Virus record (IMG/VR): IMGVR_UViG_3300036760_000522 | Location: 1-64,000 of that record | Reading direction: 5' to 3' (one strand) | Length of the DNA stretch: 64,000 bases | Shown here: positions 1 through 64,000 of the stretch, piece by piece | Layout: each line of letters starts with the position of its first letter | Numbering within the stretch: the first letter of the stretch is position 1 | Notes under the pieces: model-generated | What the model was told of the DNA's origin: nothing | What the model saw: the letters and a program-made list of their open reading frames with translations, nothing else | Database searches by the model: none | Position numbers and translations under genes: made by a program

Positions 1-90
1 CGGTAGGGGAGACCTACGATACTGGCCCCTTGTCGTCTGACGAGATTGCCTTGGACTGCGTTGTCAACTTCATGTTATAGTGAGGAGACA

Positions 91-429
91 ATGTCGACCC
101 CGAGACCGCTCCAGTGGCGTCGGCGCCTCACACAACACGGAATGTGTGAGGCGTGTCGAGCTATTTACGTCAAGCGGTGTGTCCGGCAAATCACCGAGCG
201 TGGTCTCGGACTCGAAAACCGTCTCGAGGTTCTTGAAGCGGTGCGCCGAGATCCGAAACTTGTTGCGTTGACGCCTCGTGGATTCTGTCTTTCGTACGAC
301 AGGGGACGCTCAGCGTTTGTCGGCGTCGGTAGCCTCTACAAGGAGGGCGGTTATTTGATGACGGTTCACGATCTAGAGCCCAGATGGTCTGCACGAACCA
401 AAGAGCCTGTTATGGAGTTCTGGCCCTGA
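91..429 (+). CDS. hypothetical phage protein
   Basis: ORF; ATG at 91 preceded by GAGGAG RBS. Confidence 0.55.
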   Translation: MSTPRPLQWRRRLTQHGMCEACRAIYVKRCVRQITERGLGLENRLEVLEAVRRDPKLVALTPRGFCLSYDRGRSAFVGVGSLYKEGGYLMTVHDLEPRWSARTKEPVMEFWP

Positions 430-454
430 CACACTTTGTGCTATACTTCACCCC

Positions 455-832
455 GTGACACAAGCGGCTGCCATCCGAATCGCTGCCCGATACGTGGAGT
501 CTTTCCACGTCGAAGCCATGAGCAATCTGCTCCCTCGACGGACGGGGGTGCGGGGAGCTGTCATTTGGGTTTCTCCGGGTGAGTTCAGTGGCGTTGACGT
601 CCAACACGGTCCGAGGATCAAAGTCATGTTGGGTGAGAAGACCACGACAGAGGGCCTTCACGCGGCAGTATCTGTGACTCTCACAAATCCGCCGCGAGTC
701 CTAGGAGTCTTGCCAGGTAGAGTTCGAGGACAAGTTTTCGCATTCATCAACAAGAACCTAGACGTGCTCTTACGCCACTGGCGAGGTGAGCTGGATCCTG
801 GAGACGTTCTCGAACTCATCGAACGCGTCTGA
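455..832 (+). CDS. hypothetical protein, weakly DUF4160-like
   Basis: SNL..RRTG...IWVS...HGPRIKV and G.LP...FI..N..VLL.HW pattern; N-terminal RIAARY motif. Confidence 0.5.
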   Translation: MTQAAAIRIAARYVESFHVEAMSNLLPRRTGVRGAVIWVSPGEFSGVDVQHGPRIKVMLGEKTTTEGLHAAVSVTLTNPPRVLGVLPGRVRGQVFAFINKNLDVLLRHWRGELDPGDVLELIERV

Positions 833-834
833 AA

Positions 835-1275
835 CTAGTCTAGTAGGTCTTGGTATCGGTGTCGACCGTTTGGGTTCAGGACGACAATGAAACCGTGGCC
901 TTTCGACCACAGCTTGAAGTCCTTCAAAGCGGCGTTGATCAATGTTACGGTCTTGTTCTTCTTCGGGCTCGGCTCTGGATCAATGAACTTCAGCTTGTCG
1001 AGTGAGATGATGCCGTACTCGTACATCGAAGCGTCGCCTACGAAGTCCTTTGCGTTTTTGGTGATGATGATGTTCTTGGCAAGTCGCTCCTTGATGTGTT
1101 CGTCAGGCTCGCCGGGGCGAGGTTTGAGAACACGTAAGTTGGACGCCTGGAGAGCTGTCTCTAATGCGAGGACGTTCTCATCAAGCATGACGATCCCGCG
1201 GGACATGGAGATTCGCTTCGACGCATCTTTTTTGTAGGCATCGAGGATCCGGTCGATAGCTACGTCTCTGGACAT
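835..1275 (-). CDS. PIN-like (DUF5615-type) domain protein
   Basis: LDENV...D..I......IIITKNAKDF acidic PIN pattern; paralog at 25784-26203. Confidence 0.6.
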   Translation of the reverse strand: MSRDVAIDRILDAYKKDASKRISMSRGIVMLDENVLALETALQASNLRVLKPRPGEPDEHIKERLAKNIIITKNAKDFVGDASMYEYGIISLDKLKFIDPEPSPKKNKTVTLINAALKDFKLWSKGHGFIVVLNPNGRHRYQDLLD

Positions 1276-1304
1276 AGCACATATTGTAACAGGGATTTAG
1301 TCGT

Positions 1305-1523
1305 ATGGCGACAGAAACAGAAGAAGCGGAAACCCGATACTTCCTCGACCAGGACAGTTCGTGTCACTGGTATTTGGTGCGGGCGGACAAACGCACGGAA
1401 TGGGAAGCCTGGAACGAACTCAACGAGGAAGACGAACGCGCCTGGGAACCGCCAGAGTTTGCGAAAAGACTCAGCGGAGGACCCATGGGCGTAACCTTCA
1501 CGGATCCTGTGGGTGTTGAATGA
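1305..1523 (+). CDS. hypothetical phage protein
   Basis: ORF; stop overlaps next start (ATGA). Confidence 0.6.
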   Translation: MATETEEAETRYFLDQDSSCHWYLVRADKRTEWEAWNELNEEDERAWEPPEFAKRLSGGPMGVTFTDPVGVE

Positions 1524-1735
1524 CTTGGGGCGACCTCAAGGAAAAATTCGACACGCTACCACTGTCGACGAAGATCGTTGCCCAAGTCTGGATAGACGAC
1601 ATTGACGACGACAATTGGGACGGCTCGTTTGACGGGGCTTTCTACGACGAAACTGAGGAGACGCTCTACTTGGTGAAGCACGAAGAAGAGGCCGACGTGG
1701 TCGACGAACCAAACACTACCGGTAGCCGAGTTTGA
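1520..1735 (+). CDS. hypothetical acidic protein
   Basis: ORF coupled to upstream gene; stop lies inside the repeated 30-bp motif. Confidence 0.55.
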   Translation: MTWGDLKEKFDTLPLSTKIVAQVWIDDIDDDNWDGSFDGAFYDETEETLYLVKHEEEADVVDEPNTTGSRV

Positions 1736-1756
1736 ATCCGTCAGATGTTGAGAGGT
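1727..1756 (+). repeat. dispersed 30-bp element, copy 1
   Basis: CGAGTTTGAATCCGTCAGATGTTGAGAGGT; 29/30 identical to 11346-11375; 25-nt core again at 11420-11444. Confidence 0.9.
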
Positions 1757-1761
1757 AAGGT

Positions 1762-2409
1762 ATGACGCATCGGTTCTCATCAGGGGTGCCGTCGCTCGAC
1801 CGACGCTTGGGGGGCGGTTACCTGCCAGGAGTGGTCGAAGTCTACGGCTCACGAGGTAGTGGCAAGACAACCCTCGCGAGGCGGGCCCTAGCGGCAGCAG
1901 AGAAGGCCGGAGCCTCGGTTTCTTACTGGACTCCAGGGGTAACCAAAAAGCCTCCCAAAGGGCTCCTAGTCGAACATCACACGGAGCGGGACGTTGAGGA
2001 AGTTCTCAAGGGGATCCTGGAAGTGCTCAAACAACGAAAGCGGACGCTTGTCGTTCTCGATCCGCTTTCAAATTTGGTCTCCTTGGACACGGATCTCGTA
2101 TCAGGTGTCCGTCTGTTCGTGATCCACGCGCTCCCAAGACTCTGTCGAGCACTAGTTCGAACACAAAGCGTCTTGATCGTCACCTCGCCAGACAACCAGC
2201 GACACAGGGCGCTTCACTTCTACGCGACAACCTGTTTGCGCATCAGAGAGGACGCATCCCGAAAGTCCAGGAGCATCACAGTTACCAAGCATGTCGAAAT
2301 CGAGTGTGGTGCAGGGAGTGTTAATCGCCAGGCAAGCGTGCGTCGTCGACAAGCTTACGGCCGATCCCTTGAAGGATTCAGGGTCGGCTTCGGGCCAAGC
2401 TCAAAATGA
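1762..2409 (+). CDS. RecA/RadA-family P-loop ATPase (short, divergent)
   Basis: SSGVPSLDRRLGGG, EVYGSRGSGKTT (Walker A), LVVLD (Walker B); C-terminus short relative to RecA. Confidence 0.7.
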   Translation: MTHRFSSGVPSLDRRLGGGYLPGVVEVYGSRGSGKTTLARRALAAAEKAGASVSYWTPGVTKKPPKGLLVEHHTERDVEEVLKGILEVLKQRKRTLVVLDPLSNLVSLDTDLVSGVRLFVIHALPRLCRALVRTQSVLIVTSPDNQRHRALHFYATTCLRIREDASRKSRSITVTKHVEIECGAGSVNRQASVRRRQAYGRSLEGFRVGFGPSSK

Positions 2410-2427
2410 ACCTTTGGGAAGAAGCGT

Positions 2428-2622
2428 GTGTCAAACGAAGTCAAGATCGACGTCTCGTTCGAAGCACACCAAGTGAGCTACGCGATCCAGTTAGCTGTCT
2501 CCGACATCAGGGATGAGATGTCGCGTCCAAGCGTGCTCTTCCGGCCGACACTGACGAAGGACGGAGACAAGTATTGTATGCACTGCGGCCTTTGTGTCGG
2601 GTTCGAGGGCGCAGGGCTGTGA
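2428..2622 (+). CDS. hypothetical protein
   Basis: 64-aa ORF between RecA-like gene and cas5. Confidence 0.5.
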   Translation: MSNEVKIDVSFEAHQVSYAIQLAVSDIRDEMSRPSVLFRPTLTKDGDKYCMHCGLCVGFEGAGL

Positions 2623-2659
2623 TTTCACAAATCACGAAACCGGCACAAAACATGCTGTC

Positions 2660-2706
2660 AAAAATAATTGGTTGACACCGTTTGGTCTCGGGTTCATTGG
2701 AGCCCT
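2660..2706 (+). promoter_or_regulatory. putative cas-operon promoter carrying a PAM-flanked self-target site
   Basis: AT-rich AAAAATAATTG followed by perfect TTGACA (2672-2677); -10 not clearly recognisable; TTC (2693-2695) + ATTGGAGCCCT (2696-2706) is identical to the first 11 nt of the spacer at 9358 and overlaps the GGAG RBS of the GTG at 2707. Confidence 0.6.
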
Positions 2707-3333
2707 GTGAAAAAACTGCGATATTCGAAAGCCTGGGAAATACGTGTCAGCGGAAATCACGCTCTTTATACCCGGGCGGATTTTCAAGCGGAGCGTGTCA
2801 GTTACGATACCCCTACGCCACCGGCTATGGCCGGGATGCTTGAATCGATCCTGTGGCGTCCAGGTTTCAACTGGCGTGTCAGTGAGATTCTCGTCCTGAA
2901 CCCAATTCAGTGGACCAACCTCACTCGAAACGAGGTCAAAGAGATCACGTTTAGTAAGGGCTACGTCGATCTGGATCAGCAACACACACAACGACGATCC
3001 AGAATCCTCGTCAACGTTGATTGGATCGTGAAAGCCAAACTCGTAACAAGCACGGAAACACCTATACCAGAACTCCGAAAAATGGAGGCAATGGCCGAAC
3101 GGTATTTGGCTAACGGGAAATGCAACCACAGACCGTTCTTGGGTTGTAGAGAGTTTCCAGCAAAGGTCCGTCTAGTGAATGGGTCCGAGACTCTACCAAG
3201 TCCGGTCGACATCACGCGGCAGTTGGGCAGGATGCCACACAGCTACCGTTGGGTTCAGGACGTTCGAGCTGAGGTTTTCATGTTCGATGCCGAACTGAAT
3301 CGTGGTCGGCTCGTCGTTCCGGAGGTCGCATGA
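2707..3333 (+). CDS. cas5: type I-C Cas5 (Cas5c/Cas5d)
   Basis: ALYTR...ERVSYDTPTP.A..G.LESILWRP...VLNPI...RNEV and PFLGCREF signatures; GTG start at 2707 preferred (ORF track starts at TTG 2668). Confidence 0.92.
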   Translation: MKKLRYSKAWEIRVSGNHALYTRADFQAERVSYDTPTPPAMAGMLESILWRPGFNWRVSEILVLNPIQWTNLTRNEVKEITFSKGYVDLDQQHTQRRSRILVNVDWIVKAKLVTSTETPIPELRKMEAMAERYLANGKCNHRPFLGCREFPAKVRLVNGSETLPSPVDITRQLGRMPHSYRWVQDVRAEVFMFDAELNRGRLVVPEVA

Positions 3334-5024
3334 TCCTGGAAGCCCTTTGGGCCTACGCCCAAAAAGCACGTCTTGTTCCCAACGAGTACATGGCGCAAAC
3401 GGCGGGCCTCACTGTCGACCTAAACAAGCAAGGGGCCTTTCGAAGCGTCACCGCCAATAGGTTTTCAGTCGACGCCCCAACCCCCGTTCCTGCCAAACGG
3501 CCGGGTACGACACCTAAGCCATATCTGTTGGACCACGTTGGTTACGTGCTTGGATTGGGGACCGATCCGAACAAGCTAGCCCGGCGCAAAACACAACAGC
3601 GAGCCTACAAGGCATACGTTACTGACCTAGCAGAAACCGTCAAAAGTCTGCGACCGGTTGCCAAATTCTTGTCGGGACCTGTACCCAAGGAAATCAAGCA
3701 GCTGAAATGTGCGGATCACATCAAGGTGGCCTTCACCGTCAACGGCAAGTCGATCTACAAAGATTCAGGACTCAGAGCGCACTATCGCAGTCTGCGCAAG
3801 GAGACATCCCCTACGGAGACTTGTCGAATCACCGGCAAGCCTTGCACGCCAGGTTTTTTTCCACTCTTCAAAAACCTTCCAGGATCCAAAGGTTCAAACC
3901 TGATTACCTTCGAGGAGAAGGCGTGGCAATTTGACGGACGAGACTCTAGCAGGTGCTACCCGCTCTTGCGCGAGATTCGTGAGGGTGTTGCAGCTGCCTG
4001 GAACCATCTCACCGAACCAGCAGAAAAGGCGTTTTGGAATCGACGTTCAGCGTTCGTCCTTGAACGATCCAAAGGTACAGAAAAAGACGACAAGTCGAAG
4101 CCTTTGGCGATTTGGTGGACGTTAGCAGATGTTGATCTTAGTCCACTGCAACGCGTTGTGGAAGGACCTGTTTCCGGCAAGCCCTATCGGGAATTTATGG
4201 ATCAGGCTTTCCTCGATCTCTCAGCACTAGAGGTTGAGGGGGACCTATTTGTCTTGGTGGCACAATCGTACGACTCGTGTCCCGGACGTATTTCCGTTCT
4301 GGATTGGTTGGTCGTGCCCCTGAGAAAAGTCGCAAGCAACCTACGACAATTTCGAACTGAAACGGGCAATGCGACGCTGCGACGATTGTGTCGAAGCTCT
4401 CCGAGTTACCTAGTAAGTCAGGCCCTCTTGCGAGCCGCCTTGGTGGGAGAGGATTACCCGCCAGGTGTCATCCGAGAGCTGACTCGTCTAAACAACCAAC
4501 GTTGGCCGGATACTAACGGGCTAGCACCAGGACCTCTACTCACCGGCGTCACAGCCAAACTAATTGGAAAAGGAAATCACATGAACAACGGAAAAGATCT
4601 GGAAGAAGAAAGAGACAACCCATTCCACACGACGGACCCAAATTTTTGGGGCGGCTGTTTGGTAGCTCTGGGTAACCACCTACTGGCTGCTAATGGTGTT
4701 GGTGGGAACTTGGACGCACAACTTGACTCGATCAGCACTCAGCCAGGAAAATACTTTCCGAAGTTCGACGGCAAGGTCCGACGCGCGATCACACGACTCC
4801 GCAAGGCTCCGGTTGAGGAAAAACCCGAGATCCATACGGCCATCTCACACTACGACAGCTCGTACGTCAAGTTCGTACAGGACAGCAGCAAAGGCATCGT
4901 ACCACTGCGTTTGAGCGGCACAGAGTCTCTCGCTTTTCGACGTGGGTATGTCTTGCAGCAGCGAAGCCTAAGAGTCAACAAGGCCAAAACAGCGGAGAAA
5001 CCAGAGAAATTATCAGGGACATAA
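3330..5024 (+). CDS. cas8c: Cas8c (Csd1)-like large subunit, divergent
   Basis: MILEALWAY N-terminus, CRITG motif followed by LITF.E.AW, C-terminal AFRRGY..QQ; lies between cas5 and cas7. Confidence 0.8.
   Translation: MILEALWAYAQKARLVPNEYMAQTAGLTVDLNKQGAFRSVTANRFSVDAPTPVPAKRPGTTPKPYLLDHVGYVLGLGTDPNKLARRKTQQRAYKAYVTDLAETVKSLRPVAKFLSGPVPKEIKQLKCADHIKVAFTVNGKSIYKDSGLRAHYRSLRKETSPTETCRITGKPCTPGFFPLFKNLPGSKGSNLITFEEKAWQFDGRDSSRCYPLLREIREGVAAAWNHLTEPAEKAFWNRRSAFVLERSKGTEKDDKSKPLAIWWTLADVDLSPLQRVVEGPVSGKPYREFMDQAFLDLSALEVEGDLFVLVAQSYDSCPGRISVLDWLVVPLRKVASNLRQFRTETGNATLRRLCRSSPSYLVSQALLRAALVGEDYPPGVIRELTRLNNQRWPDTNGLAPGPLLTGVTAKLIGKGNHMNNGKDLEEERDNPFHTTDPNFWGGCLVALGNHLLAANGVGGNLDAQLDSISTQPGKYFPKFDGKVRRAITRLRKAPVEEKPEIHTAISHYDSSYVKFVQDSSKGIVPLRLSGTESLAFRRGYVLQQRSLRVNKAKTAEKPEKLSGT
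4581..5024 (+). CDS. cas11: putative Cas11 small subunit from an internal in-frame start in cas8c
   Basis: AAGGAAATCAC-ATG at codon 418 of cas8c; 147-aa product resembles the helical Cas8c C-terminal/Cas11c region. Confidence 0.6.
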   Translation: MNNGKDLEEERDNPFHTTDPNFWGGCLVALGNHLLAANGVGGNLDAQLDSISTQPGKYFPKFDGKVRRAITRLRKAPVEEKPEIHTAISHYDSSYVKFVQDSSKGIVPLRLSGTESLAFRRGYVLQQRSLRVNKAKTAEKPEKLSGT

Positions 5025-5069
5025 ATCGTCCTTGTCGGTAAAACAAAACCAACACGAATGGAAAATCAA

Positions 5070-5945
5070 ATGGCGACAGCTAAGAAAACAACACAGGTAC
5101 CCGCATTGGACGGGATCATCGTTCCAGAAACCGTCAACGCAAATCAAAACGGGGATCCAGATGACGGGGGCAATCCTCGTCGCAACGCCGTGACAGACAA
5201 AGGGCTCTGGTCACGTGAAAGCATCAATCGACGGATCCGGGATTACGTCTACGACGTTCACAAAGGTAAACCCGGGTTCGATTTGTTCATCAAACGAGGC
5301 AATGTCCACGAGACACTGATCCGGGAAGCGTACGTGAGTTCCGGAGCAGGAATCGACAAGGGCAGAGACTACGCTAAGGGCAACCTTGCGTTGTGTGAAA
5401 AGTATTTCGACGTGCGGTGGTTCGGACTTGTAGTCACCAAACCTGGTGACGGTGGGATCCGAGGGCCAATTTGCATAAATATTGGTGAATCTGTCTACCC
5501 TATAACGCACGAAGACATGGCGGGTACGAGACAAACTCGGACGAACGAAGAACGTGCCAAAACTGGCAGTCGGGAAATGTCCCACAAGCGGTTCATTCCG
5601 CACGCGGTTTTCACGATTACCTGGCACCTCGATCCGTTTTACGCACAACGAACCGGGTTCGACAAGAACGACTTGGAAATCTTCCTAGACGCGATTACAC
5701 GTGTCTTCAGGAACGATCACTCGTCTATGAGGGGGCGAATCAACCTCCGGTACTCGGTCGTGTTTGAGCACGAGGAGCCTACCCGCAATGCCGAGCCGTG
5801 TGATTTGTTCGAGCTCCTCAAAATCAAGGCAAAGGATCCGCATACGGCTTCGCAATGGTCGGACTACACCGTGACCTTACCGACGGCCAAAGATCTGCCC
5901 GCCGGTGTAACGATGAAAATCCTGCACGCAACGAAGGCTGCTTGA
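5070..5945 (+). CDS. cas7: type I-C Cas7 (Csd2)
   Basis: NANQNGDPDDGGNPR, R.IRDY, YFDVRWFG, GIRGPI.I motifs; alternative start at 5058. Confidence 0.92.
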   Translation: MATAKKTTQVPALDGIIVPETVNANQNGDPDDGGNPRRNAVTDKGLWSRESINRRIRDYVYDVHKGKPGFDLFIKRGNVHETLIREAYVSSGAGIDKGRDYAKGNLALCEKYFDVRWFGLVVTKPGDGGIRGPICINIGESVYPITHEDMAGTRQTRTNEERAKTGSREMSHKRFIPHAVFTITWHLDPFYAQRTGFDKNDLEIFLDAITRVFRNDHSSMRGRINLRYSVVFEHEEPTRNAEPCDLFELLKIKAKDPHTASQWSDYTVTLPTAKDLPAGVTMKILHATKAA

Positions 5946-5953
5946 ACCGCCCT

Positions 5954-5990
5954 TAGAGGACGAGTGCTGAACTTCAGCACTCGTCCTCTA
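5954..5990 (+). terminator. perfect 18-bp inverted repeat between cas7 and helicase (terminator/attenuator or mRNA-stabilising hairpin)
   Basis: TAGAGGACGAGTGCTGAA-C-TTCAGCACTCGTCCTCTA followed by TTTCTGATT. Confidence 0.6.
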
Positions 5991-6011
5991 TTTCTGATTG
6001 GAGTACGAATC

Positions 6012-8345
6012 ATGGAATTTCACGATTACCAAGCTGTTACCTTGGCCGACGCCTGTAACACAGATTGGAAATCTTACTACGTTTTGTGGGCAATGGCAGC
6101 CGGGAAAACGGCGTTTTGCCACGCTTACCTCAAGTGGGCTTTCGAGTGTGACGTCTATGACCACGCAGTAATCCTAACGCCCTACAAAACCACAAGGGAC
6201 GGATTCGTCACCCGTAAACTGGATGATGAGCGCCGCATCTTGTACGTCAGCGATCTGAAATACGACGTGAGAAAGGACCTGGTACGCCCGCTAGAATCGG
6301 ACTCAATCGCAGAGCTTCGTGAATACCTGCGCACACCAAAGCCTGGCTACGCTGTGGTAATTTGTGACGCCACAGCAAGAGCCTTCGTCCAAACGGGGGC
6401 TGACCAGAACGAACGCCTCATAGTAATTGGCGACGAGTGTCATGGCCATCAAGCCCCCGCGATGAGATCATGGGTAAACGCAATTCGAAGCCGCGGAGCA
6501 AAAACCATCAGTCTAACCGCAACACCCTATCGTCACGACAACGTCCCTGTATTGCCTCCACCAGGCACTAAGGGGGTTCGGTTGGGCCCAGTCCGCACGT
6601 ACACCGAGCAGGTACGGGACGGCCTGGCGCCCGACATCACGTTGAAGTGTATTCCTGTGGCCTGTGCAAACGCTATCAATGACGACGAACGCTTTCAGGA
6701 GATGGCTGCGGCAATCGTGGCTAATTGGTCACCAGATCGCAAAGCCATGGTTCAAATTACACCACGGGCTGCTGGTTGGAGCGGGCGCGAGGAGGACGAA
6801 CTGAACGAAGTCCAGAAAACTTTCTGCAACCAATTTCGATGTCGCATCATTGAAGCTCTCCAAAAGGCCAAGATCAGGTGCGTCGACATGACCGACTTTG
6901 AGGAGCACGACGGCTGTCCGCAGAACTATCAAGAGGTGTTACTCGCGGAACGTAAGGTCAGACATTTCAAGGACTCAAAGGTGGACGTCTTTATTGGGAT
7001 CAACAACATATCCCTAGGTGTTGATTGGACATTGTGTAACACAGTAATATCTACAGATTTTATGAGTTCCTTGTCTCGGATGGTTCAATTCAGTGGTCGA
7101 GGAGGTCGAAACAAAAAGGATTTCCTGTCATATCCGAATAGGTATCTAGACCAGATGGAGTTTTTGGTCTTGACACCTGTCAAGCGCGAAAACGAGGATG
7201 CTGTACGAATCCGGGAGATGGCTCGTCACGCCGTACTGCTGTCACTGACACTCTCTCAGTTGACACTTCCAGCAGGTTTGACAGGTTACACCGCCATCCA
7301 ACGGAGATTGCGTGAGATCCATGCCCCAAAGATTGCCACGGAGCTGCGAGACCACCTTGGAAGACGCGATCACTTGACTAAAGTCCACGCGAATACCGTC
7401 GTTGTCCTCTCTGATCAGTGGGGGCGAATCAAGGTAAAGAACCTCAGAGTATTACTCCTTCGACAACAACGGCAGCAGTATCCAGACGAGACCCCGGAGC
7501 AGAGACAACATGCTGTCGACGCGGCCATACAAGAGCTAGTGTCAGCTCAAGTGGATCCCGGACAGATCGAGAAAGCAGTAGCTTCTATCCCACTACAAGA
7601 AGGGACAACTCTCCGATACGTATTCGAGGAGTTGGTCAAGTGGTTCAACGACGAGTATATTGACGTTCGAATCAATCCGTTTCTCCGCAATGCAAGAGAA
7701 TTTGTTACTGAGTTCTACCCGGATACTTGCGACAATGTATTTCGCCGCCTCCGAGAGCTGCAACAAGAGGCTCTGGATCCGACAATCGTATGTGACTGGG
7801 CAATTGCCTTTTACAAAGAGCACGACAGATGGCCCGAGGCAGGCCCCATTCAGGAAGCACCGCACGTCTCCTGGGGGGATGTCAATCAAGCTCTCCTCCA
7901 CGGGACACGAGGGTTACCGCGGCTCCCCAACGGACTGTTGCAATTCCTCGGTGAATGGGCCCACAACCACAAACAGGTCCTCAGGGTGTTCTCGAGAGTC
8001 TTCCACGATATCCACCAGGACAACTCCACGGAGACGGAGTGGCGGCCTGTACTGAGCGCCCTAGGCATTCCAGGAACAGACAATATCCACGAAGCCTTTT
8101 TGCAATACGATCGTGCGCGATTGTCCTCCAGAGTCTACTTTGGTGAGCGGGAGCAAGCCGGATTCGAAGCAGCCATGTCCCACGTGGTGAAACACATTCA
8201 GCTGTTCCATTTCTTGCGGCTCTTCACGAAGGCTTTCTACAGTCGCCAGGGCTCGCATTGGAACTTCTGGTGGACAATTGCAGAAGCCCAGCGCCACGAC
8301 ACAGCTTTGACTATCAGACAACTCCGAAACCTTGCGAGCGGTTAG
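6012..8345 (+). CDS. Cas-associated SF2 (DExH) helicase lacking an HD nuclease domain
   Basis: Motif I AMAAGKT near residue 27, II DECH, III TAT, VI QFSGRGGR; no room for an N-terminal HD domain and no HD motif recognised; GGAG RBS before ATG 6012. Confidence 0.85.
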   Translation: MEFHDYQAVTLADACNTDWKSYYVLWAMAAGKTAFCHAYLKWAFECDVYDHAVILTPYKTTRDGFVTRKLDDERRILYVSDLKYDVRKDLVRPLESDSIAELREYLRTPKPGYAVVICDATARAFVQTGADQNERLIVIGDECHGHQAPAMRSWVNAIRSRGAKTISLTATPYRHDNVPVLPPPGTKGVRLGPVRTYTEQVRDGLAPDITLKCIPVACANAINDDERFQEMAAAIVANWSPDRKAMVQITPRAAGWSGREEDELNEVQKTFCNQFRCRIIEALQKAKIRCVDMTDFEEHDGCPQNYQEVLLAERKVRHFKDSKVDVFIGINNISLGVDWTLCNTVISTDFMSSLSRMVQFSGRGGRNKKDFLSYPNRYLDQMEFLVLTPVKRENEDAVRIREMARHAVLLSLTLSQLTLPAGLTGYTAIQRRLREIHAPKIATELRDHLGRRDHLTKVHANTVVVLSDQWGRIKVKNLRVLLLRQQRQQYPDETPEQRQHAVDAAIQELVSAQVDPGQIEKAVASIPLQEGTTLRYVFEELVKWFNDEYIDVRINPFLRNAREFVTEFYPDTCDNVFRRLRELQQEALDPTIVCDWAIAFYKEHDRWPEAGPIQEAPHVSWGDVNQALLHGTRGLPRLPNGLLQFLGEWAHNHKQVLRVFSRVFHDIHQDNSTETEWRPVLSALGIPGTDNIHEAFLQYDRARLSSRVYFGEREQAGFEAAMSHVVKHIQLFHFLRLFTKAFYSRQGSHWNFWWTIAEAQRHDTALTIRQLRNLASG

Positions 8346-8524
8346 GTGCTGCGACTAGGTCCTTAACCGCTCGCAAGGCGGCTTTGTTCTTTGAAAACTC
8401 ACGACATTTTCACTTCCGTTCACCTGTAGATGGTGAACGGAAGGACGCCATTCTGTTCTCTGCAAGACAACCTCTCGCAATCCACACTGCAAAACCTCGA
8501 TAAAACAGTCTTTAGTGACGAAGG
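8346..8524 (+). promoter_or_regulatory. CRISPR leader
   Basis: Non-coding, relatively AT-rich segment between helicase stop and the first conserved repeat. Confidence 0.65.
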
Positions 8525-9283
8525 GTCGAGACAGGGACCAAGGTCCCTGATGATTTCAACGACATCACCAGCGGCATGCTGCTCGCTGCCCCGGAGTCGA
8601 GACAGGGACCAAGGTCCCTGATGATTTCAACCAACGGACCGATCAAGACCTCTGGTAACGCCATCAGGTCGAGACAGGGACCAAGGTCCCTGATGATTTC
8701 AACGACCATGTTCGGAGAGGACGATGACGCTGTTCGCGGTCGAGACAGGGACCAAGGTCCCTGATGATTTCAACAACCCAGCCGGCGACGGTGGCGGCCC
8801 CGCCATGAACTGGTCGAGACAGGGACCAAGGTCCCTGATGATTTCAACACAATAACGCGGAGCAGATGAATGTCACAATTAGTTGGTCGAGACAGGGACC
8901 AAGGTCCCTGATGATTTCAACTCTGAGTTGAGTCCGCATATGTAGTCACCTACTTCGTGTCGAGACAGGGACCAAAGTCCCTGATGATTTCAACATGGAG
9001 GTCCTATGTTCGTTGATAACAATTGCACCGGGTCGAGACAGGGACCAAGGTCCCTGATGATTTCAACTCAGCGTGGCGACCAAGGAACGGACCTTACAGG
9101 TTGTCGAGACAGGGACCAAGGTCCCTGATGATTTCAACACTGGACGACCCCGCCGGCGCGCGACTCCACCATCAGTCGAGACAGGGACCAAGGTCCCTGA
9201 TGATTTCAACATGCCTGATCGCGTGCACGACTCCTCAGTAGGGGGATGTCGAGACAGGGACCAAGGTCCCTGATGATTTCAAC
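8525..9283 (+). CRISPR. CRISPR array, conserved block: 11 repeats GTCGAGACAGGGACCAAGGTCCCTGATGATTTCAAC (36 nt), spacers 35-38 nt
   Basis: Repeats start at 8525, 8596, 8668, 8739, 8813, 8886, 8959 (one substitution), 9032, 9103, 9175, 9248; stem CAGGGACC/GGTCCCTG followed by 11-nt ATGATTTCAAC. Confidence 0.98.
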
Positions 9284-9346
9284 GCGGCGAGCCGGCCCGG
9301 CGTCACGCGCCACAAGATCGATCAAAAACAGAGGCCTAAGCCTCTG

Positions 9347-9409
9347 ATGATTTCAATATTGGAGCCCTAACCCACGCGATATACGAGATTCCATTGTCCA
9401 GCAAGCAGG
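9347..9409 (+). ncRNA. candidate cas-regulating crRNA 1 (handle + spacer after first variant repeat)
   Basis: Spacer nt 1-11 (9358-9368, ATTGGAGCCCT) identical to 2696-2706 next to a TTC PAM. Confidence 0.65.
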
Positions 9410-10088
9410 GATGTGACAGGAGCCTTGGCTCCTGATGATTTCAACCCAGAGGCCCCTGGCGGTTTGGATGGACCCGAACTGACATGTGACAGGAGCCTTG
9501 GCTCCTGGTGATTCCAACAAGACAGGTGCTTAGGCACCTGATGATTTCAACGGAGTGCGCGTCGTTGCACAGCAGACCGAGGTGCTCGGATCGAAACAGG
9601 GACTCAGTCCCTGATGATTTCAACTTGTCCACCGGTGCATCCCAATGCACCGGTGCCGGAGCTTCAGCTCCTGTTTTTGACTCGTCAAGAACAGCGTTGA
9701 AGCACCTGATGGTTTCAATTCTTGTACCGATCCTGGCTTCACTAGAACGACAGCAGGACGTGACAGGAGCCTTGGCTCCTGGTGATTCCAACATGAGCGC
9801 CGCCTCGATGCGATCCTCAACGCCTTCAAAACGACAGGAGCTTCAAGGCTCCTGATGATTTCAACACACTGCACAGCGAGTCCTCGACAGCATTGGCATC
9901 GCCTCAAGACAGGGGCTACAAGACTCCTGATGATTTCAACACTCAACAACAGGTGGCAGAACGAGGCCTCTCGTATACAGGTGCTTAGGCACCTGATGAT
10001 TTCAACCAAAGCGCCCGGTCCATCGGGATGCACTGCGCCTTCAACTGGAACGGTGATTGTGTATGAAGCAAGAGCAAAAAAGCCCCTG

Positions 10089-10134
10089 GGGATTTCAATA
10101 TTGGTGCCCTATCGTGTTTGGTATGAAAAGTCTA
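10089..10134 (+). ncRNA. candidate cas-regulating crRNA 2
   Basis: Spacer from 10100 (ATTGGTGCCCTAT) matches 2696-2708 except at positions 6 and 12. Confidence 0.55.
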
Positions 10135-10985
10135 GTCAGTAACAGGGGTTCAACCCCTGATGATTTCAACTCGTATCGATGGTATGTCGAACTTGAGCGG
10201 GCAAAATCAGGAGCTTAAGCTCCTGATGATTTCAACAAAGGCAAAGTCGATCGAGAGACTACTGTGCCAAAATCAGGGGATCAATCCCCTGATGATTTCA
10301 ACATCGACAAGCAGGGATTCACCGGAGCGTTGCTGGTTGTCGGTCCAGGGGCTAGGTCCCCTGATGATTTCAACGCGCAGACCATCGACGGCGTAATCGA
10401 AGAGCTCTCGGTCAGAGACAGGAGCTTCGGCTCCTTGGTGATTACAACAAATGCACACCGGCCGGTCTTGTCGGCGCCCCGTCAGTAGCAGGGGTTCAAC
10501 TCCCCTGATGATTTCAACCAGCCCGAAGCTCTAGAGGACGAACTCGCGGCGATGACAGGAAACAGGGACCTTGGTCCCTGATGATTTTAACGTTGAGAAA
10601 CCAGGGCTGTTCCTTCAGCTTGGCCTGTCGAAACAGGGACTCAGGTCCCTGATGATTTCAACATCAAAAGCTCAAAGGCTTGACGGACTTCGTGGGGATC
10701 GAAACAGGGACTCAGGTCCCTGATGATTTCAACCTCTACGGGATATCGGCCATCCGAGATCGCCAAAAAACAGGAGCTGAAGCTCCTGATGATTTCAACT
10801 ACCAATCGTGTTCGTCGAGAGCCCCCAAGATCGAAGACAGTCAGGGGCTTAGGCTCCTGATGATTTCAATAGCACAGTGGACGGGCGCGACGCTGTTGGT
10901 GTACTATCTGGTCATCGGTATCTTGTCGAGATATTGTGCCTTTCGGCTGTGGCCAGATAGCTGACTTGGAGGAGGCCCCACGAAA

Positions 10986-11354
10986 ATGAACGAAGAAATC
11001 GATGCGATGTACTTACAGCACTGCCCTCATTGTGCGGGGGTGCATGTCGAACCCGTCCAACTTCCTGAGCCGCAAACGGCACGAAGACTTGCGTGCGGGA
11101 ATTGTCACTTCACGGCGGAAGAGGAACAATTTCGGGAGTACCAAAAGGCACGAATAAGGGAGTCCGAGCTACTGGCGCATTGCCGGGAGCAGTACGAGAC
11201 GTTGGTTCTTTTCGACAGAGTCGTCGATGTTGAGCCCTTACCTGCTGAGTGGTGTGAGGTGATCGACACATACCATCGCAAATGTGTCGCAGCTCGAGAG
11301 GAAGCTTTCTTCAGTAGCTTCGACAGTGCGATGTCGGTCCAGAATCGAGTTTGA
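10986..11354 (+). CDS. zinc-ribbon hypothetical protein
   Basis: CPHC...CGNC; GGAGG upstream; stop inside the repeated element. Confidence 0.65.
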   Translation: MNEEIDAMYLQHCPHCAGVHVEPVQLPEPQTARRLACGNCHFTAEEEQFREYQKARIRESELLAHCREQYETLVLFDRVVDVEPLPAEWCEVIDTYHRKCVAAREEAFFSSFDSAMSVQNRV

Positions 11355-11375
11355 ACCCGTCAGATGTTGAGAGGT
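11346..11375 (+). repeat. dispersed 30-bp element, copy 2
   Basis: 29/30 identical to 1727-1756. Confidence 0.9.
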
Positions 11376-11419
11376 GTGAGTCACGACCGGAGGCCGCCTT
11401 GTTCGCTCGGGGTAGTTGT

Positions 11420-11450
11420 GTTTGAACCCGTCAGATGTTGAGAGAATAAT
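11420..11450 (+). promoter_or_regulatory. dispersed element copy 3; sigma70-like promoter upstream of RHH gene
   Basis: TTGAAC-17 nt-AATAAT (11422-11450). Confidence 0.55.
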
Positions 11451-11493
11451 CGCGCTCATGGTAACATTAGCGTTGCTTGCCCCCTAAACTACG

Positions 11494-11730
11494 ATGGCTA
11501 CGAAGTCTGTGACACTGCAAGTGAGACTCGACGCTCAATCTGTTGAGTTGCTCGACAGGGTCCGCCACGTCATGCGCCAGCGTGTAGGAGGGGCTGAGGT
11601 ACCAGAGTTCCCAAGATCCAGGGTCCACAGGCTGGCGCTGCTGAGAGGGTTGCAAAGCTTGTGTGACGAGTTCGGGATCAAAGCGGAGCGAAAGCAAAAA
11701 ATTGCTGGTGCCTTTCCTCGAAAAATCTGA
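11494..11730 (+). CDS. ribbon-helix-helix (CopG-like) regulator
   Basis: N-terminal beta pattern TLQVRLD, helix, then SRVHRLALLRGL. Confidence 0.6.
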   Translation: MATKSVTLQVRLDAQSVELLDRVRHVMRQRVGGAEVPEFPRSRVHRLALLRGLQSLCDEFGIKAERKQKIAGAFPRKI

Positions 11731-11755
11731 GAACCTGTAGAGGGAGACAACAACC

Positions 11756-11911
11756 ATGAAATTCGCCCGCAGAAAATTAGTGCTTGGATTGCCGGCCTGG
11801 TTCGCAGTGAAGGCCCAACTTCCTGAGGAGACAGAGCTTGAGGATCCGCTAGACAACAAGGGTCAGTTGACCAAGGAAGACTTGCGACTGTTGGTTGAGG
11901 CCGGGTTGTGA
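11756..11911 (+). CDS. small hypothetical protein (51 aa)
   Basis: GGGAG RBS; MKFARRKLVLG... Confidence 0.45.
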   Translation: MKFARRKLVLGLPAWFAVKAQLPEETELEDPLDNKGQLTKEDLRLLVEAGL

Positions 11912-12081
11912 CAAAGGTTGCTCGCAGTACTCCTTGCGCCTCTTGGTTGTGTCCCAACGGGTGACTTGAAGGAGGCCCAAGCACTCGTTACTACTTCATC
12001 ATCAATACCAAGCGGCCGAACCGGAAAGTGTCGGGACCTTTCCCGCTCAAAACGGCTAAGCAGTAAGGTTGGCACCGAAGT

Positions 12082-12477
12082 ATGATGCAGCCTAAGTTGT
12101 GGCCCGTCTCGTTCGATATTCCGTCAGGTGGCGAAACGTCTAGCCATCATTCGGGGAACCCTACGGGAGCCAAGCAGGATTTGAGGGCACAACCTCCTGT
12201 AGCGGTGGACGGGACACAACAAAGACTCGCGCCAGTACAGGGCGAGGACCGCAACGAGGACGGTTCAGCGCCTTCTCCTCGACCACGCGACGGTTGGGTT
12301 GTGAAGCCGGGTCGCATCTCGTGGTCCGAGCACCTGGAGGCATTTGAGGCGTATGCTGAGCAACATGGTCGAGAGCAAGGACCTGAGCGCATGGCTGAAC
12401 GTGGCGGATTCAGTTACTACGAGTTGCTAATGTTTCTTGGACATCAGCCCAAGACGTGGGAGCCTCGCAAGGGCTAA
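12082..12477 (+). CDS. hypothetical phage protein
   Basis: ORF; C-terminal ISW.EH.EA..AY...G..Q..ER.AERGGF resembles phage hypotheticals. Confidence 0.6.
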   Translation: MMQPKLWPVSFDIPSGGETSSHHSGNPTGAKQDLRAQPPVAVDGTQQRLAPVQGEDRNEDGSAPSPRPRDGWVVKPGRISWSEHLEAFEAYAEQHGREQGPERMAERGGFSYYELLMFLGHQPKTWEPRKG

Positions 12478-12514
12478 ACCTCCTCCTGCCAATTCAAGAC
12501 CTCGGAGAGAAGCT

Positions 12515-12757
12515 GTGACAAGGTGGCGAGTTTACGACTATCCGGCGTCCAAACAGGTGATTGTCAAGGAGGGCTTCAGCTGGCCGTGTTTCCTTTTCTG
12601 GCCAATCTGGGCATTGCTTGCACGGGTTTGGGTCGTCTTCAACCTGTGGGTGTTGTACGCAATGTTAAAGCCAGTATGGCTCGCGGTAAAAAACCGAAGC
12701 GTTCAAAGGTCTGTCGGAAAAGTTTTTGAACCACTTGGTGTCGCCAGCAGACCATGA
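12515..12757 (+). CDS. DUF2628-like membrane protein
   Basis: VKEGFSWPCFLFWPIWALL motif; GTG start with GGAG RBS. Confidence 0.55.
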   Translation: MTRWRVYDYPASKQVIVKEGFSWPCFLFWPIWALLARVWVVFNLWVLYAMLKPVWLAVKNRSVQRSVGKVFEPLGVASRP

Positions 12758-12960
12758 GTACGTTGAACCCTCTGGTCTCTCCAACGGTGGCAGTATGCTA
12801 GGAGGTCTTATGTTGTGGTGTCTTTTCGGAGTCCTCCTCATCGTAGTAGTCGTGGCGGCCTTCTTGTAGTCACGTAGTCGTGGTTTTTCAAAAATTTGAC
12901 CGGGGCGAAATTTGAGAATCCGTACTATTTGTATCCCTTTCGTTTTCTGTTCGCGTATTG

Positions 12961-12980
12961 GATGTGCAAATTTGCACATC
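12961..12980. promoter_or_regulatory. perfect 20-bp palindrome in AT-rich intergenic region
   Basis: GATGTGCAAA|TTTGCACATC. Confidence 0.6.
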
Positions 12981-13067
12981 TTCATCAACCGCTAAGGATA
13001 ATCAAGCGGTTCTGGACCCACTCGAATTAGCGGCGGTGTTTGCGGAGCAGGCTTTGAAAGGTATTCA

Positions 13068-13514
13068 ATGGAACAAATGACAACTGACGACATCAGAACC
13101 AAGGTCGTGGCTTCACTCGAGCTAATCGGGATCAAGTACAGCAAGGTCACGGTTTTGGATCTAGGCCTCCAGTGGGTCGTGGATTGTTTTGAGCAATTGA
13201 GCATACACCTCGAACACGACACACACTTGATTCAAGGAGTTATGATCCAAGCACCAAGAACGTTGCTGCTTCTTGGCGCCAACGGCTACTGGTATGTATT
13301 CGTGGAACGACATTCTCCTGAGGAAGCCCAACCTCATGAGACCTTTGCTGACGGATTTTACTGCGTCTCCGACAGTGAGGAAGGCGGGACACCTGATTGC
13401 CTCATGAGCGGTATTGTGGAAGTCGTGCGTGAGTTGGCCGAGCGTCGTCTTCCAACCACAGGAACGGACGGGCTGCGAACAGGACAGGGGAACGTGCCTG
13501 TGTTCAAGAGATAG
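13068..13514 (+). CDS. hypothetical protein
   Basis: 148-aa ORF at head of a coupled gene run. Confidence 0.6.
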   Translation: MEQMTTDDIRTKVVASLELIGIKYSKVTVLDLGLQWVVDCFEQLSIHLEHDTHLIQGVMIQAPRTLLLLGANGYWYVFVERHSPEEAQPHETFADGFYCVSDSEEGGTPDCLMSGIVEVVRELAERRLPTTGTDGLRTGQGNVPVFKR

Positions 13515-13712
13515 GTGACACACTTGTTCCTAGAGTTCTTGGAACGACACAGCATACCTGTAGTGGGCCTGCTGTGTATTGCCTTCCTCATCTGGATCAC
13601 CAGCGAGATAGGTGAAACCAAATCACAGATCGATACTGCTGTGAAAGACCTCGACGAAATCCGCGCACACGTGTTACGTATCAACGAGTGTTGTAAGGAG
13701 TGTGCTCAATGA
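13515..13712 (+). CDS. small membrane protein
   Basis: one hydrophobic helix then a coiled segment. Confidence 0.5.
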   Translation: MTHLFLEFLERHSIPVVGLLCIAFLIWITSEIGETKSQIDTAVKDLDEIRAHVLRINECCKECAQ

Positions 13713-13876
13713 GCTCACCTGATCTTGAAAGGCGTATGGATGAGGTCATCGCACGACATCGTGCTGAGCATCGAGAGGCGCGAGAGAGATCCCTTGCCGT
13801 GTACGAAGCGTGTTACCTTGCTGCGATGAAAGACGTCATGGAGCGTGCCGCGAAGGAGTCGTTACAAGATGAGTGA
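13709..13876 (+). CDS. small protein, paralog of 14055-14264
   Basis: MSSPDLERRMDEVIARHRAEHREARERS...; ATGA overlap with upstream gene; below the ORF-track size cutoff. Confidence 0.65.
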   Translation: MSSPDLERRMDEVIARHRAEHREARERSLAVYEACYLAAMKDVMERAAKESLQDE

Positions 13877-14054
13877 AGGAACAACAACACTCTTGGCTTG
13901 GGCTGTCTTACGCGAGTACAGCGTTGGCATCTGTGTGATTCTCCTCACCCCTGGGAATCGGTGCTTGGTTGGTCAGTGGTAGCCCGGATCAAACTCCACA
14001 GACTCTCAAGGCGCAGCAAGCACAGATCGAGGAACTCAAGATGGAGCTAAGCCG

Positions 14055-14264
14055 ATGCCGGCGATCCCCGTGACGGGTCCTGACAACAACAGGCCAAGGC
14101 CGTCGGCTGATCTTGAGCGCCGTATGGCCGAAGTCATCGCACGCCACCGCGCTGAACACCGAGAAGCGAGGGAAAGATCAAAACTCATGTATGAAGCCGT
14201 GTGGCTTGCCGCGATGAAGGACCTCATGCTACGTGCAGCCGCAGCCGGTCGAGAGGACCCTTGA
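14055..14264 (+). CDS. small protein, paralog of 13709-13876
   Basis: DLERRMAEVIARHRAEHREARERS shared. Confidence 0.65.
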   Translation: MPAIPVTGPDNNRPRPSADLERRMAEVIARHRAEHREARERSKLMYEAVWLAAMKDLMLRAAAAGREDP

Positions 14265-14265
14265 A

Positions 14266-14586
14266 ATGGATTACAAGCAGCATTGCCCGAACCCCCTCTG
14301 CGGGCAGTCGGATTACATGTTCCTCCGACTGGATAATGTGTTCAGATGCTCGGACTGTGGACTGAGCCTCCCAGAACCGTCCTTCAGAGCCTTCCAGGCC
14401 CTCCAGGAAGCCCACGCCCTGCTTGCCAAGCAATACGAGCTATGCCTCAAGCGGGACCCCACCAACGTCGTCGTGGGGCTAGCAGCGTGTATCGCCACCC
14501 TGGACCAGGCAGCCGGGATGGCTGACGAGTACCGCGATCGCTGCAACGGTACTGTTCGTGTGGTGGGCGCAGAGGGCGGGTATTAG
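14266..14586 (+). CDS. zinc-ribbon hypothetical protein
   Basis: YKQHCPNPLC...CSDC. Confidence 0.6.
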   Translation: MDYKQHCPNPLCGQSDYMFLRLDNVFRCSDCGLSLPEPSFRAFQALQEAHALLAKQYELCLKRDPTNVVVGLAACIATLDQAAGMADEYRDRCNGTVRVVGAEGGY

Positions 14587-14702
14587 GTGCCCGAGGGAAC
14601 AGTGTGAATGCCCCTCGGGCGAAGGCCGACATCAAGCGTAGTCACACCCACCTCTTGGGGAGAGCCTTAGAGCCGTGTGTCACACCAGCTCCGACTACGG
14701 GC

Positions 14703-15230
14703 CTAACACGTCGTCGGAGCTTGCGTGTCTAGAGGCTTGTGCGTCGAGAGGCTTGTGCGTCGAGTGGCGACTTGGATCCGCCTTGAGTTCCTTGAACGCT
14801 TGCTGCCCCGACCTGAGCGTTTCACCTGTAGAGCTTCTTGCCCCTCGGTGACTTTCTCCTCGGTGACTTTCTCCTCAGTCCAATGCAAGCGTCCATCGTC
14901 GGAACAACATCTACACAGGTCACACCAGCTCAACCATTTGCCGTCGACATAAAGATTTCTTCGAATCGCAGGCGGATGACTGCATTTCTGTGTGACCTGG
15001 TGCGGCACTTCGACTAGTCGAAGTGGTTGGATTGGAACTGTCGTCACACCGCCACAAAACTCGATTTCGATTTCGCGAATAATCTCTCGAGTCCGAATTA
15101 GCCCGACTGCTCCAATGAGACGGCGCAAGTTTTGCAAATCCGTCAACGGAGGTATGGGGCTGTCAAGGTCCTTGACAGACGCTTGTGGGAAGGCTTCTTC
15201 GGCTTGTGGAGTTCCATTCGGCGGTTTCAT
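14703..15230 (-). CDS. hypothetical protein
   Basis: ORF in coupled minus-strand run; Cys/His cluster. Confidence 0.5.
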   Translation of the reverse strand: MKPPNGTPQAEEAFPQASVKDLDSPIPPLTDLQNLRRLIGAVGLIRTREIIREIEIEFCGGVTTVPIQPLRLVEVPHQVTQKCSHPPAIRRNLYVDGKWLSWCDLCRCCSDDGRLHWTEEKVTEEKVTEGQEALQVKRSGRGSKRSRNSRRIQVATRRTSLSTHKPLDTQAPTTC

Positions 15231-15619
15231 GTTGATGAGCTCCGTCCTTCAGGCCACGGTACTTCCGGCCAGTACACGACCTGACCGCGTCCTAGCTCGT
15301 CGTAGCTGAGACCTCGAAGTTGTTTCGCCATCGCAGCCACTTCCGCTGCTCCATTGAGAGAGGCTTGCGTGAGCACATCACACACGAAGGCCCAAATTGG
15401 AGTATCGCGATCGAGGGCAACCGAAACACACTGAACGCCGTACATGCCGCGACCTGAATAGGACCGCAGTTCATAGCCCGAGTCTTCTAACGCCTCGATG
15501 AAGGCCGCCTGTTCAAGTTGTAGTTCGGAAGAAGTGGCGTACTCAGCTTGGTACGAAGTGTCGACAGTCAGGCTGTCGAGGTCTTTGACAGAGGCCGGGG
15601 GTGTTCCTTGATTAGACAT
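15227..15619 (-). CDS. hypothetical phage protein
   Basis: YELRSYSGRGMYG..CV...D.LG.G.VVYWP pattern typical of phage hypotheticals. Confidence 0.65.
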   Translation of the reverse strand: MSNQGTPPASVKDLDSLTVDTSYQAEYATSSELQLEQAAFIEALEDSGYELRSYSGRGMYGVQCVSVALDRDTPIWAFVCDVLTQASLNGAAEVAAMAKQLRGLSYDELGRGQVVYWPEVPWPEGRSSST

Positions 15620-15908
15620 GGTTCAATTCCTCTGCGAGTACCTCTGTCAACATTTCGTCTACGAGCCTCTGGCTCAAAGCTGACTGGATCTTGTGCTCGG
15701 GGGTTTCGACCTCGACACAAATCTCGTAGCCGATCCATTCCGCACAGCAACCGAAGGGCGCTACGATCGTACGCACGGACTTGAGTAGGTCAACTACTTC
15801 ACGTCCGACACGAACCATCAATTGGGCGTCTCCTGAAGGCCCTGGTACGAGCTCTGTTGAGTCGTAGCCGGCCGCACATAGAGCCTCCTCAGCAGCTTCG
15901 AGACTCAT
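15612..15908 (-). CDS. hypothetical protein
   Basis: coupled ORF. Confidence 0.55.
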   Translation of the reverse strand: MSLEAAEEALCAAGYDSTELVPGPSGDAQLMVRVGREVVDLLKSVRTIVAPFGCCAEWIGYEICVEVETPEHKIQSALSQRLVDEMLTEVLAEELNHV

Positions 15909-16345
15909 GTTGATGCGTCTTCAAGAGCAAACTGCTCAATGATTGCGTCGGCGACACGGTTGCGATTGGCTTCGAGAATTTGAAACACCGCCTTGAGTGT
16001 GATGTAGTCCGGGCATTCCCGGATTAGGTTCTCGACACGAGACCGATACGCGTTGAGTCTGATACGTGTAAACTCCGCATCGCTGAAGCGACCACCAGCT
16101 TGTTGAAAATCTGCAAGTTCATAAAAGTCACTTTGTGTGCACTTGCCACTTTCAAGATAAAACTTGAGCCTGTGGCCGTCGATCACAAGGTGAACCGTGC
16201 GGCTCGTTACCCGAGTGACCTCCGCCACCACGTAGGGCAGGAAGGGATCCGAAACTCGCGCCCGGTGTTCGTCCATCAACTTGTCACCGATCTTGTGTTC
16301 CATGTCTCTTCCTACGAATCTCGACGCCTCGAAATTGAAAACCAT
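15905..16345 (-). CDS. hypothetical protein
   Basis: coupled ORF. Confidence 0.55.
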   Translation of the reverse strand: MVFNFEASRFVGRDMEHKIGDKLMDEHRARVSDPFLPYVVAEVTRVTSRTVHLVIDGHRLKFYLESGKCTQSDFYELADFQQAGGRFSDAEFTRIRLNAYRSRVENLIRECPDYITLKAVFQILEANRNRVADAIIEQFALEDAST

Positions 16346-16356
16346 TTAGGAGCGTT

Positions 16357-16623
16357 TCAAATGGCTCCCCTGCTGACGTTCCGTAGGCCTTGCTCTCGAA
16401 CCTCATCTTGTCCGAAAGACTCCTCCACGAGGGTCTTGAGTAGCTCGCTGTCCTCGACAAGCTCGACGTAGTCTTCGTGAAGCCACGCCACGGCCCTCCT
16501 GAGGTCTTCGTCGCGGGCGAGGTACTCGTAAGCCTTGAGTAGCTCCAAAGCCGCTCTCCGTCGCCCTGGGGCGTCGTCTACCTTCTTCCTGAGAAGACTC
16601 CTAGCAATGAGCGTCGCGTCCAT
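16357..16623 (-). CDS. hypothetical protein
   Basis: ORF in run. Confidence 0.55.
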   Translation of the reverse strand: MDATLIARSLLRKKVDDAPGRRRAALELLKAYEYLARDEDLRRAVAWLHEDYVELVEDSELLKTLVEESFGQDEVREQGLRNVSRGAI

Positions 16624-16625
16624 AG

Positions 16626-16964
16626 TCAGCTCTTCTCCTGGAACGACCCTAGAAGCCGAGTAAGCAGCTTTGGATCCTCTGAGGCTGTGACGCGGTCTAT
16701 CAACGCCCTCTTGAGCTTTGCGAGCCGGTAGACTTGGAACTCAGACTCGGTCAGCTCGTTCAGGGACACTGACCACATAGTGCTCGTGTCGCCGACAGGC
16801 TTCCCACTGTTCCGACCAAAAACGTAGCTCTCGCTGAGCTCAGCGATGAGCGTACCCGTGGCTCGCTTGATCACGATGTGGCGTTCATTCTGACGCACAA
16901 GTTCACAGAGCTCGATAGGTAACCCGTCCTTGCAGAGCACAATCCCCTTGGTCTCTTTTTTCAT
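16626..16964 (-). CDS. hypothetical protein
   Basis: ATG (MKKETK) with AGGA upstream. Confidence 0.55.
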   Translation of the reverse strand: MKKETKGIVLCKDGLPIELCELVRQNERHIVIKRATGTLIAELSESYVFGRNSGKPVGDTSTMWSVSLNELTESEFQVYRLAKLKRALIDRVTASEDPKLLTRLLGSFQEKS

Positions 16965-17018
16965 GATGCTTGTCCTACGGTTTGAAGCTGCTCGGAATGG
17001 AACGAAATCGGAAATCAC

Positions 17019-17312
17019 CTAGGCGATGCGCTTGACACCCTGTGTCGCTTTGAGCTCCGCTGCTGCGTCCATGAGGTCCCCGATATTCGCTACCTGTTGC
17101 AATCCTGCCGAAAAGCCTTCTTCCCAAAAGTGACGCGCGACGCGGTCCAGGGCGAATATCGCGGAGACATCCCCGTGGGGGTTACCAGGACTACAAATCC
17201 GTGAGTCGTATTTGTGCTCAGCCAAGAGGGCAGTGAGCATTATCGTGACTTCGTCACCTAGTGGTAGGCAGCGGGTTTCCCGTGGATGTCGATTGTTCTT
17301 TTTGGCGGTCAT
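17019..17312 (-). CDS. hypothetical protein
   Basis: ATG (MTAKK) with GGAGG RBS. Confidence 0.55.
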   Translation of the reverse strand: MTAKKNNRHPRETRCLPLGDEVTIMLTALLAEHKYDSRICSPGNPHGDVSAIFALDRVARHFWEEGFSAGLQQVANIGDLMDAAAELKATQGVKRIA

Positions 17313-17316
17313 TGTT

Positions 17317-17610
17317 TCAGGTTCCTCCCTTGATCTTGTCATACTTTTTGGCACAGACAGGACACGTCGGTCGACTGTGAAGCCCAGCTAGACACTCGTC
17401 AGCCAAGTTGTCTAGAGGTTGCCTACATCCAGCTTCCATCCAAATCTCGTGATCGCGACGGAACACAAGATGTGTGAGGAAGTGACGTTTCCCTTCCCCG
17501 CTTTCGAGCTCGCATTTGAGCCCGCCACGATAGACGCCGGCTAGGACACCCACCGTGATTACATCCACGTACTCGATGTTGCGCTTCTTCGAGAGTTTGA
17601 ACGTTGCCAT
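17317..17610 (-). CDS. hypothetical protein with C-terminal Cys cluster
   Basis: ORF; conserved 39-bp element directly upstream. Confidence 0.6.
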   Translation of the reverse strand: MATFKLSKKRNIEYVDVITVGVLAGVYRGGLKCELESGEGKRHFLTHLVFRRDHEIWMEAGCRQPLDNLADECLAGLHSRPTCPVCAKKYDKIKGGT

Positions 17611-17620
17611 GTTACCCCTA

Positions 17621-17659
17621 CTACGAATCTCGTCGCTTCAAAATCGAGTACTATTTCGG
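17621..17659 (-). promoter_or_regulatory. conserved upstream element, copy 1 (copy 2 at 18010-18048)
   Basis: 33/39 identity; shared core AAATCGAGTACTATTTCGG; both about 10 nt upstream of minus-strand starts. Confidence 0.65.
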
Positions 17660-17773
17660 ATCATTTACCAGATTCTCACATTTTCCGTTTGCACCGGGGC
17701 TTACCTGCTAGAACTTCTTCTTGGTGAGGCTGTCGGTTCGTGACCCCCCTCTGTCCGACAGCCTCACTGCTTT

Positions 17774-18001
17774 TCAAGCAGGCAGCGTAGGAAGGTGCCC
17801 AATGCGGCGTTCCTCAGCTCTACGCAGTCCCTGAGCGCGTTTGCTCGTCGTCATGACCCAATCCGTGTAGGCGCTCCTTGGTACCCGAGGAGCCTTCAGA
17901 AGCTCGCTTGATGGGTTCCTGAGCGAGGTAGGGGGAAGAGAGTCGGGCTTACCGAATAGGTCGAGTATGAGCTCTTCGAAGGCTGTGAGTTCAGTTTGCA
18001 C
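17774..18001 (-). CDS. hypothetical protein
   Basis: ORF downstream of element copy 2. Confidence 0.4.
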   Translation of the reverse strand: MQTELTAFEELILDLFGKPDSLPPTSLRNPSSELLKAPRVPRSAYTDWVMTTSKRAQGLRRAEERRIGHLPTLPA

Positions 18002-18593
18002 ATTTCTACCTACGAATTGGGTCGGCTCGAAATCGAGTACTATTTCGGGGACGTTCCCATTTGATATGGAAACGTCAGATCAAATCATATTCGCGGACCA
18101 CTGTCCTGCGTGCGCCTCAACATGGCTCCAAGTCTTTTGGGACACTCGATGGCAAACGAGGTGCACCAACGGAGACCTTCCGATGTTTTCAGAGGCAAAG
18201 GGAGTTGGTGGCTCTGCTGCTGCGCGACTGTCGAGAACGCGAAGACAACGCTGAGTGGAGGACCGAAGCCGGGCTCTTCGAGACGAAGTGTCGGACGAAA
18301 CGAGACGACGAACGGCTTCGGAGCGCGCTTCTCGCGTCAGCAGGATCTGTTGAAAGCGACGAGGATCCATCCATCACCAAACGATGATCTCGTCTTGGGC
18401 ACTTGTACTGAACGCAGTTGCCGATGTGTACAAGTCACATTGCAGAAGTGAAATCGAGATCGGAAACACGTGAAACACAGTGGTTTGCTCAATGAGATCA
18501 AACGTAGTGTCTTTTTTTCTTGACAAACGAGTGTTGCATACGTACTTCGGTGTTGATGGATCCGATCTGTCGAAAACAGCGGGTGTTCAGTGG

Positions 18594-18645
18594 GTTTTAT
18601 TTATCCAAGAGTTCAACACTCGTTGAACTCTTGGATAAATAAAAC
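18594..18645. repeat. perfect 24-bp inverted repeat with 4-nt spacer
   Basis: GTTTTATTTATCCAAGAGTTCAAC-ACTC-GTTGAACTCTTGGATAAATAAAAC. Confidence 0.95.
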
Positions 18646-18820
18646 AGCTTGTTTTGGCTTCGCCTCTAGACTGCTTCGCTCCCACAACGAAATAAACCAG
18701 TTCAACCACACCACAAAAATGCTACCCAAGAGGCACACCTTAACCACTTTCGACTTCCCTTCTTTCGTCTTAAATGTTCGCCGATCGGCGAACATTTAAG
18801 ACCCCTAGGTCTCCCCTGGT

Positions 18821-18848
18821 GTCCTTAGTCCTTAGTCCTTAGTCCTTA
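18821..18848 (+). repeat. tandem heptamer (GTCCTTA)x4
   Basis: read directly from the sequence. Confidence 0.9.
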
Positions 18849-18870
18849 GAGGCACTTAGACAGCACCCTC

Positions 18871-19194
18871 ATGTCTGACCCACATACCCCCACACCAGAG
18901 TCTCCCCCTCTTCCCCCTGCCACCTCCATCGCAGCCGCTTGGGAACGCTACCGCGCCATGGTGTTGCCTGTGGTAGCGAGCGAGGTCCAGGTCGTCGAGA
19001 CCCGAAAGGCCTTCTACGCAGGGGCCATCATGCTGTTCAGGACCCTCATCTCCTCGCTTACGCCTGGCAAAGAAGCGACTGCCGCCGACATGGCCTTCCT
19101 GACCGCCATCGACAACGAGATTGTGGCGTTCGAAACCGAGCTCTACGCTCGCTTGGAAACGAGGCATTCTTCCTCACCACACAGCCTCTCCTGA
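18871..19194 (+). CDS. hypothetical phage protein
   Basis: AWERY...Q..ETRKAFYAGA pattern common in phages. Confidence 0.65.
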   Translation: MSDPHTPTPESPPLPPATSIAAAWERYRAMVLPVVASEVQVVETRKAFYAGAIMLFRTLISSLTPGKEATAADMAFLTAIDNEIVAFETELYARLETRHSSSPHSLS

Positions 19195-19381
19195 GACTTG
19201 GAGGCACAAGCCTGGCCTGTGGACCCTCCTAGTGGCTTAGCCCTTCTCAGGGCTTCCTGGGAGGCCCTAAGGTCCTCAAGACGGATTCGCAGCTCGCAGC
19301 TCTCAGGTCATCCTCATCAGGGCTGCTTCGAGCACCTCTTGGTAGTCCTTGGAAGGGGTCGCTGTCATCATGGGTGTGGCC

Positions 19382-19858
19382 TCACAGGCTCTCAAGGATG
19401 TCGTCCCAAAGGTCCTTCTCCTCGGATTGTGGTGCGTCGTTCTCTTCAATCTTCTGTTCCTCCACAGCCTCAGGCGATTCAGGCAGTACAGCCAACCCTT
19501 CTTCTACAGGTCGTTTCTCCTGACCGTCCGTCGCTTCTTCTGGCTTCTTACGAGTCTTTCTCGCACGACGTGGTGAGACGACAGTAGCAGTTCCTGGAAC
19601 GACTTCGAGTGTTGGTGAGACGACTGGGGGCGGTTTGCGCTGCCCTCGTTTCTCTTTCCGGTTCTTCGCACGTGACCTCACCTCTCTCAGAATAGCGTCG
19701 TAGGCGCCTTCCTTGGAGGATGCCATCAGCCCAATTCCGAGACTGAATGCCGCATTCCCTATCGTGTAGCGTGACGCCACGGGGTGCTCGTCTTCAAGCA
19801 CCTCTAGTTTTGCCAGCGTCTCCGACTGTATTCTGAGCGTAATCACTGTGTCGGCCAT
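19382..19858 (-). CDS. putative RHH-like DNA-binding protein with charged tail
   Basis: N-terminal VITLRIQSETLAKL; palindromes upstream. Confidence 0.5.
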   Translation of the reverse strand: MADTVITLRIQSETLAKLEVLEDEHPVASRYTIGNAAFSLGIGLMASSKEGAYDAILREVRSRAKNRKEKRGQRKPPPVVSPTLEVVPGTATVVSPRRARKTRKKPEEATDGQEKRPVEEGLAVLPESPEAVEEQKIEENDAPQSEEKDLWDDILESL

Positions 19859-20385
19859 ACAATGCGTATTCTCCTGATGTACTTTGAGTACACAGACACC
19901 GGATGAAAACACGTCACGACGTGTGCACAGAATGTAACGCTTTGACACGTGTCAATTAAGTATTCAATTTCTACGCAGCACGCAACGTACTTTCTAGTAT
20001 GCTAGTAGTACAAAGTATACAGAGGAAGCGATGACACCTTCTACAGCACGGGCGAGTCACTCTTACCGGCGCACTCGTCCTCGCCAGCAGCTTGGCGTCG
20101 GAACACGTTCCCCTGTCCTCCCCGGCGTTAGAACCGCAGCAACCGACGTCTTAGCGGGCAGGGCACAAAAGTCCTTGATGCGCTTCAACTCGAGGCCGAA
20201 AAACTCGTCGCTCTACTCAAGAGCCGCGAGATCGGTCTTTCCACTTGGTGGCTCTTCCTAGACACCCGTATCAAGAACACATGCGTTTGGCCATGGATAG
20301 AGCCGAAAAGGGCACAGGATGAAAAACACGAAAGGCCACCCCCTTGAGAGGGCGACCTTTTCGAGTCAAACAGGCTTTCGATTTT

Positions 20386-21168
20386 TTAATCGAAGAGACC
20401 TTTGGCACAGTACGCATGCACGTGCTGGTTGTCGATGTTGTTGACAAAACTCTTCATGTTCTTGCCGCAGTACCCTTGACAGGTCAACCAGCTCCAGGCG
20501 GCGAACCAGCCGTGTGTTCGCCAGCTGTTCTCTGGGACTGGATACACAGTGGTCTTGTTTCCGATTTTGATCGAGTAGTTGGACGTGCCCACCCCGCTAC
20601 AGACAAAGCCGCTATACTCGATGATGTCGTCCGCGTAAATCCAAGAGTAGCCAAAATCCATCAAGAAATACTGGTAGTCGAAATCAGCGGCTTGGCACTG
20701 TATCTGGCTTGAGAGCCAGGTAAAGTCACAGCAGCCATTCCCGCAAGCCGCTTTGTTTGCAACTTCGCCGGTTGCGCCGAACGCGTCACTCGGCTTAGCC
20801 AACTTGGATGGAGCAGCATCGGTCTGTACCGTTTGCAGATTCAGGCGATCTTGCAACGCTGCAAGATTGGCAGGGACCGCCTTGTCTGGCGCCAGACGTG
20901 TCCAGGCTTGCGTCAGTGTCTCGCCAGCAACACCCGCGTAGACAGGGTCGACGAAGGCTTGGCCTCTTTCAGTAATCAGGACTCCGCCTTCAGACGCGAA
21001 GTCGAGAAAATCTACGATATTGCCGTTCGGGAACTTCAGCGTAGCTATCACGCTCCCCGACGGAACAGCGACCGCTTGAGTTTCAGAATCCAGGGCAACT
21101 TCATCACCCCCACTGCACCCGACCAATACCAAACCAACCAACATTCTCACTATCGTGTTTTTTGTCAC
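20386..21168 (-). CDS. Cys-rich putative lipoprotein
   Basis: GGAGG + GTG start; basic-hydrophobic signal with LVGC lipobox; Cys/Trp-rich C-terminal domain. Confidence 0.65.
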   Translation of the reverse strand: MTKNTIVRMLVGLVLVGCSGGDEVALDSETQAVAVPSGSVIATLKFPNGNIVDFLDFASEGGVLITERGQAFVDPVYAGVAGETLTQAWTRLAPDKAVPANLAALQDRLNLQTVQTDAAPSKLAKPSDAFGATGEVANKAACGNGCCDFTWLSSQIQCQAADFDYQYFLMDFGYSWIYADDIIEYSGFVCSGVGTSNYSIKIGNKTTVYPVPENSWRTHGWFAAWSWLTCQGYCGKNMKSFVNNIDNQHVHAYCAKGLFD

Positions 21169-21424
21169 AATGGACCTCCGAGCGCGATTAACGCCCGGTT
21201 TGCCTGTTAGGTAAATATGGCCGAAAATGCCATGTCTCAAAATCACACAGATACGTATTCAAATCATGAATTCGACACGACTTCATGATGGTGTCATTTT
21301 GAGAAACACGAGAACCGCAGGCCTGCCCTCGGAAACCAGTTGTCTGCAACCTCTGCAACGAAGTACAACCACAGAGCTCCTGATTTCAGGACCGGCCCCC
21401 ACCCACAACAGCTTGTGAGCATAT

Positions 21425-21769
21425 ATGAAAGCGAAGACGAGAGTGAAAGCGACGAAAGGCGCAGCAGTTCCTGCGACGGACAGAACAGGCGGCTTTGACA
21501 TGGCCCTCTGCCTTCTCAAGTTAGGAGTCCTTGTCACGCGTCAGTCTTGGCGTGACGGGATCCGTGTCTATCTCGCGCCAAGAAAACCAACTCCGCTCTT
21601 CATTTACGACGATCCAGGAGGTAATAAATACAAGGCCGGTTGGACACCTTCGACTGACGACCTCTTAGCGCGAGATTGGGTCGTTCAGGATCCTTACGAG
21701 GACGTCGCTCCTAAAAAGAAGCGCAAGACCCCGACCGTCTCGTCTCGCACGTTGAGGAAGCCGCTTTAA
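21425..21769 (+). CDS. DUF2829 / Tad2-like protein
   Basis: F..AL..LK.G..V.R..W ... W.PS..DLLA.DW signature. Confidence 0.7.
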   Translation: MKAKTRVKATKGAAVPATDRTGGFDMALCLLKLGVLVTRQSWRDGIRVYLAPRKPTPLFIYDDPGGNKYKAGWTPSTDDLLARDWVVQDPYEDVAPKKKRKTPTVSSRTLRKPL

Positions 21770-22479
21770 GCTCGCAATGGCTCGGCTAGATTCGCCGCAT
21801 CCCAGCCATGGAGCCACGCGTCAAGATGGCCCGTGATTCCGTTCCCGCCTTGTTGGACCAGTCTCATGGCGGACATCAGGTCCCGGTCTTGTGACGGGAC
21901 TCTCGGTTTCCCGACCTTGAAAGCGTCTTTTCCCATTTGACGCGCTTCTGAAGTCGACACAGCTTGTGACGTTGTGCTTTCTTCTGCCTGAGTGGGCTTG
22001 AAGGACCAAAGGACGCTCCCACCTGGGATCGATTGAATCATTGCGAGTCCGTTTCGAAGCAAGACCTTGAGTCCACCATCATCCACCGCGAACCGGGCCG
22101 CGTGGCTCGAGTACGCAAACTCGTGCAAGCCTTCTCGGTACCCGTAATCTGGTTTTGCAGGGCCCAAGGTCCGATGGAGCAGAGCGAGGAGTCGTTTTGG
22201 TGGCTTTGCCGCCCCGAGCTTGTACCGCTCAACGACTTTCGTAGTGGACGCTGTGTGAAGGAGTCGATTGCTGTTCATGGTATCCCCAAGCTCTTGTTGG
22301 ATGATTCCTTCCGCGTGGTCGAAGCTCGGCTTACGCGACTTTATCTCGTGTTCCTTGCCATCCAATGTCAAAAACCACGTCTTGTCTCGCTTGTGTAGCA
22401 CTGCCCGGCCGAAGAGGCCTTCGTACCCGCCCCCAGGTGTCGGCTTCCAGGTCCAGGCTAGCTTCGACGTGGCCTCCAT
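21766..22479 (-). CDS. hypothetical multidomain protein
   Basis: 237-aa ORF. Confidence 0.6.
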   Translation of the reverse strand: MEATSKLAWTWKPTPGGGYEGLFGRAVLHKRDKTWFLTLDGKEHEIKSRKPSFDHAEGIIQQELGDTMNSNRLLHTASTTKVVERYKLGAAKPPKRLLALLHRTLGPAKPDYGYREGLHEFAYSSHAARFAVDDGGLKVLLRNGLAMIQSIPGGSVLWSFKPTQAEESTTSQAVSTSEARQMGKDAFKVGKPRVPSQDRDLMSAMRLVQQGGNGITGHLDAWLHGWDAANLAEPLRA

Positions 22480-22480
22480 G

Positions 22481-22702
22481 CTACTTGGTGTTTCCCATCA
22501 AAGGGACAATACTTGCTGGTTGGGCGCCTGGATGTCTGCGGTGACCGACGACGAGCACGACGCCGCCTACGCATTCGAGGCTCTCTGGTATCACGCCTGT
22601 GAGACTGATACTTGAGTGAGTCTGTCCGCGGAACGGATCAGGCGTATAGACAGTGACTCGCACGCAGTAGCTTTTCTGGTGTTTCCGTAGCATCGTCGCC
22701 AT
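22481..22702 (-). CDS. hypothetical protein
   Basis: ORF in run. Confidence 0.45.
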   Translation of the reverse strand: MATMLRKHQKSYCVRVTVYTPDPFRGQTHSSISLTGVIPESLECVGGVVLVVGHRRHPGAQPASIVPLMGNTK

Positions 22703-22715
22703 GTGGTTTTTTCCT

Positions 22716-23159
22716 TCACGCCTCCACTTGTGGCTCAGTCACTGAATCGCCGTCACGTAAAGGCCAAAGCAACTCACCCTTGCGCAGCAAGGCCCATTCC
22801 GTGTCTGTTAGGGGCCGAAAGCTCCCTCGTGGTTCGCAGTGCCCTCCACTTGTATCTTCAACTCCATCGACGTAGTCTGGAAAGAAAATGTATTTGCCTG
22901 TCCAAATTGACAAGCCCGGTGGTGCATCCTCTAGACCAAGATCCTCCAGGTTGCTCAGTGAGGCGTCTTCGATTTCGCGGGTGATCCCAGGGCCGGTGTA
23001 CTGGAGTACGGTCCCACTCCGTGAGCCATTTGCGATGAGGGCGTGGGACAGTTCGACTCCTCGGTCGCCTGCTCTGACTTCTTCCGGTTGTCCGTGTGCC
23101 ATATAGTCTTTTGTTCCGCTGTAAGATGATGAGGAGAGAGAAATCATCATGCCGTTCAA
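22716..23159 (-). CDS. hypothetical protein
   Basis: ORF; true start uncertain. Confidence 0.5.
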   Translation of the reverse strand: MNGMMISLSSSSYSGTKDYMAHGQPEEVRAGDRGVELSHALIANGSRSGTVLQYTGPGITREIEDASLSNLEDLGLEDAPPGLSIWTGKYIFFPDYVDGVEDTSGGHCEPRGSFRPLTDTEWALLRKGELLWPLRDGDSVTEPQVEA

Positions 23160-23367
23160 GGATAAAGTTGGGTCTACCGATCACGTCGAGGCATCTCTGT
23201 CTACGTACACGCCTCCTGAGTTCCCCTGCCCGAATTGCGGGAAGGCCACGAAAGACGACAACACGGATGAAACGAGGGAGGCTGGCCAAAACATCAGAAT
23301 TTGCTCTTCCCGTGTGTGCCGTTCGCAATCTGACTTCGCGTCAGGCTCCGGCGTTCTAGTCTCCTGA
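23149..23367 (+). CDS. zinc-finger small protein
   Basis: CPNC...CSSRVC; GAGGAG RBS. Confidence 0.55.
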   Translation: MPFKDKVGSTDHVEASLSTYTPPEFPCPNCGKATKDDNTDETREAGQNIRICSSRVCRSQSDFASGSGVLVS

Positions 23368-24447
23368 GTGCGCTGGCAGCAATCTGGGTCCGCTTTCTAC
23401 CGGCCCTTGCTTGACACCGCGGTGCAGCACAATCTCACGTCCACGGGCAGCACCTGCATCGTGTATCGACCCACTGGTTAGATTGAACTTGCGACCAGTG
23501 TGTCGGTCGGGGTTGCGCTTTTCGTAGTAGTCCCGAACGGCTTTTTCCCCTACCCAAACGAGTCCTTCTTGCTGACAAACCTTTTTCTCGTCGTCGAGCT
23601 TGTCGAGAAAGCCTGACATCACGCCGGCTCGGAACTCACGCCTAAAGCGATTAGATCGCAGGCCCTCACCCTGCCTGTACTTGAACCACAACCGGTTCGC
23701 AGTGCGGTTGAGAAAAGTGTGCACGTAGGAGGCTAGCTCCAAGTTGTCGTCTAATCCACAGACCTCGAGAACGCGTCCTTGCTTACCTTCCGCAATGCGC
23801 CAGATGTAGATCCAGATACAGGCAACGAAGAAATGTCGTGACAAGATACAGCTGAGCAACTTGTCCGCTTCCGTGGTCCGTAAGCTTGGTTTGCCGAGAT
23901 GTCGAAAGCCGTAATGACTCGTCGTGACATCCAACACGTTTTCGATATTGTACTTCAGCATTAGCCGTTGCGCCGTTTTCATGGCTATCTCGGCCTCGTG
24001 TTGGTTGGCGCTCTTCGCTAGTGCTAAAAGACCGGCTATCTTTTGCAGGACAGCTGGACGCTCACCATTGCTCTTGGCTTGAGGCAATCCAGATGCTCGT
24101 CCGTCAAAGCCTCGCTCTTGACAGACCTTTTGGAACAAGTCTCCGTGAGGTAGCGCGTCGTCGGCTTTGAGGACTTCGTGAACGTACTGGTGCGCCATCT
24201 CGTGCTTCAAGACTTCGATGACAGCCCCCCACTCGGACGTGAACAAGAACCCGCGTGTGATTTCGACACACCGCGCACTCGGAACCCACCGACCCAAGGT
24301 CTTGGCGGCGTCGGTTAGTTGGAAAGCGCAGGCCTTCAACTGATTTGCGAAGAAATTGTGGTTGATCGATCGGTACTCGCGATACAAGGCGCGAACCGCG
24401 GCACTCTCTAGTTCGTTGGAGAGCTTCGCGTGTCCGGGGTTCAACAT
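23356..24447 (-). CDS. SprT-like metalloprotease + DUF2786 domain protein
   Basis: HEMAH zinc motif; KIAGLLALAKSANQHEAEIA...AQRLMLKYNI (DUF2786-like). Confidence 0.75.
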   Translation of the reverse strand: MLNPGHAKLSNELESAAVRALYREYRSINHNFFANQLKACAFQLTDAAKTLGRWVPSARCVEITRGFLFTSEWGAVIEVLKHEMAHQYVHEVLKADDALPHGDLFQKVCQERGFDGRASGLPQAKSNGERPAVLQKIAGLLALAKSANQHEAEIAMKTAQRLMLKYNIENVLDVTTSHYGFRHLGKPSLRTTEADKLLSCILSRHFFVACIWIYIWRIAEGKQGRVLEVCGLDDNLELASYVHTFLNRTANRLWFKYRQGEGLRSNRFRREFRAGVMSGFLDKLDDEKKVCQQEGLVWVGEKAVRDYYEKRNPDRHTGRKFNLTSGSIHDAGAARGREIVLHRGVKQGPVESGPRLLPAHSGD

Positions 24448-24540
24448 GATGTCCGTGGCTATTGCCGATTCCGGAAAGTTCGGCGCTTTGGTGGAAAGTG
24501 GAAACTAGTGTATAGAAGGCAAGCGGAGGAATCAAACGCG

Positions 24541-25752
24541 ATGTTGGAATGGTTGGTGTCGTTAACGGCGAATCCGGTATTTGGTGGTTTTCTTGGAGGG
24601 GCAGTTGTCGCTGGTGGCCTCTGGCTCCTACGCAACATTCCAGGTCAAGCAGCTAACTTCATACTTTGGCGGTTTGGAGCTTCGTTGATGGTCTTTAGCG
24701 AGGACGCGGCTTTCGAGCGTATGAACGAGTGGCTCAGCTCTCTTGAATACACCAAGAGGTGCCGCCGGCTGCGGCTCACGACAACCTACGACGAGGATAC
24801 CAGAACGGAGCAAGAAGTTGTAGCCCCAGGTATCGGCTCACATCTGTTTTGGTATCGAAACAGACCGATTCTCGTGAAGCGTTCCATCCCTGACAAGGGC
24901 GGACTCGGCAGCTGGAAGCGGTTCGAGGACATTGAAATCAAATCGTTTGGCTCGCCGAACCTGCTGAGGGATCTTGTACAAGACGTGAAGCTCGCGCGTC
25001 AGGAGCGGAACTCGAGAACCATCAACGTGTACCTTTATCGACACCGTTGGAGGCTGGCTGCGCGGAAACCGAAACGGGAACTCGACACAGTAATCTTGGA
25101 GGAGACAACCAAGAAATTGATTGTCTCGGATGCCGAATGGTTCATTGCGTCGCGGCGTCGTTATGACGAACTCGGACTGCCTTACCGTCGTGGTTACCTC
25201 TTTGAGGGCCCGCCAGGATGCGGTAAAACAACTCTTGCCATGGCGCTAGCCAGCCATTTGACGCGTCCGATTTACGCGCTCAATCTTGGCAGTGTCGTCA
25301 ACGACGACATGTTGATCGACGCTGTTTGCGAAGTGCCAGAGCATGCCATTCTCTTACTTGAAGACATCGACGCGACAGAAGCCAGCGTCATGCGACGGCC
25401 CGCAGAGGAGACCAAGGCACCTGTGCAACAACCGCCACCCGGAGCAATGTTTGTAGCTCGTCTGCGGAAACAGATAGAGGACAGCAAGGCTATCGCCGTT
25501 GTTTTAGCGTTCGAGTCCTGGCTTAGAAGCGCACCAATAGGCACACCACGAAGCGCTATACCGGATGATTTGTCTACAGATCCGTTGCGTGAGGAGGGAC
25601 TATTCGTCACTGTCGAAACGCCCAACAAATGTGAAGGCAGATTTGCCAAGATCCGACGTGACGAAAGTGGGAAACCCAGTCTCGACGAATGGGAGTATTT
25701 CACAGGAACCCACGGACGCTTCGTACGGCTACTCCCGCCCATTTGGCAGTGA
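24541..25752 (+). CDS. BCS1-like AAA ATPase, apparently truncated and fused to an unrelated C-terminal domain
   Basis: N-terminal TM segment, BCS1_N-like region, RRGYLFEGPPGCGKT, ILLLEDID; sequence leaves the AAA pattern after Walker B. Confidence 0.7.
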   Translation: MLEWLVSLTANPVFGGFLGGAVVAGGLWLLRNIPGQAANFILWRFGASLMVFSEDAAFERMNEWLSSLEYTKRCRRLRLTTTYDEDTRTEQEVVAPGIGSHLFWYRNRPILVKRSIPDKGGLGSWKRFEDIEIKSFGSPNLLRDLVQDVKLARQERNSRTINVYLYRHRWRLAARKPKRELDTVILEETTKKLIVSDAEWFIASRRRYDELGLPYRRGYLFEGPPGCGKTTLAMALASHLTRPIYALNLGSVVNDDMLIDAVCEVPEHAILLLEDIDATEASVMRRPAEETKAPVQQPPPGAMFVARLRKQIEDSKAIAVVLAFESWLRSAPIGTPRSAIPDDLSTDPLREEGLFVTVETPNKCEGRFAKIRRDESGKPSLDEWEYFTGTHGRFVRLLPPIWQ

Positions 25753-25783
25753 GGTGTTCTCGTGCTAGAGTCTCTGTGATCAT

Positions 25784-26203
25784 ATGAAACCACAAGAACG
25801 CGTCGCGCAACGCTTCCAGCGTGAAGCGATGGCCAGGGGCACGCTTGTCGTGGACGAGAATGTCCAGGCGCTTGCAGCAGCTTTGAAGGACGCCAATATT
25901 CGTGTGATCATTCCGCCAAGCGGCATGCCTGATGAGCAGATCAAGCCAGCTCTCTTGTCAAACCGGATCATTGTGACACGGAACTCGAAAGACTTTGTAC
26001 ATGATGCTAGTGTTTACGATTGTGGCATCGTGTCTCTTGACAAGTTGAGCTTCATCGATGCGTCCCCGAACTACGAGACGAACAAAACAGCTCAGCTCAT
26101 CTCGCGCGCGATCAAGGACTACGATTTGTGGTCGAAGCGCAGCGGCTTTATCTTGGTCCTACACGACAACGGTCGACACGTTTTGCGGCCGTTGACTGTC
26201 TGA
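25784..26203 (+). CDS. PIN-like (DUF5615-type) domain protein, paralog of 835-1275
   Basis: VDENV...PDEQI...IIVTRNSKDF. Confidence 0.6.
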   Translation: MKPQERVAQRFQREAMARGTLVVDENVQALAAALKDANIRVIIPPSGMPDEQIKPALLSNRIIVTRNSKDFVHDASVYDCGIVSLDKLSFIDASPNYETNKTAQLISRAIKDYDLWSKRSGFILVLHDNGRHVLRPLTV

Positions 26204-26204
26204 T

Positions 26205-26711
26205 TTACGGTTGGCGAGGATCCTGGGGAGGAACATCCTCTTGGCCACCCAACACTTCGGTAGCACCTCCGATTCGGAGACCTCTTCCGTACCAAGCCTC
26301 GCGCCGTCTCGAGGCAATGTTCCACGCTTCGAGACACTTGGACAAGAACTCCGCTAGGATGAAGTCTGGCGTGTCCGATCCGTTTTCCTGACAATGCCTG
26401 TTTATTAGGCATTCCAGATCACGTTCAAATGCTGTTTGGGGTTCCGCTGGTTCAACTGGAGGAGTTGTGTGGGAAGGTCTCGCCACCGTTGGCTCGGGGT
26501 TGGATTGTTCTATCAAGCGGTTTGGATCGTCACTGTGCGATCTCTCTTCAGGTTCCATTTCCTCAGACGTGAAAGACCACAAGTACCACTGGCGCCGACA
26601 TTCGGAACAGTTGACCGTGCGGAAATAATCGGGGTCGTTCATGACAACCCAATTGGGTACGTCGTGGCCTCCGCAGAGCGCTTTACCGTGCCGCAAAATG
26701 TGAATCGTCAT
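26205..26711 (-). CDS. hypothetical phage protein
   Basis: LINRHCQENGSDTPDFILA.FL..CL pattern. Confidence 0.6.
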   Translation of the reverse strand: MTIHILRHGKALCGGHDVPNWVVMNDPDYFRTVNCSECRRQWYLWSFTSEEMEPEERSHSDDPNRLIEQSNPEPTVARPSHTTPPVEPAEPQTAFERDLECLINRHCQENGSDTPDFILAEFLSKCLEAWNIASRRREAWYGRGLRIGGATEVLGGQEDVPPQDPRQP

Positions 26712-26726
26712 GTTCCCGACCGTTTT

Positions 26727-27020
26727 CTACTGTGAATGTTTGGTTTTGGAAAGGGCAATGTTCAATGCGTTAAGGATCGCGTCACCAATTTCTTCTACTG
26801 AGCCTTCACCATCAACCGTCACGATTGAGTTGCCTGGAAAAACATCAGGCAAAGCTTGGTAGAAACTGACGAGCCTGCGCTGTAGTGTTTCGTATTCGAA
26901 GAGCTCCGACTTTCCGCCACGGATAGCTCTTCGCTCACGCGCTGTTTTCACCGACGTTACGACTACGATGGTGAGGTCTGGCTTCGGAACACTTTGGTTT
27001 AATTTCTCGACCCATGTCAC
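26727..27020 (-). CDS. tmk: thymidylate kinase, C-terminal half
   Basis: PKPDLTIV...ARERR...ELFE; GTG start overlaps stop of N-half (GTGA). Confidence 0.65.
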   Translation of the reverse strand: MTWVEKLNQSVPKPDLTIVVVTSVKTARERRAIRGGKSELFEYETLQRRLVSFYQALPDVFPGNSIVTVDGEGSVEEIGDAILNALNIALSKTKHSQ

Positions 27021-27391
27021 GAGGTCTGTGTAGCGAGAGGGTCAGAGAGGCTTTGGTAACCAATGGAACTCCAAACCGCTCTGTCGCTGACAACAATCTT
27101 TCCGTCTTTGACCGCGGGTTCGATGACCGACTTGTAGTGGTCTCTCCGGTCTGCTGCAAAGAGCAGTGACATGGTTTCGATGTCGTGACAGGCTTCTGAC
27201 TCCCGAGTCAAGATCTTGCGGATCAGCTGTCCAATAGGCCGGCTCCTTTGGGGCTCTTCAGTCGACACGACTTTGTGGCCCTCGTTCCGGAGGTGGACGA
27301 CTAATCGGTCTCGTTGTGTCGTCGTTCCTGATCCGTCGACACCTTCGAGTGCGATGTGGTATCCCTTCTTAGCTGTTCGCGGTGAAGTCAT
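27017..27391 (-). CDS. tmk: thymidylate kinase, N-terminal half
   Basis: IALEGVDGSGTTTQ, LLFAADR, VSDR...SS.GYQ. Confidence 0.75.
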   Translation of the reverse strand: MTSPRTAKKGYHIALEGVDGSGTTTQRDRLVVHLRNEGHKVVSTEEPQRSRPIGQLIRKILTRESEACHDIETMSLLFAADRRDHYKSVIEPAVKDGKIVVSDRAVWSSIGYQSLSDPLATQTS

Positions 27392-27556
27392 TTTGGTACG
27401 TGACACCGATTCTACTCGATTTCTGGGGTCCGTGATTCGTAGTAGCTGGCATGACGGACTTGCACGAGGGGTATCTTGACGGTCTTTACGGCCGAGACCC
27501 AAATCAGTGCGATCTGTTCTTCGACACCCACGAATGTTGAGTCTGGAGGATCCCCG

Positions 27557-28342
27557 ATGAAGTTTACTACTGTCTCAACCACTAGTCACAAGAGAGTGAC
27601 GAAAGGCAAAACGCGGAACTTCAGCGCAACTCTGCTTGCGTCAGTTGAGAGCGCGTTCTTCCACTCGGCAGCTTATGGGAAACCTAAGCGCCCTGTCTAC
27701 CTGTCGCTCGCGGGGACCGGTTACACGATGCGTGCGATCCAAGCCAACTTGGGTCTCGGCAGTCACCTCTACGATGAGCGTGGCGATTCAGCTTTCGAGG
27801 TTCTGAAGTCCGAGAAGTTCGTGTCGGCTTTTCAAATCGAGCCGGAAGGTACGATCCTGTCCTTACATCACCCAGACTTGTTCCGGCTTGACCCTGGTTT
27901 CGTCGACCCGGAAGGAATCCAGTTCTTGATCTTGTTGCCGACCTACCTCAAAGGAGAGCCCACGTCTGACTCAGTCTCGCACGTGAAGCGCGTCTTTCCA
28001 GGTGTCGAAGAGTCAGACATTTTGAGCTTGAGGGCTCTAGCTCCATACTTCGCCGCGTACTTGGATCGTCGAACACGGTTTCCGCTGGTCGTCGATGAGC
28101 GGTTTTACCTACAACTGCTTGTGGCGTCTCTGGGAGAGGGGTTCGCGTCTCTGGCGGACAGCGACAACTTGTATTCTCGGAGCAGTGATAAGTTTGGTGT
28201 GCACCCGGGCCACGGCTTCGTCGCACAAGGACTCAATACGATGGGTTTCGAGCCCGCGCTTTCCTTCCGGGCAGGTCACGAGAATTTTGGTGTTTTCTTG
28301 TCCGAGGAAGTCCGGAAGTACTTCGACGCAGTGGGGGTGTGA
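27557..28342 (+). CDS. hypothetical protein
   Basis: GGAGGA RBS, 261-aa ORF. Confidence 0.65.
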   Translation: MKFTTVSTTSHKRVTKGKTRNFSATLLASVESAFFHSAAYGKPKRPVYLSLAGTGYTMRAIQANLGLGSHLYDERGDSAFEVLKSEKFVSAFQIEPEGTILSLHHPDLFRLDPGFVDPEGIQFLILLPTYLKGEPTSDSVSHVKRVFPGVEESDILSLRALAPYFAAYLDRRTRFPLVVDERFYLQLLVASLGEGFASLADSDNLYSRSSDKFGVHPGHGFVAQGLNTMGFEPALSFRAGHENFGVFLSEEVRKYFDAVGV

Positions 28343-28343
28343 A

Positions 28344-28544
28344 ATGTCGGAAAGCGACCTTGAAATTGCAGCCGCGTACACACGTCTCTTGCATGAGCCG
28401 GCCGTCGCTAAAGTGATGTTGACAGACTACGAATTCAAGATGGTATGTGAAGCACCGATCGTCTACGAGAAATTTGGTGGATTCACTTGGAAGCAACGCC
28501 GTTTGCTGAGGGAGATCGGCAAGAAGCTTGGAGTATTGTTGTGA
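28344..28544 (+). CDS. hypothetical protein
   Basis: coupled small ORF. Confidence 0.5.
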   Translation: MSESDLEIAAAYTRLLHEPAVAKVMLTDYEFKMVCEAPIVYEKFGGFTWKQRRLLREIGKKLGVLL

Positions 28545-28840
28545 TGATCGATTGCACGAAACACTGTCCGTGTTGCGGTAGTGTCAAATACTACTCGCCA
28601 GGAGAACCGAGACCGATCTTTCAAGGCTACACGTGTTGTTCAAAAGTCGACGAATGTGGGTTCAGTTCGAACGAGGTCGTCTGGCGTCGATGGCAGGCTT
28701 TGCGGGTGAGTCAGGCTGCTTGGGCGGTTGCTGTGACCCCCGAATTCTGTCCATCTCCCTCGCGGACTTGGACAGTAGCGGCGGCCAGATCGTACTATTA
28801 CTTGAACGCGGCAACGCAAACAGCAGAGGATGAAAAATGA
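28544..28840 (+). CDS. zinc-binding small protein
   Basis: HCPCC...CCSKVDEC. Confidence 0.5.
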   Translation: MIDCTKHCPCCGSVKYYSPGEPRPIFQGYTCCSKVDECGFSSNEVVWRRWQALRVSQAAWAVAVTPEFCPSPSRTWTVAAARSYYYLNAATQTAEDEK

Positions 28841-29049
28841 GCCAAACAATCACGCATGAGCTTTTCGCCGATCAACGCAGATGTGGCCTATTTACGCTGC
28901 CAGTCGACATTGAGCCGACCGCGGAGCAGATCGACGAGCTAGCCGGGTACGGCATGACGATCGAGGGCGGGATCGTATATTGTGAGGGCGTTGACGCGCA
29001 CATCCTGTCGCGCCGCGCTCGCGAGGCCCGTGTGGTGCTCGGGACATAG
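28837..29049 (+). CDS. hypothetical protein
   Basis: ATGA-coupled ORF. Confidence 0.5.
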   Translation: MSQTITHELFADQRRCGLFTLPVDIEPTAEQIDELAGYGMTIEGGIVYCEGVDAHILSRRAREARVVLGT

Positions 29050-29131
29050 TGCTGAGTGTCGGGCTGCTCAAGCAATACGTACTAAGCAACGGGATACCGG
29101 CAAGAAACACAGTCTTGAATCTAGGTCCAAC

Positions 29132-29704
29132 ATGTCGAAGGGACAGTTAAAGCGGGCTGCGGACCTGCGACGTCAAGGAATCAAAGTACGAAGACCTTCA
29201 GTGTCGCCTGAAACTTTGAAGAAAATGTCTTTAGCTCAAACTAGTAAGGTTGTTTCTGTTGAGGCGAGAGAAAATATGAGAGCTGCGGCTTTCCGTGCCG
29301 CTACTCCTGAACGTCGACAGATGTTGGCGGAGGTAGTCAGCCGACGTTCTGAGGATTGGAAAATTTGGTTTGCACAGAATCAAAAAGGTGTGCCGAAGTC
29401 CCTTGATCATCGGCTCAAGATTGCAGCTGCTAAGCTAGGTGTTCCAAGATCAGAAGAGACTAAACGGAAACTTTCTGAAGCGAACACAGGTAAGGGGCTA
29501 TACAAGAGTCTGGCGGATATTGACCAAGCGATTTTGTGTTACTTTAAGTCAACGGGTCGACGTCCAGTTGCACACAGTTCGCTCGATTGGGGGAAGGCGT
29601 GCGGTTGGTTACGGGCTCATCAAGACACGACGCTTGCAAAGAGATGTGACGCACTAGGCCTTCCTAGAAGAGCCACAAAACGTGTTGTTCCGGAAGGGAT
29701 TTGA
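29132..29704 (+). CDS. NUMOD3-repeat DNA-binding protein (homing-endonuclease-associated motifs)
   Basis: SPETLKKMS, KGVPKSLDHRLKIA, GVPRSEETKRKLSEAN repeats; no catalytic nuclease motif recognised. Confidence 0.6.
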   Translation: MSKGQLKRAADLRRQGIKVRRPSVSPETLKKMSLAQTSKVVSVEARENMRAAAFRAATPERRQMLAEVVSRRSEDWKIWFAQNQKGVPKSLDHRLKIAAAKLGVPRSEETKRKLSEANTGKGLYKSLADIDQAILCYFKSTGRRPVAHSSLDWGKACGWLRAHQDTTLAKRCDALGLPRRATKRVVPEGI

Positions 29705-29707
29705 GGG

Positions 29708-32700
29708 GTGGCACGGTTAAATTCAACAGCAATAGCGGGGTATTACCCGACTCCGGAACATCTAATTCCGAGGATTGCGAAACACCTTCGTGTGATTGAG
29801 TCCGATCAATGGTCGGGGGCGTGCGCTAGGTGGATGGATCCGTGCGCAGGTGATGGGGCTCTGATTTGTGATCTCGTTACTCGAGTGATGGATCAACCGG
29901 GCAAGGCAGGGCTCTACCTTTGTGAGCTTGAGAAGGAACGCGCTGAACGTTGCAAGGCCAAAGTCTATGAACTGTTCGGCTGGAAAGCTCAACAACAAGT
30001 TTTGCACGGGGACGCCTTTCACACGACTTTTGATGACGGTGACTGTGAAATCCTCTATCTGAATCCGCCGTATGATTTCGATCCGAAACACGTCCGTTTG
30101 GAGCAGAAGTTCCTTTCACGCTTCACGCAAGCGTTGCGACTCGACGGCGTGCTCGTCTTTGTTGTCCCGCATTATGCGCTTTCGGCTAGCGCTGAGCTTC
30201 TGGCCAAGGAGTACAAGGATCTCGTTTGTCTGAGATTTCCCGATCCTGACTACGCCACCTTCAAACAAGTTGTTGTGTTCGCCAGACGGTCGCGTCGTTT
30301 CGAACCGGATCCTGTGGTCGTTGCTCGCGTTCAAGCGTGGGCAGACTCAGTGGAGGGACTGCCCATTCTGGGGGAGACGTCGGCAGTCTACGAAGTCAAA
30401 GGGACGATGTACACAACAACGTGGAAGGTCCAAGAGTTGGATCTGCACGCTCTTGTCGCTAAGGCCCGCCCGTGGCACCAGACGACCCGTGAAGGGCTTC
30501 TTCCAGTTCCCCACACTCTGCCAACGACTCCCCCAGAGTCGCTCCTCTGGAGGCGTTACACGCTGGCTACTCCCCCTAGACCGGCGCACATCGCGAGCGG
30601 CCTCGCTACGGGTCTTTTCAACGGGCTTCGGATCAAGCCCGACACTGACACATCCGGGCTACCCGACCTCTTGGTCAAGGGGACTTTCGAACGAGAGTTC
30701 GTGCCTGTCGAGGATCGGCTTGACGCGGACGGCGTAATCATCGGCGCCGTGGAAGTTGAACGACCTCGGTTAAGTGTGACCTGCCTCAACCTGACAACGG
30801 GCACCTACCAGGAGTTGGGGACGCCTGGGAACCCTACGCTTGGTGACCTCTTGGCGAACTATCGCCAAAGCCTCATGGCTCAGATGCGACACCAATGCCC
30901 AGTCTTGTACGACCCGCAGGATCCCCCTGTTGTCACACTCAAGCCTGTCAGGCGGAAGCTGTACAAAGCTCAGGAGCACTCAGCCAAAGCGATCTTGAAA
31001 TTGCTTGAGCAACGCGAGACGAACCGATCAGCTATTTTGCTTGGCGAAATCGGCAGCGGCAAGTGTCTAGGTTTGGGCACCCTCGTGCTCAAATATGATG
31101 GGACACGCACACCTGTGGAGAGTATTCGTAAGGGGGATTTGTTGATGGGGCCCGACAGCAAGCCTCGCAAGGTTTTGAATACGACTAAAGGGACGGGTTC
31201 TCTTTACAAAGTTGTACCTGTTACTGGGGATTCTTGGATCTGCAATGACGCGCACATTCTGACTCTCGTACACACGATGAGTGATGAGATTTTTGACATA
31301 CCGTTAGCGCGTTATCGCAGTGGCCGCAGACTCAATTTGCGCTTGCGAAATGGACAGACTTCGCGAAGAACTACACATCCTGTTGAAGAGTTCAAGCAGT
31401 TCTTCCCGGAAAACGGAGTTGATTTTCCGGCTCAGGTAGTCACACCATTAGTTGATCCTTACTTTTTAGGTGTGTGGTATGGCGACGGGACTAAATTTAG
31501 TCTAAACGGGGTCAGTCGTTCTGTCGAAGTCACAACGGCGGACCAGGAGATCTTGTCGCTGTTGTCTACGATAGCCTCACAGTACAACTTGAAAGTCAGA
31601 GCCCGTAAAAATTCCAATCCCGACAATAAGGCGACCACTTACGCGCTCACTGTTGGGAACAGAGTCACAAAGAAGCCGTGGGCACACACGAGGGGTAACA
31701 GACCTAATCAACTTCTGCGACAGTTACAGGTATTGTACAAGGACGGGTTCCATCTGCCGCAAGAATATTTGACAGGCAGCCGTGAAGTGCGGAGAGCGTT
31801 TCTTGCGGGGCTGTTGGACTCAGACGGGTATCGGAACGGCCCTGGCGTTTTCGATTTCATTCAAAAGAAGCGAGAGTGGTCCGAAGACGTTTGCTTCTTA
31901 GCTCGTTCTCTAGGTATCAGGGCCACACTACGGAAGACAAGAAAATCCGCTTACCGTGGCGTTGCGGGTGACGTGTACTGGCGGGTCACCATGAGTGGGG
32001 ACTTTTCTGATTTGCCTTTACGTATTCCTCGTAAGCAAGGGCCAATGAGAGCTGCGGTGCGAAAGAATCGAGCCGGGGAGCCGAGTTACCGTCGCACGAA
32101 ACATGTAAGCCGCACGGGCATTCGTATTGGATCGATTGGCCTGGGTGAGTACGCAGGCTTCGAATTGAGTGGTGATGGACGGTTTTTACTAGGGGACTTC
32201 ACAGTCACACACAATACGAGCACGGTTTTAGCTGTCGCAAAAACGATCGCCAAAACTGTGTTCGTCATGTGTCCTCCGCACTTGCTCGACACGTGGAAGA
32301 ACGAGATCAAAGCGAACGTGCCGGAAGCACGTGTGCGTGTTTTGAAGACGATCGACAGTGTGAACCGTTTCGCTGAGGTCGTTGTTGAAAAGCCTCAGCT
32401 CACGATTGCGATCGTGTCGCGTGAGAGTGCCAAACTTGGCCACGGTTGGGAAGGTGTGGGCTCTGCATGTCCCAAGTGTGGCGCTGCAACGCCTGATACA
32501 GATTTAGCTCGGAAGCGCGCTCATTGCGAAGCTGTCGAAGTTCGTGCAGAGGACAGTCTCGCAAAGATGGCTGTTTCACTGGCTGCAACATTGTCTCGAT
32601 ACGCACCTAACCACTCAACGGTTCGAGCCTTGTTGAAGGGGCGTCATTGGTCACGGATTTTGACACATCGTGTAGCCAAAGCGAGTCCGCCTGCTTGGAG

Positions 32701-34519
32701 TGGTATTGAGCTGGAATCACTGACTGAGATTTTTGATCAGATTTTGATCAACCCCTCGGAGGACGGAATTCGTCTCTTTTTTAGGCTCTTGGCTGCGATC
32801 AAAAATCCAGCGGAGATCATACCGGATTTGGTGCGAAAGACTAAGGCGTGTATTGAAGCAAGCCCATATGCTTACCGCTTGGATTCTGTGGAGCGTGTGT
32901 TGGGGCTTTTCCTGCCACCAAACTCCGACCTTCAACGCTTTCTCGGTTTCAAGTTTTGGGATCACGATTTGGAGGCTATCGTGTCGACTGGTGTGTCGAC
33001 CGTTGGTGGTCGCCTTTGTTGGGCTGGGGGCACTCTCTTTTGTGATGACCGTCAAACAGGCTCTGTCGAGGCTGCCCTTGCGCTGCTTGACGAATTGATG
33101 TCTCAAGGCAAATTCACCATGTCCGATCCGTGTGGTGAGCCGTTGTTTGGTGCGTCAGCTCCGCGTCGTTATTCGTTGTCGAAGTATGTCGTCAGACATC
33201 ATCCGGATCTTTTCGATCTATTGATCCTAGACGAAGGGCACGAATACAGTAAAGCGGATACGGCCCAAGGATCGGCCGCACACAAGCTGATACAGCTTGG
33301 GATCCCGACCATTTTGATGACAGGGTCCCTCATGAACGGCTACGCACGAAGTCTGTTCATGAACCTGTGGAGTCTGTCGCCTGAGTTTCGACGCGAGTTC
33401 AATCGAAGCGACTTGCCACGGTTCGTGGATCGTTACGGTTACCGCAAGCGACTGATTGTCGAGGAGCAGGGGGAAGTTGTTGCCTACGGCTCTGTGTCGG
33501 ATCGTGTCGTGCGTGGAATCAAAATGCTCGGTGACGCACCAGGGGTCTTGCCGCTTCTCCTGTTCCGTCACCTCTTGCCGATCAGTGTGACGTTACACAA
33601 ATCGGACCTCGCTCTTGAGTTACCACGCTCAGAACTTCGACAGGTGCTCATTGATCCTGATCCTGCGACGAAGGCAAAGTACGACTTGTTGGTGCAAAGC
33701 CTCATGTCACAAATTAAAAAGGATCAGTTCGATGAGAAGCGCTCCGGGAAGCTCTTTGGTGCTCTAGCTGAGATCCCGAGCTACCTAGATCGCGCCACGT
33801 CGGACACAGGGAACACAGATTACGGGGACTACGAGATCCGATACCCTGCGAGCATTGGCGCTGAACTGGTTGCGTCAGCGCCAGCAATACCCGAGAGCGC
33901 CCGTCTCACCAAAGAAACTTGGCTGCTTGATACAGTTCAACAAGAACTCGACGAAGGGCGTCGAGTTCTTGTATTCTCGTGGCACACGTGCTTGTTACCG
34001 CGTCTTGCTCGGATCCTGTCCGAACACATCATGGAGCCCGTCCAGGTCCTTTACGCGGACAAGGTTCCGACCGGGAAACGTCAGCAGTGGATCGACACCA
34101 AGGTTGTCAAGAGGGACGTCCGCGTCATGGTCGCGAACCCGCTGACGGTACAAACAGGGCTCAACAATTTGGTACACTTCGCGACAGAGATCTGGCACGA
34201 GAACCCTGCGTGCAACCCGCTCATTTTCCGCCAGGCCATCGGTCGAGTGGATCGGATTAATCAGACCCTTGAGACCAGGATCCTGGTCCCTGTGTACCGA
34301 GGCACGATGCAAGAGACCGTCTACGATCTTTTGCTGCATAAGGTCGCCACGTCGACAGCCACCGATGGTGTGGACCCCTCAGCAGCGCTCATGGCGGTTG
34401 GTGGCGTCGAGGAAAACTATTCGGCGGGGCTCAGCCTCGGACGGGAGTTGTGGTCGGCGTGGACGCGGGGTGCCGGCGCGTCTCTAGTTCAAGCGCAGCG
34501 CGAAAAGCGGTCTGCTTGA
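29708..34519 (+). CDS. DNA methyltransferase-SF2/SNF2 helicase fusion containing an intein
   Basis: DPCAGDG (SAM motif I), NPPY (amino-MTase motif IV), GEIGSGK(T), DEGH, C-terminal QTGLN...QAIGRVDR. Confidence 0.85.
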   Translation: MARLNSTAIAGYYPTPEHLIPRIAKHLRVIESDQWSGACARWMDPCAGDGALICDLVTRVMDQPGKAGLYLCELEKERAERCKAKVYELFGWKAQQQVLHGDAFHTTFDDGDCEILYLNPPYDFDPKHVRLEQKFLSRFTQALRLDGVLVFVVPHYALSASAELLAKEYKDLVCLRFPDPDYATFKQVVVFARRSRRFEPDPVVVARVQAWADSVEGLPILGETSAVYEVKGTMYTTTWKVQELDLHALVAKARPWHQTTREGLLPVPHTLPTTPPESLLWRRYTLATPPRPAHIASGLATGLFNGLRIKPDTDTSGLPDLLVKGTFEREFVPVEDRLDADGVIIGAVEVERPRLSVTCLNLTTGTYQELGTPGNPTLGDLLANYRQSLMAQMRHQCPVLYDPQDPPVVTLKPVRRKLYKAQEHSAKAILKLLEQRETNRSAILLGEIGSGKCLGLGTLVLKYDGTRTPVESIRKGDLLMGPDSKPRKVLNTTKGTGSLYKVVPVTGDSWICNDAHILTLVHTMSDEIFDIPLARYRSGRRLNLRLRNGQTSRRTTHPVEEFKQFFPENGVDFPAQVVTPLVDPYFLGVWYGDGTKFSLNGVSRSVEVTTADQEILSLLSTIASQYNLKVRARKNSNPDNKATTYALTVGNRVTKKPWAHTRGNRPNQLLRQLQVLYKDGFHLPQEYLTGSREVRRAFLAGLLDSDGYRNGPGVFDFIQKKREWSEDVCFLARSLGIRATLRKTRKSAYRGVAGDVYWRVTMSGDFSDLPLRIPRKQGPMRAAVRKNRAGEPSYRRTKHVSRTGIRIGSIGLGEYAGFELSGDGRFLLGDFTVTHNTSTVLAVAKTIAKTVFVMCPPHLLDTWKNEIKANVPEARVRVLKTIDSVNRFAEVVVEKPQLTIAIVSRESAKLGHGWEGVGSACPKCGAATPDTDLARKRAHCEAVEVRAEDSLAKMAVSLAATLSRYAPNHSTVRALLKGRHWSRILTHRVAKASPPAWSGIELESLTEIFDQILINPSEDGIRLFFRLLAAIKNPAEIIPDLVRKTKACIEASPYAYRLDSVERVLGLFLPPNSDLQRFLGFKFWDHDLEAIVSTGVSTVGGRLCWAGGTLFCDDRQTGSVEAALALLDELMSQGKFTMSDPCGEPLFGASAPRRYSLSKYVVRHHPDLFDLLILDEGHEYSKADTAQGSAAHKLIQLGIPTILMTGSLMNGYARSLFMNLWSLSPEFRREFNRSDLPRFVDRYGYRKRLIVEEQGEVVAYGSVSDRVVRGIKMLGDAPGVLPLLLFRHLLPISVTLHKSDLALELPRSELRQVLIDPDPATKAKYDLLVQSLMSQIKKDQFDEKRSGKLFGALAEIPSYLDRATSDTGNTDYGDYEIRYPASIGAELVASAPAIPESARLTKETWLLDTVQQELDEGRRVLVFSWHTCLLPRLARILSEHIMEPVQVLYADKVPTGKRQQWIDTKVVKRDVRVMVANPLTVQTGLNNLVHFATEIWHENPACNPLIFRQAIGRVDRINQTLETRILVPVYRGTMQETVYDLLLHKVATSTATDGVDPSAALMAVGGVEENYSAGLSLGRELWSAWTRGAGASLVQAQREKRSA
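31064..32215 (+). mobile_element. intein (384 aa) with LAGLIDADG homing endonuclease
   Basis: Starts CLGLGT directly after Walker A Lys, ends VTHN, Thr+1; FLGVWYGDG and FLAGLLDSDG motifs. Confidence 0.92.
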
Positions 34520-34733
34520 GCTCCCCTGGCGTGAACCCGTGTTCGGAGGCTAGAGCCATAAGGCAGTGAACAGCGGAGCGGAAAGCAGGGTCATCTTTCA
34601 TCCGTTGATCCGTGTCTCGGTAGTAGTTGCGGCTTCTCAACGAAGGCGCAATGTATCCATTACCTTCAATTATGAGGCACTGAGCACACTTTTCTCCCAA
34701 GATTGCAGGGCATCCACAGGTCTCACAGTTCAC
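34431..34733 (-). CDS. hypothetical protein
   Basis: DPAF...V...TPGEL...A pattern; overlaps end of helicase gene. Confidence 0.45.
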   Translation of the reverse strand: MNCETCGCPAILGEKCAQCLIIEGNGYIAPSLRSRNYYRDTDQRMKDDPAFRSAVHCLMALASEHGFTPGELKQTAFRAALELETRRHPASTPTTTPVRG

Positions 34734-34804
34734 GGTTCAGTCTCCAGATATGGTCGGAACAACGCCACAACTGCCACGTGACGTTCAATTTGTGATGACT
34801 CGTT

Positions 34805-35149
34805 TCATGTTTGTGCAGAAGCGACAGCATGCACAACTTCGAGTAGCGACGCAACAGATTCGTTTTTGGAAACCGTCAAGCCTTCGATCACAGGTATTTC
34901 GGTCCCTGTGTAGAAAATGAATCTGGCAGCGAGTTCAGGGTTGCTCGCCTTGACACGGTCACGGAGCTCGAGACCAGTGAGCCCCGGCATATCAACGTCG
35001 CTCACGACGACGTCGTAAGGAGACCCGTTCAATTCAAGCTCAGCTTCAAGACCGTTGGTACAGCTCGTCACATCGTAATGAGGGCTCAGAATCCTAACAA
35101 TGGTCCGTGTTACCATAGGGTCATCCTCGGCGATCAGGACGCGTTTCAT
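34805..35149 (-). CDS. stand-alone CheY-like response regulator receiver
   Basis: VLIAEDD, VVSDVDMPG (phospho-acceptor Asp), FYTG, VSK. Confidence 0.85.
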   Translation of the reverse strand: MKRVLIAEDDPMVTRTIVRILSPHYDVTSCTNGLEAELELNGSPYDVVVSDVDMPGLTGLELRDRVKASNPELAARFIFYTGTEIPVIEGLTVSKNESVASLLEVVHAVASAQT

Positions 35150-35203
35150 GATCTCAAACGGTTTCCTTGATTAGGTTGTTGATAAGAAATTTTGGCGTCT
35201 TAT

Positions 35204-35821
35204 CTAAGAGACCCCCGCATCAGAGGTCAAGTCGAATCGTGATCTCCGTAGAATCTCTTGCGCAACTGGGGCATAACTTTTCCTGTGTATGTGACACGGC
35301 CCAAGGGCACGTAATGCCCTTGCATGGTCCTCCGTTCCGTAGCCCACATTCTTTTCGAAGGTGTAACCAGGATAAGTTGCCGCGAGGGCTCGCATGATAC
35401 GGTCTCTTGTGACTTTGGCGAACACGCTGGCAATTGAGACCGCAGGCACTGTGTCATCGGCTTTGGGGATCCATTCGACGTTAAGATGTGCGAGTAAAAT
35501 CCGTGACGTAGGACTCACCACACCATCGAGGACGATCCGACTTTGAGGCTCAAGACTGTGTAGATGGAGAACGACGTCAGCGTGCGCCTTGCCTAAAGCG
35601 AATGCTATTCCAGCTCGATCAATCTCAGTGGATTCTACCAGGACTGTGTAGTGTTGGATCTTGTTGCGGTAGAGTTCGTAGATTGTCTCTCGTTCTTTTG
35701 GGGTCATCTTTTTGGAGTCTCGGACTCCAATGGCGCGCCAATCGTCAGACACGATGGCTCCGACGACACATAGAGGCCCGGCCCAGCTACCAAGTCCACA
35801 CTCGTCGACGCCGATGATCAT
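35204..35821 (-). CDS. rnhB: ribonuclease HII
   Basis: IGVDECG.G..AGP, DSKK, KAD...VSIASVFAKVTRD, GYGT..H. Confidence 0.92.
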   Translation of the reverse strand: MIIGVDECGLGSWAGPLCVVGAIVSDDWRAIGVRDSKKMTPKERETIYELYRNKIQHYTVLVESTEIDRAGIAFALGKAHADVVLHLHSLEPQSRIVLDGVVSPTSRILLAHLNVEWIPKADDTVPAVSIASVFAKVTRDRIMRALAATYPGYTFEKNVGYGTEDHARALRALGPCHIHRKSYAPVAQEILRRSRFDLTSDAGVS

Positions 35822-35824
35822 TTC

Positions 35825-36418
35825 TCAGTACGTTGCTCTGGGCGTGTTGGGTGACGGAGACGCTTTGAGTTGATACGTCGGCTTTGAAACCGCAGGCTGT
35901 TCCGGCACTACGGCCTCCTTTGCCTGCGGTTTAGGCTTTGGATCGTCGTCGGTGCTGGGAGGTACCTCTTCTTTTGCGGTCAAGTCTAGAATGCCCTCTT
36001 TGGTTACGAGCTTGGGCCCCGTCTCGTCGACCGTGATTTTTGGTTGTGTCTCGACGACGGCTTGTGTCGCCTGTGTCGATTTCTCAATACGAGCTTGAGC
36101 CCTGGAAAGATCCTCGTGTTTCTCGAGGAGTTCGTGGAGCTGACTCTTGATAGTGAAAACTTGTCCTACTGCAATGACGAGTGATACTAGACACAATATG
36201 AGCACTCCCGTGACCACCACCAACATGCTGGTGGCACGCCCGAATTTGAGCACCAAGGTTAGCAGGACGTTGGTGACCGCGTCCAATCCTGCGACGAACT
36301 TGTCAGCTGCTTTCACTGACGATCTGGCCGAGATCGGCTCTTCATCATCGTCAGTGACGTAATTCACTTTGATCGCTTCGATCGACTCTATCGAAGACGG
36401 CTTGAATTTCTCGGTCAC
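35825..36418 (-). CDS. membrane-anchored coiled-coil protein (lysis-cassette candidate)
   Basis: long hydrophobic helix, coiled segment, Pro-rich tail. Confidence 0.55.
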   Translation of the reverse strand: MTEKFKPSSIESIEAIKVNYVTDDDEEPISARSSVKAADKFVAGLDAVTNVLLTLVLKFGRATSMLVVVTGVLILCLVSLVIAVGQVFTIKSQLHELLEKHEDLSRAQARIEKSTQATQAVVETQPKITVDETGPKLVTKEGILDLTAKEEVPPSTDDDPKPKPQAKEAVVPEQPAVSKPTYQLKASPSPNTPRATY

Positions 36419-36621
36419 GATCCAGACCTTTCTACTTTGAGTGCAGGTAGGCGTCGTGCTGTAGACCGGATTAGACGCTCTCGAGCCTCGCGCATTTCAG
36501 CCGTTGCTTGTTGCAACGTTTGCTGACTCAATAATGCTTCTTGCAGTTGTGAGCGAAATTCACTGTCAACGGCTTTTCGCTCTTCCTTTTTGGGGCGTCT
36601 CCAGAAAGAAAACCAACTCAT
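36415..36621 (-). CDS. small coiled-coil protein
   Basis: MSWFSFW start with GAGG RBS. Confidence 0.5.
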   Translation of the reverse strand: MSWFSFWRRPKKEERKAVDSEFRSQLQEALLSQQTLQQATAEMREARERLIRSTARRLPALKVERSGS

Positions 36622-36625
36622 TTGC

Positions 36626-36961
36626 TCACCTCCTCTGTGGAAGTTGGCTGATCGCATTTCGAACTTGAATAAGCTCGTTCCTGAGTGTGTCAATTGCCCG
36701 CTCTTGGGCGCCGAGTACACCCTTGACTTCCGCTACCATGCCGGCTGTACTTCTGGCGGTCTCCACCGTCAAGTCAGCTGATGCTTTGGTGTGGTTCTGG
36801 AGCACGTCTGTCATGCTTCGCTGGTCTGACAGCTGGGCGTCCTTAGCCTTCATGAGCGCCCGGAACAGGACTACAACAGCTGCGAGCAGTAGAACGCAGA
36901 AAGCTCCGAGCACGCCTCGTTCGAGGAGCACGTTGAGGCTCTGAGTGCTGGCTTCGGTCAT
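36626..36961 (-). CDS. single-TM coiled-coil protein (holin/antiholin-like candidate)
   Basis: N-terminal TM helix; close to muralytic genes. Confidence 0.5.
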   Translation of the reverse strand: MTEASTQSLNVLLERGVLGAFCVLLLAAVVVLFRALMKAKDAQLSDQRSMTDVLQNHTKASADLTVETARSTAGMVAEVKGVLGAQERAIDTLRNELIQVRNAISQLPQRR

Positions 36962-37155
36962 CTTGCTGTAGTAACGGCCTTACTGATGTGCGACTTTACA
37001 GAGTCCCCGTTCCCGCCCGAAGTGTTGAACCTTCACTACCGTCTCCAAAATGCTGAGACACCGGAAGAGCAAGCGGCTCTGATAGAGGAGCTTGCAGAGT
37101 TGTCATCGATATGTACATGGAGGAGAATGAACTCACTTGGACTGAAACAGCTGTT

Positions 37156-38040
37156 TTAGACGCGTCGTCCAACTAGGTCACGATATCGGGCGGCGACTCG
37201 TTTCTTGAGCGCATCGATTCGCAAAGGATACGTGATACAGCAGCGTTGGTCCCGCTCGTCGCCAGCACCAAGATGGATTTCGTGTACGCCCCATTCGACT
37301 GGAGTGCTCAGGACTTGATCTGAAAATGACCCCTCGGTATAGCCGAGTGTGACGTGTGGTTTGTATTCTGGGAACTTCTTGCTGTATGCGATCCTGTAGT
37401 GGTCGAGTACGACGCACAGTCTTTCTTGCAGATAATGGATCTCTGGAGAATGAATACGACAGATTACAGGCGTCAAGCCGGAGTCATTTTTTGGAAACGT
37501 CGTGATCTCGTTAACTCTCACAGTGAATGGGGGAGTCGTGCTGACAACGTCGTATGCGGCTACCATGGCTTGCGCCACAGTCTCTAGAGGTACATCGTCT
37601 CCTAGGTAAACGAGCGTGATGTGTTTCCACTCCTCAACGTCGAGTTCGACGTTGGGCAGTGAAAGACCAGAGGTCAGCAGGCGCTCAGTTTCGTGTGGGA
37701 GTTTCGTGTAAAACAAAGCCATGAACGTTTCTCTTCCTCTGTTGTACCGAGAAGCTTCGATTGGTTTCCGGCTCTTCCACCTGCCACCGAAGCCTTTGTA
37801 TTGTTTGACAGCCCACGCGGATCCCTTCTGGCTAGGCCAACGACGGAAGCCTCGTCCGTGATTGGGAGCGTGGATGGTGCGTGGTCCTTTTGGTCCTGCA
37901 CGGGTCATTTCTCGACGATCACCTCGAGCAACAGCAAGAACTCGTTCCCAAAGAATGCTGTCCGTTGGTTCCCACTCGTCTGTGAAACCCGGCTTTGAAG
38001 GCGCGTTCTGTGCAGCCGTTGGTGTTAGAGCGTTAATCAC
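37156..38040 (-). CDS. 2H phosphoesterase (2'-5' RNA ligase/Acb1-like fold) with N-terminal extension
   Basis: two HxT motifs (KHITLVY, PHVTLGY). Confidence 0.8.
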   Translation of the reverse strand: MINALTPTAAQNAPSKPGFTDEWEPTDSILWERVLAVARGDRREMTRAGPKGPRTIHAPNHGRGFRRWPSQKGSAWAVKQYKGFGGRWKSRKPIEASRYNRGRETFMALFYTKLPHETERLLTSGLSLPNVELDVEEWKHITLVYLGDDVPLETVAQAMVAAYDVVSTTPPFTVRVNEITTFPKNDSGLTPVICRIHSPEIHYLQERLCVVLDHYRIAYSKKFPEYKPHVTLGYTEGSFSDQVLSTPVEWGVHEIHLGAGDERDQRCCITYPLRIDALKKRVAARYRDLVGRRV

Positions 38041-38072
38041 GTGGCGCTAATCGAGGAAGGACATAAACGGAA

Positions 38073-39212
38073 ATGACAACACCGGCGAACATCCAGTGGG
38101 GATCCTACAAGGAATTTGAAGGTCCGTTCTTTCGCGGAACACAAAAGTTCAAACTTCCGGACAACCCAACTGAGAGCCAACGAGTCGTGGGCGTCATTAC
38201 TGCAACCGAAGGCGGTTCGTACGACGCAATGAACCTGTACGACAGATGTATCATCAGCACAGGTTTACTGCAATGGTGTGAGGCGAATTATTTCCTTACC
38301 AGTAGTTTGCTCGGAGCTATTCTTCAAAAACAATCCTCATTGATGTCACATCTTCAGCCCGCGTTAGACGCTAGTAATGCGACCTTCCGCTTGAAGTCAG
38401 GCGACAAGTGGAGGTTTTACATTGGCAAGACCGATCCGGAAGAAGTCGACACGTTGCCTGAGCAACAGCGACTGTTCTTGTTGAACAGCGATGGGCACCT
38501 CGGTACGTGGGACGATGCTTCCAAGCAACATGCGAAATTGTGGGCGTCGTGTGTGGCAAACTTGCTTGCAGAGCCTGCGGCTCAAGCCATCCAAATTGAC
38601 TACACAGCCGCGCGAGTGCGGATGTTTGCCAGCACACAGGCCAAAGAGATCCTATTCAACGACCCGACTCCTTCGGAGAGTTGGTGTGGGGCGATGCGAG
38701 CTGGTTACTTGAGCTTTGCGGCGAACCTTCCAGCGGTCGCCAGCCGACACTTGATCAAGGCTGTAAGTGCGACGACGGCTACGAAGTGGAGCCCTGACTG
38801 GTGTTGTGCAGTCTTCCGCGAACTGACGTTCGGCCCGGGGATCGCGATCTACCCTCACCGATACAAGGCTATTCGTCCGGTTGTGGAGCAGCTCTATTCG
38901 GTTGACTTGCCGGACATGGCAGAAGATCTCAAGAACTGGAAGTCCGGGTTAGCCCAGACTGCTGACCTGTCTGAGGGAGCTCCTGACTTTACGGAGCCTC
39001 GAGAGATCCAACGACTTCTCATCGCATTAAAGTACGACCTCGGTCCTTCTGGGGCGGATGGAGTCTTTGGTAAGAAATCCAGAGAGGCCCTCAGCACCTT
39101 TCAGCGACTCAACGGGCTCACAGCGGACGGTATGCCCGGCTCTAATACCAGAGTCAAGCTCATCGCGTCGTGGGGCAAACTGAGCGCGGAAGAACTCGCT
39201 GTCGGACTGTAA
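38073..39212 (+). CDS. putative endolysin: lysozyme-like N-domain + peptidoglycan-binding domain
   Basis: ATEGG..D....D...STGLLQW; C-terminal IQRLL...ADGVFGKKS..A...FQ..NGL.ADG (PG_binding_1-like). Confidence 0.75.
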   Translation: MTTPANIQWGSYKEFEGPFFRGTQKFKLPDNPTESQRVVGVITATEGGSYDAMNLYDRCIISTGLLQWCEANYFLTSSLLGAILQKQSSLMSHLQPALDASNATFRLKSGDKWRFYIGKTDPEEVDTLPEQQRLFLLNSDGHLGTWDDASKQHAKLWASCVANLLAEPAAQAIQIDYTAARVRMFASTQAKEILFNDPTPSESWCGAMRAGYLSFAANLPAVASRHLIKAVSATTATKWSPDWCCAVFRELTFGPGIAIYPHRYKAIRPVVEQLYSVDLPDMAEDLKNWKSGLAQTADLSEGAPDFTEPREIQRLLIALKYDLGPSGADGVFGKKSREALSTFQRLNGLTADGMPGSNTRVKLIASWGKLSAEELAVGL

Positions 39213-39228
39213 GTTGTCCACAGATCAC

Positions 39229-39936
39229 TCACAACTTATGTGAGTGATCTGACTCAAATGGTTCACGTCTAGCAGTCTTGTCTGCGGCGAGCTGTGTCAC
39301 TACGTCCGCGTCGAGAAACGTTGGCTTGTGGTCATACCACCAACGACGTTCGGTGGTCATGCGATTTCGGCTTGCTGCAATCCCGTCAGTACAGTTACCT
39401 GCGGCGTAGACGCTCAACCGATTCTCGAATGGACTCTTACGGCATGTCGCGAAACTGGATCTCAAAATTCTCAAGCCGATTTCAAAGCAGAGCTTGCGGT
39501 CTTCGAGTAGTTCAGGACCGGTATACCCTGCGTGGATTTCTTCTGGAGGATCTCCCCACTTCGGTTGACGATTGTGTACTGCGTTCCAAGGACGTGTCCG
39601 GTCCTTGTCGATTTTGATCTGCATCAAACACCAGGACTTGCCGTCGTCTCCGCGACCGTACTTGCCTAGACCGTAGTCAACCTGTCGATGGAACTCACTC
39701 TCGTGCTTCATGACCGCCAACATCACACTCAGTGTGCGTGCACGTCCTTGGGACCCACGAAAAAGTGGTTTTGTGATCGGATCGTAAACAAATTCGACCA
39801 AGTCTTCGACGATCGAATCGTAGCGCGCTTGCGCCACTTCGACAGCTTCACGGCCTTCTGGCGCAACGGTGTGGAGCCCTGGTGGCGACGTGTTGACGAT
39901 GAACGCCAGGATCCAGATTTTCACTAATTCAAGCAT
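39229..39936 (-). CDS. lysozyme/transglycosylase-like protein with N-terminal hydrophobic segment
   Basis: AVMKHES.F (catalytic Glu candidate), GDDGKSWCLMQI. Confidence 0.6.
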   Translation of the reverse strand: MLELVKIWILAFIVNTSPPGLHTVAPEGREAVEVAQARYDSIVEDLVEFVYDPITKPLFRGSQGRARTLSVMLAVMKHESEFHRQVDYGLGKYGRGDDGKSWCLMQIKIDKDRTRPWNAVHNRQPKWGDPPEEIHAGYTGPELLEDRKLCFEIGLRILRSSFATCRKSPFENRLSVYAAGNCTDGIAASRNRMTTERRWWYDHKPTFLDADVVTQLAADKTARREPFESDHSHKL

Positions 39937-39950
39937 GTTCTCTCCATTCG

Positions 39951-40460
39951 GTGTTTGTAGATTACTCGATTACTCTCTCTTCTTTGTGGAACACCATGCC
40001 TTCACTTGCTAGGTTTCATTACTCGCTGTTACGCCAGCACCCTACACCAGATCAATTGAAGCTTTACGCTTCATTTCCCGAGTACAGAGGATTTTCCAAC
40101 ACCAAGAAGAACCGCGAGTTGTTTGTGTCCGCTTTTGTTACAGGTCTTTGGTTGACGCGTCACTGGGATCGCAGGAAAGCAGAATTTCGGCTTGTGGTGT
40201 TCGCAGTGCCCGAACACCACATGAGCTGGGCCACCGATTCGTTGGGCCAGCTCATTCGGTGCATCAAAAAAGTGAGATCGAAACGACCGTTGTATAAGAG
40301 ACGTCGTGGTGACCAGAACTTGCAAAACTCTTTGTCACACCTGTTGATCGGGAGCAACGTCTACTTTGCCACTAGTGAGCCTCCTTTCTGGGTTGCATTC
40401 GGATTTTCAAGTACGGCCCCGGCTCCAAAGTGGCTCAAGCACGCTTTGTTGAAACTGTGA
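39951..40460 (+). CDS. hypothetical protein
   Basis: ORF. Confidence 0.45.
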   Translation: MFVDYSITLSSLWNTMPSLARFHYSLLRQHPTPDQLKLYASFPEYRGFSNTKKNRELFVSAFVTGLWLTRHWDRRKAEFRLVVFAVPEHHMSWATDSLGQLIRCIKKVRSKRPLYKRRRGDQNLQNSLSHLLIGSNVYFATSEPPFWVAFGFSSTAPAPKWLKHALLKL

Positions 40461-41155
40461 CACACACAAGCTTGCGCGTTCTTGTCGAACAATGGCGTGA
40501 GGGGATTGGACGTGAAGGTTTTTGTCCATTCCTCGTAGTGCCTGCTTACGCTGTCCCATCGACGGCGATTGTTCTAGGCGACTGGTTAAGCTGCGGCTTA
40601 GTGAGTCGCTTTGCTACTTGTGTCTTACATGAGGACTTCGTTCGAGACCTCTCCCAATTGGATGAGACGTCAGTTGTCGACGACTTCCGAGATCTCGTCG
40701 ACCAGGGGGAGATTTACGGAGACGCCTTCAGATTTCTGTGGGAAATCAAATGCGAGCTTGCCGAGCAAAAGCCTGTCGACTCCTTGGTTCGAAACCTGTT
40801 GCAGTGGGCGTCTGGAAATATGACGAATCACGACGCTTTGTCTGCATTGGGGATCACCACGTTACCGACTACTGTCGTCGATCGCTTGGATGTTTTGTTT
40901 TTCCTGATCGGCCTTGGACAGCGCCATCGGCTTCTGCCGGCGTTGGTCGTAACTATTCCTGATGTGGTCCAAGCTCTGGAACATGAACAATCACACAATG
41001 AGTTGTTGATCTTCTGTACGTTGACAGAGCGTTGGGCCCGGTTGGGCGTAGCTGTTGGTGGTGTGTTGTCGACGGATGTGTTGTTGAGTCGAGACCTGAC
41101 AGATCGTTTGGCACCTTACGTAGCGCCCCAGCATCAGTCGATGACTGTGCACTGA
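40430..41155 (+). CDS. hypothetical protein
   Basis: ORF. Confidence 0.55.
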   Translation: MAQARFVETVTHTSLRVLVEQWREGIGREGFCPFLVVPAYAVPSTAIVLGDWLSCGLVSRFATCVLHEDFVRDLSQLDETSVVDDFRDLVDQGEIYGDAFRFLWEIKCELAEQKPVDSLVRNLLQWASGNMTNHDALSALGITTLPTTVVDRLDVLFFLIGLGQRHRLLPALVVTIPDVVQALEHEQSHNELLIFCTLTERWARLGVAVGGVLSTDVLLSRDLTDRLAPYVAPQHQSMTVH

Positions 41156-41172
41156 CGGTGTTTGAAGCCTCC

Positions 41173-42027
41173 ATGGCTCATCCATTTCTGAAATGGGTTG
41201 GGGGCAAGCGCCAACTGCTGCCGATCCTCCTCACGTACGTACCCGAGCAAGTTGAAGGCACGTACTACGAACCATTCATTGGGGGAGGTGCTTTGTTCTG
41301 GTCCTTGGTGAGCAGTGGTCGGATCAAGAAGGCCGTGATCAGTGATGTCAACGACGAGCTCGTTACCGCCTACAACATCGTACGATCGAAGCCCGACGAG
41401 TTGATACGCCTTCTGCAAAGCTGGCCACACACGTCAGATTTCTTCTACGAGCTTCGAGCAAACACAGACGCAAATGATCCTGTGTTTCGTACGGCTCGGA
41501 TGATCTATCTCAATAAGACAGGCTTCAACGGGCTTTACCGCGTCAATCGCTCAGGGCAGTTCAACGTTCCTTTCGGCAAGTACGCGAACCCGAAGATCTG
41601 CGATGACAAGAATTTGTTGGCTTGCAGCAAAGCACTACAAGACTGTCGAATCGAGGTTCGAGACTTTGAAGAGTCGGTCAGCGACGCCGCAGAGGGAGAC
41701 TTCGTCTACTTCGACCCTCCGTATGTGCCAGTCACTGCGACGAGCAACTTCACGAGCTACACGGACAAAGGGTTTGATGTTGACGATCAAGCCCGCGTAG
41801 CGAGTGTGGCGCAGCGGCTCGTTAGTCGAGGTGTTCAGGTCCTTGCATCCAACTCGGACATGCCGGCTGTCCATAGCTTATACTCCAGCTTTCATCGCAC
41901 CTCAGTACCAGCACGACGTAACCTGAATTCCAAAGCGGATGCGAGAGGCCCTGTGGCCGAGCTGGTGATCTCATCGCACTTTTCAACGCCTACGCTAAGC
42001 GATCAGTTTCTGGCGATGTGCCCTTGA
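41173..42027 (+). CDS. dam: Dam-family (D12 class) N6-adenine DNA methyltransferase
   Basis: PFLKWVGGKRQL, YEPFIGGGA, YLNKTGFNGLYRVN, VYFDPPY. Confidence 0.92.
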   Translation: MAHPFLKWVGGKRQLLPILLTYVPEQVEGTYYEPFIGGGALFWSLVSSGRIKKAVISDVNDELVTAYNIVRSKPDELIRLLQSWPHTSDFFYELRANTDANDPVFRTARMIYLNKTGFNGLYRVNRSGQFNVPFGKYANPKICDDKNLLACSKALQDCRIEVRDFEESVSDAAEGDFVYFDPPYVPVTATSNFTSYTDKGFDVDDQARVASVAQRLVSRGVQVLASNSDMPAVHSLYSSFHRTSVPARRNLNSKADARGPVAELVISSHFSTPTLSDQFLAMCP

Positions 42028-42064
42028 CTAGACTCGTGGAAAACACTAAACGCCGCATCACGCT

Positions 42065-42412
42065 ATGGAGCTGCTGCTGCGACGGTCTGTCGGTACTGAG
42101 GTTGCGTACGAGGTTGACGAGAACTGTCACTTGGACTTGGTAGGCGTTTTCGGAAACCGTTATGTCCCGCACGTACAGTGTGTCGTGTTAGGAGACGTCT
42201 CAATTGAAGACGACTTGGAGATTTTCAGAGCTGCCCCCAAACGACTTGCGGCCCTGGTTGAGTTGTTGACCGGCTTGCCGGTTCTTGAGTTCGATGGCGT
42301 CACGATTCGGGGACCTGATAATTTCGGTATTCGCCTAGACCGTGAGGCGTTTGCGAGAGGAAGAAGCACGCCTCCTCAAAGCGTAAGACAGACGTCAACG
42401 GTAGAGAATTGA
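42065..42412 (+). CDS. hypothetical protein
   Basis: ORF. Confidence 0.5.
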   Translation: MELLLRRSVGTEVAYEVDENCHLDLVGVFGNRYVPHVQCVVLGDVSIEDDLEIFRAAPKRLAALVELLTGLPVLEFDGVTIRGPDNFGIRLDREAFARGRSTPPQSVRQTSTVEN

Positions 42413-43972
42413 TCTATCGTACGTAACTGATATTCCAGTGCTGTCCTCGGTCTCTAGGGCATCGCTTTTTAGTACTTCTTGTGCGAACAAAACGTCTGTG
42501 AAAGCCTCATCTTCTGTGTTGAGTGCGTCCGCCGAGGCTTCGACTTCGTACCAGAAGTCTATGTGGAGACCGTCGCCTGCGTAAATCGTGTCGTAAACTT
42601 CGACCGCCGAGGCTTCGACTTCGTACCAGAAGTCTATGTGGAGACCGTCGCCTGCGTAAATCGTGTCGTAAACTTCGACCTCAATTTCGGTGACGGACAC
42701 AAAGAACGAAGCCCTAATGTAGTAGGTGTCGGAAACATGCGACGTGCTGATGTCGACGGTGTCCAGAAGAACGCGATCGTGTGTGAGACTGACGCCGCAC
42801 GTGTCACCAACACTGATCGTGTTGTCGATGTCGATCACACTCTCAGTGCCCGCTAGCGCACTGGTAATCTGATCCGCTACGGTTACAACGTCTTCAACTT
42901 TTCGATCACTTTGGCTCTCGATTACGACCAGTTCTGTGTGGCTGATACTGTCTTGGTTTTCTCGGCTGTAGGCTGTGTCAGCAGAAGTTGTGTCGCTTGC
43001 AGTGATCTCGTCGGTGATCGATCTGAAGTGTTCCAGGGAGACGTAATCTGTGATTGAAACTTCGTCGTTCAAGAACAGTGTTTCGACTACGGTTGTGTCG
43101 ACTAGCACCAATTCGTCAGACAGCGCTACGAACGTCTCACGTGAAATCGTGAAGCCGTCCAAGACACCTATGGTGTCTTGGACGACTCGATCGACAACAA
43201 CGTCAAATGTGGTCTGATCGGTTACTGTGAGCGCATCGTTCGTTTCCCGTAGATGTTCGGCGGATCGATCCGAGCTGTCTGTTGTTGAGAGACCATCTTG
43301 CAGGTTTAGGGACAGGTACAAACTCCGTAGAGTTTGGTCGCTGAAGTCTAAGGAATCCGTGACAATAGTCGCCAGATACAAGCTGAGGGCAGCTTGGTCC
43401 GTGAAGCTCGCCGTGTCTGTGTTCGTGACTTGCAGTGAGAGACTGGTTTGTGTTTGGTCAGTTGTGTTGAACGCATCTTCAGCAAGAACAGAGTAGACGA
43501 CCACGAGGTTGATCGTGATTTGATCACTTAGCACCAAAGAATCAGAAGCACTTGAGGTAACAGATAGATCGACGTTTGACTGATCTGTCAGGTCAACGAC
43601 TTCTTGGAGTACTCGGACGAAACTGCCTTCTGTGTTTAGGTTGTCTGTGAGCGCCAGGACTTCAGACAAAAGACGATCGGCTGCCAGGTCACGAGCGACA
43701 GTGTCTGCGCTGACAACTGTGTCTGTAGTCGACCGATCAAGTGTGGCGTTTGAGACCCCACTGTCCGTGACGGATAGTGTGTCGGTAGCTGATCGATCGT
43801 AGGTAAATTCGTTGGATACTTGGTCCGTCAGTGCGACAGTTTCATTGACGGAGACATCCAAAGCTGTGGCGGACGTCGATGATGTGTCAGGTAGAAGGCC
43901 GAGTTCCGCCGCAGCCCCGTCCCATAATTGGGACGAAGGCAACCCAATGTCGAATAGGCCGATGGCTGACAT
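42395..43972 (-). CDS. acidic ~20-aa-repeat protein (putative virion fibre)
   Basis: (F/Y)xRxxxDx(I/V)xxTD repeats, D/T/S/V-rich. Confidence 0.7.
   Translation of the reverse strand: MSAIGLFDIGLPSSQLWDGAAAELGLLPDTSSTSATALDVSVNETVALTDQVSNEFTYDRSATDTLSVTDSGVSNATLDRSTTDTVVSADTVARDLAADRLLSEVLALTDNLNTEGSFVRVLQEVVDLTDQSNVDLSVTSSASDSLVLSDQITINLVVVYSVLAEDAFNTTDQTQTSLSLQVTNTDTASFTDQAALSLYLATIVTDSLDFSDQTLRSLYLSLNLQDGLSTTDSSDRSAEHLRETNDALTVTDQTTFDVVVDRVVQDTIGVLDGFTISRETFVALSDELVLVDTTVVETLFLNDEVSITDYVSLEHFRSITDEITASDTTSADTAYSRENQDSISHTELVVIESQSDRKVEDVVTVADQITSALAGTESVIDIDNTISVGDTCGVSLTHDRVLLDTVDISTSHVSDTYYIRASFFVSVTEIEVEVYDTIYAGDGLHIDFWYEVEASAVEVYDTIYAGDGLHIDFWYEVEASADALNTEDEAFTDVLFAQEVLKSDALETEDSTGISVTYDRSILYR
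42529..42680. repeat. exact 75-bp tandem duplication (25 aa)
   Basis: VEVYDTIYAGDGLHIDFWYEVEASA encoded twice. Confidence 0.95.
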
Positions 43973-43975
43973 TAC

Positions 43976-44770
43976 TCAGTCCTCAGCAAATTGAAGACAA
44001 GCTTGCAGGACCCCGCTGGCGGTTGTCTGAGCGCAAACAGCCCAGAACAAGCAAGCATCACTTTGGACGTCTGGGATTTGCTCTAGATCTAAGAGAGCAT
44101 CCAGAAGTCGAGGGGCGGAGCCGTACGCCAGAATTGGAAGAGCCACCAACGGTTTGAAAATCGTGATTCCGAAGTTCCCCGCTATTCCCGTCGTCGCTAA
44201 GACAGTGGCAGACGCAACTGCTTGGACGGCTGTGTCCCCCTGCTGTAGTGTAAATGGGATAAGACGCCCGACTTCTCGGTTGTTGGTGGCGCCGAACACA
44301 GAAGCCAGTGTCGTGCGTCCAGTTGTGCCAGCTTGATTTGTATAGCTGGCTGTGATGGTCGTAGCAGTAGTCCCGATGATCGTGTAGATTTCGTAAGCGG
44401 CTATTGCACCTGTTGTGTAACGAGTCAACGCAGCTGTCGGAAGGTTGGTTGTTTGAGCCGTCGTAGTAGTGCCTGAGAGACCACCTTGATGGGAAAGCCG
44501 ATCACACAAGACCAACATGCCCCCACTTGCGAGCGACAACACGTACTCGAGAACACGCAACGTTGTGGCCGAGTTGCCTTGTTCTAGAGCACCCGTTGTT
44601 GCATTGGTAGGAACAGCTGCCGTCGTCGGTGCAGCCCCTGCCAGTGGAGCTGTTGCCCAAAGCGAGTACCACTGCCCTGCGACTGTCGTCAGCGAGTTTT
44701 TGGTAGTGTGTCGACTCTGATACGGTGCTTGACGTTTGGTCGTGTATGTTGAGAAGTCCGTAATCGCCAT
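43976..44770 (-). CDS. putative structural protein, paralog of 44772-45611
   Basis: shared VPTNAT.GAL, DRL.H.GGLSGTTTTAQT, GDT.VQAVAS blocks. Confidence 0.7.
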   Translation of the reverse strand: MAITDFSTYTTKRQAPYQSRHTTKNSLTTVAGQWYSLWATAPLAGAAPTTAAVPTNATTGALEQGNSATTLRVLEYVLSLASGGMLVLCDRLSHQGGLSGTTTTAQTTNLPTAALTRYTTGAIAAYEIYTIIGTTATTITASYTNQAGTTGRTTLASVFGATNNREVGRLIPFTLQQGDTAVQAVASATVLATTGIAGNFGITIFKPLVALPILAYGSAPRLLDALLDLEQIPDVQSDACLFWAVCAQTTASGVLQACLQFAED

Positions 44771-44771
44771 C

Positions 44772-45611
44772 TCAGCGCTCGCTCATGTTGAGTCCGTACA
44801 TGATTTGCGGCACGGTCGTCGTGTTGGCCAACCAGGCGAACGCGAGACACGCGTTGGTCAGGACTTCTGAGAAGCCCCCCGATCTGGCTAGTTGTAGGAT
44901 CCCTCCTACGCCCAAAACTGAAATTGGAATCGCGTACAATGGGCGAACGATCGATACTCCAAAGTTGCCAGCTGTTCCTGTCGTCGCCAGAACTGTGACG
45001 CTTGCCACAGCTTGAACTCCAGTGTCGCCGGCCGCCAACGTCAGGGGAATGATTCGTTGGGCTTCGTTGAGACCTGTTCCCCCGATTGCCACAGCTTGCG
45101 AAGTGACTCCGCTGGTTCCTCCCTGATCTGTGTAACTGGCTGTGACGGTTGTAGCAGTGCCGCCGATGGCAGTGTAGATTTCGACGAAAATTTGGTTACC
45201 GACGCTAGCCGTGCTCGTGTAGCGAGTCAGGGATCCACCAACGGTTTGTGCGGTTGTAGTAGTGCCTGACAGTCCTCCGATGTGGAGCAGTCGATCGTAG
45301 AGGATGAGAGTACCGGCCGCGTTTGCCGTCGCCCAACCACCCGTCAACCACTTCTGTCTACCGCCCCCAGGGTTCGTTTGCTTGAGGGCTCCGTCAGTAG
45401 CGTTGGTGGGCACTGAAACGGCTCCTGGGGCCACTCCGTGGGCAGGACTGCCGTTGTATTGCCAGAGGGAAGTCAGCCTCCCGGCAACTGGTGCTTGGGC
45501 AGCAGCGGCTCCGACGCGGTTGTCTTTCCAGCCAATGATCGCTTCAGGCGTACCGGAGTTTCCTCCAGTTGCTCGATTTACAAGTTCTGACAGATCGGCA
45601 AATGCTGACAT
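44772..45611 (-). CDS. putative structural protein, paralog of 43976-44770
   Basis: tandem paralog with the same conserved blocks. Confidence 0.7.
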   Translation of the reverse strand: MSAFADLSELVNRATGGNSGTPEAIIGWKDNRVGAAAAQAPVAGRLTSLWQYNGSPAHGVAPGAVSVPTNATDGALKQTNPGGGRQKWLTGGWATANAAGTLILYDRLLHIGGLSGTTTTAQTVGGSLTRYTSTASVGNQIFVEIYTAIGGTATTVTASYTDQGGTSGVTSQAVAIGGTGLNEAQRIIPLTLAAGDTGVQAVASVTVLATTGTAGNFGVSIVRPLYAIPISVLGVGGILQLARSGGFSEVLTNACLAFAWLANTTTVPQIMYGLNMSER

Positions 45612-45668
45612 CTAGCGGTGTGGTCCCCTCCGACAATCCGGAGTTAATAAGCGGAAATCATTACGGAT

Positions 45669-45686
45669 ATGACTCATATGAGTCAT
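45669..45686. promoter_or_regulatory. perfect 18-bp palindrome in divergent intergenic region
   Basis: ATGACTCAT|ATGAGTCAT. Confidence 0.55.
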
Positions 45687-45818
45687 GTTTGGAACTTTTC
45701 TCAGATCCAAGACAATAGCTATTGATTCCAATAAAGAACCCTGTACGTATCCTAGAGCCGCGGACCGCGGACCAAAACGGGGAAATCCCGAAGAGCTTAA
45801 AACCCTTTTGAATTTTCC

Positions 45819-48800
45819 TTGGTTGCGATGGCAACACTCGGGGTTCTGACAGTTGATTCGATTGTCGTCACCGACTCCTTGTCGGTGTGGTTGAAGGACG
45901 TTGTCGTTGGGGATGCGGTTTCGATTGCGGATACCGTTCAGCCTTGGCTGAAAGACGTTGTCCTCGCCGATACCATTTCGATCCCTGACATCGCGCTAGC
46001 AGCGTCTAGGATTTCAGCCCTCATCAAGTTTGCGCAAGGGGCGAATGTTGGTGTCGGCGGCGAAGCGTTTGTCGTTGCGACTGGAACAGCTGTCACGATC
46101 ACCAACTACGACAATACCCTTGTCGCGAGTTGGCAGATCGATTTGTATTACACGCCGCAAGGAAGTTCCGTCGAGCGGGCCGTACCTCACACCTTTAACA
46201 ACAGTAGCAGCACGCCTTCGGCCAGCGTCACGCCGGATGTCTCGGGCTCCTATCGCGTCCAGCTGACGGTTTGGGATACTGCCGGCAGGATTGGGGCCTC
46301 TAGCGTCGACATCCGCGTATTCGCTGTTCGTGAAGCTGGCCCACTAGCTTGGATCCGACCACCTGCACAAATCTACCCACTGTCGTTGCCTACGCCGGAA
46401 AGCAGTAGACCCAACGCAAAGCCGGAAGAACTGAATTTCGGTAACCAGCCGTACGGCTGGTCTGGTGCCCAGAACCAGGGTTTGATGGATGATATCCTTC
46501 GTCGCATTTCGGCGGAAGACTCAGTCTCTACGATCCTTTGGGTAGATGCCGGCACGGCTCTGTCGACAGCGTCTCAAGACGGAAGCATCGAGAAACCGTA
46601 CGCGACGGTTCAACAAGCGATCGATCATGGTGCCGCAAGTGCCTTAGTGAGCTGGCACATACAAGTCGCGTTTGGGGACTACTCGTCCCAAAGTCTGACG
46701 ATTCCGCAAGAGAAAGACTTTGTCATTGAGGGTCGTATCCGACGCGGCTTGATGACTTTGGGGTCTGTGACGTGGACGGTCACCGGAAACCAAACGTCTA
46801 GACTTGCGTTTCGACGTGTCATCGTCGGAAGCCTCAGTATCGCCGATGGTGCGGCGCCCGCAACGGATGCTGTCTTGTCGTTCGTCGATTCTCAGGCAGG
46901 TTCCATTACGACGCTTGGGACCAGTATTACGACAGTTGTTCTGGCGGGTGTCTCGCTGGCTAGTTTCGATGTGATCGCGACGCCTAACGTTGCCAGCATT
47001 GTAACAGGACCAGTCAACCTCCTTGGAACGCTGCTCGCACAAAACACACAGTTCCAGGCGACATGTACGTTACTGTCCGTCACAACCTTGTTGGCCGATG
47101 GCTCATCGTTTGAGCAAGACATCCGCGTTTCCAACACGGTTAGCCAGCTGCAAGCGTGCGTTTGGACAGCGAACGGGTTCGACATTGAGTTCACAGGCTC
47201 GGCTGGCATGTTCCACATGGATTCGAGCACGCTCGATTCCTTCCTTGATCACGCCGGCACGATTACGAACGGCAATGTCAGCTCGGACTACCAAGATTTG
47301 TCGGTTACTGGCTTCATCTCAGGTGGTGTTGTTCGTCGCGTTTCTGGACTCACGCTTTCGATCGCAGCAGGTTTCGGTAGTACGGTCCTTGGTACCTCTG
47401 CGACATATGTTGGTTGGATGGCAACGACAATTGCGGCTCCAACCAACACTAGTTTTCAGGTTTATGTCGATTCGACTGGTACGATCTTTTGTGGGACAGG
47501 ATCAGATCCAGAACAACACATCATCCTGTCCAAGGGATATGCGGACGGTTCGGACGTTATCGTCCTCAGTCGCTACGATCTCACAATTCGCCAACTGATT
47601 GCCAAACGTTTAGAATACGCCCGGGATGTCGTCGGACCTGTCACCGTCTCAGGGGTCGCAGCATCGATTTACTCCACACCGTCTCGCCAAGTCTCAGTTT
47701 CATCTGGTACATTTTACGTTGACCAGACACGTCTCACTGCCACGGCCTCAACCCCCATTACCTTCCGGTATTGGTACCGCAATGGCAGTGGTGGTTGGAC
47801 GACGATTGCCAATCAAATTCAGGTCGACAATGCACAGTATGACGACGGGGACGGAACGCGGGCGGCGATTCCAGCTTCGGCGTGGAAAAAAGACCTCTTG
47901 TTCGTTTCCGTGTCGGATGACGGCACTGAATACCATGTTGTTTACGGACAGGAGACATTTTCAACTCAAGGACTAGCAGAAGCAGGTGCCAATCCATTGC
48001 CGCCTGACCAAGTCCTACGAAGTGCTCTGCGAGTCGCGGGCATTGTCCTTCAACTCTCCGGCAATATCGCTAGCGTTGTCGACGCACGCCCATTCCTAGG
48101 GCAGCTCTCCACAGGCTCGACGAGCACGACCGACCACGGTTTGTTGTCTGGGTTGGGAGACGACGACCACACACAATACCTACTCACCAACGGTTCTCGT
48201 GCCATGTCGGGCGGTCTCGACATGGGCGCGAATGCCATCAGCAACGTTGGCACCGTAGACGGGGTCGATGTTTCTGCTCACGCGTCTCGACACAATCCGG
48301 GTGGAGCTGACGCTCTCGCTACTGCCACGGCAGCAACTGTTACAGATTCGACGAATGCGGAGGGATCCGCTACTTCCTACGCTCGATCTGATCACACACA
48401 TTCTCACGGTACCCGTGGCGGTGGGACGCTGCATGCGGCTGTTACGACATCGGTCGACGGCTTCATGTCTGCCGCGGACAAGGCCTTATTGGATTTGTTG
48501 GTCCCCGCCAGCAAGCGGCCGGTTCGGGCCGCTACCACAGCCAACATCACGTTGTCCGGAACTCAGACGGTCGACGGCGTTTCTCTGGTAGCAGGGAACC
48601 GTTGTTTGGTTAAGGACCAGTCTACTGGTGCAAACAACGGTATTTACAATGTTGCCTCTGGTTCGTGGACACGGACAATAGATTTCGACGTAGACGCAGA
48701 AGTTCGTGGTGGCCTATTGGTGCCGATTTCGGAAGGCACGGTGAACGGCGACCGTGTCGCGATGTTGACAACTAACGATCCCATCACAGTTGGGTCGACA

Positions 48801-49607
48801 ACGCTCACGTTTGCAATGACGCAGGTCCCCCCGCTGACTTCAACGGCTCCTGCTGATGTCACGAAAGCAGCCGCCGCAGTTGGCACTTCGACGTTAGCCG
48901 CTCGACAAGACCACAAGCACGACGTCACCACAGCTACAGTCCAGACGCTTACGGACTCAACGAACGCAGAAGGAACAGCGACTTCTTTAGCTCGGTCTGA
49001 TCACACACATTCACACGGCACCCGCGGTGGTGGAACCCTTCACGCCGATGCGACGACTTCCGTGTCAGGATTCTTGTCAGGGGCGGACAAGACCAAGCTC
49101 GACAACATGTTTTTCGGTCAGCGGCAGTTTGGTGGCGCTGACTTTGACGATCCGAACAGCTCGAACTGGACGATCAATGCAGCAGCTGCGTTGGCTGCGG
49201 ACTCAAGCAATGCGGGCCTAGTTGTCCGGAGATTTGATGACACAACGGAAGAGGGTGTGGGGTTTGACGTCTACCTGCCTGTTGGATCTACCAACATCAT
49301 ATTTCGTTTCGTTTCTAGAGCACAGACGGCTCCAGGATCCACACAAACAGTTCGACCTGTCCTGTACGTCCGGGAGATCCCAGACAACGCAGCGGTGGAA
49401 GCCTGGTCTAGCGCGACGTTGATGACAACGATTAGCATCCCCAACAATGCCAACTTTCAGTACGATTCACAAACGATCGCCTTGTCTACGTTGAGTCTCG
49501 TTGCTGGCCGTGTCGCACAGTTTGAGCTCACACGTCGAGGAACCGACGGCAGCGACTCCTTGTCGGGTGACTGGGTGCTTCAGACGTTGGTTGTTGAGTT
49601 CACTTAA
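45819..49607 (+). CDS. tail-fibre-like mosaic protein (1262 aa)
   Basis: G/S/T-rich beta modules; duplicated TDSTNAEG.A.S.ARSDHTHSHGTRGGGTLHA with HxH metal-binding fibre motif; V.AATTANITLSGTQT.DGV.L..G.R.LVK.Q module. Confidence 0.75.
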   Translation: MVAMATLGVLTVDSIVVTDSLSVWLKDVVVGDAVSIADTVQPWLKDVVLADTISIPDIALAASRISALIKFAQGANVGVGGEAFVVATGTAVTITNYDNTLVASWQIDLYYTPQGSSVERAVPHTFNNSSSTPSASVTPDVSGSYRVQLTVWDTAGRIGASSVDIRVFAVREAGPLAWIRPPAQIYPLSLPTPESSRPNAKPEELNFGNQPYGWSGAQNQGLMDDILRRISAEDSVSTILWVDAGTALSTASQDGSIEKPYATVQQAIDHGAASALVSWHIQVAFGDYSSQSLTIPQEKDFVIEGRIRRGLMTLGSVTWTVTGNQTSRLAFRRVIVGSLSIADGAAPATDAVLSFVDSQAGSITTLGTSITTVVLAGVSLASFDVIATPNVASIVTGPVNLLGTLLAQNTQFQATCTLLSVTTLLADGSSFEQDIRVSNTVSQLQACVWTANGFDIEFTGSAGMFHMDSSTLDSFLDHAGTITNGNVSSDYQDLSVTGFISGGVVRRVSGLTLSIAAGFGSTVLGTSATYVGWMATTIAAPTNTSFQVYVDSTGTIFCGTGSDPEQHIILSKGYADGSDVIVLSRYDLTIRQLIAKRLEYARDVVGPVTVSGVAASIYSTPSRQVSVSSGTFYVDQTRLTATASTPITFRYWYRNGSGGWTTIANQIQVDNAQYDDGDGTRAAIPASAWKKDLLFVSVSDDGTEYHVVYGQETFSTQGLAEAGANPLPPDQVLRSALRVAGIVLQLSGNIASVVDARPFLGQLSTGSTSTTDHGLLSGLGDDDHTQYLLTNGSRAMSGGLDMGANAISNVGTVDGVDVSAHASRHNPGGADALATATAATVTDSTNAEGSATSYARSDHTHSHGTRGGGTLHAAVTTSVDGFMSAADKALLDLLVPASKRPVRAATTANITLSGTQTVDGVSLVAGNRCLVKDQSTGANNGIYNVASGSWTRTIDFDVDAEVRGGLLVPISEGTVNGDRVAMLTTNDPITVGSTTLTFAMTQVPPLTSTAPADVTKAAAAVGTSTLAARQDHKHDVTTATVQTLTDSTNAEGTATSLARSDHTHSHGTRGGGTLHADATTSVSGFLSGADKTKLDNMFFGQRQFGGADFDDPNSSNWTINAAAALAADSSNAGLVVRRFDDTTEEGVGFDVYLPVGSTNIIFRFVSRAQTAPGSTQTVRPVLYVREIPDNAAVEAWSSATLMTTISIPNNANFQYDSQTIALSTLSLVAGRVAQFELTRRGTDGSDSLSGDWVLQTLVVEFT

Positions 49608-49616
49608 GGGGGAACA

Positions 49617-50318
49617 ATGGCTATTGATTTTGAGGCTGGAAACACCGATAACTTTTTGCTTAGCGCATCAATCTCTACATTTCAAAACGTGAGTGGTGCG
49701 ACACTCATGTGCTGGTATCTTGGAGAGAGCCTGGCCAACACTGAGGACTACATCGTACATTTCTCGACAACGAACAATATACAGTCACGCTGCGGTATTG
49801 GCCGACGAAGCGGTTTATTTCGCGCAAGCGCGCGAAGGTTAGACGGGGATTTGGTCACCAATTTAGATGGGGCAACTAGCCCGTCAAATGGTGTGTTGTA
49901 TCACTTAGCAGTTACATACAATTTCACAGGTCAATCACTTATACTTTACGTGAATGGGGCACAAGATGGCTCAGCAGCACCTTCGTCTTGGACGGGAAAC
50001 ACGAGCAACACCGCGGGGACAGGCCGGATAGGTACAAGGGCTGACGGATCGGCAACCAACGATATGGATGGCGTCTTGGAAGACGTTCGTGCGTATAACC
50101 GTGCTCTTTCCGCTGAAGAAGTCAATACCATTTACCAAGCCCGGGGACGTGACAAGATAGTAAACGGATTGTTGCATAGGTATAAAATGATCGAGGGGTC
50201 CCCCGGTTCTGCTGCAAGCACAATCGTGGATATTGGATCTTTGAAAATAGACGGTTCTGCGTCTGGAACACCAGCCTACGTTACATCGTTGATAGCCAAT
50301 CGACATCGTCGAGGGTAG
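49617..50318 (+). CDS. LamG/concanavalin-like domain protein (receptor-binding candidate)
   Basis: HLAVTY...LYVNG...IG...DG.LEDVRAYNRALS.EEV. Confidence 0.85.
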   Translation: MAIDFEAGNTDNFLLSASISTFQNVSGATLMCWYLGESLANTEDYIVHFSTTNNIQSRCGIGRRSGLFRASARRLDGDLVTNLDGATSPSNGVLYHLAVTYNFTGQSLILYVNGAQDGSAAPSSWTGNTSNTAGTGRIGTRADGSATNDMDGVLEDVRAYNRALSAEEVNTIYQARGRDKIVNGLLHRYKMIEGSPGSAASTIVDIGSLKIDGSASGTPAYVTSLIANRHRRG

Positions 50319-50323
50319 GGAAC

Positions 50324-51043
50324 ATGGGAACAGTTCTTCATCGAGTTACACTTGAGCTGCTTGAGAGTGTCAACACACCTGATTTCAATCCAGGTCTTTA
50401 TCTGGTCAATCCAGATCTCAGCGCAGTTATTGGACAGCCAAAAAAGTATTGGAAAGTTGTCGGATCGAATGTCGTACTAAAAACTCTGCCTGAGCAGGCT
50501 ACTGCCGATAAGCAGGAATTACCTGCGACCAAGAGACAGTTGTTAGACGCTGTTGATTCCAAATCCGAAGCTTTGATCACTGACGGTCCGGGTCTCGAGC
50601 ACCCAATTGGTAGCGGGAAATTCATCAGCATGAGCATGGGGGCGCAGCTCAAGTGGATCGGTTGGCAGGACATCGCAGACGACTGGACTTCGTTGGGTCT
50701 TCCTTATCCGTTTCGAGTTCGTACCCGTTATGATGATGACTTCATCGAGATCCAGAATGCTGCTGAAGTGAAGGCTGTACTTGGCGAGATGGCACAGTTG
50801 ATAGCTAAGATTTTGACTGAAGCGGAGTACGTCAAGGCGGCTATTGTGAAGGCTACAACACTGACTGACGCTGAGTCCGCTGCTGACAAGTATTTGGAAG
50901 CGACCACCCATCAGTTGCTCTTGTCTGACCTCGTCGACATGACCGATGACGTGGCAGTAGTCCTAGAGGTTCTATTTGATGCGATTGAGATCACAGATCT
51001 CGTAACGAATTTGCTCACGAATTTGCTCACGATTCAAATTTGA
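50324..51043 (+). CDS. putative tail-fibre accessory/assembly protein
   Basis: position after fibre genes; helical composition. Confidence 0.5.
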   Translation: MGTVLHRVTLELLESVNTPDFNPGLYLVNPDLSAVIGQPKKYWKVVGSNVVLKTLPEQATADKQELPATKRQLLDAVDSKSEALITDGPGLEHPIGSGKFISMSMGAQLKWIGWQDIADDWTSLGLPYPFRVRTRYDDDFIEIQNAAEVKAVLGEMAQLIAKILTEAEYVKAAIVKATTLTDAESAADKYLEATTHQLLLSDLVDMTDDVAVVLEVLFDAIEITDLVTNLLTNLLTIQI

Positions 51044-51068
51044 GCGGTTGGGGAAGGTCTGGTGCGTA

Positions 51069-51932
51069 GTGAAAGCCTTAGTGCTCAGTGGTGGAGGGTC
51101 GAAGGGGGCGTATGAGGTCGGAGCGATCTACCATCTGTGTGTAGTCGCTGCTCGAACCTATGACGTGATTTGTGGAGTTTCTGTAGGCGCTCTGAACGGC
51201 GCTTTTTTGGCCCAGTGGAAAGCTGGGGATGAAACCACAGGAGCTATGAAGCTCGACGACTTCTGGGCGACCATCAACCAGTCCAAAGTCTACAAGGCTT
51301 GGTTCGGTGGATACTTGGCGGCCCTGTGGAAACCGAGTCTTTACAATTCCAAGCCACTGCATGATTTGGTGCACAATAATTTGGACGCTGAGGCTGTTCG
51401 TCGCAGTGGTAAGCTCCTGCGTGTTGGAGCAGTTGACCTCAACACAGGTGAATATAGGCTGTTTGACGAACGACATCCAAAGCTTTGGGACGCAGTCCTA
51501 GCAAGCGCTGCCTATCCCGCGATTCTGTCTCCCGTAAAATTGGAATCGGGCCTTTGGATTGATGGAGGCGCGCGAGACATCACACCTCTTGGTGCTGCGA
51601 TACAACTAGGTGCAACAGATATCGACGTTGTCATGGCCTCTCCGTCGGCTGTGAAGCCTAGGAAAGCCCAAGGCATGAACGCGATCGACATTGCTTTTCG
51701 GGCTATCGACATTTTGACGGACGAGGTCAATCGAGGAGACCTGGCCAAGGCGCAGCTCTACAATCAACTGGTTGAGAGCGACCAACGCCCTGACAAGCGT
51801 TACGTGAAACTCACGGTCATCAGGCCGGATACCGAACTCACCAGCAATTCGTTTGACTTCTCTCCGAGCCTCCTCGCTTCGATGCGGAAGCGAGGTTACG
51901 AGGACGCAGATCGTGCCTTGTCCCGTGCTTGA
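51069..51932 (+). CDS. patatin-like phospholipase
   Basis: VLSGGGSKG, GVSVG (GxSxG), IDGG. Confidence 0.9.
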   Translation: MKALVLSGGGSKGAYEVGAIYHLCVVAARTYDVICGVSVGALNGAFLAQWKAGDETTGAMKLDDFWATINQSKVYKAWFGGYLAALWKPSLYNSKPLHDLVHNNLDAEAVRRSGKLLRVGAVDLNTGEYRLFDERHPKLWDAVLASAAYPAILSPVKLESGLWIDGGARDITPLGAAIQLGATDIDVVMASPSAVKPRKAQGMNAIDIAFRAIDILTDEVNRGDLAKAQLYNQLVESDQRPDKRYVKLTVIRPDTELTSNSFDFSPSLLASMRKRGYEDADRALSRA

Positions 51933-51943
51933 CTGGCTAGCGT

Positions 51944-52537
51944 ATGAGTGCATTTGGCAGCGCCCACTGGGGGAGGAACTGGGGCGACGGAGGCTCTGCG
52001 GATGAGCTTGTCGAAATCACAGCGCAAGATTCCGTTTCGGTCACAGACCAGCTGCTCGCGCTCGACGTCGAAATCAACGACCTCGATGAAGCGTTTGAGA
52101 TGGAGGACGACGTCCTCTCAGAGATCCAGACGTTCTTGGTTCAAGTCAACGACACGATCTCGGTCAGTGACGAGCCGTCTACAGCGATAGACTACACACG
52201 ACTCGTTGAAGACGGAGTTTCTACTACAGATACTGTTACGGTTATTTTTGTCTTTGTGTTTGACCGTGGAGTTCAAGACGCTGTCGACGTAACGGATCAA
52301 ACAACTGTAGAGACATTTACCAATTCAATCGAGGTCCTCACTGCTTTAGACGCAGTGGACATTGTTGACGTTGTAGCGTTTGTGACTGGGGGAACGACCA
52401 GCGTGCTGATCTTGGAAGATCAGCTGGTCGTCTTTCGATCCGACTACATGAGAAGAGACCGATCCGTGGCGGGGTCCTCCACACTCACTACAACCTTCAC
52501 TGAAACCATTTTGACCTACTACGAGGCGGCGGAATAG
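51944..52537 (+). CDS. acidic repeat protein (short member of the fibre-like family)
   Basis: same D.(I/V)SV.D repeats. Confidence 0.65.
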   Translation: MSAFGSAHWGRNWGDGGSADELVEITAQDSVSVTDQLLALDVEINDLDEAFEMEDDVLSEIQTFLVQVNDTISVSDEPSTAIDYTRLVEDGVSTTDTVTVIFVFVFDRGVQDAVDVTDQTTVETFTNSIEVLTALDAVDIVDVVAFVTGGTTSVLILEDQLVVFRSDYMRRDRSVAGSSTLTTTFTETILTYYEAAE

Positions 52538-52538
52538 C

Positions 52539-55500
52539 ATGTCCTCGCCTAGTTTTCTTGATGTCTCGGCCCACGTAACCGGTACGACAGGAACGACACG
52601 TACTCCGGACGCGTCGGGGTTTGGACTGGCCGCCGACAACATCCTGTGGTGCTACGTCAATTTACGATTCAGTGGTTGCTCTACGGCCACTGTTACGATG
52701 CCGGCCGCACAGAACTGGAGCCTAGCCAGCGACCAGTCACGGGGCACTAACGCACGGTCGTTGCTCTATTGGAGGCGGTGGGGAGACGGGACCGACGATA
52801 CAACCCCTACCGTAACGGTCACCACAGGCGGGCTCTGGGGCGCCACCCTGGCGGCTTGGACGGGATGCAAGGAGACAGGAAACCCCTACGACGCCGTCAC
52901 AGAGGACCAGGAAACCACAGCTTCGACTACGATGACAGCCCAAGGGGCTACTTCTGACGGTATCGATCGGACTTCGACACGTTGGTTCTTTTCCCCTGAT
53001 GACAACAACCACGGCTCGCCGAGTGAGGGTACCCTCGCGTTTGGAGGTACGAGCTACCAAAACTCCTCTGGCGTCGGATATTCGACATCCTGCTCCTACT
53101 TGACGGGGGAGGTCTCTGGCGACGTTGGTACGGCCACCATGACCCAGGGCTCGAACGGCCCTGATACCTACAACTGGCACACGATCGTTCTTGCACCAAG
53201 TACCTACGATCCGTCGATTAGCGACGACACGATTTCGACGACAGACAGCGTCGCTGTTTCGATCGACTATGGTCGAAGTTCTTCAGACACGATTTCCGTA
53301 ACGGACTCCGTTGCTGTTTCACCGACGTTCGGACGCGCAGTTTCTGATGCGATTTCGGTCGTTACGGATCTCACAGTTGAACTGCTCACAACAACTATCA
53401 CTTACGACGTTACGGTTTCTGACGCGATCTCAGTCACGGACCAGTTGTTGGTCGAGACTGCTTTCCCAGAAGACGCGATTTCGGTCACAGATACAACAAC
53501 TACCAGTTTGGACTATGGGCGTTCTGCCAGTGACTCAATAGACATTGTCGACGAAACCGAGATTATGACAGCCAATCTGGATGTCATGGTCGAGGACACG
53601 ATCTCAGTCACCGACACAATTTCGATTGACTTGGTTTACGCCCGCACTGCCGACGACACAGTATCCGTCACAGATCAAACTTCTGTTGACTTGGTCTACG
53701 CTCGCGAGGCAAACGACGCGATTTCGGTTACCGAGGACACTCTTGCCGAGACCGCGTTCCCTCAAGATACGATTTCGGTCACGGACCAGTTCGCAGTTGA
53801 ACTGTCGTTTGATCGTTCAGCATCAGACACAATCGTAACGACAGATCAGATTCTCACGTCGGTCGAGTTTGACCGCTCAGCATCAGACGCGATTTCGACC
53901 ACAGATGAGACCTCGATTGCATTTGAGCGTGAAGCCAACGACACAGTTTCCGTAACTGATACGTCCACGACAAACGTCGAATACGAGCGTTTGGTTTCAG
54001 ACGCTGTTTCAATTGCAGATCAGACAACAACGGAACTCACGTTCAATCGTACGGCTTCCGATTCGATTGTGGCCACGGACACGACGACCGCGGAGCTTGA
54101 AAGCGGGGAGGTCGTAGGGATCGATGACGACATCGATGTAGACGTCGTCTACGGCAGGATCGTCAGTGACGTTGTTCCAGTAACTGACGATCTATCGGTT
54201 ACGACTTTCTACGACCGCACACTCTCGGATGTTGTCTCAGTAGCGGACCAGACACTGATCGAGACTGTCTTTCCAGAAGACTCGATTTCGATCGTTGACG
54301 CTGTCGCCGTGGGCTTCGTATTTGATCGGCTTCTTTCGGATGCAGTTTCCGTCACTGACACGACGCAGGTCAACGTTGAATTTGATCGGACCCTTGCTGA
54401 TACAGTTTCGGTCGTTGACGCAATCATTGTAGGGATCCAATTCGACAGGTTCGCGGATGAGGCAATCTCTGTCGCTGATTCAACGGCTATAACTGTCGAT
54501 CGGAGCCCGTCCGACACTGTATCGGTTACAGATGAGACCGCTGTCGCCGCCGACTATAGCCGGACACTCGTCGATGTGATCACGGTTGCAGATCAAGTCA
54601 CGTCCTCAGTCGAGTACGATCGCGTCGCAAGTGACACGATTTCTGCTGCCGACACGACGGCTGTCACTCTCACTTTCACGAGAACGGCTTCTGACACGGT
54701 TTCGGTTGCCGACCAGACAATGGTCGAAACCAGCTTTGACGCTGATGTCATCGACATCACGGACACTGTTGCGACAGCGGTTGACTACCAACGAACGCTC
54801 AGTGACACGATTTCAGTCAGTGATCAAACGACTGTCGAGAACGCGTTCCCAGAGGACACAATCTCCGTCACTGACGCAACGGTCGTCGACTTAGCCTACA
54901 ATCGCAAACCTGCGGACACGATCTCGACGACTGATAAGGCGTCTTGGTTCTTCTACTTGGGACTCAGTGATGCCGTTCTCGACAGTGACGTTGCTTACAC
55001 ATCGCTCACGTACGAGAAATCTGCGGCGGACACGATCTCGGTTACTGACCAAGCAACAGCGTCGCGGGAGTTGGGTCGCGTTGTTAGTGATACGATTTCA
55101 GTATCTGATACAACGACTATTGATCTCTATCGGATCATTTCCGTCACAGCTTCAGACACAGTCACTGTCGTCGACCAGACCACACCGGCAACCAGTTACG
55201 TTCGGAGTGCTCAAGACACGGTTTCAACGGCCGATACCGTAGCTGCTGGTCTCGAGTTCACACGCTCCGCCTCCGACACGATTTCAGTCACTGACACGTC
55301 GGCGACTTCAGTCAGCTTCTCGAGGACCGCCACCGACGCAATCGTTGTCACCGACACACTGACAGCGGAAACCAACTACGTTCGAACTGTCCAAGACACG
55401 ATTTCGATCACGGATCAAGTCGTTCGCAGCATTTCATTCGATCGTTCGGCTTCAGATGCGATCTCTGTCGCTGACGCAGCGACTGTCGCCCTCACGCTTG

Positions 55501-56552
55501 GCCGAACTGCCAGCGATATTGTCTCGACGACCGATACGTCAGCAACAGCTCTCGATTACTCGAGGCTTGTTCAAGACGGAGTAGCACTCACCGACGTACT
55601 TCTCGCAGCAACACAGTACTCACGCGACGCCAACGACACGATTTCGATCGTAGACACGGTAGCAGTCGACAGGACCCGTGAAGTATCGGCGTCCGATACG
55701 ATCTCTGTCACTGACGCCGTGGCTACGGAATCTGTGTTTGGACGGACCGTCAGCGACACGATTTCGATCACTGACGAGCTTTCCACGGTCACGAACTACG
55801 TTCGGTTTGCTGATGACGCGATCAGCGTCGTCGACACAGTTACACGTGGGCTTGAAGCTGGGGTCTTTGCCCAAGACACGATCGACGTAACGGACGAAGT
55901 CACGAAGATCGTCACGTTTGAGAGGATCCTTACCGAGGTCCTGACTGTCACCGACGAGCTTCTTACCGTCACGAGCTACGTCCGGTTCGCGGATGACGCT
56001 TTCACGATTACAGACCAAGCCACATCCTCAGTCGAGCAGGACCGGTCGGCTGACGACACAATGTCGGCCACAGACGATGTCGGCATTGCCGTCGATTACG
56101 TTCGGTTCGTAGACGACAGTCCACCAGTTTTCGACGACGTCATCGTCCGGACTTTCGATTTCAGTCTACGAAATCAACCCCCGACAACCACGATCCTGCC
56201 GCCTGTACCCACGGTATTCCGTTACCTACAACGCCTTGTCAATGGGAATCTGGTCTTGACACTAAGAGACCGTCAAGGCCCTTTCACGCCAGCGATTTTG
56301 TACTACTGCCTCTACAGAGTCACCAACTCAGGCGGACGGATACTTGTCGGAGCGCGTCACATCCCCAACACAGCAGGAGTTGGAGTCTTCTATGTCGTCG
56401 CACGCGCCGGAGAGCAACAGCAACCAGGTAATTGGTTAATCAGATGGGAGTACCAGAAGACACGTAATTCCCAAGTACGTATCGTGGAGCAAGCATTTCA
56501 AGTCGTAGCCGGAACCGTCGCGAACCCTGTGCAGAAGTTTGGTTGGGAGTGA
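52539..56552 (+). CDS. long acidic ~20-aa-repeat fibre-like protein (1337 aa)
   Basis: N-terminal beta domain, roughly 45-50 repeats, C-terminal Ig-like domain similar to the N-terminus of 57118. Confidence 0.8.
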   Translation: MSSPSFLDVSAHVTGTTGTTRTPDASGFGLAADNILWCYVNLRFSGCSTATVTMPAAQNWSLASDQSRGTNARSLLYWRRWGDGTDDTTPTVTVTTGGLWGATLAAWTGCKETGNPYDAVTEDQETTASTTMTAQGATSDGIDRTSTRWFFSPDDNNHGSPSEGTLAFGGTSYQNSSGVGYSTSCSYLTGEVSGDVGTATMTQGSNGPDTYNWHTIVLAPSTYDPSISDDTISTTDSVAVSIDYGRSSSDTISVTDSVAVSPTFGRAVSDAISVVTDLTVELLTTTITYDVTVSDAISVTDQLLVETAFPEDAISVTDTTTTSLDYGRSASDSIDIVDETEIMTANLDVMVEDTISVTDTISIDLVYARTADDTVSVTDQTSVDLVYAREANDAISVTEDTLAETAFPQDTISVTDQFAVELSFDRSASDTIVTTDQILTSVEFDRSASDAISTTDETSIAFEREANDTVSVTDTSTTNVEYERLVSDAVSIADQTTTELTFNRTASDSIVATDTTTAELESGEVVGIDDDIDVDVVYGRIVSDVVPVTDDLSVTTFYDRTLSDVVSVADQTLIETVFPEDSISIVDAVAVGFVFDRLLSDAVSVTDTTQVNVEFDRTLADTVSVVDAIIVGIQFDRFADEAISVADSTAITVDRSPSDTVSVTDETAVAADYSRTLVDVITVADQVTSSVEYDRVASDTISAADTTAVTLTFTRTASDTVSVADQTMVETSFDADVIDITDTVATAVDYQRTLSDTISVSDQTTVENAFPEDTISVTDATVVDLAYNRKPADTISTTDKASWFFYLGLSDAVLDSDVAYTSLTYEKSAADTISVTDQATASRELGRVVSDTISVSDTTTIDLYRIISVTASDTVTVVDQTTPATSYVRSAQDTVSTADTVAAGLEFTRSASDTISVTDTSATSVSFSRTATDAIVVTDTLTAETNYVRTVQDTISITDQVVRSISFDRSASDAISVADAATVALTLGRTASDIVSTTDTSATALDYSRLVQDGVALTDVLLAATQYSRDANDTISIVDTVAVDRTREVSASDTISVTDAVATESVFGRTVSDTISITDELSTVTNYVRFADDAISVVDTVTRGLEAGVFAQDTIDVTDEVTKIVTFERILTEVLTVTDELLTVTSYVRFADDAFTITDQATSSVEQDRSADDTMSATDDVGIAVDYVRFVDDSPPVFDDVIVRTFDFSLRNQPPTTTILPPVPTVFRYLQRLVNGNLVLTLRDRQGPFTPAILYYCLYRVTNSGGRILVGARHIPNTAGVGVFYVVARAGEQQQPGNWLIRWEYQKTRNSQVRIVEQAFQVVAGTVANPVQKFGWE

Positions 56553-56932
56553 CAATGCAGAAATTGCTGGAAAAGCTTCGCGCGTTTGAGGCGTCAACTA
56601 CTTCGGAACTTTGGATTACACGTTACGCAATGCGTGTGATCTGTCCTTCTTGTGCGGACAAGATGGCGTCTCTCGGGATCCGCAGTGTCCGGGCCTCAGT
56701 GTTATTTGGTGAGGAGCGCCTAGCTGCTGCTGCCTTGGACCGTACTGTCACAGCCGCTTGGGGCACGTTGCCGAAGGGGTGGACCAATAAGTCGGTCAAG
56801 AAGTTTTGGGAGTCGTTGACAGGGGATAGAAAGCACAAGATCACAGCCTGCATGAAGGCCCTCAAAGGAAAGCCTGGGATCGACGATCCTGGAGCCTTTT
56901 GTGCTAGCCTGAAGCGGAAACTCGAGGACTAA
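56543..56932 (+). CDS. hypothetical virion-associated protein
   Basis: ORF in structural run; DDPGAFCASL motif. Confidence 0.6.
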   Translation: MGVTMQKLLEKLRAFEASTTSELWITRYAMRVICPSCADKMASLGIRSVRASVLFGEERLAAAALDRTVTAAWGTLPKGWTNKSVKKFWESLTGDRKHKITACMKALKGKPGIDDPGAFCASLKRKLED

Positions 56933-57117
56933 AGCAATGGGCCACTACACGTATGATCGTCGAACCGCGGCGACAACAGACCCAGATTGGGAAGCACTCG
57001 AAAACGACCTGGAGCTCAATCTTGGCGACTTGCGTAAAGCAGGTGGAAGACACGGGACTCCGGGAATTGCGACTGAAGCCAACACTGTCAAAGTGACTCG
57101 TTCCGGACGTTAAGTGT

Positions 57118-57885
57118 ATGTCAGGCGTCGCGTACTTTCGAGGGCAGCAGTTAGGGATCGACGACCTCGACCTATGCCTTGAAACGTCGTCAGGCCGACC
57201 TGTCAACGCGGCTGAGATTAGCTACGCTCTCTACGACTTCACGACTGGGCAAGAGGCTTTGCTCGGGATCCCACGACGGACACCGGTCAACGATGTCGTA
57301 GGACACTACTACGCCAGCCTCATCATTCCTCTCGACGCGAACATTGGTTGCTATCGGATCCGGTGGACCTTTCGTGAACTCATCGGCGGAGCCGTTAATC
57401 AAGTGGTCCAAGAGTTCAATGTCATCGACAAGGTGGCTCCTGAAACGACCATCTACACATGTTGTGAAGCCGAGTTGATTCGCAGCTTGCGGTACAGAAC
57501 CCGCGACCTGCGCCCGGATCGCAATTATCACTTCAGACCTCCGGCGCACGAAGAAACCATCCGACAGTTCAATCGTGTGTTTGGTTACATCTGGGAAGAT
57601 GATGAGCTACGAGAATTTTTGAGCCAGGCACTCGACATGGTGTCGGCTGCTCCGCCACGTACACCGATTCCGAACTGCGACATCTTGGCTAGAACCTATC
57701 CCGAATGGCGTTCACTCGTGGTGACAGGCGCCATGATGCATGCGATCTTTGCGTTGATGCTGAATTGGATTTCTGACGAATTCTCAGTTGTAGGGAGCAC
57801 ATTGGTTCGTGTTACGCTTCCGGATGGGCAGGTACTAGACTTGGCAATCAAAGAGCTGCACGACATTCTCCATGAGGATTTGTGA
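57118..57885 (+). CDS. putative head-tail connector/neck protein, N-part, ending in a 33-aa split-intein N fragment
   Basis: extein ends WISDEF; followed by SVVGSTLVRVTLPDG (intein block A-like) and a stop. Confidence 0.75.
   Translation: MSGVAYFRGQQLGIDDLDLCLETSSGRPVNAAEISYALYDFTTGQEALLGIPRRTPVNDVVGHYYASLIIPLDANIGCYRIRWTFRELIGGAVNQVVQEFNVIDKVAPETTIYTCCEAELIRSLRYRTRDLRPDRNYHFRPPAHEETIRQFNRVFGYIWEDDELREFLSQALDMVSAAPPRTPIPNCDILARTYPEWRSLVVTGAMMHAIFALMLNWISDEFSVVGSTLVRVTLPDGQVLDLAIKELHDILHEDL
57784..57885 (+). mobile_element. split intein N-fragment (Ser1, 33 aa)
   Basis: block A-like S-V-V-G-S-T-x-V...DG. Confidence 0.75.
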
Positions 57886-58850
57886 TGTCGTCTGGGTTGT
57901 CTAAACGGCAAGTGGCTCGTCAGTACGGACTCAATTTACACACAGTTGATATACTCTTGAAAAGAAATGTGCTGTCAATTCAAGCGGGTTGTTCACGACT
58001 TCGGCCCAAGCTTGTTGGTTTGGAAAAATTAGTTGAAGGAGAGCATTACATTGTGTGCTTGGAGTGTGGAGCATTCCAAGGAGCGATCATGTCCAAGCAT
58101 CTTCAAGCTTGTTCTGGGACCACGTACGCCGCCTACTTGTGTAGATATCCTGACACTCCTACGATGTCTGTTTTGACTGCTGCCAGCAAAGCCAAAACAG
58201 ACAGTCAGAAACGGTGTCAGTCCTTGACTTTGAAAGCGAGATTCAAGACAAAATCTGGTGATATTACCCGACGACAAATCTCAGAGGCGTCACGTCGATT
58301 ACATGATTCCGGATATCGTGAACGTGCCGCACGACACCTTCGTGTGTTGAATTCCCAACCAGAGCAGAGAGCAGCCCGGTCCGCAGAATCTAAGGCTAGG
58401 TGGGATTCAGGGGAGCAGGGATCTGTAAACAAGAGGTGGAGAACGAAGCATAGAGGTGAGATGCTTGCACTGGCTGCCAACGCACGTCGACATATTGGAC
58501 GGAAGCTAACCAAAATACACAAGGCTGCCAAAGACGCCATGCACGCCTCGGGACTTTCAGGGTTTGTCACTGAATACGAGGTGGGGTACTACTCTATAGA
58601 TGAGGCCCGTCCTGACCTCCGATTAGCCGTAGAGATTGACGGTTGTTACTGGCACGGTTGTCTTGTATGTGGTTTTTCCGGGATGGACAATACTCGGTCC
58701 TACGATAGACGTAAAACCACTTACCTGCGCAATCGCGGGTGGACCATTCTTCATCTTCGCGAGCACGAGATTAAGGACAATCTCAACGAGTGTGTGCGTC
58801 GTGTAGGTCGTATGGTTGAACAATTGTCTGCTAGAGAGGTTGCAGCATGA
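57885..58850 (+). CDS. free-standing Vsr/DUF559-like endonuclease with N-terminal HTH and zinc finger
   Basis: EY.VGYYSID...LAVEIDGCYWHG...YDRRK...LRNRGW.ILHL.E; CLECG...KHL. Confidence 0.8.
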   Translation: MSSGLSKRQVARQYGLNLHTVDILLKRNVLSIQAGCSRLRPKLVGLEKLVEGEHYIVCLECGAFQGAIMSKHLQACSGTTYAAYLCRYPDTPTMSVLTAASKAKTDSQKRCQSLTLKARFKTKSGDITRRQISEASRRLHDSGYRERAARHLRVLNSQPEQRAARSAESKARWDSGEQGSVNKRWRTKHRGEMLALAANARRHIGRKLTKIHKAAKDAMHASGLSGFVTEYEVGYYSIDEARPDLRLAVEIDGCYWHGCLVCGFSGMDNTRSYDRRKTTYLRNRGWTILHLREHEIKDNLNECVRRVGRMVEQLSAREVAA

Positions 58851-59479
58851 ACATTGAAACTCGGAAAGCGATACAAGATGCTTTCCGCATAGGTCAGCTT
58901 CGTGTTCAAACTGTGGAACCGTCAACTGGTCATGTAAATCTGTGTGTTGTATCTGACGTGTTGCGCCACGAAACGGCACATAAAGATAATGTACGTGTGG
59001 TACTCAATGACGGCCGGACAGTTACGTCAACGATCGATCATTCATTGTTCTCCAGACACGACAGCAAGATTTCCCCTATTCAAGCTGGGTCTCTCAAATC
59101 CGGAGATACTGTCGCTACAGTGTCTGGAGGATCTTTAGAATGGTCGGAGGTGGCCAATGTCGATCGACAACCACCTGAGAAACACACGTACGACTTGTCG
59201 GTTCCGGGCCCAGAGAACTTCGTACTTTCGAACGGTATCCTTGCACACAACTCGTACTCGATAGGGGGTGTCTCCCTCGATATTGAGAAGTCGAGCAAGT
59301 ACGAGTCTGCTTACCAGGCGATCAAGGATCAGTTCAACGAACAACTTGAAAAGGCCAAGGCGACAGTGAAGATCGTCAAGGGGCTACAGCAACCGAGATT
59401 CGGCATCGGGATCCGATCCAGCTTCGGTCCTATGGTTTCAGCTGGTGCCCTCACTCCTTCAAAATTTGTTGGATTTTAG
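58847..59479 (+). CDS. split intein C-fragment (135 aa) + C-extein of the neck protein
   Basis: TIDHSLF (block B), TYDLSVPGPENFV (F), AHN-S (G, Ser+1 at 59252); extein SYSIGGVSLDIEKSSKY. Confidence 0.85.
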   Translation: MNIETRKAIQDAFRIGQLRVQTVEPSTGHVNLCVVSDVLRHETAHKDNVRVVLNDGRTVTSTIDHSLFSRHDSKISPIQAGSLKSGDTVATVSGGSLEWSEVANVDRQPPEKHTYDLSVPGPENFVLSNGILAHNSYSIGGVSLDIEKSSKYESAYQAIKDQFNEQLEKAKATVKIVKGLQQPRFGIGIRSSFGPMVSAGALTPSKFVGF

Positions 59480-59499
59480 ATTCGGTGTTTCTTAAGCCT

Positions 59500-59808
59500 A
59501 TGTCTGAAGCAGTTGAAACCCAGAAACCCACCCAACTCACACCGAACGATCCTGTGGATCCAGAGCAGCTGGACCTATTTCGGCAGCTCGCCGAGTCACG
59601 TGCACGATTGTCAGACACTCTTTTGTCCCTGGAGCTGGAGAAGATCCAGATCCTCGGTGCAGCTCGCCAGATAGAGGCACAACAAGGCAAACTCATGGCG
59701 AGGTGCCTGACAGAGCGAGGACTGGCGCCTAATACTGCCGTGAGTATCGACCCGAAGACAGGCGTGTTGACTGTCATACAACAAGAACCTGAGATGCCCT
59801 CCAGTTGA
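59500..59808 (+). CDS. coiled-coil hypothetical protein
   Basis: ORF. Confidence 0.6.
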   Translation: MSEAVETQKPTQLTPNDPVDPEQLDLFRQLAESRARLSDTLLSLELEKIQILGAARQIEAQQGKLMARCLTERGLAPNTAVSIDPKTGVLTVIQQEPEMPSS

Positions 59809-59821
59809 GAGAGGCGCTACG

Positions 59822-60094
59822 TTGATCTATGTGGATCAGTTGATGAGCGGCACTGTAGATGGTTGTCGTGCAACGCAGTGGTGCCATCTCATTGCTGATA
59901 CCGACGAAGAGCTACACAGTTTTGCTAAACAGATAGGTATGAAACATGTGTGGTTCCAAGATGCGCCGCCGGCCAGTTTTCCCCATTACGATTTGACGGC
60001 ACGACGACGTACAGTCGCTGTCAGGCTGGGTGCCACAGAATTAGCGCGACGCGAATTCTCGGCTAAGATGAAGCAGATCCGTCAAACTTGGTGA
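59822..60094 (+). CDS. DUF4031 family protein
   Basis: MIYVD...WCHL.ADT.EELH.FA..IG...WFQ...HYDL. Confidence 0.8.
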   Translation: MIYVDQLMSGTVDGCRATQWCHLIADTDEELHSFAKQIGMKHVWFQDAPPASFPHYDLTARRRTVAVRLGATELARREFSAKMKQIRQTW

Positions 60095-60100
60095 TTTTCA

Positions 60101-62737
60101 ATGCCGTACGCTTCCCAACGAGATCGTGATCCCTCACTACTCGAACTTGAGGTTACGCCGTGGCCAGCCCCGCCACTCAATCTGTTTCTGACGAGCGGTT
60201 ACAAGCCTGGGGTTTTCGATCTTGTTTGGACGGATCCTTCTCAGCTGACACTGAATTCCAGATTCATTCTGGTCGGGGTCAACATTTATCGATCCTTCGA
60301 TTCTGAGTTTGGACCCTACGACCGTATCAACGAGTTCCCCATCGGTTCAACGTTCTGGCGAGACCAGACCGACAATGTCCTGATCTTGGACGAACCAGTT
60401 ACTGACGATCGTTGGCTTCTTCGAGGCCCTTGTACAGGCTCTGAGCTGGATGCTCCTAGGTATGTGTTCCGAACGCTTAGGTGCCCCCTGGTGCAGCCCG
60501 GGTCGCAAGCCCTACCAGCGAACATCCGGGACGTGGAAGTCCGCGTCAATGGCGTTGTGGCCCGTCTCAGTCGCGTCATTGGACCAACTGGTGAAATCGA
60601 GGTCGATCCAAATTCCTACCCCAACGTAGCTCTCCAAAAGCGGGACCCTGGGATCATTCCGGATCCTGGAACAACAGTCACAGTCTCCTACACCTACGAC
60701 AGATCGTTGCTTCGAACCGATCTCTTACAGCGGGTCTTTTACCGGGCGACGACCGTTGGCTATTTGGTTGACCTCAATTGTGCAACTGAGGTCACGCCAA
60801 TCCTACGTGAGACACCTCTAGAGCGTGCTGCGGTAACGAGCAGCGTCGAGGTCGAGAAGATTGATTGGATCTGGCGCGAGGCAGTTCGTCGCAATCGGTG
60901 GATTCTGGATCAAGGCGGCGAACGCGTCAAAGTGTTCATTCGGAAGCATGTGGGTGAGATTTGTGGTTGCACACAAACGACAACTCATAAACAACCGTTG
61001 AACGATTGTCATGTCTGTTTTGCACCGCAAACTTTGGTGCGCACTGATACCGGATACAAACCCATTAACACAGTAGCTGTGGGTGATCATGTTTTGTCTT
61101 CGAGCGGCCAGTATAGCCGTGTGACACGTGTGTTCGAAACCCCCTTTACAGGCGACTTGTTGGCAATCAGGTCCGCAGTTTCAACCAATGCGATTTTGAC
61201 TACTTTGAATCATCCTTTTTACACCTTGGTTGGACACCACGGTGTTGTCCAGTGCCGCCCGACGACTTGCCACATGATTTTGGACCGTGATAACGTTCTC
61301 TACAGTATTCAAGGACAAGGTACGGGGGTACGACAACTCCCTAGTGGGCGTTGGTGGGCGAGAGCTGGTGCTGGAACTAGAGGAAAACGTATAAGTTTGG
61401 GTACATTTTCTACTGAAGAGGAAGCCAAACAAGTTGTTCAATCCTATCGTCTGCGTCACAAGAAAGCCCACTCTTTGGAGTGGCTTCGAGCTGAGGATTT
61501 GGACGAGGATGATTGGCTTGTCGCACAATATCCGAGAACCGTCAGGGACTTGACCTATGTGGAGATCCCTCTATGTTTTCAAAAAACATCCCAATTTGGT
61601 CCAGATCGTCAAGGTGTTACACGATTTGATGTCGATGAAGAATTTCTGTGGGTTGTCGGATTGTACTTAGCTGAAGGATCTGCCGGTGGTCGCAGTATCA
61701 CCTTTGCTCTTCACGCGGATGAAGTAGACTACCAAAGTAGAGTCAAACGGTTTTTTGATCAACGTGGGTACACAGCCTCTATTAGAGTCGATAGTGGCGA
61801 CGGTCTAGGAGCCGTCGTGGTAGTCAACGGTTCACATTTATCAGAGTGGTTCCCTGTTTGGTTGGGTAGACACTGCGATAAAAAGCGGATACCAGAAGAG
61901 TTGATGTGTTTGCCTCCGAAAAAACAACAGTGGTTGCTTCAAGGGATCTACGATGGCGACGGATGGAAAAACGGTACTGAAGTAACACAGACTTCCGAAT
62001 TACTGGCTCTGCAATTGTCGGAGGTTCTACACCGCATTGGGAAACGGCCTTTAATACGACAACAACGTAGCAAGGCGTTGACACCTAAAGGCAATCCACG
62101 CAAATTGGCCTACTGTGTGAATTGGGAGGGTTCAGAGTTTACCAATGCCAGTCGAAAAGGTCGGTGGTCTTTCGAAGGACAGGAACTGTCTAGGATCAAG
62201 GGGATCACAAAAGTTCCATACGAAGGACCAGTATACAATTTGGAGGTCGAAGGGGATCACACGTATGTTGTGCAGGGTGTAGTGGTGCACAATTGTTACG
62301 GCACCTCAATAGTTGGTGGGTACGAAGGACCGTTCGATGTCGTCATGGCCCCCGACGACGCTGAACGAAAGCATTCACAACGTGACACGGGACGTACGAT
62401 CGAACATGGGTACGAGGTTTGGACGGGTCCTAGTCCACTCCTCAGTCAACGTGACTTTGTCGTCAAGATCACAGGGGACCGCTACAGCGTAGGTGCTGTC
62501 CGAATGCCGACGAATCGCGGCATGGTGCTCCAACAACACTTCATGTTGGGGCATTTGGACGAGAAAGACATCAGGTATCGTGTTCCGATCGATCTCTGCA
62601 ATCACGTGGTGTCTAGGTATGTAGACCGGTTGGTTCCTCCTCTCAACTCACCTGCACAAATAACGGACAAGTCAAACATACCTAGTGAGCGTCAGATTCG
62701 TGGCCGCACTATTACGTGGGAAAATATCGTCTGGTGA
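60101..62737 (+). CDS. putative head-closure/neck structural protein containing an intein
   Basis: FN3-like N-terminus, GGERVKVFIRK, C.C...CHV|CYG zinc cluster, C-terminal D.VV...G.RY.V. Confidence 0.65.
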   Translation: MPYASQRDRDPSLLELEVTPWPAPPLNLFLTSGYKPGVFDLVWTDPSQLTLNSRFILVGVNIYRSFDSEFGPYDRINEFPIGSTFWRDQTDNVLILDEPVTDDRWLLRGPCTGSELDAPRYVFRTLRCPLVQPGSQALPANIRDVEVRVNGVVARLSRVIGPTGEIEVDPNSYPNVALQKRDPGIIPDPGTTVTVSYTYDRSLLRTDLLQRVFYRATTVGYLVDLNCATEVTPILRETPLERAAVTSSVEVEKIDWIWREAVRRNRWILDQGGERVKVFIRKHVGEICGCTQTTTHKQPLNDCHVCFAPQTLVRTDTGYKPINTVAVGDHVLSSSGQYSRVTRVFETPFTGDLLAIRSAVSTNAILTTLNHPFYTLVGHHGVVQCRPTTCHMILDRDNVLYSIQGQGTGVRQLPSGRWWARAGAGTRGKRISLGTFSTEEEAKQVVQSYRLRHKKAHSLEWLRAEDLDEDDWLVAQYPRTVRDLTYVEIPLCFQKTSQFGPDRQGVTRFDVDEEFLWVVGLYLAEGSAGGRSITFALHADEVDYQSRVKRFFDQRGYTASIRVDSGDGLGAVVVVNGSHLSEWFPVWLGRHCDKKRIPEELMCLPPKKQQWLLQGIYDGDGWKNGTEVTQTSELLALQLSEVLHRIGKRPLIRQQRSKALTPKGNPRKLAYCVNWEGSEFTNASRKGRWSFEGQELSRIKGITKVPYEGPVYNLEVEGDHTYVVQGVVVHNCYGTSIVGGYEGPFDVVMAPDDAERKHSQRDTGRTIEHGYEVWTGPSPLLSQRDFVVKITGDRYSVGAVRMPTNRGMVLQQHFMLGHLDEKDIRYRVPIDLCNHVVSRYVDRLVPPLNSPAQITDKSNIPSERQIRGRTITWENIVW
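61016..62293 (+). mobile_element. intein (426 aa) with AP2-like domain and LAGLIDADG endonuclease
   Basis: CFAPQT start, TLNHPF, VHN-C end; GVRQLPSGRWWAR...ISLGTFSTEEEA; VGLYLAEGS and LQGIYDGDG. Confidence 0.9.
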
Positions 62738-62738
62738 C

Positions 62739-63218
62739 ATGATCTCTCCTCCACAATTTCGAATCAACGTGAAGTCGTTGCTACCCAAGCGACGGAAGGT
62801 CGAACCACGACGTGTGTTGCGAGAAGCCCAGAAGGAGATCCTCCGACAGCTTCGACGGGAGATCCAGGACACTGCATTCTCGACTCGAGCCAAGCGGGCC
62901 TTGAGTCAGGGAATGACGACTCGGATCGGAAACCGAAGTCTCAAGGTTATTGCGAAGCATCCTGCCTTCTTCCCGCTTCTACGTGGACAGAAGAGCGAAC
63001 AGATGACTTGGCTTACGAAAGCGAAACGGCCTATCCCGATCATCCTAGATGATGGTACTCTGATTTTCCGGAATGCGACTCCTCGAAGCATGCAAAACGG
63101 TAGTTGGATCCATCCTGGGCGTTCTCCGACGACCGTCATCGAACGGGCACGAAAGAAGACCCGAGAGATCATTCAACGACGCGTCGTGGAGTCTTTGCGG
63201 AAGGGTCTCGGAGTTTGA
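62739..63218 (+). CDS. basic putative neck/tail-completion protein (HK97 gp10-like candidate)
   Basis: Arg/Lys-rich; W.HPG motif; neck-module position. Confidence 0.5.
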   Translation: MISPPQFRINVKSLLPKRRKVEPRRVLREAQKEILRQLRREIQDTAFSTRAKRALSQGMTTRIGNRSLKVIAKHPAFFPLLRGQKSEQMTWLTKAKRPIPIILDDGTLIFRNATPRSMQNGSWIHPGRSPTTVIERARKKTREIIQRRVVESLRKGLGV

Positions 63219-63219
63219 C

Positions 63220-63780
63220 ATGTCGGACGGAGGAATCACTGTTTCGAAGACAACGACGGGGGCCTTTCTAATACAAGATATCCGTGTTTATGTCGAACAC
63301 GGCAAGGCGACTTTTATACCGGCTGACAAGGTTGTGTCGTCACGGGACCTGCACCGGGCTCTCTCAGACAAACAGCTCTTTCACTTGACGAGCAGCATGT
63401 TGCAACAACAGGCACAAGATCCTCGAGTAGCTGATCTGACTCGTACAAATGAGGATCTGCGACGTCAACTCGCCGAGCAGCAAGGCCAATGGCAACGGTC
63501 TGTAGAATCGTTGGAGAAGAAATTGGACAACGTCTTGGTAGCGGTGTCTCAACAACCGAAGGTCATTACCGTTCAGGCACCTGCGGCTGAGACAGCAGTA
63601 AAGATCGATTGGGAATTGAAGGAAGGAGCTAACGATATCGTGGACGAGACTGGAACATACGTTCCGAATATCCGGGCCAAAGCGGACAGTGTGAATGTGA
63701 CTGTGACCCCCAAGACCGAAGAAGTCTCTATTGAAGAGACTGCCAAACGCTTGCGACACACTCGCCGCAAACCCTTATGA
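63220..63780 (+). CDS. hypothetical coiled-coil protein
   Basis: ATG at 63220 two nt after upstream stop. Confidence 0.6.
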   Translation: MSDGGITVSKTTTGAFLIQDIRVYVEHGKATFIPADKVVSSRDLHRALSDKQLFHLTSSMLQQQAQDPRVADLTRTNEDLRRQLAEQQGQWQRSVESLEKKLDNVLVAVSQQPKVITVQAPAAETAVKIDWELKEGANDIVDETGTYVPNIRAKADSVNVTVTPKTEEVSIEETAKRLRHTRRKPL

Positions 63781-64000
63781 ATAGTCGTGTGGTATGGACC
63801 CCGTTTGGCAAGCTGTTTGGCACGATCCGACTTCTTATGACGCCCTGATTCACGGGCCGCCTTACTTGCCAACGCAAAAGCTGAGCAGCGAAGACCGATC
63901 TGAGGTTCGAGCTTTTGCTCGAAAGACTGCGGACGATCTGCGTTACGTTACTTCAGGCACCACACTATTCGGTCTTCTGGCTTGGTTGCACGCAATGAGC

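What the first reader, a model, noticed from the sequence alone, without database searches (positions are those of the whole stretch)
1727..11450. 30-bp element brackets the whole cas cassette and is doubled upstream of an RHH regulator
Seen: copies at 1727-1756 and 11346-11375 (29/30 identical) flank the RecA-like gene, cas genes and array as direct repeats about 9.6 kb apart. A third 25-nt copy (11420) forms TTGAAC-N17-AATAAT before the RHH gene at 11494. Copies 1 and 2 each supply the TGA stop of the upstream ORF. Inference: either a promoter/operator through which the RHH protein co-regulates itself and the recA-cas region, or a recombination scar from cassette acquisition.
Basis: partly seen in the sequence, partly recalled or inferred. 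Interest (0 to 1): 0.6.

Follow-up and report, generated by a model that had tools for sequence, protein, structure and literature searches.

The report
Orphan CRISPR repeats in huge phage
The 30-base element is not a promoter or operator: it is the conserved half of a CRISPR repeat from a second, Cas12f-type system that a sister phage still carries at this spot, and this phage keeps only a two-repeat stub and scattered single repeats after replacing that system with its present type I-C one.

Summary
The three copies are real and at the stated places. The window is the start of a 301.5-kb phage genome with terminal repeats, and the same core (CGTCAGATGTTGAGAG) occurs at five more places in it.

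A sister phage (85-97% identical) shows what the element is. At the homologous locus it has a Cas12f/TnpB-like gene, an upstream anti-repeat complementary to the element's core (a candidate tracrRNA), and an array of 31 repeats of about 36 nt.

Copies 2 and 3 plus the 34 nt between them are 99% identical to units 28-29 of that array, so they are an orphan mini-array. Copy 1 is a solitary repeat inserted next to the RecA-like gene. It is not the edge of the cas cassette: homology with the sister runs on to about 2567.

This phage has no Cas12f gene and no tracrRNA. The type I-C variant cassette (about 2568-11344) replaced the type V one and truncated ORFs on both sides. TTGAAC-N17-AATAAT is a junction between a repeat and the remnant of a small ORF.

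Whether the orphan repeats still act is untested. They could serve as decoy or guide RNAs against Cas12f-bearing relatives. All lie in the sense orientation to local genes.

The parts
1721..1754 (+).
   Evidence: Repeat-profile nhmmer E=2.4e-10. 35/35 identical to repeat 7 of the sister's array. Absent at this site in the sister, where the insertion point is flanked by GGTA. Its TGA ends ORF 1520-1735, and the RecA-like gene's own RBS (GGTAAGG) follows it.
1762..2409 (+). RecA/KaiC-like ATPase gene, conserved in the sister phage; not part of the swapped cassette
   Evidence: Pfam RecA/KaiC P-loop hits. Lies in the 95% identical block 810-2567 shared with the sister.
2428..2622 (+). Truncated homolog of the sister's 155-aa gene; the left breakpoint of the cassette replacement lies at about 2568-2600
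   Evidence: Alignment with L039:9159-9626 holds for about the first 47 codons and then is lost.
2668..8345 (+). Type I-C variant cas genes: cas5d (2668-3333), cas8c/csd1 (3330-5024), cas7 (5058-5945), helicase in place of Cas3 (5964-8345); no cas1, cas2 or cas4
   Evidence: Pfam hits. The helicase has no HD-domain hit and no PDB relative. Matches the huge-phage type I-C variant described in PMC7162821.
8524..10870 (+). Type I-C CRISPR array of 33 repeats (11 near-identical, then 22 divergent ones with covarying stems)
10986..11354 (+). ORF of 122 aa (weak Zn-ribbon hits) whose last codons and stop lie in the first type V repeat; uncertain whether it is a real gene
   Evidence: Fell below the score cut-off of my crude coding-potential gene finder.
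11337..11373 (+).
   Evidence: nhmmer E=1.1e-9. Region 11345-11445 is 99% identical to L038:4858-4958.
11374..11407 (+). Single 34-nt spacer, the same as spacer 28 of the sister's array
   Evidence: No protospacer found in either phage or in IMG/VR.
11408..11444 (+).
   Evidence: nhmmer E=6.6e-10. Homology with the sister's RHH region resumes exactly at 11445.
11445..11487 (+). 3' remnant of a 49-aa hydrophobic ORF that is intact in the sister; supplies the 'AATAAT' hexamer
   Evidence: Direct comparison of G000:11445-11487 with L038:9953-9995.
11494..11730 (+).
   Evidence: No Pfam, NCBIfam or PDB hit. AF2 model pLDDT 54 with a strand-helix-helix pattern. ESM Atlas feature hit to a CopG-like cluster at 0.92. 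One homolog at 85% identity in the sister, inside an operon.

Best explanation
The element is the conserved 3' part of a roughly 36-nt CRISPR repeat from a miniature type V (Cas12f/TnpB-like, tracrRNA-dependent) system. That part is the segment that pairs with the tracrRNA and abuts the spacer. Shown: a sister phage carries the whole system at the homologous locus, in the order RecA-like gene, 155-aa gene, anti-repeat, Cas12f-like gene, 208-aa gene, 31-repeat array, nine genes, RHH-like gene. Inferred: in the lineage of this phage a type I-C variant cassette with its own array replaced the effector, the tracrRNA and most of the array, and a further deletion joined repeat 29 to the middle of a small ORF upstream of the RHH-like gene. 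What remains in the window is a two-repeat, one-spacer mini-array (copies 2 and 3) and one solitary repeat (copy 1). Copy 1 was inserted, flanked by 4-nt microhomology, between a small ORF and the RecA-like gene. Five more solitary repeats lie elsewhere in the genome. The genome has no Cas12f gene and no anti-repeat, so these repeats cannot work in cis. I take them to be recent remnants and ectopic copies of a lost array. They are transcribed passively within mRNAs, and they now supply stop codons for the upstream ORFs. Any remaining activity would have to be in trans, on the Cas12f-tracrRNA of a co-infecting relative. The confidence given is for the identity (CRISPR repeats of a displaced type V system); the 'mostly inert remnant' part is less sure, perhaps 0.55.
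For: The array of 31 units in the sister has the element as the 3' 25 nt of each repeat. The first five units are regular, with a 72-74-nt period. G000:11345-11445 is 99% identical to L038:4858-4958, and G000:1720-1754 is 100% identical to L038:3496-3530. A repeat profile finds exactly the known copies in this genome, with E-values from 2e-10 to 0.08, plus one weak partial match at 278581-278602 (E=0.03). The adjacent 537-aa protein matches AsCas12f (PDB 8j12, E=2e-10), NCBIfam guided_TnpB (E=1e-19), and Pfam Cas12f1-like_TNB and OrfB_IS605. A 14-nt exact complement of the core lies 40-55 nt upstream of that gene on the same strand. G000 has no Cas12f/TnpB homolog and no tracr region. Both breakpoints fall inside ORFs that are intact in the sister. 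Copy 1 is absent from the sister's otherwise 95% identical site. The same phage and the sister-type array occur together in sediment run X3, and the sister type occurs in X4.
Against: No expression or processing data exist; no RNA run holds the region. The sister genome is known only as two metagenome fragments, and treating them as one phage is an inference. Type V-F membership of the effector rests on sequence similarity below the curated cut-offs, and its RuvC-I aspartate aligns with an asparagine. The mini-array is better conserved (99%) than the adjacent shared DNA (87%). In the older solitary copies the 3' 17 nt are intact while the 5' half has decayed to chance level. All solitary copies are in sense orientation to local genes. 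Together these hint at constraint or function rather than pure decay. The direction of change (type V ancestral, I-C derived) is inferred from the truncated ORFs, not from an outgroup.
Confidence: 0.85

Rival explanations
1. The orphan repeats are functional RNA decoys or reprogramming guides (Racr- or Cracr-like). Transcribed within phage mRNAs, they pair with the tracrRNA of a Cas12f-bearing relative that co-infects the same host (or of an unknown host system). They then sequester or misdirect its effector and protect this phage from interviral CRISPR targeting.
For: Solitary repeats and mini-arrays in viruses have been shown to inhibit or reprogram Cas effectors, including type V-A (PMC10651486; bioRxiv 10.1101/2024.10.29.618823). 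The invariant part of the element is exactly the anti-repeat-pairing segment. There are eight copies, all in sense orientation. Both phage types are found in the same sediment run. The mini-array is 99% conserved against 87% for the DNA next to it.
Against: The sister's spacers found no match in this genome, so there is no sign that it is targeted. The sequences after the solitary repeats do not match the sister's cas12f promoter, tracr or gene, as a Cracr would require. No promoter is evident directly upstream of most copies. No bacterial or archaeal species genome carries this repeat. The two phages diverged so recently that neutral survival is not excluded.
Confidence: 0.2
2. Solitary repeats are self-made guide genes. 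A repeat placed directly upstream of a stretch of the phage's own DNA turns that stretch into a crRNA guide. The phage's own copy is safe because the repeat occupies the PAM position. Related phages that lack the insertion are cut or bound at that allele, giving interviral exclusion or homing-like spread of the insertion.
For: A type V repeat followed by any sequence is a complete crRNA gene. Lineage-specific solitary repeats abut sequence conserved in the other phage: G001:68822 versus G000 near 207031, with 2 mismatches in the first 22 nt, and copy 1. The one solitary type I-C repeat occurs only in the phage that has the I-C system. It abuts sequence that the sister conserves, preceded there by CTC. 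At G001:68822 the repeat replaces a block of equal length between near-identical flanks.
Against: Any insertion into conserved DNA would have this property. The PAMs of both systems are unknown. This phage keeps type V solitary repeats without an effector. A type I-C crRNA normally needs a downstream repeat hairpin, and none follows the solitary repeat. Solitary-repeat changes are only 2 of about 65 indels or rearrangements between the two genomes in 145 kb.
Confidence: 0.08
3. The element is a promoter or operator through which the RHH-like protein regulates itself and the recA-cas region.
For: TTGAAC-N17-AATAAT scores 9/12 at copy 3, 44 nt upstream of the ORF. Two copies lie in tandem upstream of the ORF. 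The ORF has a strand-helix-helix pattern and a weak CopG-like Atlas hit.
Against: The element is a unit of a 31-copy array next to a Cas12f-like gene in the sister. In the sister the RHH-like gene has no element upstream and sits inside an operon. The -10 hexamer derives from a truncated ORF. Copies 1 and 2 have no -10. Two copies lie between convergent genes. The element has no internal symmetry.
Confidence: 0.04
4. Copies 1 and 2 are attachment-like direct repeats left by site-specific insertion of the recA-cas cassette, or are sites that can delete it by recombination.
For: They are direct repeats 9.6 kb apart with 29/30 identity. Contig depth in run X1 is 45 on the cas side against 84 to the right of the array, which could mean that some genomes lack the cassette.
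Against: The segment that differs from the sister starts at about 2568, not at copy 1, and the RecA-like gene is shared. No joint between the copies was seen in the laid stretch, but that stretch did not include copy 1. No integrase lies nearby. The same element occurs at five other loci.
Confidence: 0.05

Closest known systems
Solitary repeat units (SRUs) and RNA anti-CRISPRs (Racrs) of phages and plasmids (Camara-Wilpert et al. 2023, PMC10651486)
   Same: Single CRISPR repeats, not next to a cognate cas gene, lying mostly between genes in a viral genome.
   Different: Known SRUs mimic the host's repeats and usually follow their own promoter. Here the repeats match a system encoded by a sister phage, and no GTDB species genome carries them. 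There are eight per genome, they sit at cistron junctions or inside ORFs, and inhibition is untested.
Virus-borne mini-CRISPR arrays (Medvedeva et al. 2019, PMC6858448) and viral crRNA-like RNAs, 'Cracr' (bioRxiv 10.1101/2024.10.29.618823)
   Same: A virus carries one or two repeats with one spacer and no effector gene of that type.
   Different: Those arrays use host Cas proteins, and their spacers hit related viruses or host cas promoters. Here the spacer has no known target, and the mini-array is demonstrably a leftover of a long array.
CRISPR-Cas loci of huge phages: the type I-C variant with a helicase instead of Cas3, and Cas14/type V-F including a 'dCas14' (Al-Shayeb et al. 2020, PMC7162821)
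   Same: Both systems seen here are of these kinds: no cas1/2/4, a helicase without an HD domain, and a miniature type V effector with a possibly inactive RuvC.
   Different: What is new here is that two sister phages carry the two different systems at the same locus, and that repeats of the lost system persist.

Membership tests
CRISPR repeat / orphan mini-array | Two or more direct repeats of 23-47 nt separated by a unique spacer of similar length | tested here: met
   Repeats at 11337-11373 and 11408-11444 with a 34-nt spacer.
CRISPR repeat / orphan mini-array | The repeat matches that of a bona fide array next to a cas effector gene | tested here: met
   31-unit array next to a Cas12f-like gene in the sister phage. 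The repeat-spacer-repeat unit is 99% identical.
CRISPR repeat / orphan mini-array | Cognate effector and tracrRNA in the same genome | tested here: not met
   No tblastn, NF040570 or PF07282 match in the 301.5-kb DTR-bounded record, and no anti-repeat. Hence 'orphan'.
CRISPR repeat / orphan mini-array | Transcribed and processed into crRNA | not testable with these tools
   No RNA run holds the region.
SRU / Racr | A full or partial repeat with no other repeat within 100 bp, outside cas loci | tested here: met
   Copy 1 and the copies at 66.7, 123.4, 136.1, 293.4 and 301.2 kb.
SRU / Racr | Matches the CRISPR repeat of the host's system | tested here: inconclusive
   The host is unknown. No exact match to the degenerate 23-nt pattern in 185,579 species genomes. 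No Rfam CRISPR-DR hit.
SRU / Racr | Expressed as a small RNA from its own promoter and inhibits the Cas effector | not testable with these tools
   Only copy 3 overlaps a sigma-70-like match.
Type V-F (Cas12f) system, in the sister phage | Miniature effector with a C-terminal RuvC split by a zinc-ribbon (TNB) domain | tested here: met
   537 aa. AsCas12f E=2e-10 over residues 240-439, guided_TnpB E=1e-19, and Pfam TNB and OrfB_IS605 hits below their cut-offs.
Type V-F (Cas12f) system, in the sister phage | Intact RuvC catalytic triad | tested here: inconclusive
   Asn aligns with the RuvC-I Asp of AsCas12f and the RuvC-II Glu is kept. RuvC-III lies outside the alignment.
Type V-F (Cas12f) system, in the sister phage | tracrRNA with an anti-repeat | tested here: met
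   14-nt exact complement of the repeat core in the 375-nt gap upstream of the gene, on the same strand. Expression not tested.
Sigma-70 promoter with RHH operator | Conserved -35 and -10 hexamers at 16-18 nt, shared by the copies, with a gene downstream | tested here: not met
   Only copy 3 qualifies. The conserved bases are in the spacer. Two genomic copies lie between convergent genes.
Sigma-70 promoter with RHH operator | The regulator is a ribbon-helix-helix protein | tested here: inconclusive
   No family or PDB hit, a low-confidence model and a weak Atlas lead.
att-type direct repeats of an inserted cassette | The repeats coincide with both ends of the segment absent from relatives, and relatives have one copy at the empty site | tested here: not met
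   The left end of the differing segment is at about 2568, some 810 nt right of copy 1. The relative has a 31-repeat array.

The most novel reading that the evidence does not exclude
Solitary CRISPR repeats are made and kept on purpose in these huge phages. Planting a repeat (type V-F in one lineage, type I-C in the other) directly upstream of a piece of the phage's own genome creates a guide against the same locus in competing relatives that lack the insertion, while the repeat masks the PAM at home. This would be a CRISPR-based interviral exclusion or homing device that needs no spacer-acquisition genes.
Probability: 0.08. Interest if true: 0.9.

Novelty: new variant of a known kind. Interest (0 to 1): 0.62.

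Why it matters
The finding replaces a supposed regulatory site with a concrete piece of CRISPR natural history. Two nearly identical huge phages carry different CRISPR-Cas types (a type I-C variant and a Cas12f-like type V) at the same locus, and the loser's repeats survive as a mini-array and as single units spread over the genome.

This gives a dated example of whole-system replacement in phages that lack adaptation genes. It also shows that solitary repeats can derive from a phage's own former system rather than from mimicry of the host.

If the orphan repeats are still active against Cas12f-bearing relatives, they would be RNA-level weapons in phage-phage conflict. For annotation, it is a warning that conserved 25-30-nt 'promoter-like' motifs near phage cas genes may be CRISPR repeats of another system.

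Tried and rejected
1. Coding readings of the element. Translations from the TTG and ATG inside it give long ORFs at only a few copies and stops at the others. Rejected.

2. A crRNA target. No spacer of the window's I-C array shares more than 8 nt with the element.

3. A sigma-70 promoter. Only copy 3 scores.

4. Scans for the core in IMG/VR and JGI metagenomes gave one true relative (G001). The rest were chance hits. One of these, L019, is an unrelated low-complexity contig, perhaps eukaryotic. I compared it once by BLAST to the two phage genomes, found nothing, and did not pursue it further.

5. Relatives at 42-51% protein identity lack the motif.

6. Close relatives of Cas7, the RecA-like protein and the Cas12f-like protein in IMG/VR: none found.

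7. Spacer targets. One 25/36 match of a sister spacer to G000:275.2 kb has a mismatched PAM-proximal half, so I rejected it. The retained spacer has no exact 20-nt match in IMG/VR.

8. A Cracr-like match of the post-repeat sequences to the sister's cas12f locus: none.

9. Rfam: no family hit on either array or on the tracr region.

10. The RHH fold. The single-sequence AF2 model was too poor for a fold search.

11. Whether solitary repeats drive rearrangement in general. They account for only 2 of about 65 differences over 145 kb.

12. The laid-contig test for cassette deletion could not span both copies within the 6-kb limit. No joint was seen in 7300-13200.

Full report
**The observation.** They share the 25-nt GTTTGAAYCCGTCAGATGTTGAGAG, and 100 shuffles of the window gave no match. 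Intervals 1727-1756 and 11346-11375 differ at one base. The TGA in copies 1 and 2 ends ORFs 1520-1735 and 10986-11354. TTGAAC-N17-AATAAT is present at 11422-11450. Between the copies lie:
- a RecA/KaiC-like ATPase gene (1762-2409);
- a type I-C variant cas set, namely Cas5d, Csd1/Cas8c, Cas7 and a 793-aa helicase with no HD-domain hit, without cas1/2/4;
- an array of 33 repeats at 8524-10870.

**Wider setting.** The window is the first 64 kb of a 301,550-bp IMG/VR virus record (G000) with 127-nt direct terminal repeats, so this is a huge phage. The element is not peculiar to the cas locus. The core CGTCAGATGTTGAGAG, or a one-mismatch variant, also occurs at 66,686 (+), 123,378 (-), 136,091 (-), 293,429 (-) and 301,168 (+). 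It is the most repeated 14-mer family in the genome outside the I-C array. This already argues against a pair of att-like sites.

**Readings that failed.** Reading the element as coding gave inconsistent ORFs. No spacer of the I-C array matches it. As a sigma-70 promoter, only copy 3 has a -10-like hexamer, and the bases conserved among copies fall in what would be the promoter's spacer. At copy 1 a start site would lie inside the RecA-like gene, whose N-terminus is needed for the P-loop domain match.

**Relatives.** An exact-core scan of IMG/VR found one true relative, G001. It is a 159-kb fragment whose proteins are 85-99% identical to those of G000:108-275 kb. It does not cover the cas region, but it shows that the element comes and goes between close relatives:
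- The 123.4-kb copy is shared and identical.
- The 136.1-kb copy sits in a 121-nt G000-only insert at the breakpoint of a 1.27-kb inversion.
- G001 has a copy at 68,822 where G000 (near 207,031) has an unrelated block of equal length between near-identical flanks.

More distant relatives (42-51% protein identity) lack the motif.

**The decisive locus.** Contigs of four sediment runs laid on 7300-13200 showed a roughly 88% identical relative. Its homology to the RHH-like region stops exactly at 11445, the 3' edge of copy 3, and it has another copy 4.9 kb upstream. The same laying also turned up further copies in other contexts. The one homolog of the 78-aa ORF (85% identity) led to a 68-kb JGI contig from the same sample as G001 (loci L038 and L039). 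I call this contig the sister. That it and G001 are one phage is an inference.

The sister is collinear with G000 from 297.6 kb across the genome end to 2567, at 84-95% identity. Its gene order there is: the same small ORFs, the same RecA-like gene, a 155-aa gene, a 375-nt gap, a 537-aa gene, a 208-aa gene, 31 direct repeats of about 36 nt at L038:3069-5066, nine genes, a 49-aa hydrophobic ORF, and the RHH-like gene. The first five array units are regular, with 35-37-nt spacers. Later units have variable 5' halves and often shortened spacers.

**Evidence that this is a type V CRISPR system.**
- The 537-aa protein matches AsCas12f (PDB 8j12, E=2e-10, residues 240-439).
- It matches NCBIfam guided_TnpB (E=1e-19) and, weakly, Pfam Cas12f1-like_TNB and OrfB_IS605.
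- A 14-nt exact complement of the element's core lies 40-55 nt upstream of the gene on the same strand. This anti-repeat makes the gap a candidate tracrRNA gene.

So the invariant part of the element is the segment expected to pair with the tracrRNA, plus the four bases next to the spacer.

**What the window's copies are.** G000:11345-11445 (copy 2, 34 nt, copy 3) is 99% identical to units 28-29 of the sister's array. G000:1720-1754 is identical to its repeat 7, including a rare 5' variant. A profile built from the 31 repeats finds in G000 the known copies and, apart from one weak partial match at 278581-278602 (E=0.03), nothing else below E=0.1. It also shows their full extent: 1721-1754, 11343-11373 and 11410-11444.

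Copies 2 and 3 are therefore an orphan mini-array. Copy 1 is a solitary repeat. At copy 1's site the sister has no repeat. There the upstream ORF ends in an ATGA overlap with the RecA-like start, and the G000 insertion is flanked by GGTA.

G000 has no Cas12f/TnpB-like gene and nothing like the tracr region.

**The cassette replacement.** Homology with the sister ends at about 2567, inside G000's 64-aa ORF 2428-2622. That ORF shares only its first 47 or so codons with the sister's 155-aa gene. Homology resumes at 11345. After repeat 29 it jumps to the middle of the 49-aa ORF, whose last 13 codons survive at 11445-11487. The 'AATAAT' hexamer is part of that remnant, so the promoter-like site is a by-product of the junction.

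Both flanking ORFs are truncated in G000 and intact in the sister. From this I infer that the type V arrangement is older and that the I-C cassette (about 2568-11344) replaced it. The RecA-like gene and copy 1 lie outside the replaced segment, so the element does not bracket the cassette in any mechanistic sense.

**Function.** This part is inference. Without effector or tracrRNA the repeats cannot act in cis. The simplest view is that they are recent remnants and ectopic copies that are tolerated. The phages are so similar that neutral survival is plausible, and solitary-repeat changes are only 2 of about 65 indels or rearrangements in 145 kb.

Three observations keep a function open:
- In the older solitary copies the 5' half has decayed to chance level while the 3' 17 nt are intact.
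- The mini-array is 99% conserved, against 87% for the DNA beside it.
- All eleven type V repeat loci in the two phages, and the one solitary I-C repeat, are in the sense orientation to local genes.

Solitary repeats and mini-arrays of viruses are known to inhibit or reprogram Cas effectors (PMC10651486; bioRxiv 10.1101/2024.10.29.618823; PMC6858448). A role as decoys against Cas12f-bearing relatives, which occur in the same sediment run, is the main rival. Against it, the sister's spacers found no match in G000, the post-repeat sequences do not match the sister's cas12f locus, and no prokaryotic species genome carries the repeat.

A bolder reading is that solitary repeats turn adjacent self sequence into guides against repeat-less alleles of competitors. 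It fits several details, listed under the rival explanations and the novel case, but any insertion into conserved DNA would fit them too.

**Comparison with what is known.** Both systems are of kinds already reported in huge phages: a type I-C variant with a helicase instead of Cas3, and Cas14/type V-F including a catalytically impaired 'dCas14' (PMC7162821). In the sister's effector an Asn aligns with the RuvC-I Asp of AsCas12f. Solitary repeats and mini-arrays in viruses are also known. The new points here are:
- two different CRISPR-Cas types at one locus in sister phages;
- repeats of the lost system persisting;
- several solitary repeats per genome, matching a phage system rather than a host system;
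- these repeats being gained and lost between close relatives with short flanking direct repeats of 4, 5 and 11 nt.

**Verdict.** The promoter/operator interpretation is not supported. The 'scar' alternative is partly right, for copies 2 and 3 only. The feature is a new variant of a known kind.

**Limits.** There are no expression data. The sister genome is incomplete. The RHH assignment is unconfirmed.

Noticed in passing
window 8524-10870: The I-C array has 11 near-identical leader-side repeats followed by 22 repeats that all differ in stem sequence. They keep the hairpin through compensatory changes (4 of 8 pairs, in 6-8 sequences each) and keep the 3' handle CTGATGATTTCAAC. With no cas1/cas2, the array may have grown by capturing units from other arrays.
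   Followed up: partly
G000:298020-298054 (-), about 3.4 kb before the window start on the circular map: A solitary type I-C repeat (profile E=3e-8) forms a 45-nt in-frame insertion inside gene 297522-298085 relative to the sister phage. It is flanked by a CTACG direct repeat. No such repeat occurs in the sister, which lacks the I-C system.
   Followed up: partly
L039:10001-11614 (sister phage): The Cas12f-like effector has Asn where AsCas12f has the RuvC-I catalytic Asp (CNFG against IDLG), while the RuvC-II Glu is kept. It may be a nuclease-dead, binding-only effector.
   Followed up: partly
window 5964-8345: The 'Cas3' position holds a 793-aa helicase (Helicase_C and ResIII hits only). It has no HD nuclease hit and no relative among solved structures, as in the huge-phage type I-C variant.
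   Followed up: partly
window 63598-63621 (-); also G000 124923, 164243, 268656, 275628, 278210, 295594: A second dispersed 24-nt motif family (CTTCAATTCCCAATCGATCTGATC-like), mostly between genes. Two related copies are G000-only insertions relative to G001. Function unknown.
   Followed up: no
G000:134817-136210: A 1.27-kb gene-sized segment is inverted relative to G001, with 4-nt overlaps at both junctions. G000 has an extra 121 nt carrying a type V solitary repeat at one breakpoint.
   Followed up: partly
G000:66632-66721: The solitary repeat at 66.7 kb lies in a 79-nt insert flanked by an 11-nt direct repeat (GATTAGCTAGG). The repeat end ATGTTGAGAG is duplicated in tandem.
   Followed up: no
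window 455-832 (+); G000 158070-158459 (-), 292728-293111 (-): A family of about 125-aa paralogs of unknown function. The window copy is absent from the sister at that site.
   Followed up: no
window 7300-13200 in run X1: The contig covering the cas genes and upstream has mean word depth 45. The contig to the right of the array has 84. This may reflect population variants without the cas side, or assembly effects.
   Followed up: no
window 1762-2409 and L039:8493-9140: A 215-aa RecA/KaiC-like P-loop ATPase sits just upstream of the CRISPR-Cas locus in both phages, whichever CRISPR type follows. Its role is unknown.
   Followed up: no

What the first reader, a model, noticed from the sequence alone, without database searches (positions are those of the whole stretch)
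2707..10870. Phage type I-C-derived CRISPR system in which Cas3 is replaced by a nuclease-less SF2 helicase
Seen: cas5c-cas8c(cas11)-cas7-helicase-array, with no cas1/2/4/6 and no HD nuclease. The helicase begins at motif I within about 27 residues and carries about 400 aa of unrelated C-terminal sequence. Known: canonical I-C needs Cas3 HD for DNA degradation, and Cas5c processes crRNA leaving an 11-nt handle, which matches the repeat geometry here. Inference: an RNA-guided DNA-binding/unwinding machine for transcriptional silencing or blocking of competitor elements or host genes, with spacers acquired via host Cas1-Cas2. I recall similar compact helicase-associated type I systems from huge-phage surveys but cannot verify relatedness here.
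Basis: partly seen in the sequence, partly recalled or inferred. Interest (0 to 1): 0.85.

Follow-up and report, generated by a model that had tools for sequence, protein, structure and literature searches.

The report
Phage CRISPR with helicase replacing Cas3
A 300-kb phage carries a cut-down type I-C CRISPR system whose DNA-shredding enzyme Cas3 is replaced by a motor protein with no detectable nuclease; this rare variant was noted in 2020 but never studied, and its repeats turn out to be unusually varied.

Summary
The locus reads cas5c (2707-3333), cas8c with a probable internal cas11 (3330-5024), cas7c (5058-5945), a 777-aa SF2 helicase (6012-8345) and 33 repeat units (8525-10870). It lies at the start of a 301.5-kb viral contig.

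- **Helicase:** it has intact ATPase motifs and matches no Cas3 or HD model. Canonical Cas3 proteins used as positive controls match those models strongly. Its core resembles HsdR, type ISP and XPB-like double-strand DNA translocases. Its C-terminal 360 aa have no conserved catalytic-type residue and no fold match, but that part of the model is poor.
- **Conservation:** the same cas5-cas8-cas11-cas7-helicase module recurs in at least three other diverged contigs. The four Cas7 proteins form their own clade.
- **Prior report:** Al-Shayeb et al. 2020 already described "a type I-C variant... helicase instead of Cas3", so this is a new member of a known, uncharacterised kind.
- **New here:** the arrays of this family have non-identical repeats. 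Stems vary through compensatory changes while the 11-nt handle is kept. In the window, 11 identical leader-proximal repeats precede 22 diverged ones.

Nuclease-free interference is the best-supported mechanism, but it is an inference. No targets were found, and 237 kb of the genome could not be read.

The parts
2707..3333 (+). cas5c (Cas5d-type, 208 aa; probable pre-crRNA endonuclease; there is no cas6)
   Evidence: TIGR01876 5.6e-32, above cutoff. PADLOC Cas5c 1.9e-40. Best PDB relative is the Cas5 of a type I-C Cascade, 8g9s, 1.2e-29. GTG start with GGAG upstream. The same 208-aa call is made in the near-identical contig.
3330..5024 (+). cas8c (Csd1-like large subunit, 564 aa), divergent
   Evidence: PF09709 9.4e-20 and PADLOC Cas8c 2.9e-23, both over residues 1-385 only. 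Below the NCBIfam equivalog cutoff, 50.9 against 218 bits.
4582..5024 (+). Probable internal cas11 reading frame (147 aa) inside cas8c
   Evidence: In-frame ATG at 4582 preceded by AAGGAAA. Relatives carry a separate 158-187-aa ORF at this position. Colinear but weak similarity to the L004 small ORF, E 0.003; no significant similarity to the L009 one. Inferred, not shown.
5058..5945 (+). cas7c (Csd2-like backbone subunit, 295 aa)
   Evidence: PF05107 5.4e-56. TIGR02589 5.1e-49, 167 bits against a cutoff of 182. Groups with the Cas7 of the three other helicase-linked loci, SH-aLRT 100.
5954..5990 (+). Perfect 17-bp hairpin with a U-rich tail between cas7c and the helicase gene (attenuator or RNA-stability element?)
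   Evidence: -31.4 kcal/mol, z = -9.1. Function is inferred.
6012..8345 (+). CRISPR-linked SF2 helicase/translocase (777 aa). ATPase core at residues 1-416, then a helical C-terminal region with one confident ~60-aa module at residues ~590-650
   Evidence: Helicase_C 8e-7 and weak ResIII; no Cas3 or HD hit. Profile against PDB: HsdR 1.6e-13, XPB 4e-12. Foldseek: type ISP, HsdR, Chd1, XPB. Conserved next to cas7 in L004, L007 and L009. Walker A, DExH and motif VI residues are invariant.
8330..8395 (+). Strong stem-loop with a T-rich tail after the helicase gene (terminator-like), followed by the leader up to 8524
   Evidence: -34.3 kcal/mol, z = -5.0.
8525..9283 (+). CRISPR block A: 11 identical 36-nt repeats (one has a loop SNP) with 10 unique 35-38-nt spacers
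   Evidence: No spacer-to-spacer similarity was found.
9322..9624 (+). CRISPR block B: 5 diverged repeat units (units 12-16); units 14 and 15 abut with only 4 nt between them
9630..9680 (+). Two hairpins and a U-run inside the array (terminator-like), splitting it into two transcription units?
   Evidence: -29 kcal/mol, z = -5.1.
9684..10870 (+). CRISPR block C: 17 diverged repeat units (units 17-33). Stems differ by compensatory changes, the handle ATGATTTCAAC is kept, and the period is 66-95 nt
   Evidence: (93.5% of cells paired, 4 of 7 pairs with double changes, 0 of 500 shuffles as high).

Best explanation
This is a phage-encoded, type I-C-derived interference module that has no adaptation genes. 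In it, the Cas3 nuclease-helicase is replaced by an unrelated SF2 motor of the ResIII/XPB/HsdR kind.

Shown:
- The genes are intact.
- The helicase has all its ATPase motifs.
- It is not a Cas3 and has no recognisable nuclease.
- It stays next to cas7 in diverged relatives.
- The repeats keep a 7-bp hairpin followed by an 11-nt tail.

Inferred mechanism:
1. Cas5c cuts the array transcript at the 3' base of each hairpin. This gives crRNAs with an 11-nt 5' handle.
2. Cas5c, Cas8c, Cas11 and Cas7 assemble on the crRNA and form an R-loop on double-stranded DNA beside an unknown PAM.
3. The R-loop-locked complex recruits the helicase.
4. The helicase uses ATP to translocate or unwind outward from the target. 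This blocks or clears transcription and replication machinery without cutting DNA.

The outcome would be silencing of a competitor element or host locus, much as DinG acts in type IV-A systems.

The arrays are maintained without their own Cas1-Cas2, so repeats drift under selection only for hairpin shape and handle. The 11 identical leader-proximal repeats with unique spacers suggest occasional acquisition in trans, or import by recombination.
For: - Cas identities.
- Helicase motifs invariant across 12 relatives.
- The helicase gives no cas3_core or cas3_HD hit at E<=0.1. Cas3 of four canonical I-C loci hit these models at 1e-22 to 1e-40, yet score only 7-19 bits against the variant-helicase profile. 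Family members score 730-790 bits on that profile.
- Nearest solved relatives are double-strand DNA translocases: HsdR, type ISP, XPB, Chd1, RadD. Nearest viral models are phage SSL2/XPB-like helicases.
- Synteny cas5-cas8-cas11-cas7-helicase holds in L004/L005/L006 and L009, and cas7-helicase in L007 and L008. Identity is only 25-62%.
- The four Cas7 proteins form one clade, SH-aLRT 100.
- Outside the helicase motifs, the only invariant residues are P, G, W, R and L. No PDB sequence or fold match exists for the C-terminal part.
- No other cas gene among the families shown for 69 further window ORFs, nor in the flanks of relatives.
- Hairpin covariation.
- Published precedent.
Against: - No experiment exists for any member.
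- The C-terminal 360 aa are modelled poorly (pLDDT mostly below 50), so a novel nuclease fold cannot be excluded.
- Only 64 of 301.5 kb were readable, so a cas3, cas12 or other nuclease could act in trans. Al-Shayeb 2020 reports a second CasPhi system in their two phages.
- No protospacer was found, so DNA targeting, PAM and target class are unverified.
- The loci belong to related phages (shared methyltransferase, RNase HII and other genes). Part of the synteny therefore reflects common descent.
- Foldseek ranking among SF2 motors is a weak discriminator of translocation mode.
Confidence: 0.55

Rival explanations
1. Degradative interference after all. The helicase supplies only the motor, and a nuclease supplies the cut. 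That nuclease could be an unrecognised domain in the helicase C-terminus. It could also be a phage- or host-encoded enzyme recruited in trans, such as a Cas3 or HD protein elsewhere in the 301-kb genome, host Cas3 or RecBCD.
For: The C-terminal region has no assignable fold and a low-confidence model. 237 kb of the contig were not readable. One distant homologue of the C-terminal repeat module (P0012) carries an HD-domain hit. HNH-bearing DinG variants show that helicase partners can gain nucleases (PMC10910872).
Against: No nuclease family hit in Pfam, NCBIfam or PADLOC. No invariant D, E, H or K outside the helicase motifs in the family alignments. No nuclease gene is conserved beside the module in relatives. 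No cas3 appears among the families shown for the window, and no Cas or nuclease family is recorded for the genes called in the ~4 kb upstream of it in the near-identical contig.
Confidence: 0.25
2. The helicase is a general phage replication or repair helicase that happens to sit beside the cas genes. Cascade alone acts as a DNA-binding repressor, or as a decoy against host type I-C immunity.
For: The nearest viral structures are ordinary phage SSL2-like helicases. Some homologues, such as P0030, are not cas-linked. Cas3-less type I-C remnants proposed to be DNA binders have been reported. Viral cas genes acting as anti-CRISPRs have been proposed (preprint 10.1101/2023.06.24.545427, listed; only its abstract was seen).
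Against: The gene stays immediately downstream of cas7 at 25-62% identity while the flanking genes differ. In L093 it directly follows an array. Long multi-spacer arrays with selected hairpins argue for guide production, not a decoy role.
Confidence: 0.1
3. A decaying relic. A type I-C locus that lost cas3 and cas1/2/4 and is drifting, with the diverged repeats as a symptom.
For: The repeats are heterogeneous and some handles are degenerate (units 14, 17, 18, 22, 27). Cas8c and Cas7c fall below the NCBIfam equivalog cutoffs.
Against: All four ORFs are intact in at least four lineages. Helicase motifs are invariant. Stems change by compensatory substitutions with 93.5% pairing. Of 106 units across five arrays, 101 keep a hairpin. 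Eleven identical repeats with unique spacers indicate recent array growth.
Confidence: 0.05

Closest known systems
Type I-C variant of huge phages (Al-Shayeb et al. 2020, Nature 578:425, PMC7162821, text and Extended Data Fig. 9)
   Same: Cas5d-like Cas5 with no Cas6. No Cas1 or Cas2. An 'unidentified helicase' in place of Cas3. Carried on a phage genome larger than 200 kb.
   Different: The paper gives only gene content and a helicase tree. I could not establish whether this contig is one of their two phages. No CasPhi was found in the 64 kb read.
Canonical type I-C CRISPR-Cas (Cas3-Cas5c-Cas8c/Cas11c-Cas7c-Cas4-Cas1-Cas2)
   Same: Homologous Cas5c, Cas8c and Cas7c. Hairpin-plus-11-nt repeat geometry. 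Spacers of about 35-38 nt. cas11 coding capacity at the 3' end of cas8c.
   Different: No Cas3 and no adaptation genes. The helicase lies downstream of cas7, where cas4-cas1-cas2 normally sit. The handle ends ATTTCAAC, whereas the canonical arrays whose anchor word fell in the handle carry GGATTGAA-type handles. Repeats are non-identical, whereas most of the 39 canonical I-C arrays examined keep 30-40 conserved columns. Cas7 sits on a separate long branch.
Type IV-A CRISPR-Cas (Csf complex plus CasDinG)
   Same: Mobile-element-borne. Lacks adaptation genes. A non-nuclease helicase replaces the nuclease. Interference there works by nuclease-independent repression, and spacers can be acquired in trans (abstracts of PMC11519345 and bioRxiv 10.1101/2023.06.23.546257, as listed).
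   Different: The effector proteins are unrelated (Csf rather than Cas5c/8c/7c), and crRNA is processed by Cas6/Csf5. DinG is an XPD-like 5'-3' helicase, whereas the helicase here is ResIII/XPB/HsdR-like. The similarity is in working principle, not membership.
HsdR and type ISP restriction motors; XPB/SSL2 helicases
   Same: Best sequence-profile and fold matches to the ATPase core.
   Different: No PD-(D/E)xK nuclease domain as in HsdR or type ISP enzymes. No methyltransferase or TFIIH partners. The C-terminal region is unique. TM-scores are only about 0.3.

Membership tests
Type I-C CRISPR-Cas (canonical) | Cas5c (Cas5d) present, with no Cas6 | tested here: met
   TIGR01876 111.5 bits against a cutoff of 85. 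No Cas6 among the PADLOC families shown for the window.
Type I-C CRISPR-Cas (canonical) | Cas8c/Csd1 large subunit and Cas7c/Csd2 backbone | tested here: met
   PF09709 71 bits (cutoff 27) and PF05107 190 bits (cutoff 33). Both fall below the stricter NCBIfam equivalog cutoffs, so they are divergent.
Type I-C CRISPR-Cas (canonical) | Cas3 with an HD nuclease and a Cas3-type helicase | tested here: not met
   No cas3_core or cas3_HD hit for the helicase. No Cas3 model among the PADLOC and Pfam families shown for the other 69 window ORFs. Positive controls hit at 1e-22 to 1e-40. The remaining 237 kb of the genome were not read.
Type I-C CRISPR-Cas (canonical) | Adaptation module cas4-cas1-cas2 | tested here: not met
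   Absent from the families shown for the window and from the 10-kb flanks of relatives.
Type I-C CRISPR-Cas (canonical) | Repeat with a stem-loop followed by an 11-nt segment that becomes the crRNA 5' handle | tested here: met
   7-bp stem, 4-nt loop and 11-nt tail, supported by folding and covariation. Actual cleavage cannot be tested here.
Type I-C CRISPR-Cas (canonical) | Cas11c made from within cas8c | tested here: inconclusive
   Internal ATG at 4582 with a Shine-Dalgarno-like sequence. Relatives have a separate ORF. Similarity to the L004 ORF is weak, E 0.003, and to the L009 ORF not significant.
Cas3 helicase family (for the 777-aa protein) | Match to the Cas3' core helicase and an HD (Cas3'') domain | tested here: not met
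   no hit; real Cas3 proteins score 7-19 bits on the family profile; no Cas3 among the top solved-structure matches.
SF2 helicase/translocase (ResIII / XPB / HsdR-like) | Motifs I, II (DExH), III and VI, and two RecA-like lobes | tested here: met
   Invariant G31, K32, D141, E142, Q359, G362, R363 and R366. Helicase_C above the Pfam cutoff. Ten of 12 relatives hit ResIII. Fold matches. The direction and substrate of translocation cannot be tested here.
Type IV-A CRISPR-Cas | Csf1/2/3/5 effector and a DinG helicase | tested here: not met
   PADLOC returned only type I-C Cas models for the effector genes, and PbeA at weak E-values for the helicase.
Huge-phage type I-C variant (Al-Shayeb 2020) | Cas5d-like Cas5 without Cas6, no Cas1/Cas2, a non-Cas3 helicase, on a phage genome over 200 kb | tested here: met
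   (IMG/VR contig of 301,550 bp). Phage genes in the window.
Huge-phage type I-C variant (Al-Shayeb 2020) | Co-resident CasPhi (Cas12j) system | not tested
   No Cas12 among the families shown for the 64-kb window.

The most novel reading that the evidence does not exclude
This small phage lineage may represent a distinct, nuclease-free type I subtype with three properties.

1. A double-strand DNA translocase of the XPB/HsdR kind is recruited to the Cascade R-loop. It silences or evicts machinery from competitor or host DNA rather than cutting it.
2. Arrays are naturally 'non-repetitive'. Cas5c needs only a hairpin shape and an 11-nt handle, so every repeat can differ. That would protect long arrays from recombinational collapse in a genome with no Cas1-Cas2.
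3. New guides enter by recombination, or by trans-acting integrases.

If so, this would be a compact programmable repressor with built-in design rules for stable multiplex arrays.
Probability: 0.3. Interest if true: 0.75.

Novelty: new member of a known kind. Interest (0 to 1): 0.55.

Why it matters
Type I systems are defined by Cas3. A natural Cascade that has swapped Cas3 for an unrelated motor parallels type IV-A/DinG, and it arose independently. It would show how RNA-guided complexes are re-wired for non-destructive control during phage-host or phage-phage conflict.

The variant has stood uncharacterised since it was noted in 2020. This analysis contributes:
- a defined gene set with start sites;
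- a family of about six to seven diverged members for comparison;
- evidence that the motor resembles double-strand translocases rather than Cas3;
- the observation that the family's arrays tolerate, or favour, non-identical repeats.

The last point gives a directly testable rule for Cas5c substrate recognition. It may also help in building recombination-stable multiplex guide arrays.

Tried and rejected
- **Protospacer searches all failed.** All 33 window spacers were run against the masked window. The whole array was run against 50,697 phage records. 101 spacers from five family arrays were run against all fetched loci and gave only chance 15-19-nt hits. Seed patterns from three leader-proximal spacers, run against IMG/VR, hit only the array itself, including within the complete 301-kb contig.
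The Cas7 alignment in metagenomes returned mostly canonical I-C loci, which served as controls.
- **A second 'mini-array' at 11349/11420 was rejected.** The 25-nt element also occurs at 1730 upstream of an unrelated gene, so it is more likely a phage promoter or regulatory motif.
- **The RecA/KaiC-like ATPase at 1762-2409 is not part of the system.** It is not conserved beside the module in relatives.
- **Rfam:** no family matched in the window.
- **The C-terminal half of the helicase remains unassigned.** Pfam at E<=1, a PDB profile search, AlphaFold2 and Foldseek gave no assignment.
- **Cas5c catalytic residues were not resolved.** Residues conserved in 53 canonical Cas5c are mostly kept, but no clear catalytic His or Tyr column exists even among the canonical sequences.
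- **The supplementary files of Al-Shayeb 2020** did not let me identify their two phages.
- **The DNA of the near-identical contig from SRR11714420** was unavailable, so arrays could not be compared.


Full report
**Where the window comes from**

The window is bases 1-64000 of a 301,550-bp metagenomic contig, JGI 3300036760, Ga0373620_0000024. The same contig is listed in IMG/VR as a viral genome. The window encodes several phage-type functions:
- a tail-fibre-like protein;
- a protein with a peptidoglycan-binding domain, as in endolysins;
- intein-bearing enzymes;
- DNA methyltransferases;
- a Tad2-like anti-defence domain.

A phage of more than 300 kb is therefore the right frame.

**The observation**

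- Cas5c: 2707-3333, GTG start with GGAG upstream.
- Cas8c: 3330-5024.
- Cas7c: 5058-5945.

All three are recognised by Pfam, NCBIfam and PADLOC as the type I-C proteins. The closest solved Cas5 is that of a type I-C Cascade.

Cas8c matches its family only over the first ~385 residues. The last ~150 residues begin at an in-frame ATG (4582) preceded by AAGGAAA. They align colinearly but weakly (E 0.003) with a separate small ORF that occupies this position in L004; the corresponding L009 ORF shows no significant similarity. I read this stretch as cas11, fused here and free-standing in relatives. That is an inference.

The fourth gene (6012-8345, 777 aa) has the following features:
- a Q-motif-like HDYQ;
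- Walker A at residues 29-33;
- DECH at 141-144;
- TAT at 170-172;
- QxxGRxxR at 359-366.

The same 777-aa start and the 208-aa Cas5 start are called in a near-identical contig from another sample. No read-through of a stop codon was needed for any of these genes.

**Is the helicase a Cas3, and does it hide a nuclease?**

Pfam, NCBIfam and PADLOC give only Helicase_C, weak ResIII and weak HsdR or PbeA hits. No Cas3 core, HD or other nuclease model matches.

As a positive control I took the 720-830-aa ORFs upstream of cas5 in canonical I-C loci, which had been fetched with a Cas7 alignment. Four of them hit cas3_core at 1e-29 to 1e-40 and cas3_HD at 1e-22 to 1e-28. One of the four is from a viral contig. 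The same proteins score only 7-19 bits on a profile of the variant helicases. Family members score 730-790 bits on that profile.

A 12-sequence profile searched against PDB sequences finds HsdR (1.6e-13), archaeal XPB (4e-12), Rad25, RadD and RIG-I-like helicases. Cas3 is not among the best 60.

An AlphaFold2 model has mean pLDDT 62.5, with the core at 60-90. It matches the type ISP enzyme LlaBIII, HsdR of EcoR124I, Chd1, XPB in TFIIH, CSB and LGP2, again with no Cas3 in the top 50. In the viral structure library the best matches are phage 'SSL2' superfamily II helicases.

The C-terminal 360 residues are predicted as all-helical, apart from one short beta-hairpin in the module at residues ~590-650, which is the only part modelled with confidence. 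For this region:
- Pfam gives no hit at E<=1;
- there is no PDB sequence hit;
- there is no fold hit;
- the only invariant residues across the family are P, G, W, R and L.

So 'nuclease-less' is supported as far as sequence and fold can show. The poor model of the C-terminal region leaves room for an unrecognised fold.

**Is the helicase part of the system?**

An exhaustive HMMER search of 1.84 billion representative proteins found few full-length relatives. Their contexts are as follows.
- L004/L005/L006 (a 182-kb viral contig, also in IMG/VR): cas5c, cas8c (400 aa), a small ORF, cas7, then the helicase.
- L009: the same five genes in the same order.
- L007 and the fragment L008: cas7 followed by the helicase.
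- L093: an array directly followed by the helicase.
- A more distant homologue, P0030: not cas-linked.

Identities to the window proteins are 25-62%. Flanking genes are not shared. Other genes elsewhere in the contigs are shared, so these are related phages. Among the 80 best Cas7c loci from metagenomes, only the L004 contig carries this helicase.

In a tree of 77 Cas7 proteins, the four helicase-linked ones form one group with SH-aLRT 100. They are separated from 73 canonical proteins by a long branch (the long-branch caveat applies).

The module is therefore rare, old, and kept intact.

**The arrays**

The handle CTGATGATTTCAAC is confined to 8547-10870. There are 33 units.

- **Units 1-11.** These are identical 36-nt repeats with unique 35-38-nt spacers.
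- **Units 12-33.** These keep only a 29-nt core: a 7-bp stem, a 4-nt loop and the 11-nt tail ATGATTTCAAC. The stem sequence differs from unit to unit.

On an alignment of the 24 distinct units:
- 93.5% of cells pair;
- 4 of the 7 pairs show changes on both sides;
- no shuffle out of 500 reaches the observed covariation;
- sliding the pairing partner drops pairing to 28-50%.

Single units fold as predicted.

The same pattern holds across the family. Of 106 units in five arrays, 101 keep a hairpin of at least 5 bp directly 5' of the handle, and there are 79 distinct stem regions.

As a control, most of the 39 distinct arrays detected in canonical I-C loci keep 30-40 alignment columns at 90% identity or more; five short or doubtful ones keep only 9-17. 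The diverged arrays of this family keep 9-17 columns. The exceptions are the L004 upstream array, which keeps 26, and the window's uniform block, which keeps 30.

Where the anchor word of a canonical array fell in the handle, it reads GGATTGAA-like. In this family the handle ends ATTTCAAC.

A double hairpin with a U-run lies inside the window array at 9630-9680. A strong terminator-like stem follows the helicase gene. A perfect 17-bp hairpin separates cas7 from the helicase.

**Reading of the arrays (inference)**

Without its own Cas1-Cas2, nothing re-copies the leader-proximal repeat. Repeats therefore drift under selection only for what Cas5c and Cascade need.

Some variant units recur: units 14 and 18, units 15 and 21, units 30 and 31, and the sequence following units 12 and 22. 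This suggests segmental exchange.

The block of 11 identical repeats with unrelated spacers is the usual footprint of integrase-mediated acquisition. It therefore points to one of two things: acquisition in trans, or import of a block from an adaptation-proficient array.

**Targets**

None were found. I searched the masked window, the phage records, all fetched loci, and IMG/VR with three seed patterns. The IMG/VR scans also show that those three spacers have no second site anywhere in the 301-kb genome.

**Mechanism**

The best-supported reading is RNA-guided binding by a I-C-type Cascade, followed by recruitment of an ATP-driven motor that acts without cutting. In principle this parallels type IV-A/DinG.

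The main rival is that a nuclease acts with the motor, either a cryptic one or one supplied in trans. I cannot exclude this, for two reasons. The C-terminal fold is unresolved, and 237 kb of the genome were out of reach.

**Prior knowledge**

Al-Shayeb et al. [quoted passage not shown] They show the locus and a helicase tree in Extended Data Fig. 9.

Full-text searches found no later functional study. Altae-Tran et al. 2023 mention a different Cas3-less I-C remnant with a Cas8-Cas5 fusion.

The finding is therefore a new member of a described but uncharacterised variant.
- the family census;
- the Cas3-negative controls;
- the translocase-like affinity of the motor;
- the split versus fused cas11;
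- the non-identical-repeat arrays.

Noticed in passing
window 1730-1754, 11349-11373, 11420-11444: A 25-nt element (GTTTGAAYCCGTCAGATGTTGAGAG) occurs three times on the + strand in intergenic positions; chance expectation is 0. One copy overlaps a sigma-70-like match. It is probably a phage promoter or regulatory motif. The first copy lies upstream of the genes that precede the cas operon.
   Followed up: partly
helicase residues ~587-650 (window ~7770-7960): A ~50-60-aa module (W..P...G...W...L..G.RGL) is the only confidently modelled part of the C-terminus. Most of the 150 proteins listed in the exhaustive search (726 hits at E<=0.001) match the query only through it, some with up to 14 matched stretches. 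No Pfam model matches it.
   Followed up: partly
window 9483-9551: Two repeat units (14 and 15) abut with only 4 nt between them. Unit 14, and its near-copy unit 18 at 9757-9792, carry a degenerate handle (GTGATTCCAAC).
   Followed up: no
window 29708-34519 and 60101-62737: Two large ORFs carry inteins. One is 1603 aa, with a DUF6094 methyltransferase-like N-terminus, a helicase-like C-terminus and a Hint/LAGLIDADG insert. The other is 878 aa, with Hint, AP2 and LAGLIDADG hits.
   Followed up: no
window 42529-42680: A perfect 75-nt tandem duplication (2.0 copies) lies inside the 525-aa ORF on the - strand (42395-43972). That ORF has no family match.
   Followed up: no
window, ORFs not localised (batch scans): Other counter-defence or metabolism genes are present: a Tad2-like (Thoeris anti-defence) domain, a patatin-like phospholipase, RNase HII, a response-regulator receiver, two thymidylate kinases and a 2'-5' RNA ligase-like protein. 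A BCS1-type AAA ATPase lies at 24430-25752.
   Followed up: no
L012 (IMGVR_UViG_3300029116_000176), 4452-6692 and 13045-14037: This unrelated viral contig carries a canonical type I-C locus, with a complete Cas3 (HD plus helicase) and a uniform 16-unit array. It contrasts with the Cas3-less variant.
   Followed up: partly
L004 4552-6349 and 12613-13193: The 182-kb relative has arrays on both sides of the module. They use two different handle variants: GAGGATTTCAAC upstream and GAGGATTCCAAC downstream.
   Followed up: partly

Follow-up and report, generated by a model that had tools for sequence, protein, structure and literature searches.

Autorepression of CRISPR-Cas loci by crRNA-like RNAs is already known from bacteria. 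Thus, CreR (Cas-regulating RNA) combines a repeat-derived handle with a guide of which only the PAM-proximal bases match a PAM-flanked site at the promoter of the effector cas operon, and its repressive effect is shown experimentally for I-B, I-E, and V-A systems, with creA-like elements noted by eye in I-C loci (10.1101/2023.03.10.532045). Regulatory mini-arrays with partial, seed-biased matches to cas promoters are widespread, with 7% of I-C loci holding a mini-array and every 6th base being exempt from matching in class 1 systems, and they are proposed to arise by duplication of terminal array units (PMC10120712). Viruses, in turn, carry Cracr arrays, in which several crRNA-like guides are directed at host cas promoters, including I-C (10.1101/2024.10.29.618823). 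In CreTA a seed-only guide (the CreA antitoxin RNA) directs Cascade to the promoter of the CreT toxin, and in type II-A systems tracr-L, a natural guide with short complementarity, represses the cas promoter (autoregulation of Cas9). Finally, a type I-C variant with a helicase instead of Cas3 is reported from huge phages (PMC7162821). The locus described here appears to combine these themes: two spacers inside the array of a phage-encoded, apparently nuclease-less I-C variant match only the beginning of a site in the predicted promoter of the phage's own cas genes, which is likely a self-limiting feedback loop.

The window analyzed is the first 64 kb (64,000 nt) of the 301,550-bp IMG/VR contig IMGVR_UViG_3300036760_000522. 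It carries phage-type genes, namely an endolysin, a tail-fibre-like protein, a large protein with weak terminase-like and helicase matches, and a DNA methyltransferase. The + strand encodes cas5c at 2707-3333 (Pfam Cas_Cas5d 2.5e-15; NCBIfam Cas5c 4.5e-32, above its cut-off), cas8c (Csd1) at 3330-5024 (Pfam Cas_Csd1 9.4e-20), and cas7 (Csd2) at 5058-5945 (Pfam Cas_Cas7 5.4e-56, with an NCBIfam match), and thus has the effector gene set of type I-C. Public gene calls start cas5 40 codons too late (168 aa instead of 208, i.e., 2707-2826 is left out), whereas the N-terminus from the GTG at 2707 aligns with relatives; the late start hides the fact that the start codon abuts the promoter and the target site.

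The gene in the Cas3 position (frame 5964-8345) probably starts at the ATG at 6012, which aligns with the start of the helicase of a relative. For its product only Helicase_C and ResIII matched in Pfam, no hit was obtained in NCBIfam or PDB sequence searches, and no HD nuclease domain was found in any of the three. A search of a set of 5.8 billion proteins returned only the query itself, with no relative of comparable length. There is no room for cas4, cas1, and cas2 in the operon, since the helicase gene ends at 8345 and the array starts at 8525, and no Cas1, Cas2, or Cas4 match was found among the neighboring proteins scanned, which were the upstream ORFs and those at 10986-11354 and 12082-12477 but not all flanking ORFs. 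The system therefore matches the helicase-bearing I-C variant of huge phages (PMC7162821), which corrects the plain type I-C reading of the first-pass annotation.

The array occupies 8525-10870 on the + strand and contains 33 repeats of 36 nt. R1-R11 are identical apart from one base in R7, whereas R12-R33 (9322-10870) differ from one another, and most of them keep a 7-bp hairpin through compensatory changes as well as the 11-nt handle ATGATTTCAAC. In 22 distinct repeats 96.8% of cells are paired and 4 of the 7 pairs show changes on both sides; none of 500 shuffles reached the observed paired fraction or covariation score. A covariance model of the repeat scores 31 copies at 27-53 bits (nearly all at 41-53), while R17 and R22 reach only about 13-14 bits. 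Some variants recur: R13, R14, and R18 share one stem, R15 and R21 another, and R30 and R31 another. Diversified repeats are also seen at the end far from the leader in the relatives' arrays (L122, about 6740-7290 on the minus strand, and L203, 1-600; both loci are introduced below). This pattern looks like long-term selection for processable crRNAs without repeat homogenization, and perhaps protection against recombination. The + orientation of the array is supported by three arguments: the conserved handle lies 3' of the hairpin, as in type I-C, the uniform repeats lie next to the operon, and the PAM/seed geometry works only in this orientation.

Several irregularities are found within the array. 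R14 and R15 (9483-9551) abut and overlap by 3 nt with no spacer between them, and a similar repeat-on-repeat junction precedes the regulatory guide in L122. Spacer 16, a degenerate repeat (9657-9683), and R17 fold into a very stable double hairpin (9625-9719, −45 kcal/mol, z = −6.05), which includes a terminator-like stem plus T-run at 9658-9671 and could be an internal terminator or insulator. The last 12 nt of spacers 11 and 32 are nearly the same (CCACAAGATCGA and CCCCAAGATCGA), each being followed by a repeat ending CAAT (R12 and the terminal R33, respectively), and the two 49-nt stretches at 9310-9358 and 10823-10871 are 78% identical. This suggests that the R12 unit was once a terminal unit and that the array grew by fusion or duplication of sub-arrays. 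A CAAT ending was also considered as a marker of regulatory units, but was rejected because R17 and R33 end CAAT without a target and the L122 guide follows a CAAC repeat. Outside the array, weak hits of the repeat model at 50360-50389 and 50530-50563 lie inside a 239-aa ORF and were rejected as chance, and an Rfam search found nothing. Two perfect copies of a 25-nt sequence (11349-11373 and 11420-11444), 71 nt apart just after the small zinc-ribbon ORF downstream of the array, do not resemble the CRISPR repeat, and a perfect 75-nt tandem duplication (two copies, 42529-42680) lies inside a 525-aa ORF on the minus strand.

The match reported by the first-pass annotation is real, and the sequence reads exactly as described there. 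Repeat 12 (9322-9357) ends CAAT and is followed by spacer 12 (9358-9409), which starts with ATTGGAGCCCT (9358-9368). The same 11-mer lies at 2696-2706, directly after TTC (2693-2695), which in turn lies 15 nt after TTGACA (2672-2677), and it ends at the GTG of cas5c (2707), with GGAG at 2699-2702. Nothing in spacer 12 matches beyond position 11. Repeat 22 (10064-10099) also ends CAAT and is followed by spacer 22 (10100-10134), which starts with ATTGGTGCCCTAT (10100-10112) and matches the target (2696-2708) at positions 1-5, 7-11, and 13, with mismatches at 6 and 12. TTC is the type I-C PAM according to PMC7913775 and is taken as the PAM of this variant by analogy; it lies on the coding (non-target) strand.

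A scan of all 33 spacers for TTC plus positions 1-5 and 7-11 on both strands of the window (128 kb of sequence) gave only these two spacers at this one site, and no further target of any spacer was found in the 64 kb. The pattern ATTGGNGCCCT, i.e., the 11-mer with position 6 left free, occurs 3 times in the window against 0.11 expected from shuffles, and 0 of 100 shuffles reached 3. The expected number of chance hits anywhere in the window is 0.06, which is not tiny, but within 100 nt upstream of cas5 it is about 1e-4. The two guides are paralogs and do not count as two independent hits, so a chance 11-mer counted twice has to be considered. The location exactly at the predicted cas5 promoter speaks against this explanation, and the relatives described below contradict it, leaving it very improbable.

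Spacers 12 and 22 agree at 11 of 12 positions in 1-12, but only at 7 of 23 beyond, and their repeats agree at 17 of 20 positions in the handle half, but only at 4 of 16 upstream. Thus, only the handle plus the seed has been kept, and the one difference within the seed is at position 6, which Cascade does not pair. Repeat 12 has an intact hairpin, also seen in the fold, scores 46.7 bits, and ends with the handle ATGATTTCAAT; repeat 13 (9410-9445, 49.8 bits) is intact and would supply the 3' hairpin of crRNA 12. Spacer 12, however, is 52 nt, longer than the usual 35-38. Repeat 22 keeps 8 of 11 handle bases but has lost the 5' half of its hairpin (13.3 bits, E 0.22; no hairpin in the fold), although repeat 23 (10135-10170, 45.8 bits), which would supply the 3' hairpin of crRNA 22, is intact. 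The second guide may therefore be poorly processed, and the redundancy of the two guides proposed by the first-pass annotation is uncertain.

Covariation of guide and target in homologous loci, which had been named beforehand as a criterion for rejecting the regulatory reading, was examined in relatives. Cas5 of this system has very few relatives among 5.8 billion proteins, and most of them sit on short contigs; in addition to the window, two distant lineages have both guide and promoter. In L122 (a locus from Logan DRR198489, Cas5 about 47% identical), which has the same operon with a homologous helicase, the array lies upstream of cas5 on the opposite strand. Its terminal spacer, starting at 6811 on the minus strand, matches the + strand site 7437-7453 at positions 1-11 and 13-17, with mismatches at 12 and 18. 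This site follows a TTC (7434-7436), which is 5 nt after TTGACG, and lies between this −35-like box and the GTG of cas5. In L209/L210 (the third Cas5 lineage of the clade, 65% identical to the protein of clade locus L203), a repeat (138-172) recognized by the window's repeat model is followed by a guide that matches positions 1-5 and 7-11 of a TTC-flanked site about 50 nt downstream, inside the cas5 promoter, with mismatches at 6 and 12. A hairpin plus T-run that looks like a terminator (read by eye) separates guide and promoter.

The three guide/target sequences are unrelated to each other, and guide and target thus do covary. Chance expectations per locus are about 7e-7 for L122 (19 specified bases), about 3e-5 for L209, and about 1e-4 for the window (promoter only). 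All internal mismatches fall on positions 6, 12, or 18, the bases that Cascade flips out, with a joint probability under random placement of about 4e-6. Three further clade loci (L203, L205, and L206) have the promoter, each with a TTC between the −35-like box and the start codon, but lack the relevant array end, so that the covariation rests on three loci. According to these results, the interpretation of the first-pass annotation, i.e., that the phage tunes its own Cascade level with internal guides, is supported.

A relic of common descent without function, in which the promoter region and the guide unit both derive from a duplicated terminal repeat-spacer unit and the similarity is decaying, might also produce such matches. 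Indeed, in L209 the target is directly preceded by a degenerate repeat handle (GCGATTTCAG) and lies only about 50 nt from the guide, and duplication of terminal array units is the origin proposed for mini-arrays (PMC10120712). Neutral decay, however, would scatter the mismatches, whereas here they fall only on positions 6, 12, and 18, and between spacers 12 and 22 only the handle plus seed is kept. Moreover, in the window and in L122 guide and target are 6.6 kb and 0.6 kb apart, on the same and on opposite strands, respectively, with no clear repeat before the target. This explanation is therefore unlikely, and an origin by duplication would not exclude function.

Searches of other collections generally gave no further clade members. 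In IMG/VR a two-handle pattern and Cas5 searches found only the window's own contig, and a scan with a 14-nt handle was swamped by chance matches. No related cas5 or other clade member was found in 185,579 GTDB species genomes, and GenBank phages held neither a close Cas5 nor a DNA match. The more distant Cas5 hits P0012 and P0016 are classical cas3-cas5-8-7-4-1-2 loci and do not belong to the clade. A metagenome scan with the Cas5 alignment returned mostly ordinary I-C loci (33-39% identity), which served only as a background set. Among them, however, a group of human-gut I-C loci (L170-L185, e.g., L172 4700-4915, minus strand) carries a solo diverged repeat with a TATAAT box (read by eye) just upstream of cas5, probably between cas3 and cas5. 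It is followed by a guide beginning AGTTGATTTTA and a terminator-like hairpin, and the guide matches TTC plus AGTTGTTTTTA about 25 nt (read by eye) before cas5, with the only mismatch at position 6, i.e., a CreR-like element in bacterial I-C.

In all six clade promoters a TTG[AG]C[AG] box ends 29-32 nt before the cas5 start codon, and a TTC lies between box and start codon. A −10-like hexamer, according to spacings read by eye, follows 17-18 nt after the box and is separated from the start codon by only 6-8 nt. This geometry implies a leaderless or nearly leaderless mRNA, so GGAG may not be an RBS, and the claim that the site covers the RBS of cas5 is doubtful. The site more likely covers the −10/+1 region, as it overlaps the putative −10 (CATTGG, 2695-2700) and runs into the GTG. 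The promoter itself is only predicted, however, since a strict sigma-70 consensus scan calls no + strand promoter at 2672-2700 and the −10 of the window is poor.

Taken together, the observations are best explained by a CreR-like negative feedback loop. In this view, the array is transcribed on the + strand and cut by Cas5c at the base of each repeat hairpin, and crRNA 12, and possibly crRNA 22, is loaded into the phage's own Cas5-Cas8-Cas7 complex. The complex would recognize the TTC at 2693-2695, pair only its first 11 bases with the template strand at 2696-2706, and keep RNA polymerase off, lowering transcription of cas5-cas8-cas7-helicase. Pairing that stops after the seed would give reversible binding without a full R-loop. 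Because the guide would be co-transcribed with 32 other spacers, a fixed small share of complexes would carry it, and promoter occupancy would track the total Cascade level, resulting in homeostasis. What the analysis, which is computational throughout, establishes is the sequences, the TTC next to the site, the seed pattern, and the covariation in relatives; the role of TTC as PAM, the processing of the crRNAs, the position of the promoter and transcription start, the binding, and the repression itself are inferred. The explanation is nevertheless held with fairly high confidence.

It is also possible, although unlikely, that Cascade binds at the site with an outcome other than repression of initiation, such as loading the helicase at the start of the operon or marking the locus for another purpose. 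The helicase that replaces Cas3 is of unknown function and without relatives of comparable length in the protein set searched, which leaves room for this reading. In contrast, seed-only pairing does not give the full R-loop that recruits Cas3-type partners in studied type I systems, and the position over the −10/+1 region is the classical repressor position. A more speculative and rather doubtful reading is that the I-C variant of huge phages is not an immune system at all, but a phage-owned programmable repressor, with the long array of diversified repeats serving as a stable bank of regulatory guides kept by selection. Diversification would then protect the repeats against recombination, and the array-internal self-guide would be the homeostat that sets repressor dosage. 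Array-resident self-guides would be the ancestral state from which stand-alone CreR mini-arrays budded off, with the guide embedded in the array in the window, at its end in L122, and in a mini-array in L209.

Compared with viral Cracr arrays (10.1101/2024.10.29.618823), the guides here are likewise virus-encoded and array-borne and match a site in a predicted cas promoter, but Cracr RNAs hijack the host's Cas proteins and silence the host's locus, whereas here the cognate cas5-8-7 genes lie next to the array and the target is the phage's own promoter. The guides might still be weapons that silence the cas promoter of a host or of a competing phage with a related I-C system, the match to the phage's own promoter being a by-product of homology, and the presence of two versions of the guide could be read in this way. 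However, promoter targets differ between clade members and each guide fits its own locus, the two versions differ only at position 6, which does not pair, and no related cas5 was found in the GTDB genomes. This alternative therefore seems unlikely, although it cannot be fully excluded. In CreTA a seed-only guide also directs Cascade to a promoter, but here the regulated gene would be cas5 itself; no toxin gene is apparent at the target and no divergent gene lies at 2410-2700, and the upstream ORFs run on the + strand, although small RNA toxins cannot be recognized from sequence. The tracr-L case follows a similar logic in a class 2 system with a different RNA and effector.

The helicase-bearing I-C variant of huge phages (PMC7162821) has the same gene set (cas5, cas8, cas7, and helicase), lacks cas1/cas2, and comes from a similar huge-phage context, but self-targeting guides, the promoter site, and the diversified repeats do not appear to be described there, nor in any paper of the library searched. 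The survey of regulatory mini-arrays (PMC10120712) looked for repeats outside arrays in bacterial and archaeal loci, so that array-internal guides and phage-encoded Cascades were not its subject; L122 (terminal spacer) and L209 (a guide resembling a mini-array with its own terminator) fit the path from terminal array units proposed there, and the three layouts in one small clade give a concrete picture of how mini-arrays may arise. As for CreR (10.1101/2023.03.10.532045), the window agrees with it in the repeat-derived handle directly preceding the guide, in complementarity limited to the PAM-proximal part, in the position of the target at the predicted promoter of the effector operon, and in covariation of guide and target. 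CreR, however, is encoded by a stand-alone degenerated mini-CRISPR in a cas intergenic region, whereas here the guides are spacers 12 and 22 of a 33-repeat array, where array-masking pipelines would not look for them, and would be made in fixed proportion to the ordinary crRNAs. This sets a different feedback logic, since stand-alone CreR senses competition from crRNAs, while here the Cascade dose itself would be sensed. Thus, RNA-guided cas autoregulation as such is already known; what differs is that the guide sits inside a long array, that the owner is a huge phage, and that the effector is the uncharacterized, apparently nuclease-less I-C variant, for which the locus yields an inferred PAM (TTC) and a seed rule (every 6th base exempt).

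What the first reader, a model, noticed from the sequence alone, without database searches (positions are those of the whole stretch)
9284..10870. About 22 CRISPR repeats with covarying stems and a fixed handle: a structure-encoded array that repeat finders would miss
Seen: after 11 near-identical repeats, stems change by compensatory pairs: CAGAGGC/GCCTCTG (9322), CAGGAGCC/GGCTCCTG (9410, 9483, 9757), CAGGTGC/GCACCTG (9519, 9971), CAGGGGTT/AACCCCTG (10135), CAGGAGCT/AGCTCCTG (10201, 10764), CAGGGGAT/ATCCCCTG (10267), GGAGC-TTCG-GCTCC (10411), CAGGGAC/GTCCCTG (9590, 10556, 10627, 10698). The 5' 7 nt are almost free, while the CAG..CTG stem base and ATGATTTCAAC are nearly invariant; only units ending 9719 and 10099 have broken stems. 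Random trailer-end decay would break pairing. Inference: selection keeps each unit processable by Cas5c while removing identity between repeats, locking a fixed guide set against recombinational deletion, i.e. a hard-wired guide or regulatory library.
Basis: partly seen in the sequence, partly recalled or inferred. Interest (0 to 1): 0.9.

Follow-up and report, generated by a model that had tools for sequence, protein, structure and literature searches.

The report
Phage CRISPR array with covarying repeats
In a 301-kb phage genome, the last two-thirds of a CRISPR array are 22 repeats that differ from one another in sequence but keep the same hairpin and 11-base tag; related phages show the same pattern, so these look like old guides that still work, and standard array finders overlook them.

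Summary
After 11 canonical 36-nt repeats (8525-9283), 22 more units follow (9322-10870). In them the 11-nt tail ATGATTTCAAC is 94% conserved and the CAG/CTG stem base 94-98%. The 5' flank and loop are only 40-49% conserved, and the upper stem changes by compensated pairs. Sixteen of 22 units keep all seven lower pairs, against 2.4 expected if the 3'-arm changes were placed at random.

The array belongs to the type I-C variant already described in huge phages: Cas5c, Cas8c and Cas7, an SF2 helicase in place of Cas3, and no Cas1/2/4 found. The conservation pattern matches what published Cas5c biochemistry needs for cleavage.

Arrays with the same covarying, heterogeneous repeats occur in three other elements carrying this system (Cas7 36-50% identical). 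Ordinary I-C arrays have identical repeats.

The most likely cause is that repeats are rarely re-homogenised by spacer acquisition. They therefore drift independently under purifying selection for processing and loading.

Neighbouring units are no less alike than random pairs, there are deletion scars, and 11 identical repeats are present. No spacer target was found.

I rate it a new variant of a known kind.

The parts
2668..3333 (+). Cas5c (the pre-crRNA endonuclease family of type I-C). The real start is probably 2707.
   Evidence: TIGR01876 1e-32, PADLOC Cas5c 2e-40. PDB I-C Cas5 8g9s 1e-29. The Logan gene call starts at 2707.
3330..5024 (+). Cas8c/Csd1 large subunit, a single ORF here
   Evidence: PF09709 9e-20, PADLOC Cas8c 3e-23. 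It is split into two ORFs in L036, L087 and L089.
5058..5945 (+). Cas7/Csd2 backbone subunit
   Evidence: PF05107 5e-56. 50%, 39% and 36% identical to Cas7 of L036, L087 and L089.
6012..8345 (+). SF2 helicase in the place of Cas3. No HD nuclease domain was detected.
   Evidence: Only Helicase_C and ResIII hits. No Cas3 model hit in Pfam, NCBIfam or PADLOC, and no PDB hit. 29% identical over 700 aa to the helicase that follows Cas7 in L087. The same gene order occurs in L089 and L090.
8330..8393 (+). Strong terminator-like hairpin plus T-run overlapping the helicase stop codon. It separates the cas operon from the array.
8394..8524 (+). Leader, with the motif ACCTCTCGCA at 8470-8479, 45 nt before the first repeat
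   Evidence: The same 10-mer lies next to both arrays of L087, and with one insertion next to the L036 array. It is not enriched elsewhere in the window.
8525..9283 (+). Canonical block: 11 repeats of 36 nt (8-bp hairpin plus 11-nt tail) and 10 spacers of 35-38 nt
9284..10870 (+). Variant tract: 22 units, each a different hairpin on a conserved CAG/CTG base followed by ATGATTTCAAC. Periods are 64-75 nt for 18 of the 22 intervals.
   Evidence: The covariance model finds all 22 (30.9-51.8 bits). The hairpin is predicted in local context (P>=0.57) for 18 of 22.
9483..9551 (+). Spacerless junction: the unit ending at 9518 abuts the unit ending at 9551 (33-nt period). This is a deletion or recombination scar.
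9658..9680 (+). Terminator-like hairpin (GGAGC/GCTCC followed by TGTTTTTG) inside an over-long 59-nt 'spacer'. Probably a decayed repeat. It could attenuate transcription into the distal units.

Best explanation
The tract is the older, leader-distal part of a real CRISPR array. The array belongs to a huge-phage type I-C variant: Cas5c, Cas8c and Cas7, plus an SF2 helicase instead of Cas3, with no adaptation genes in reach.

Proposed working, by analogy with type I-C:
1. The array is transcribed from the leader at 8394-8524.
2. Cas5c recognises each hairpin base together with the 3' tail and cuts after the G of CUG.
3. Each guide then starts with AUGAUUUCAAC and ends with the next unit's 5' flank and hairpin.
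4. Cas7 and Cas8c assemble on the guide, and the helicase acts downstream without an HD nuclease.

Why the repeats differ: spacer acquisition is rare in this lineage, so the repeats are not re-copied from the leader-proximal repeat. Each one drifts on its own. Purifying selection keeps only what processing and loading need, namely the tail, the three base pairs at the stem base, and pairing of the upper stem.

The units diverged from an ancestral CAGGGGC/GCCCCTG hairpin by single compensated steps, some through G-U intermediates. The 11 identical leader-proximal repeats are a recent expansion of one derived stem type (GGGAC/GTCCC).

Shown: the anatomy, the covariation, the site-specific conservation, and the recurrence in relatives. 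Inferred: transcription, Cas5c cleavage, Cascade loading, and the mode of interference.
For: Site-specific constraint:
- handle 94% identical to the canonical repeat
- stem base 94-98%
- upper stem 54-60%, but paired
- loop 40%, 5' flank 49%
The handle-versus-flank contrast gives p = 4e-25.

Covariation. Six stem types each differ from GGGGC/GCCCC by one compensated pair. Wobble intermediates are present in units 10870 and 9940. Outside the three broken units, G-U outnumbers A-C by 10 to 2 on the + strand.

[quoted passage not shown] Cas5c leaves an 11-nt 5' handle (PMC8524198).

System type: and PMC7162821.

No I-C Cas4, Cas1 or Cas2 by tblastn in the window, L021, L035, L036 or L087. None appears in the gene lists of L089.

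Baseline: about 15 ordinary I-C arrays of up to 116 repeats have identical repeats, with only the last one degenerate.

Recurrence in relatives:
- L084/L087 upstream array: 25 units, 18 distinct
- L087 downstream array
- L036: about 9 units, all different
- L089: 10 units
Over 63 distinct units, 93.2% of cells are paired against 82.8+-0.8, and 46 doubly changed cells are seen against 8.0+-2.5.

The consensus stem of the window's variant units equals the main repeat stem of L087.
Against: There are no expression or processing data.

A terminator-like hairpin at 9658-9680 lies upstream of 17 of the 22 units.

No protospacer was found for any spacer, so current guide function is unproven.

The stem types are interleaved rather than ordered by age. 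Canonical-like units sit at 9624 and 10591-10733, and two units (9518, 9792) share a derived handle. Rearrangement or import of units must therefore also have occurred.

The 11 identical repeats imply recent acquisition, although no Cas1/2/4 was found. About 228 kb of the genome could not be inspected.

The Cas5c catalytic residues were not verified.

The clade-level alignment was fitted to the model, which favours the structure.

The middle of the tract rests on one assembly only.
Confidence: 0.65

Rival explanations
1. Repeat divergence is itself selected, because non-identical repeats cannot recombine. This freezes a fixed guide set (a hard-wired regulatory or exclusion library) in a phage that cannot replace lost spacers.
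For: Only 6 of 231 pairs of variant units share 20 nt or more of exact identity, so the substrate for recombination is in fact largely gone. No adaptation genes and no nuclease were found. The same array style recurs in four lineages.
Against: Neighbours are not less alike than random orderings. Near-identical neighbours persist (10662/10733). Deletion scars are present (9518/9551, and the 42-46-nt periods in L084). Eleven identical repeats are tolerated at the leader end. Drift without homogenisation, plus survivorship of units whose flanks had already diverged, gives the same picture without positive selection.
Confidence: 0.15
2. A mosaic built by recombination. The tract was assembled from pieces of several diverged arrays, either a second array of the same genome or arrays of co-infecting relatives. 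The pieces were joined at the conserved tail, so the compensated differences arose between lineages and not in place.
For: Stem types are interleaved. GGAGC occurs at seven scattered positions and GGGAC at 9624 and 10591-10733. Units 9518 and 9792 share a derived handle (GTGATTCCAAC) and 33 nt. There is a spacerless joint at 9518/9551. L087 carries two arrays with different stems (CAGG/CCTG and CAAG/CTTG) flanking one cas operon.
Against: Every stem type is exactly one compensated step from a single ancestor. That fits star-like divergence in place better than import from distant sources. No other array with this handle exists in the three collections searched. This rival still requires selection on the hairpin, so it modifies the main explanation rather than replacing it.
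Confidence: 0.25
3. A dead trailer. The distal units are non-functional remnants. The apparent compensation comes from DNA-level correction of quasi-palindromes (template switching within hairpins), not from selection on RNA.
For: Two units are broken (9719, 10099). A terminator-like hairpin lies inside the array. No targets were found. In L036 the distal units have short stems and decayed handles.
Against: Template switching cannot keep an unpaired 11-nt tail 94% conserved while the adjacent 5' flank falls to 49%. The last five units are all intact. The bias towards G-U over A-C on the transcribed strand points to constraint at the RNA level. The pattern matches the Cas5c determinants.
Confidence: 0.05
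4. Decoy RNAs. The variant units act as repeat mimics (RNA anti-CRISPR style) that soak up a host I-C Cas5c or Cascade, rather than serving as guides for the phage's own complex.
For: Phages do encode repeat mimics (PMC10651486). A solitary unit also exists elsewhere in this genome.
Against: The units are spaced like a normal array, with spacers of normal length. They directly continue a canonical array next to the phage's own intact Cascade genes. No host array with this handle was found among 185,579 species representatives.
Confidence: 0.03

Closest known systems
Type I-C (Dvulg) CRISPR arrays processed by Cas5c/Cas5d
   Same: A 7-8-bp hairpin followed by an 11-nt 3' tail ending in AAC. Homologues of Cas5c, Cas8c and Cas7. 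Spacers of 35-38 nt. The parts conserved here coincide with the published cleavage determinants.
   Different: Ordinary I-C arrays have identical repeats with one degenerate terminal repeat. Here 22 of 33 differ. No Cas3 HD nuclease and no Cas1/2/4 were found.
Type I-C variant of huge phages (Al-Shayeb et al. 2020, PMC7162821)
   Same: Lacks Cas1 and Cas2. Has a helicase instead of Cas3. Its Cas5 is closest to Cas5d. The genome is a phage genome over 200 kb.
   Different: In the passages I read, that paper describes the genes and reports compact phage arrays (median six repeats). It does not mention heterogeneous, covarying repeats. Whether this phage also carries a Cas12j system was not checked.
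Degenerate terminal (trailer-end) repeats of CRISPR arrays
   Same: Divergence lies at the leader-distal end, and some units (9719, 10099) are truly broken.
   Different: The extent is 22 units rather than 1-2. The divergence is structured: the tail and the pairing are kept, and the last five units are intact.
Atypical repeats flanking special guides in CRISPR-associated transposons (type I-F3), known to me from the literature
   Same: Repeats that differ in sequence from the array consensus yet still yield usable guides, which are kept for a fixed purpose.
   Different: There, one or two atypical repeats mark a homing guide next to Tn7-like genes. Here a whole tract is atypical and no transposition genes are seen. 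I did not test this comparison.
Standalone repeat-like elements, mini-arrays (crRNA-like RNAs) and RNA anti-CRISPRs (10.1101/2023.03.03.530964; PMC10651486)
   Same: This is the relevant comparison for the solitary unit 3.4 kb upstream of the window: a single repeat-like hairpin plus tail outside the array.
   Different: The main tract is a long array contiguous with canonical repeats, not a mini-array. No partial match to a cas promoter was found for the solitary unit's spacer.
Engineered non-repetitive guide arrays (own knowledge) and TIGR arrays, which lack repeat sequence conservation (10.64898/2026.09.09.750476, abstract seen)
   Same: A functional guide array that is defined by structure or motif rather than by repeat identity. 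It needs motif-based or covariance-based detection.
   Different: The first is synthetic and the second is an unrelated system. Here the array is a natural CRISPR-Cascade array.

Membership tests
CRISPR array (general) | Short direct repeats regularly interspaced by unique spacers of similar length | tested here: met
   33 units. Periods are 71-74 nt in the canonical block and 64-75 nt for 18 of 22 variant intervals. Spacers are unique.
CRISPR array (general) | Repeats nearly identical within the array | tested here: not met
   Met for the 11 canonical repeats only. The 22 variant units average 69% ungapped identity to the canonical repeat and 63% to each other. Control I-C arrays show 0 mismatches.
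Type I-C CRISPR-Cas | Cas5c, Cas8c and Cas7 genes adjacent to the array | tested here: met
Type I-C CRISPR-Cas | Repeat forms a hairpin followed by an 11-nt 3' tail (the future 5' handle) | tested here: met
   An 8-bp stem plus an 11-nt tail in the canonical repeat. Twenty of 22 variant units keep a hairpin abutting the tail: 18 have a perfect stem of 6 bp or more, and 9940 and 10448 are imperfect. Architecture as described in PMC8524198.
Type I-C CRISPR-Cas | Cas3 helicase-nuclease with an HD domain | tested here: not met
   The 777-aa helicase matches no Cas3 or HD model and no PDB entry. The function of its C-terminal roughly 350 aa is unknown.
Type I-C CRISPR-Cas | Adaptation module Cas1-Cas2-Cas4 | tested here: not met
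   No Pfam, NCBIfam or PADLOC hits among the flanking ORFs. tblastn with Cas4, Cas1 and Cas2 from ordinary I-C loci finds nothing in the window, L021 or L035. About 228 kb of the genome was not inspected.
Type I-C CRISPR-Cas | Cas5c catalytic residues (Tyr/Lys/His triad of the Bha and Smu enzymes) | tested here: inconclusive
   Counting along the alignments, the position I took for the Tyr is Leu here, as it is in the 8g9s Cas5 chain. The Lys/His pair could not be placed from those alignments.
Huge-phage type I-C variant (PMC7162821) | Lacks Cas1 and Cas2, has a helicase in place of Cas3, has a Cas5d-like Cas5, and sits on a phage genome over 200 kb | tested here: met
   (circular 301.4 kb).
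Huge-phage type I-C variant (PMC7162821) | A second CRISPR system with Cas12j in the same genome | not tested
   Only 73 kb of the 301 kb was accessible.
RNA anti-CRISPR / solitary repeat units | Repeat mimics of a host system, carried without cognate cas genes | tested here: not met
   The phage's own Cascade genes are adjacent. No host array with this tail was found in genome contigs.
Regulatory mini-array (crRNA-like RNA) | One or two repeat-like units whose spacer partly matches a cas or cargo promoter | tested here: inconclusive
   This applies only to the solitary unit (L021 5998-6033, minus strand). Apart from its own locus, the only seed match is 11 nt at about window 22425, with about 0.035 expected by chance.

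The most novel reading that the evidence does not exclude
A clade of huge-phage Cascade-helicase systems that lack an HD nuclease and an adaptation module carries long-lived, vertically inherited guide arrays. In these arrays the repeats are defined by structure (hairpin plus 11-nt tail) and not by sequence. Such arrays would be a natural counterpart of engineered non-repetitive guide arrays. The phage would use them as a stable guide set to silence host or rival-phage genes. Repeat divergence would then help keep the set intact, and phage arrays reported as 'compact' would be systematically under-counted.
Probability: 0.2. Interest if true: 0.85.

Novelty: new variant of a known kind. Interest (0 to 1): 0.68.

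Why it matters
Repeat identity is treated as a defining property of CRISPR arrays, and the usual detection tools depend on it. This result matters in four ways.

1. It shows that an array can stay under functional constraint while its repeats lose identity. That reads out in vivo which repeat features Cas5c and Cascade need, and it agrees with the in-vitro mutagenesis.

2. It implies that arrays of phage systems without adaptation genes may be longer and older than reported, because detection stops at the canonical block. Here 11 of 33 units would be found, and the public annotation calls ORFs in the rest.

3. It provides 20-plus natural hairpin variants on one shared handle. These could serve as parts for recombination-resistant multiplex I-C arrays.

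4. It makes a standing question testable: what do phage Cascade-helicase systems without a nuclease do, and are their guides fixed?

Tried and rejected
- **Exact-handle array searches.** Two copies of CTGATGATTTCAAC at array spacing were searched in the viral, metagenome and genome collections. Only this contig is a true hit. L038, L039 and L085/L086 are coding or other tandem repeats.
- **Single-unit pattern in IMG/VR.** The 31 other hits fall into about 12 distinct chance matches in coding sequence, without real hairpins.
- **Strain comparison.** The Logan contigs L035 and L041 are 100% identical to the window, so they give no independent strain for comparison. They break at the array. ORFs inside the tract are on record only in the JGI assembly.
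- **Spacer targets.** None in INPHARED phages or PLSDB plasmids; the plasmid search gave one chance-level hit at E = 0.2. No self or cross matches in the window or in L021, L035, L036 or L087. Two IMG/VR scans with every sixth base free found only the array itself.
- **Rfam.** No family reached its threshold in the window.
- **Word-based homology search with the helicase.** It found only the query itself. The exhaustive HMMER search found the family. Some members (L091-L094) are not linked to Cascade.
- **Upstream ATPase (1762-2409) as a system component.** Rejected, because it is not conserved in L036 or L087.
- **Spacer-to-spacer similarity.** Only weak resemblances, for example 9793 with 10007, and 9358 with 10100 (shared start ATTGGnGCCCTA). 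This gives no evidence that the tract is a segmental duplication.
- **Whole-tract partition-function folding.** It timed out and was replaced by folds in local context.
Full report
**Where the window comes from**

The window is bases 1-64000 of IMGVR_UViG_3300036760_000522, a 301,550-bp viral contig. Its last 127 nt repeat its first 127 nt, so the contig is circular. The part I could read carries inteins, methyltransferases and many ORFs without family matches, and no tRNA genes.

**The cas locus**

Upstream of the array, on the + strand, lie:
- Cas5c (2668/2707-3333)
- Cas8c (3330-5024)
- Cas7 (5058-5945)
- a 777-aa SF2 helicase (6012-8345)

The three Cascade proteins match type I-C models. 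The helicase matches no Cas3 or HD model and no solved structure.

No Cas1, Cas2 or Cas4 was found among the flanking ORFs. tblastn with Cas4, Cas1 and Cas2 taken from ordinary I-C loci found nothing in the window or in the 9.4 kb before it. About 228 kb of the genome was out of reach.

**Checking the observation**

A terminator-like hairpin closes the helicase gene (8330-8393) and a 131-nt leader follows. Then come 11 canonical 36-nt repeats (8525-9283): an 8-bp hairpin CAGGGACC/GGTCCCTG followed by ATGATTTCAAC. After them come exactly 22 further units, ending at the coordinates listed in the observation check.

Identity of the 22 variant units to the canonical repeat, region by region:

| Region | Identity |
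|---|---|
| 11-nt tail | 94% (228/242) |
| Stem base, 5' side | 94% |
| Stem base, 3' side | 98% |
| Upper stem | 54-60% |
| Loop | 40% |
| 5' flank | 49% |

The contrast between tail and flank gives p = 4e-25.

With the hairpin imposed on the MAFFT alignment, 92.0% of cells pair against 84.4+-1.2 in shuffles. Four of eight pairs carry double changes, and sliding the partner by one to three columns drops pairing to 28-52%.

I also kept the observed 5' arms and scattered the observed 24 3'-arm substitutions at random. That gives 2.35+-1.21 fully paired stems, with a maximum of 8 in 20,000 trials. Sixteen are observed.

Many units are copies of one another. The number of independent compensated events is therefore nearer six than fifteen: GAGGC, GGAGC, GGTGC, GGGAC, GGGGT and GGGGA, each with its complement.

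Four of these six are transition pairs reachable through G-U. Wobble intermediates are present in units 10870 and 9940. Outside the broken or shifted units, G-U outnumbers A-C by 10 to 2 on the + strand. This is weak support for constraint at the RNA level on that strand.

- Units 9940 and 10448 are imperfect, and 10374 and 10518 have 6-bp stems.
- The 5' 7 nt still show descent from GTCGAGA.

Folded in local context, 18 of the 22 units have a hairpin probability of 0.57 or more. Canonical units range from 0.27 to 0.99.

**Is this unusual?**

Yes. In about 15 ordinary I-C arrays from IMG/VR loci, with up to 116 repeats, every repeat is identical and only the last one is degenerate.

Tandem Repeats Finder stops at 9213. 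Rfam has no match. The JGI annotation places ORFs inside the tract.

**Relatives**

No other array with this exact tail exists in the three collections. Relaxing the tail, and following the helicase family, led to four more elements with the same gene order. All five share Cas7 followed by the helicase; Cas5c and Cas8c are also seen wherever the contig reaches them, while L090 starts just upstream of Cas7. No adaptation genes were seen in the flanks that were searched or have gene calls.

| Element | Cas7 identity to window | Array(s) |
|---|---|---|
| L036 | 50% | about 9 units on the minus strand upstream of cas5, each with a different stem, tail AGGRTTYCAAC |
| L084/L087 (182-kb viral contig) | 39%; helicase 29% | upstream array of 25 units, 18 distinct, tail intact in 21; second array after the helicase with a CAAG/CTTG stem base |
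| L089 | 36% | 10 visible units with three stem families: CAGGGGATC, CAGAGGAG and CAAGGGATC, each with its complement |
| L090 | Cas7 followed by the helicase | no array on its 4.6-kb contig |

Over 63 distinct units from these elements, 93.2% of cells pair against 82.8+-0.8. There are 46 doubly changed cells against 8.0+-2.5, and six of eight pairs covary. That alignment was fitted to the model, which favours the structure.

The consensus stem of the window's variant units, CAGGGGC(T)/(G)GCCCCTG, is the main repeat stem of L087. So that stem is probably ancestral, and the window's 'canonical' GGGAC stem is a derived type that expanded recently.

A leader motif, ACCTCTCGCA, sits 45 nt before the first repeat in the window. 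It also lies beside both L087 arrays, and with one inserted base beside the L036 array. It is not enriched elsewhere in the window. This supports the + orientation and the homology of these arrays.

**Mechanism**

Published work on Cas5c shows the following (PMC8524198):
- Cleavage occurs at the 3' base of the hairpin and leaves an 11-nt 5' handle.
- It is not blocked by changes in the loop or the 5' overhang.

That is the pattern of conservation and freedom seen here. I therefore infer that the variant units are still recognised and cut, and that their guides are still loaded.

The simplest evolutionary reading has two parts:
1. Spacer acquisition is rare, so repeats are not regularly re-copied from the leader-proximal repeat. 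They drift independently.
2. Purifying selection retains the tail, the stem base and the pairing.

**Testing the 'locking' idea**

Four results argue against it:
- Neighbouring units are not less alike than random orderings. Mean longest shared run is 13.2 nt against 11.9, and the probability of a value this low or lower is 0.94.
- Near-identical neighbours persist (10662/10733).
- There is a spacerless joint at 9518/9551, and very short spacers occur in L084.
- The 11 leader-end repeats are identical.

Loss of recombination substrate is real: only 6 of 231 pairs share 20 nt or more. It is explained as a by-product or a survivorship effect.

Stem types are interleaved, and two separated units share a derived tail. 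Some rearrangement or import of units has therefore also occurred.

A dead-trailer model with hairpin-templated DNA correction cannot explain the conserved unpaired tail.

**What remains open**

- Nothing shows transcription or processing.
- A terminator-like hairpin at 9658-9680, probably a decayed unit, lies upstream of 17 of the 22 units.
- No spacer has a detectable target in the phage and plasmid databases, in two IMG/VR scans, or in the accessible parts of these genomes.
- The interference mode of the helicase is unknown.
- The Cas5c catalytic residues were not verified.
- The source of the 11 recent units is unknown.

**Novelty**

The system type is known. In seven full-text searches and the passages I read, I found no description of arrays whose repeats covary within a single array, nor of this as a trait of the phage I-C variant. 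I rate it a new variant of a known kind.

Noticed in passing
L021 5998-6033, minus strand (= L035 1528-1563, minus strand); about 3.4 kb before window position 1 on the circular contig: A solitary repeat unit: CAGGGG..CCCCTG hairpin plus the exact tail ATGATTTCAAC, scoring 47.3 bits with the covariance model. About 3.5e-5 chance matches to the search pattern are expected in a genome of this size. It lies about 30 nt inside the called start of a 187-aa ORF that has a HEMGH motif and no Pfam hit. It could be a Cas5c cleavage site in that mRNA or a crRNA-like regulator. Away from its own locus, its 'spacer' has only an 11-nt seed match, at about window 22425.
   Followed up: partly
window 8470-8479; L087 5503-5512, 5582-5591, 13633-13642 and 14760-14751 (minus strand); L036 7336-7326 (minus strand): The 10-mer ACCTCTCGCA is conserved in the leaders of arrays from three phages. 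It is not enriched elsewhere in the window. It is a candidate promoter or regulator site specific to these arrays.
   Followed up: partly
window 9658-9680: A terminator-like hairpin plus T-run on the + strand, inside an over-long 59-nt 'spacer'. It looks like a repeat whose tail decayed into a U-tract.
   Followed up: no
window 9483-9551: Two repeat units abut without a spacer (33-nt period). L084 has similar 42- and 46-nt periods. These are scars of spacer deletion or of array recombination.
   Followed up: partly
window 11349-11373 and 11420-11444: A perfect 25-nt direct repeat, 71 nt apart, just after the 122-aa zinc-ribbon-like ORF. It overlaps two promoter-like hexamer pairs. It is unrelated to the CRISPR repeat.
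   Followed up: no
L037 (Ga0114919_10126893) 1528-1662: Two hairpins of about 20 bp. Each is built from the exact tail ATGATTTCAAC, a CAGGTCAAT stem and the reverse complement of the tail, so the tail is sequestered in a long stem. This may be coincidence or a repeat-derived element in another genome.
   Followed up: no
window 3330-5024; L036 8049-9745; L087 8130-9940; L089 1554-3325: Cas8c is one 564-aa ORF in the window. In the three relatives it is split into a large ORF (403-439 aa) and a small one (150-187 aa). In L036 and L087 both pieces match the Csd1 model.
   Followed up: partly
window 6012-8345, about residues 600-680 of the helicase: A segment of about 65 residues matches up to 14 tandem copies in hundreds of otherwise unrelated proteins. 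It is therefore a repeat-type domain appended to the helicase. Other members of the helicase family (L091-L094) sit next to methyltransferase or acetyltransferase genes, not Cascade genes.
   Followed up: partly
window 29708-34519 and 60101-62737: Large ORFs interrupted by intein / LAGLIDADG homing-endonuclease domains. One of them is in a DUF6094 methyltransferase-like protein.
   Followed up: no
window 9441-9794 (minus strand) and 10264-10488 (plus strand): The public JGI annotation-aa and 74-aa genes inside the variant tract. These are almost certainly spurious.
   Followed up: yes
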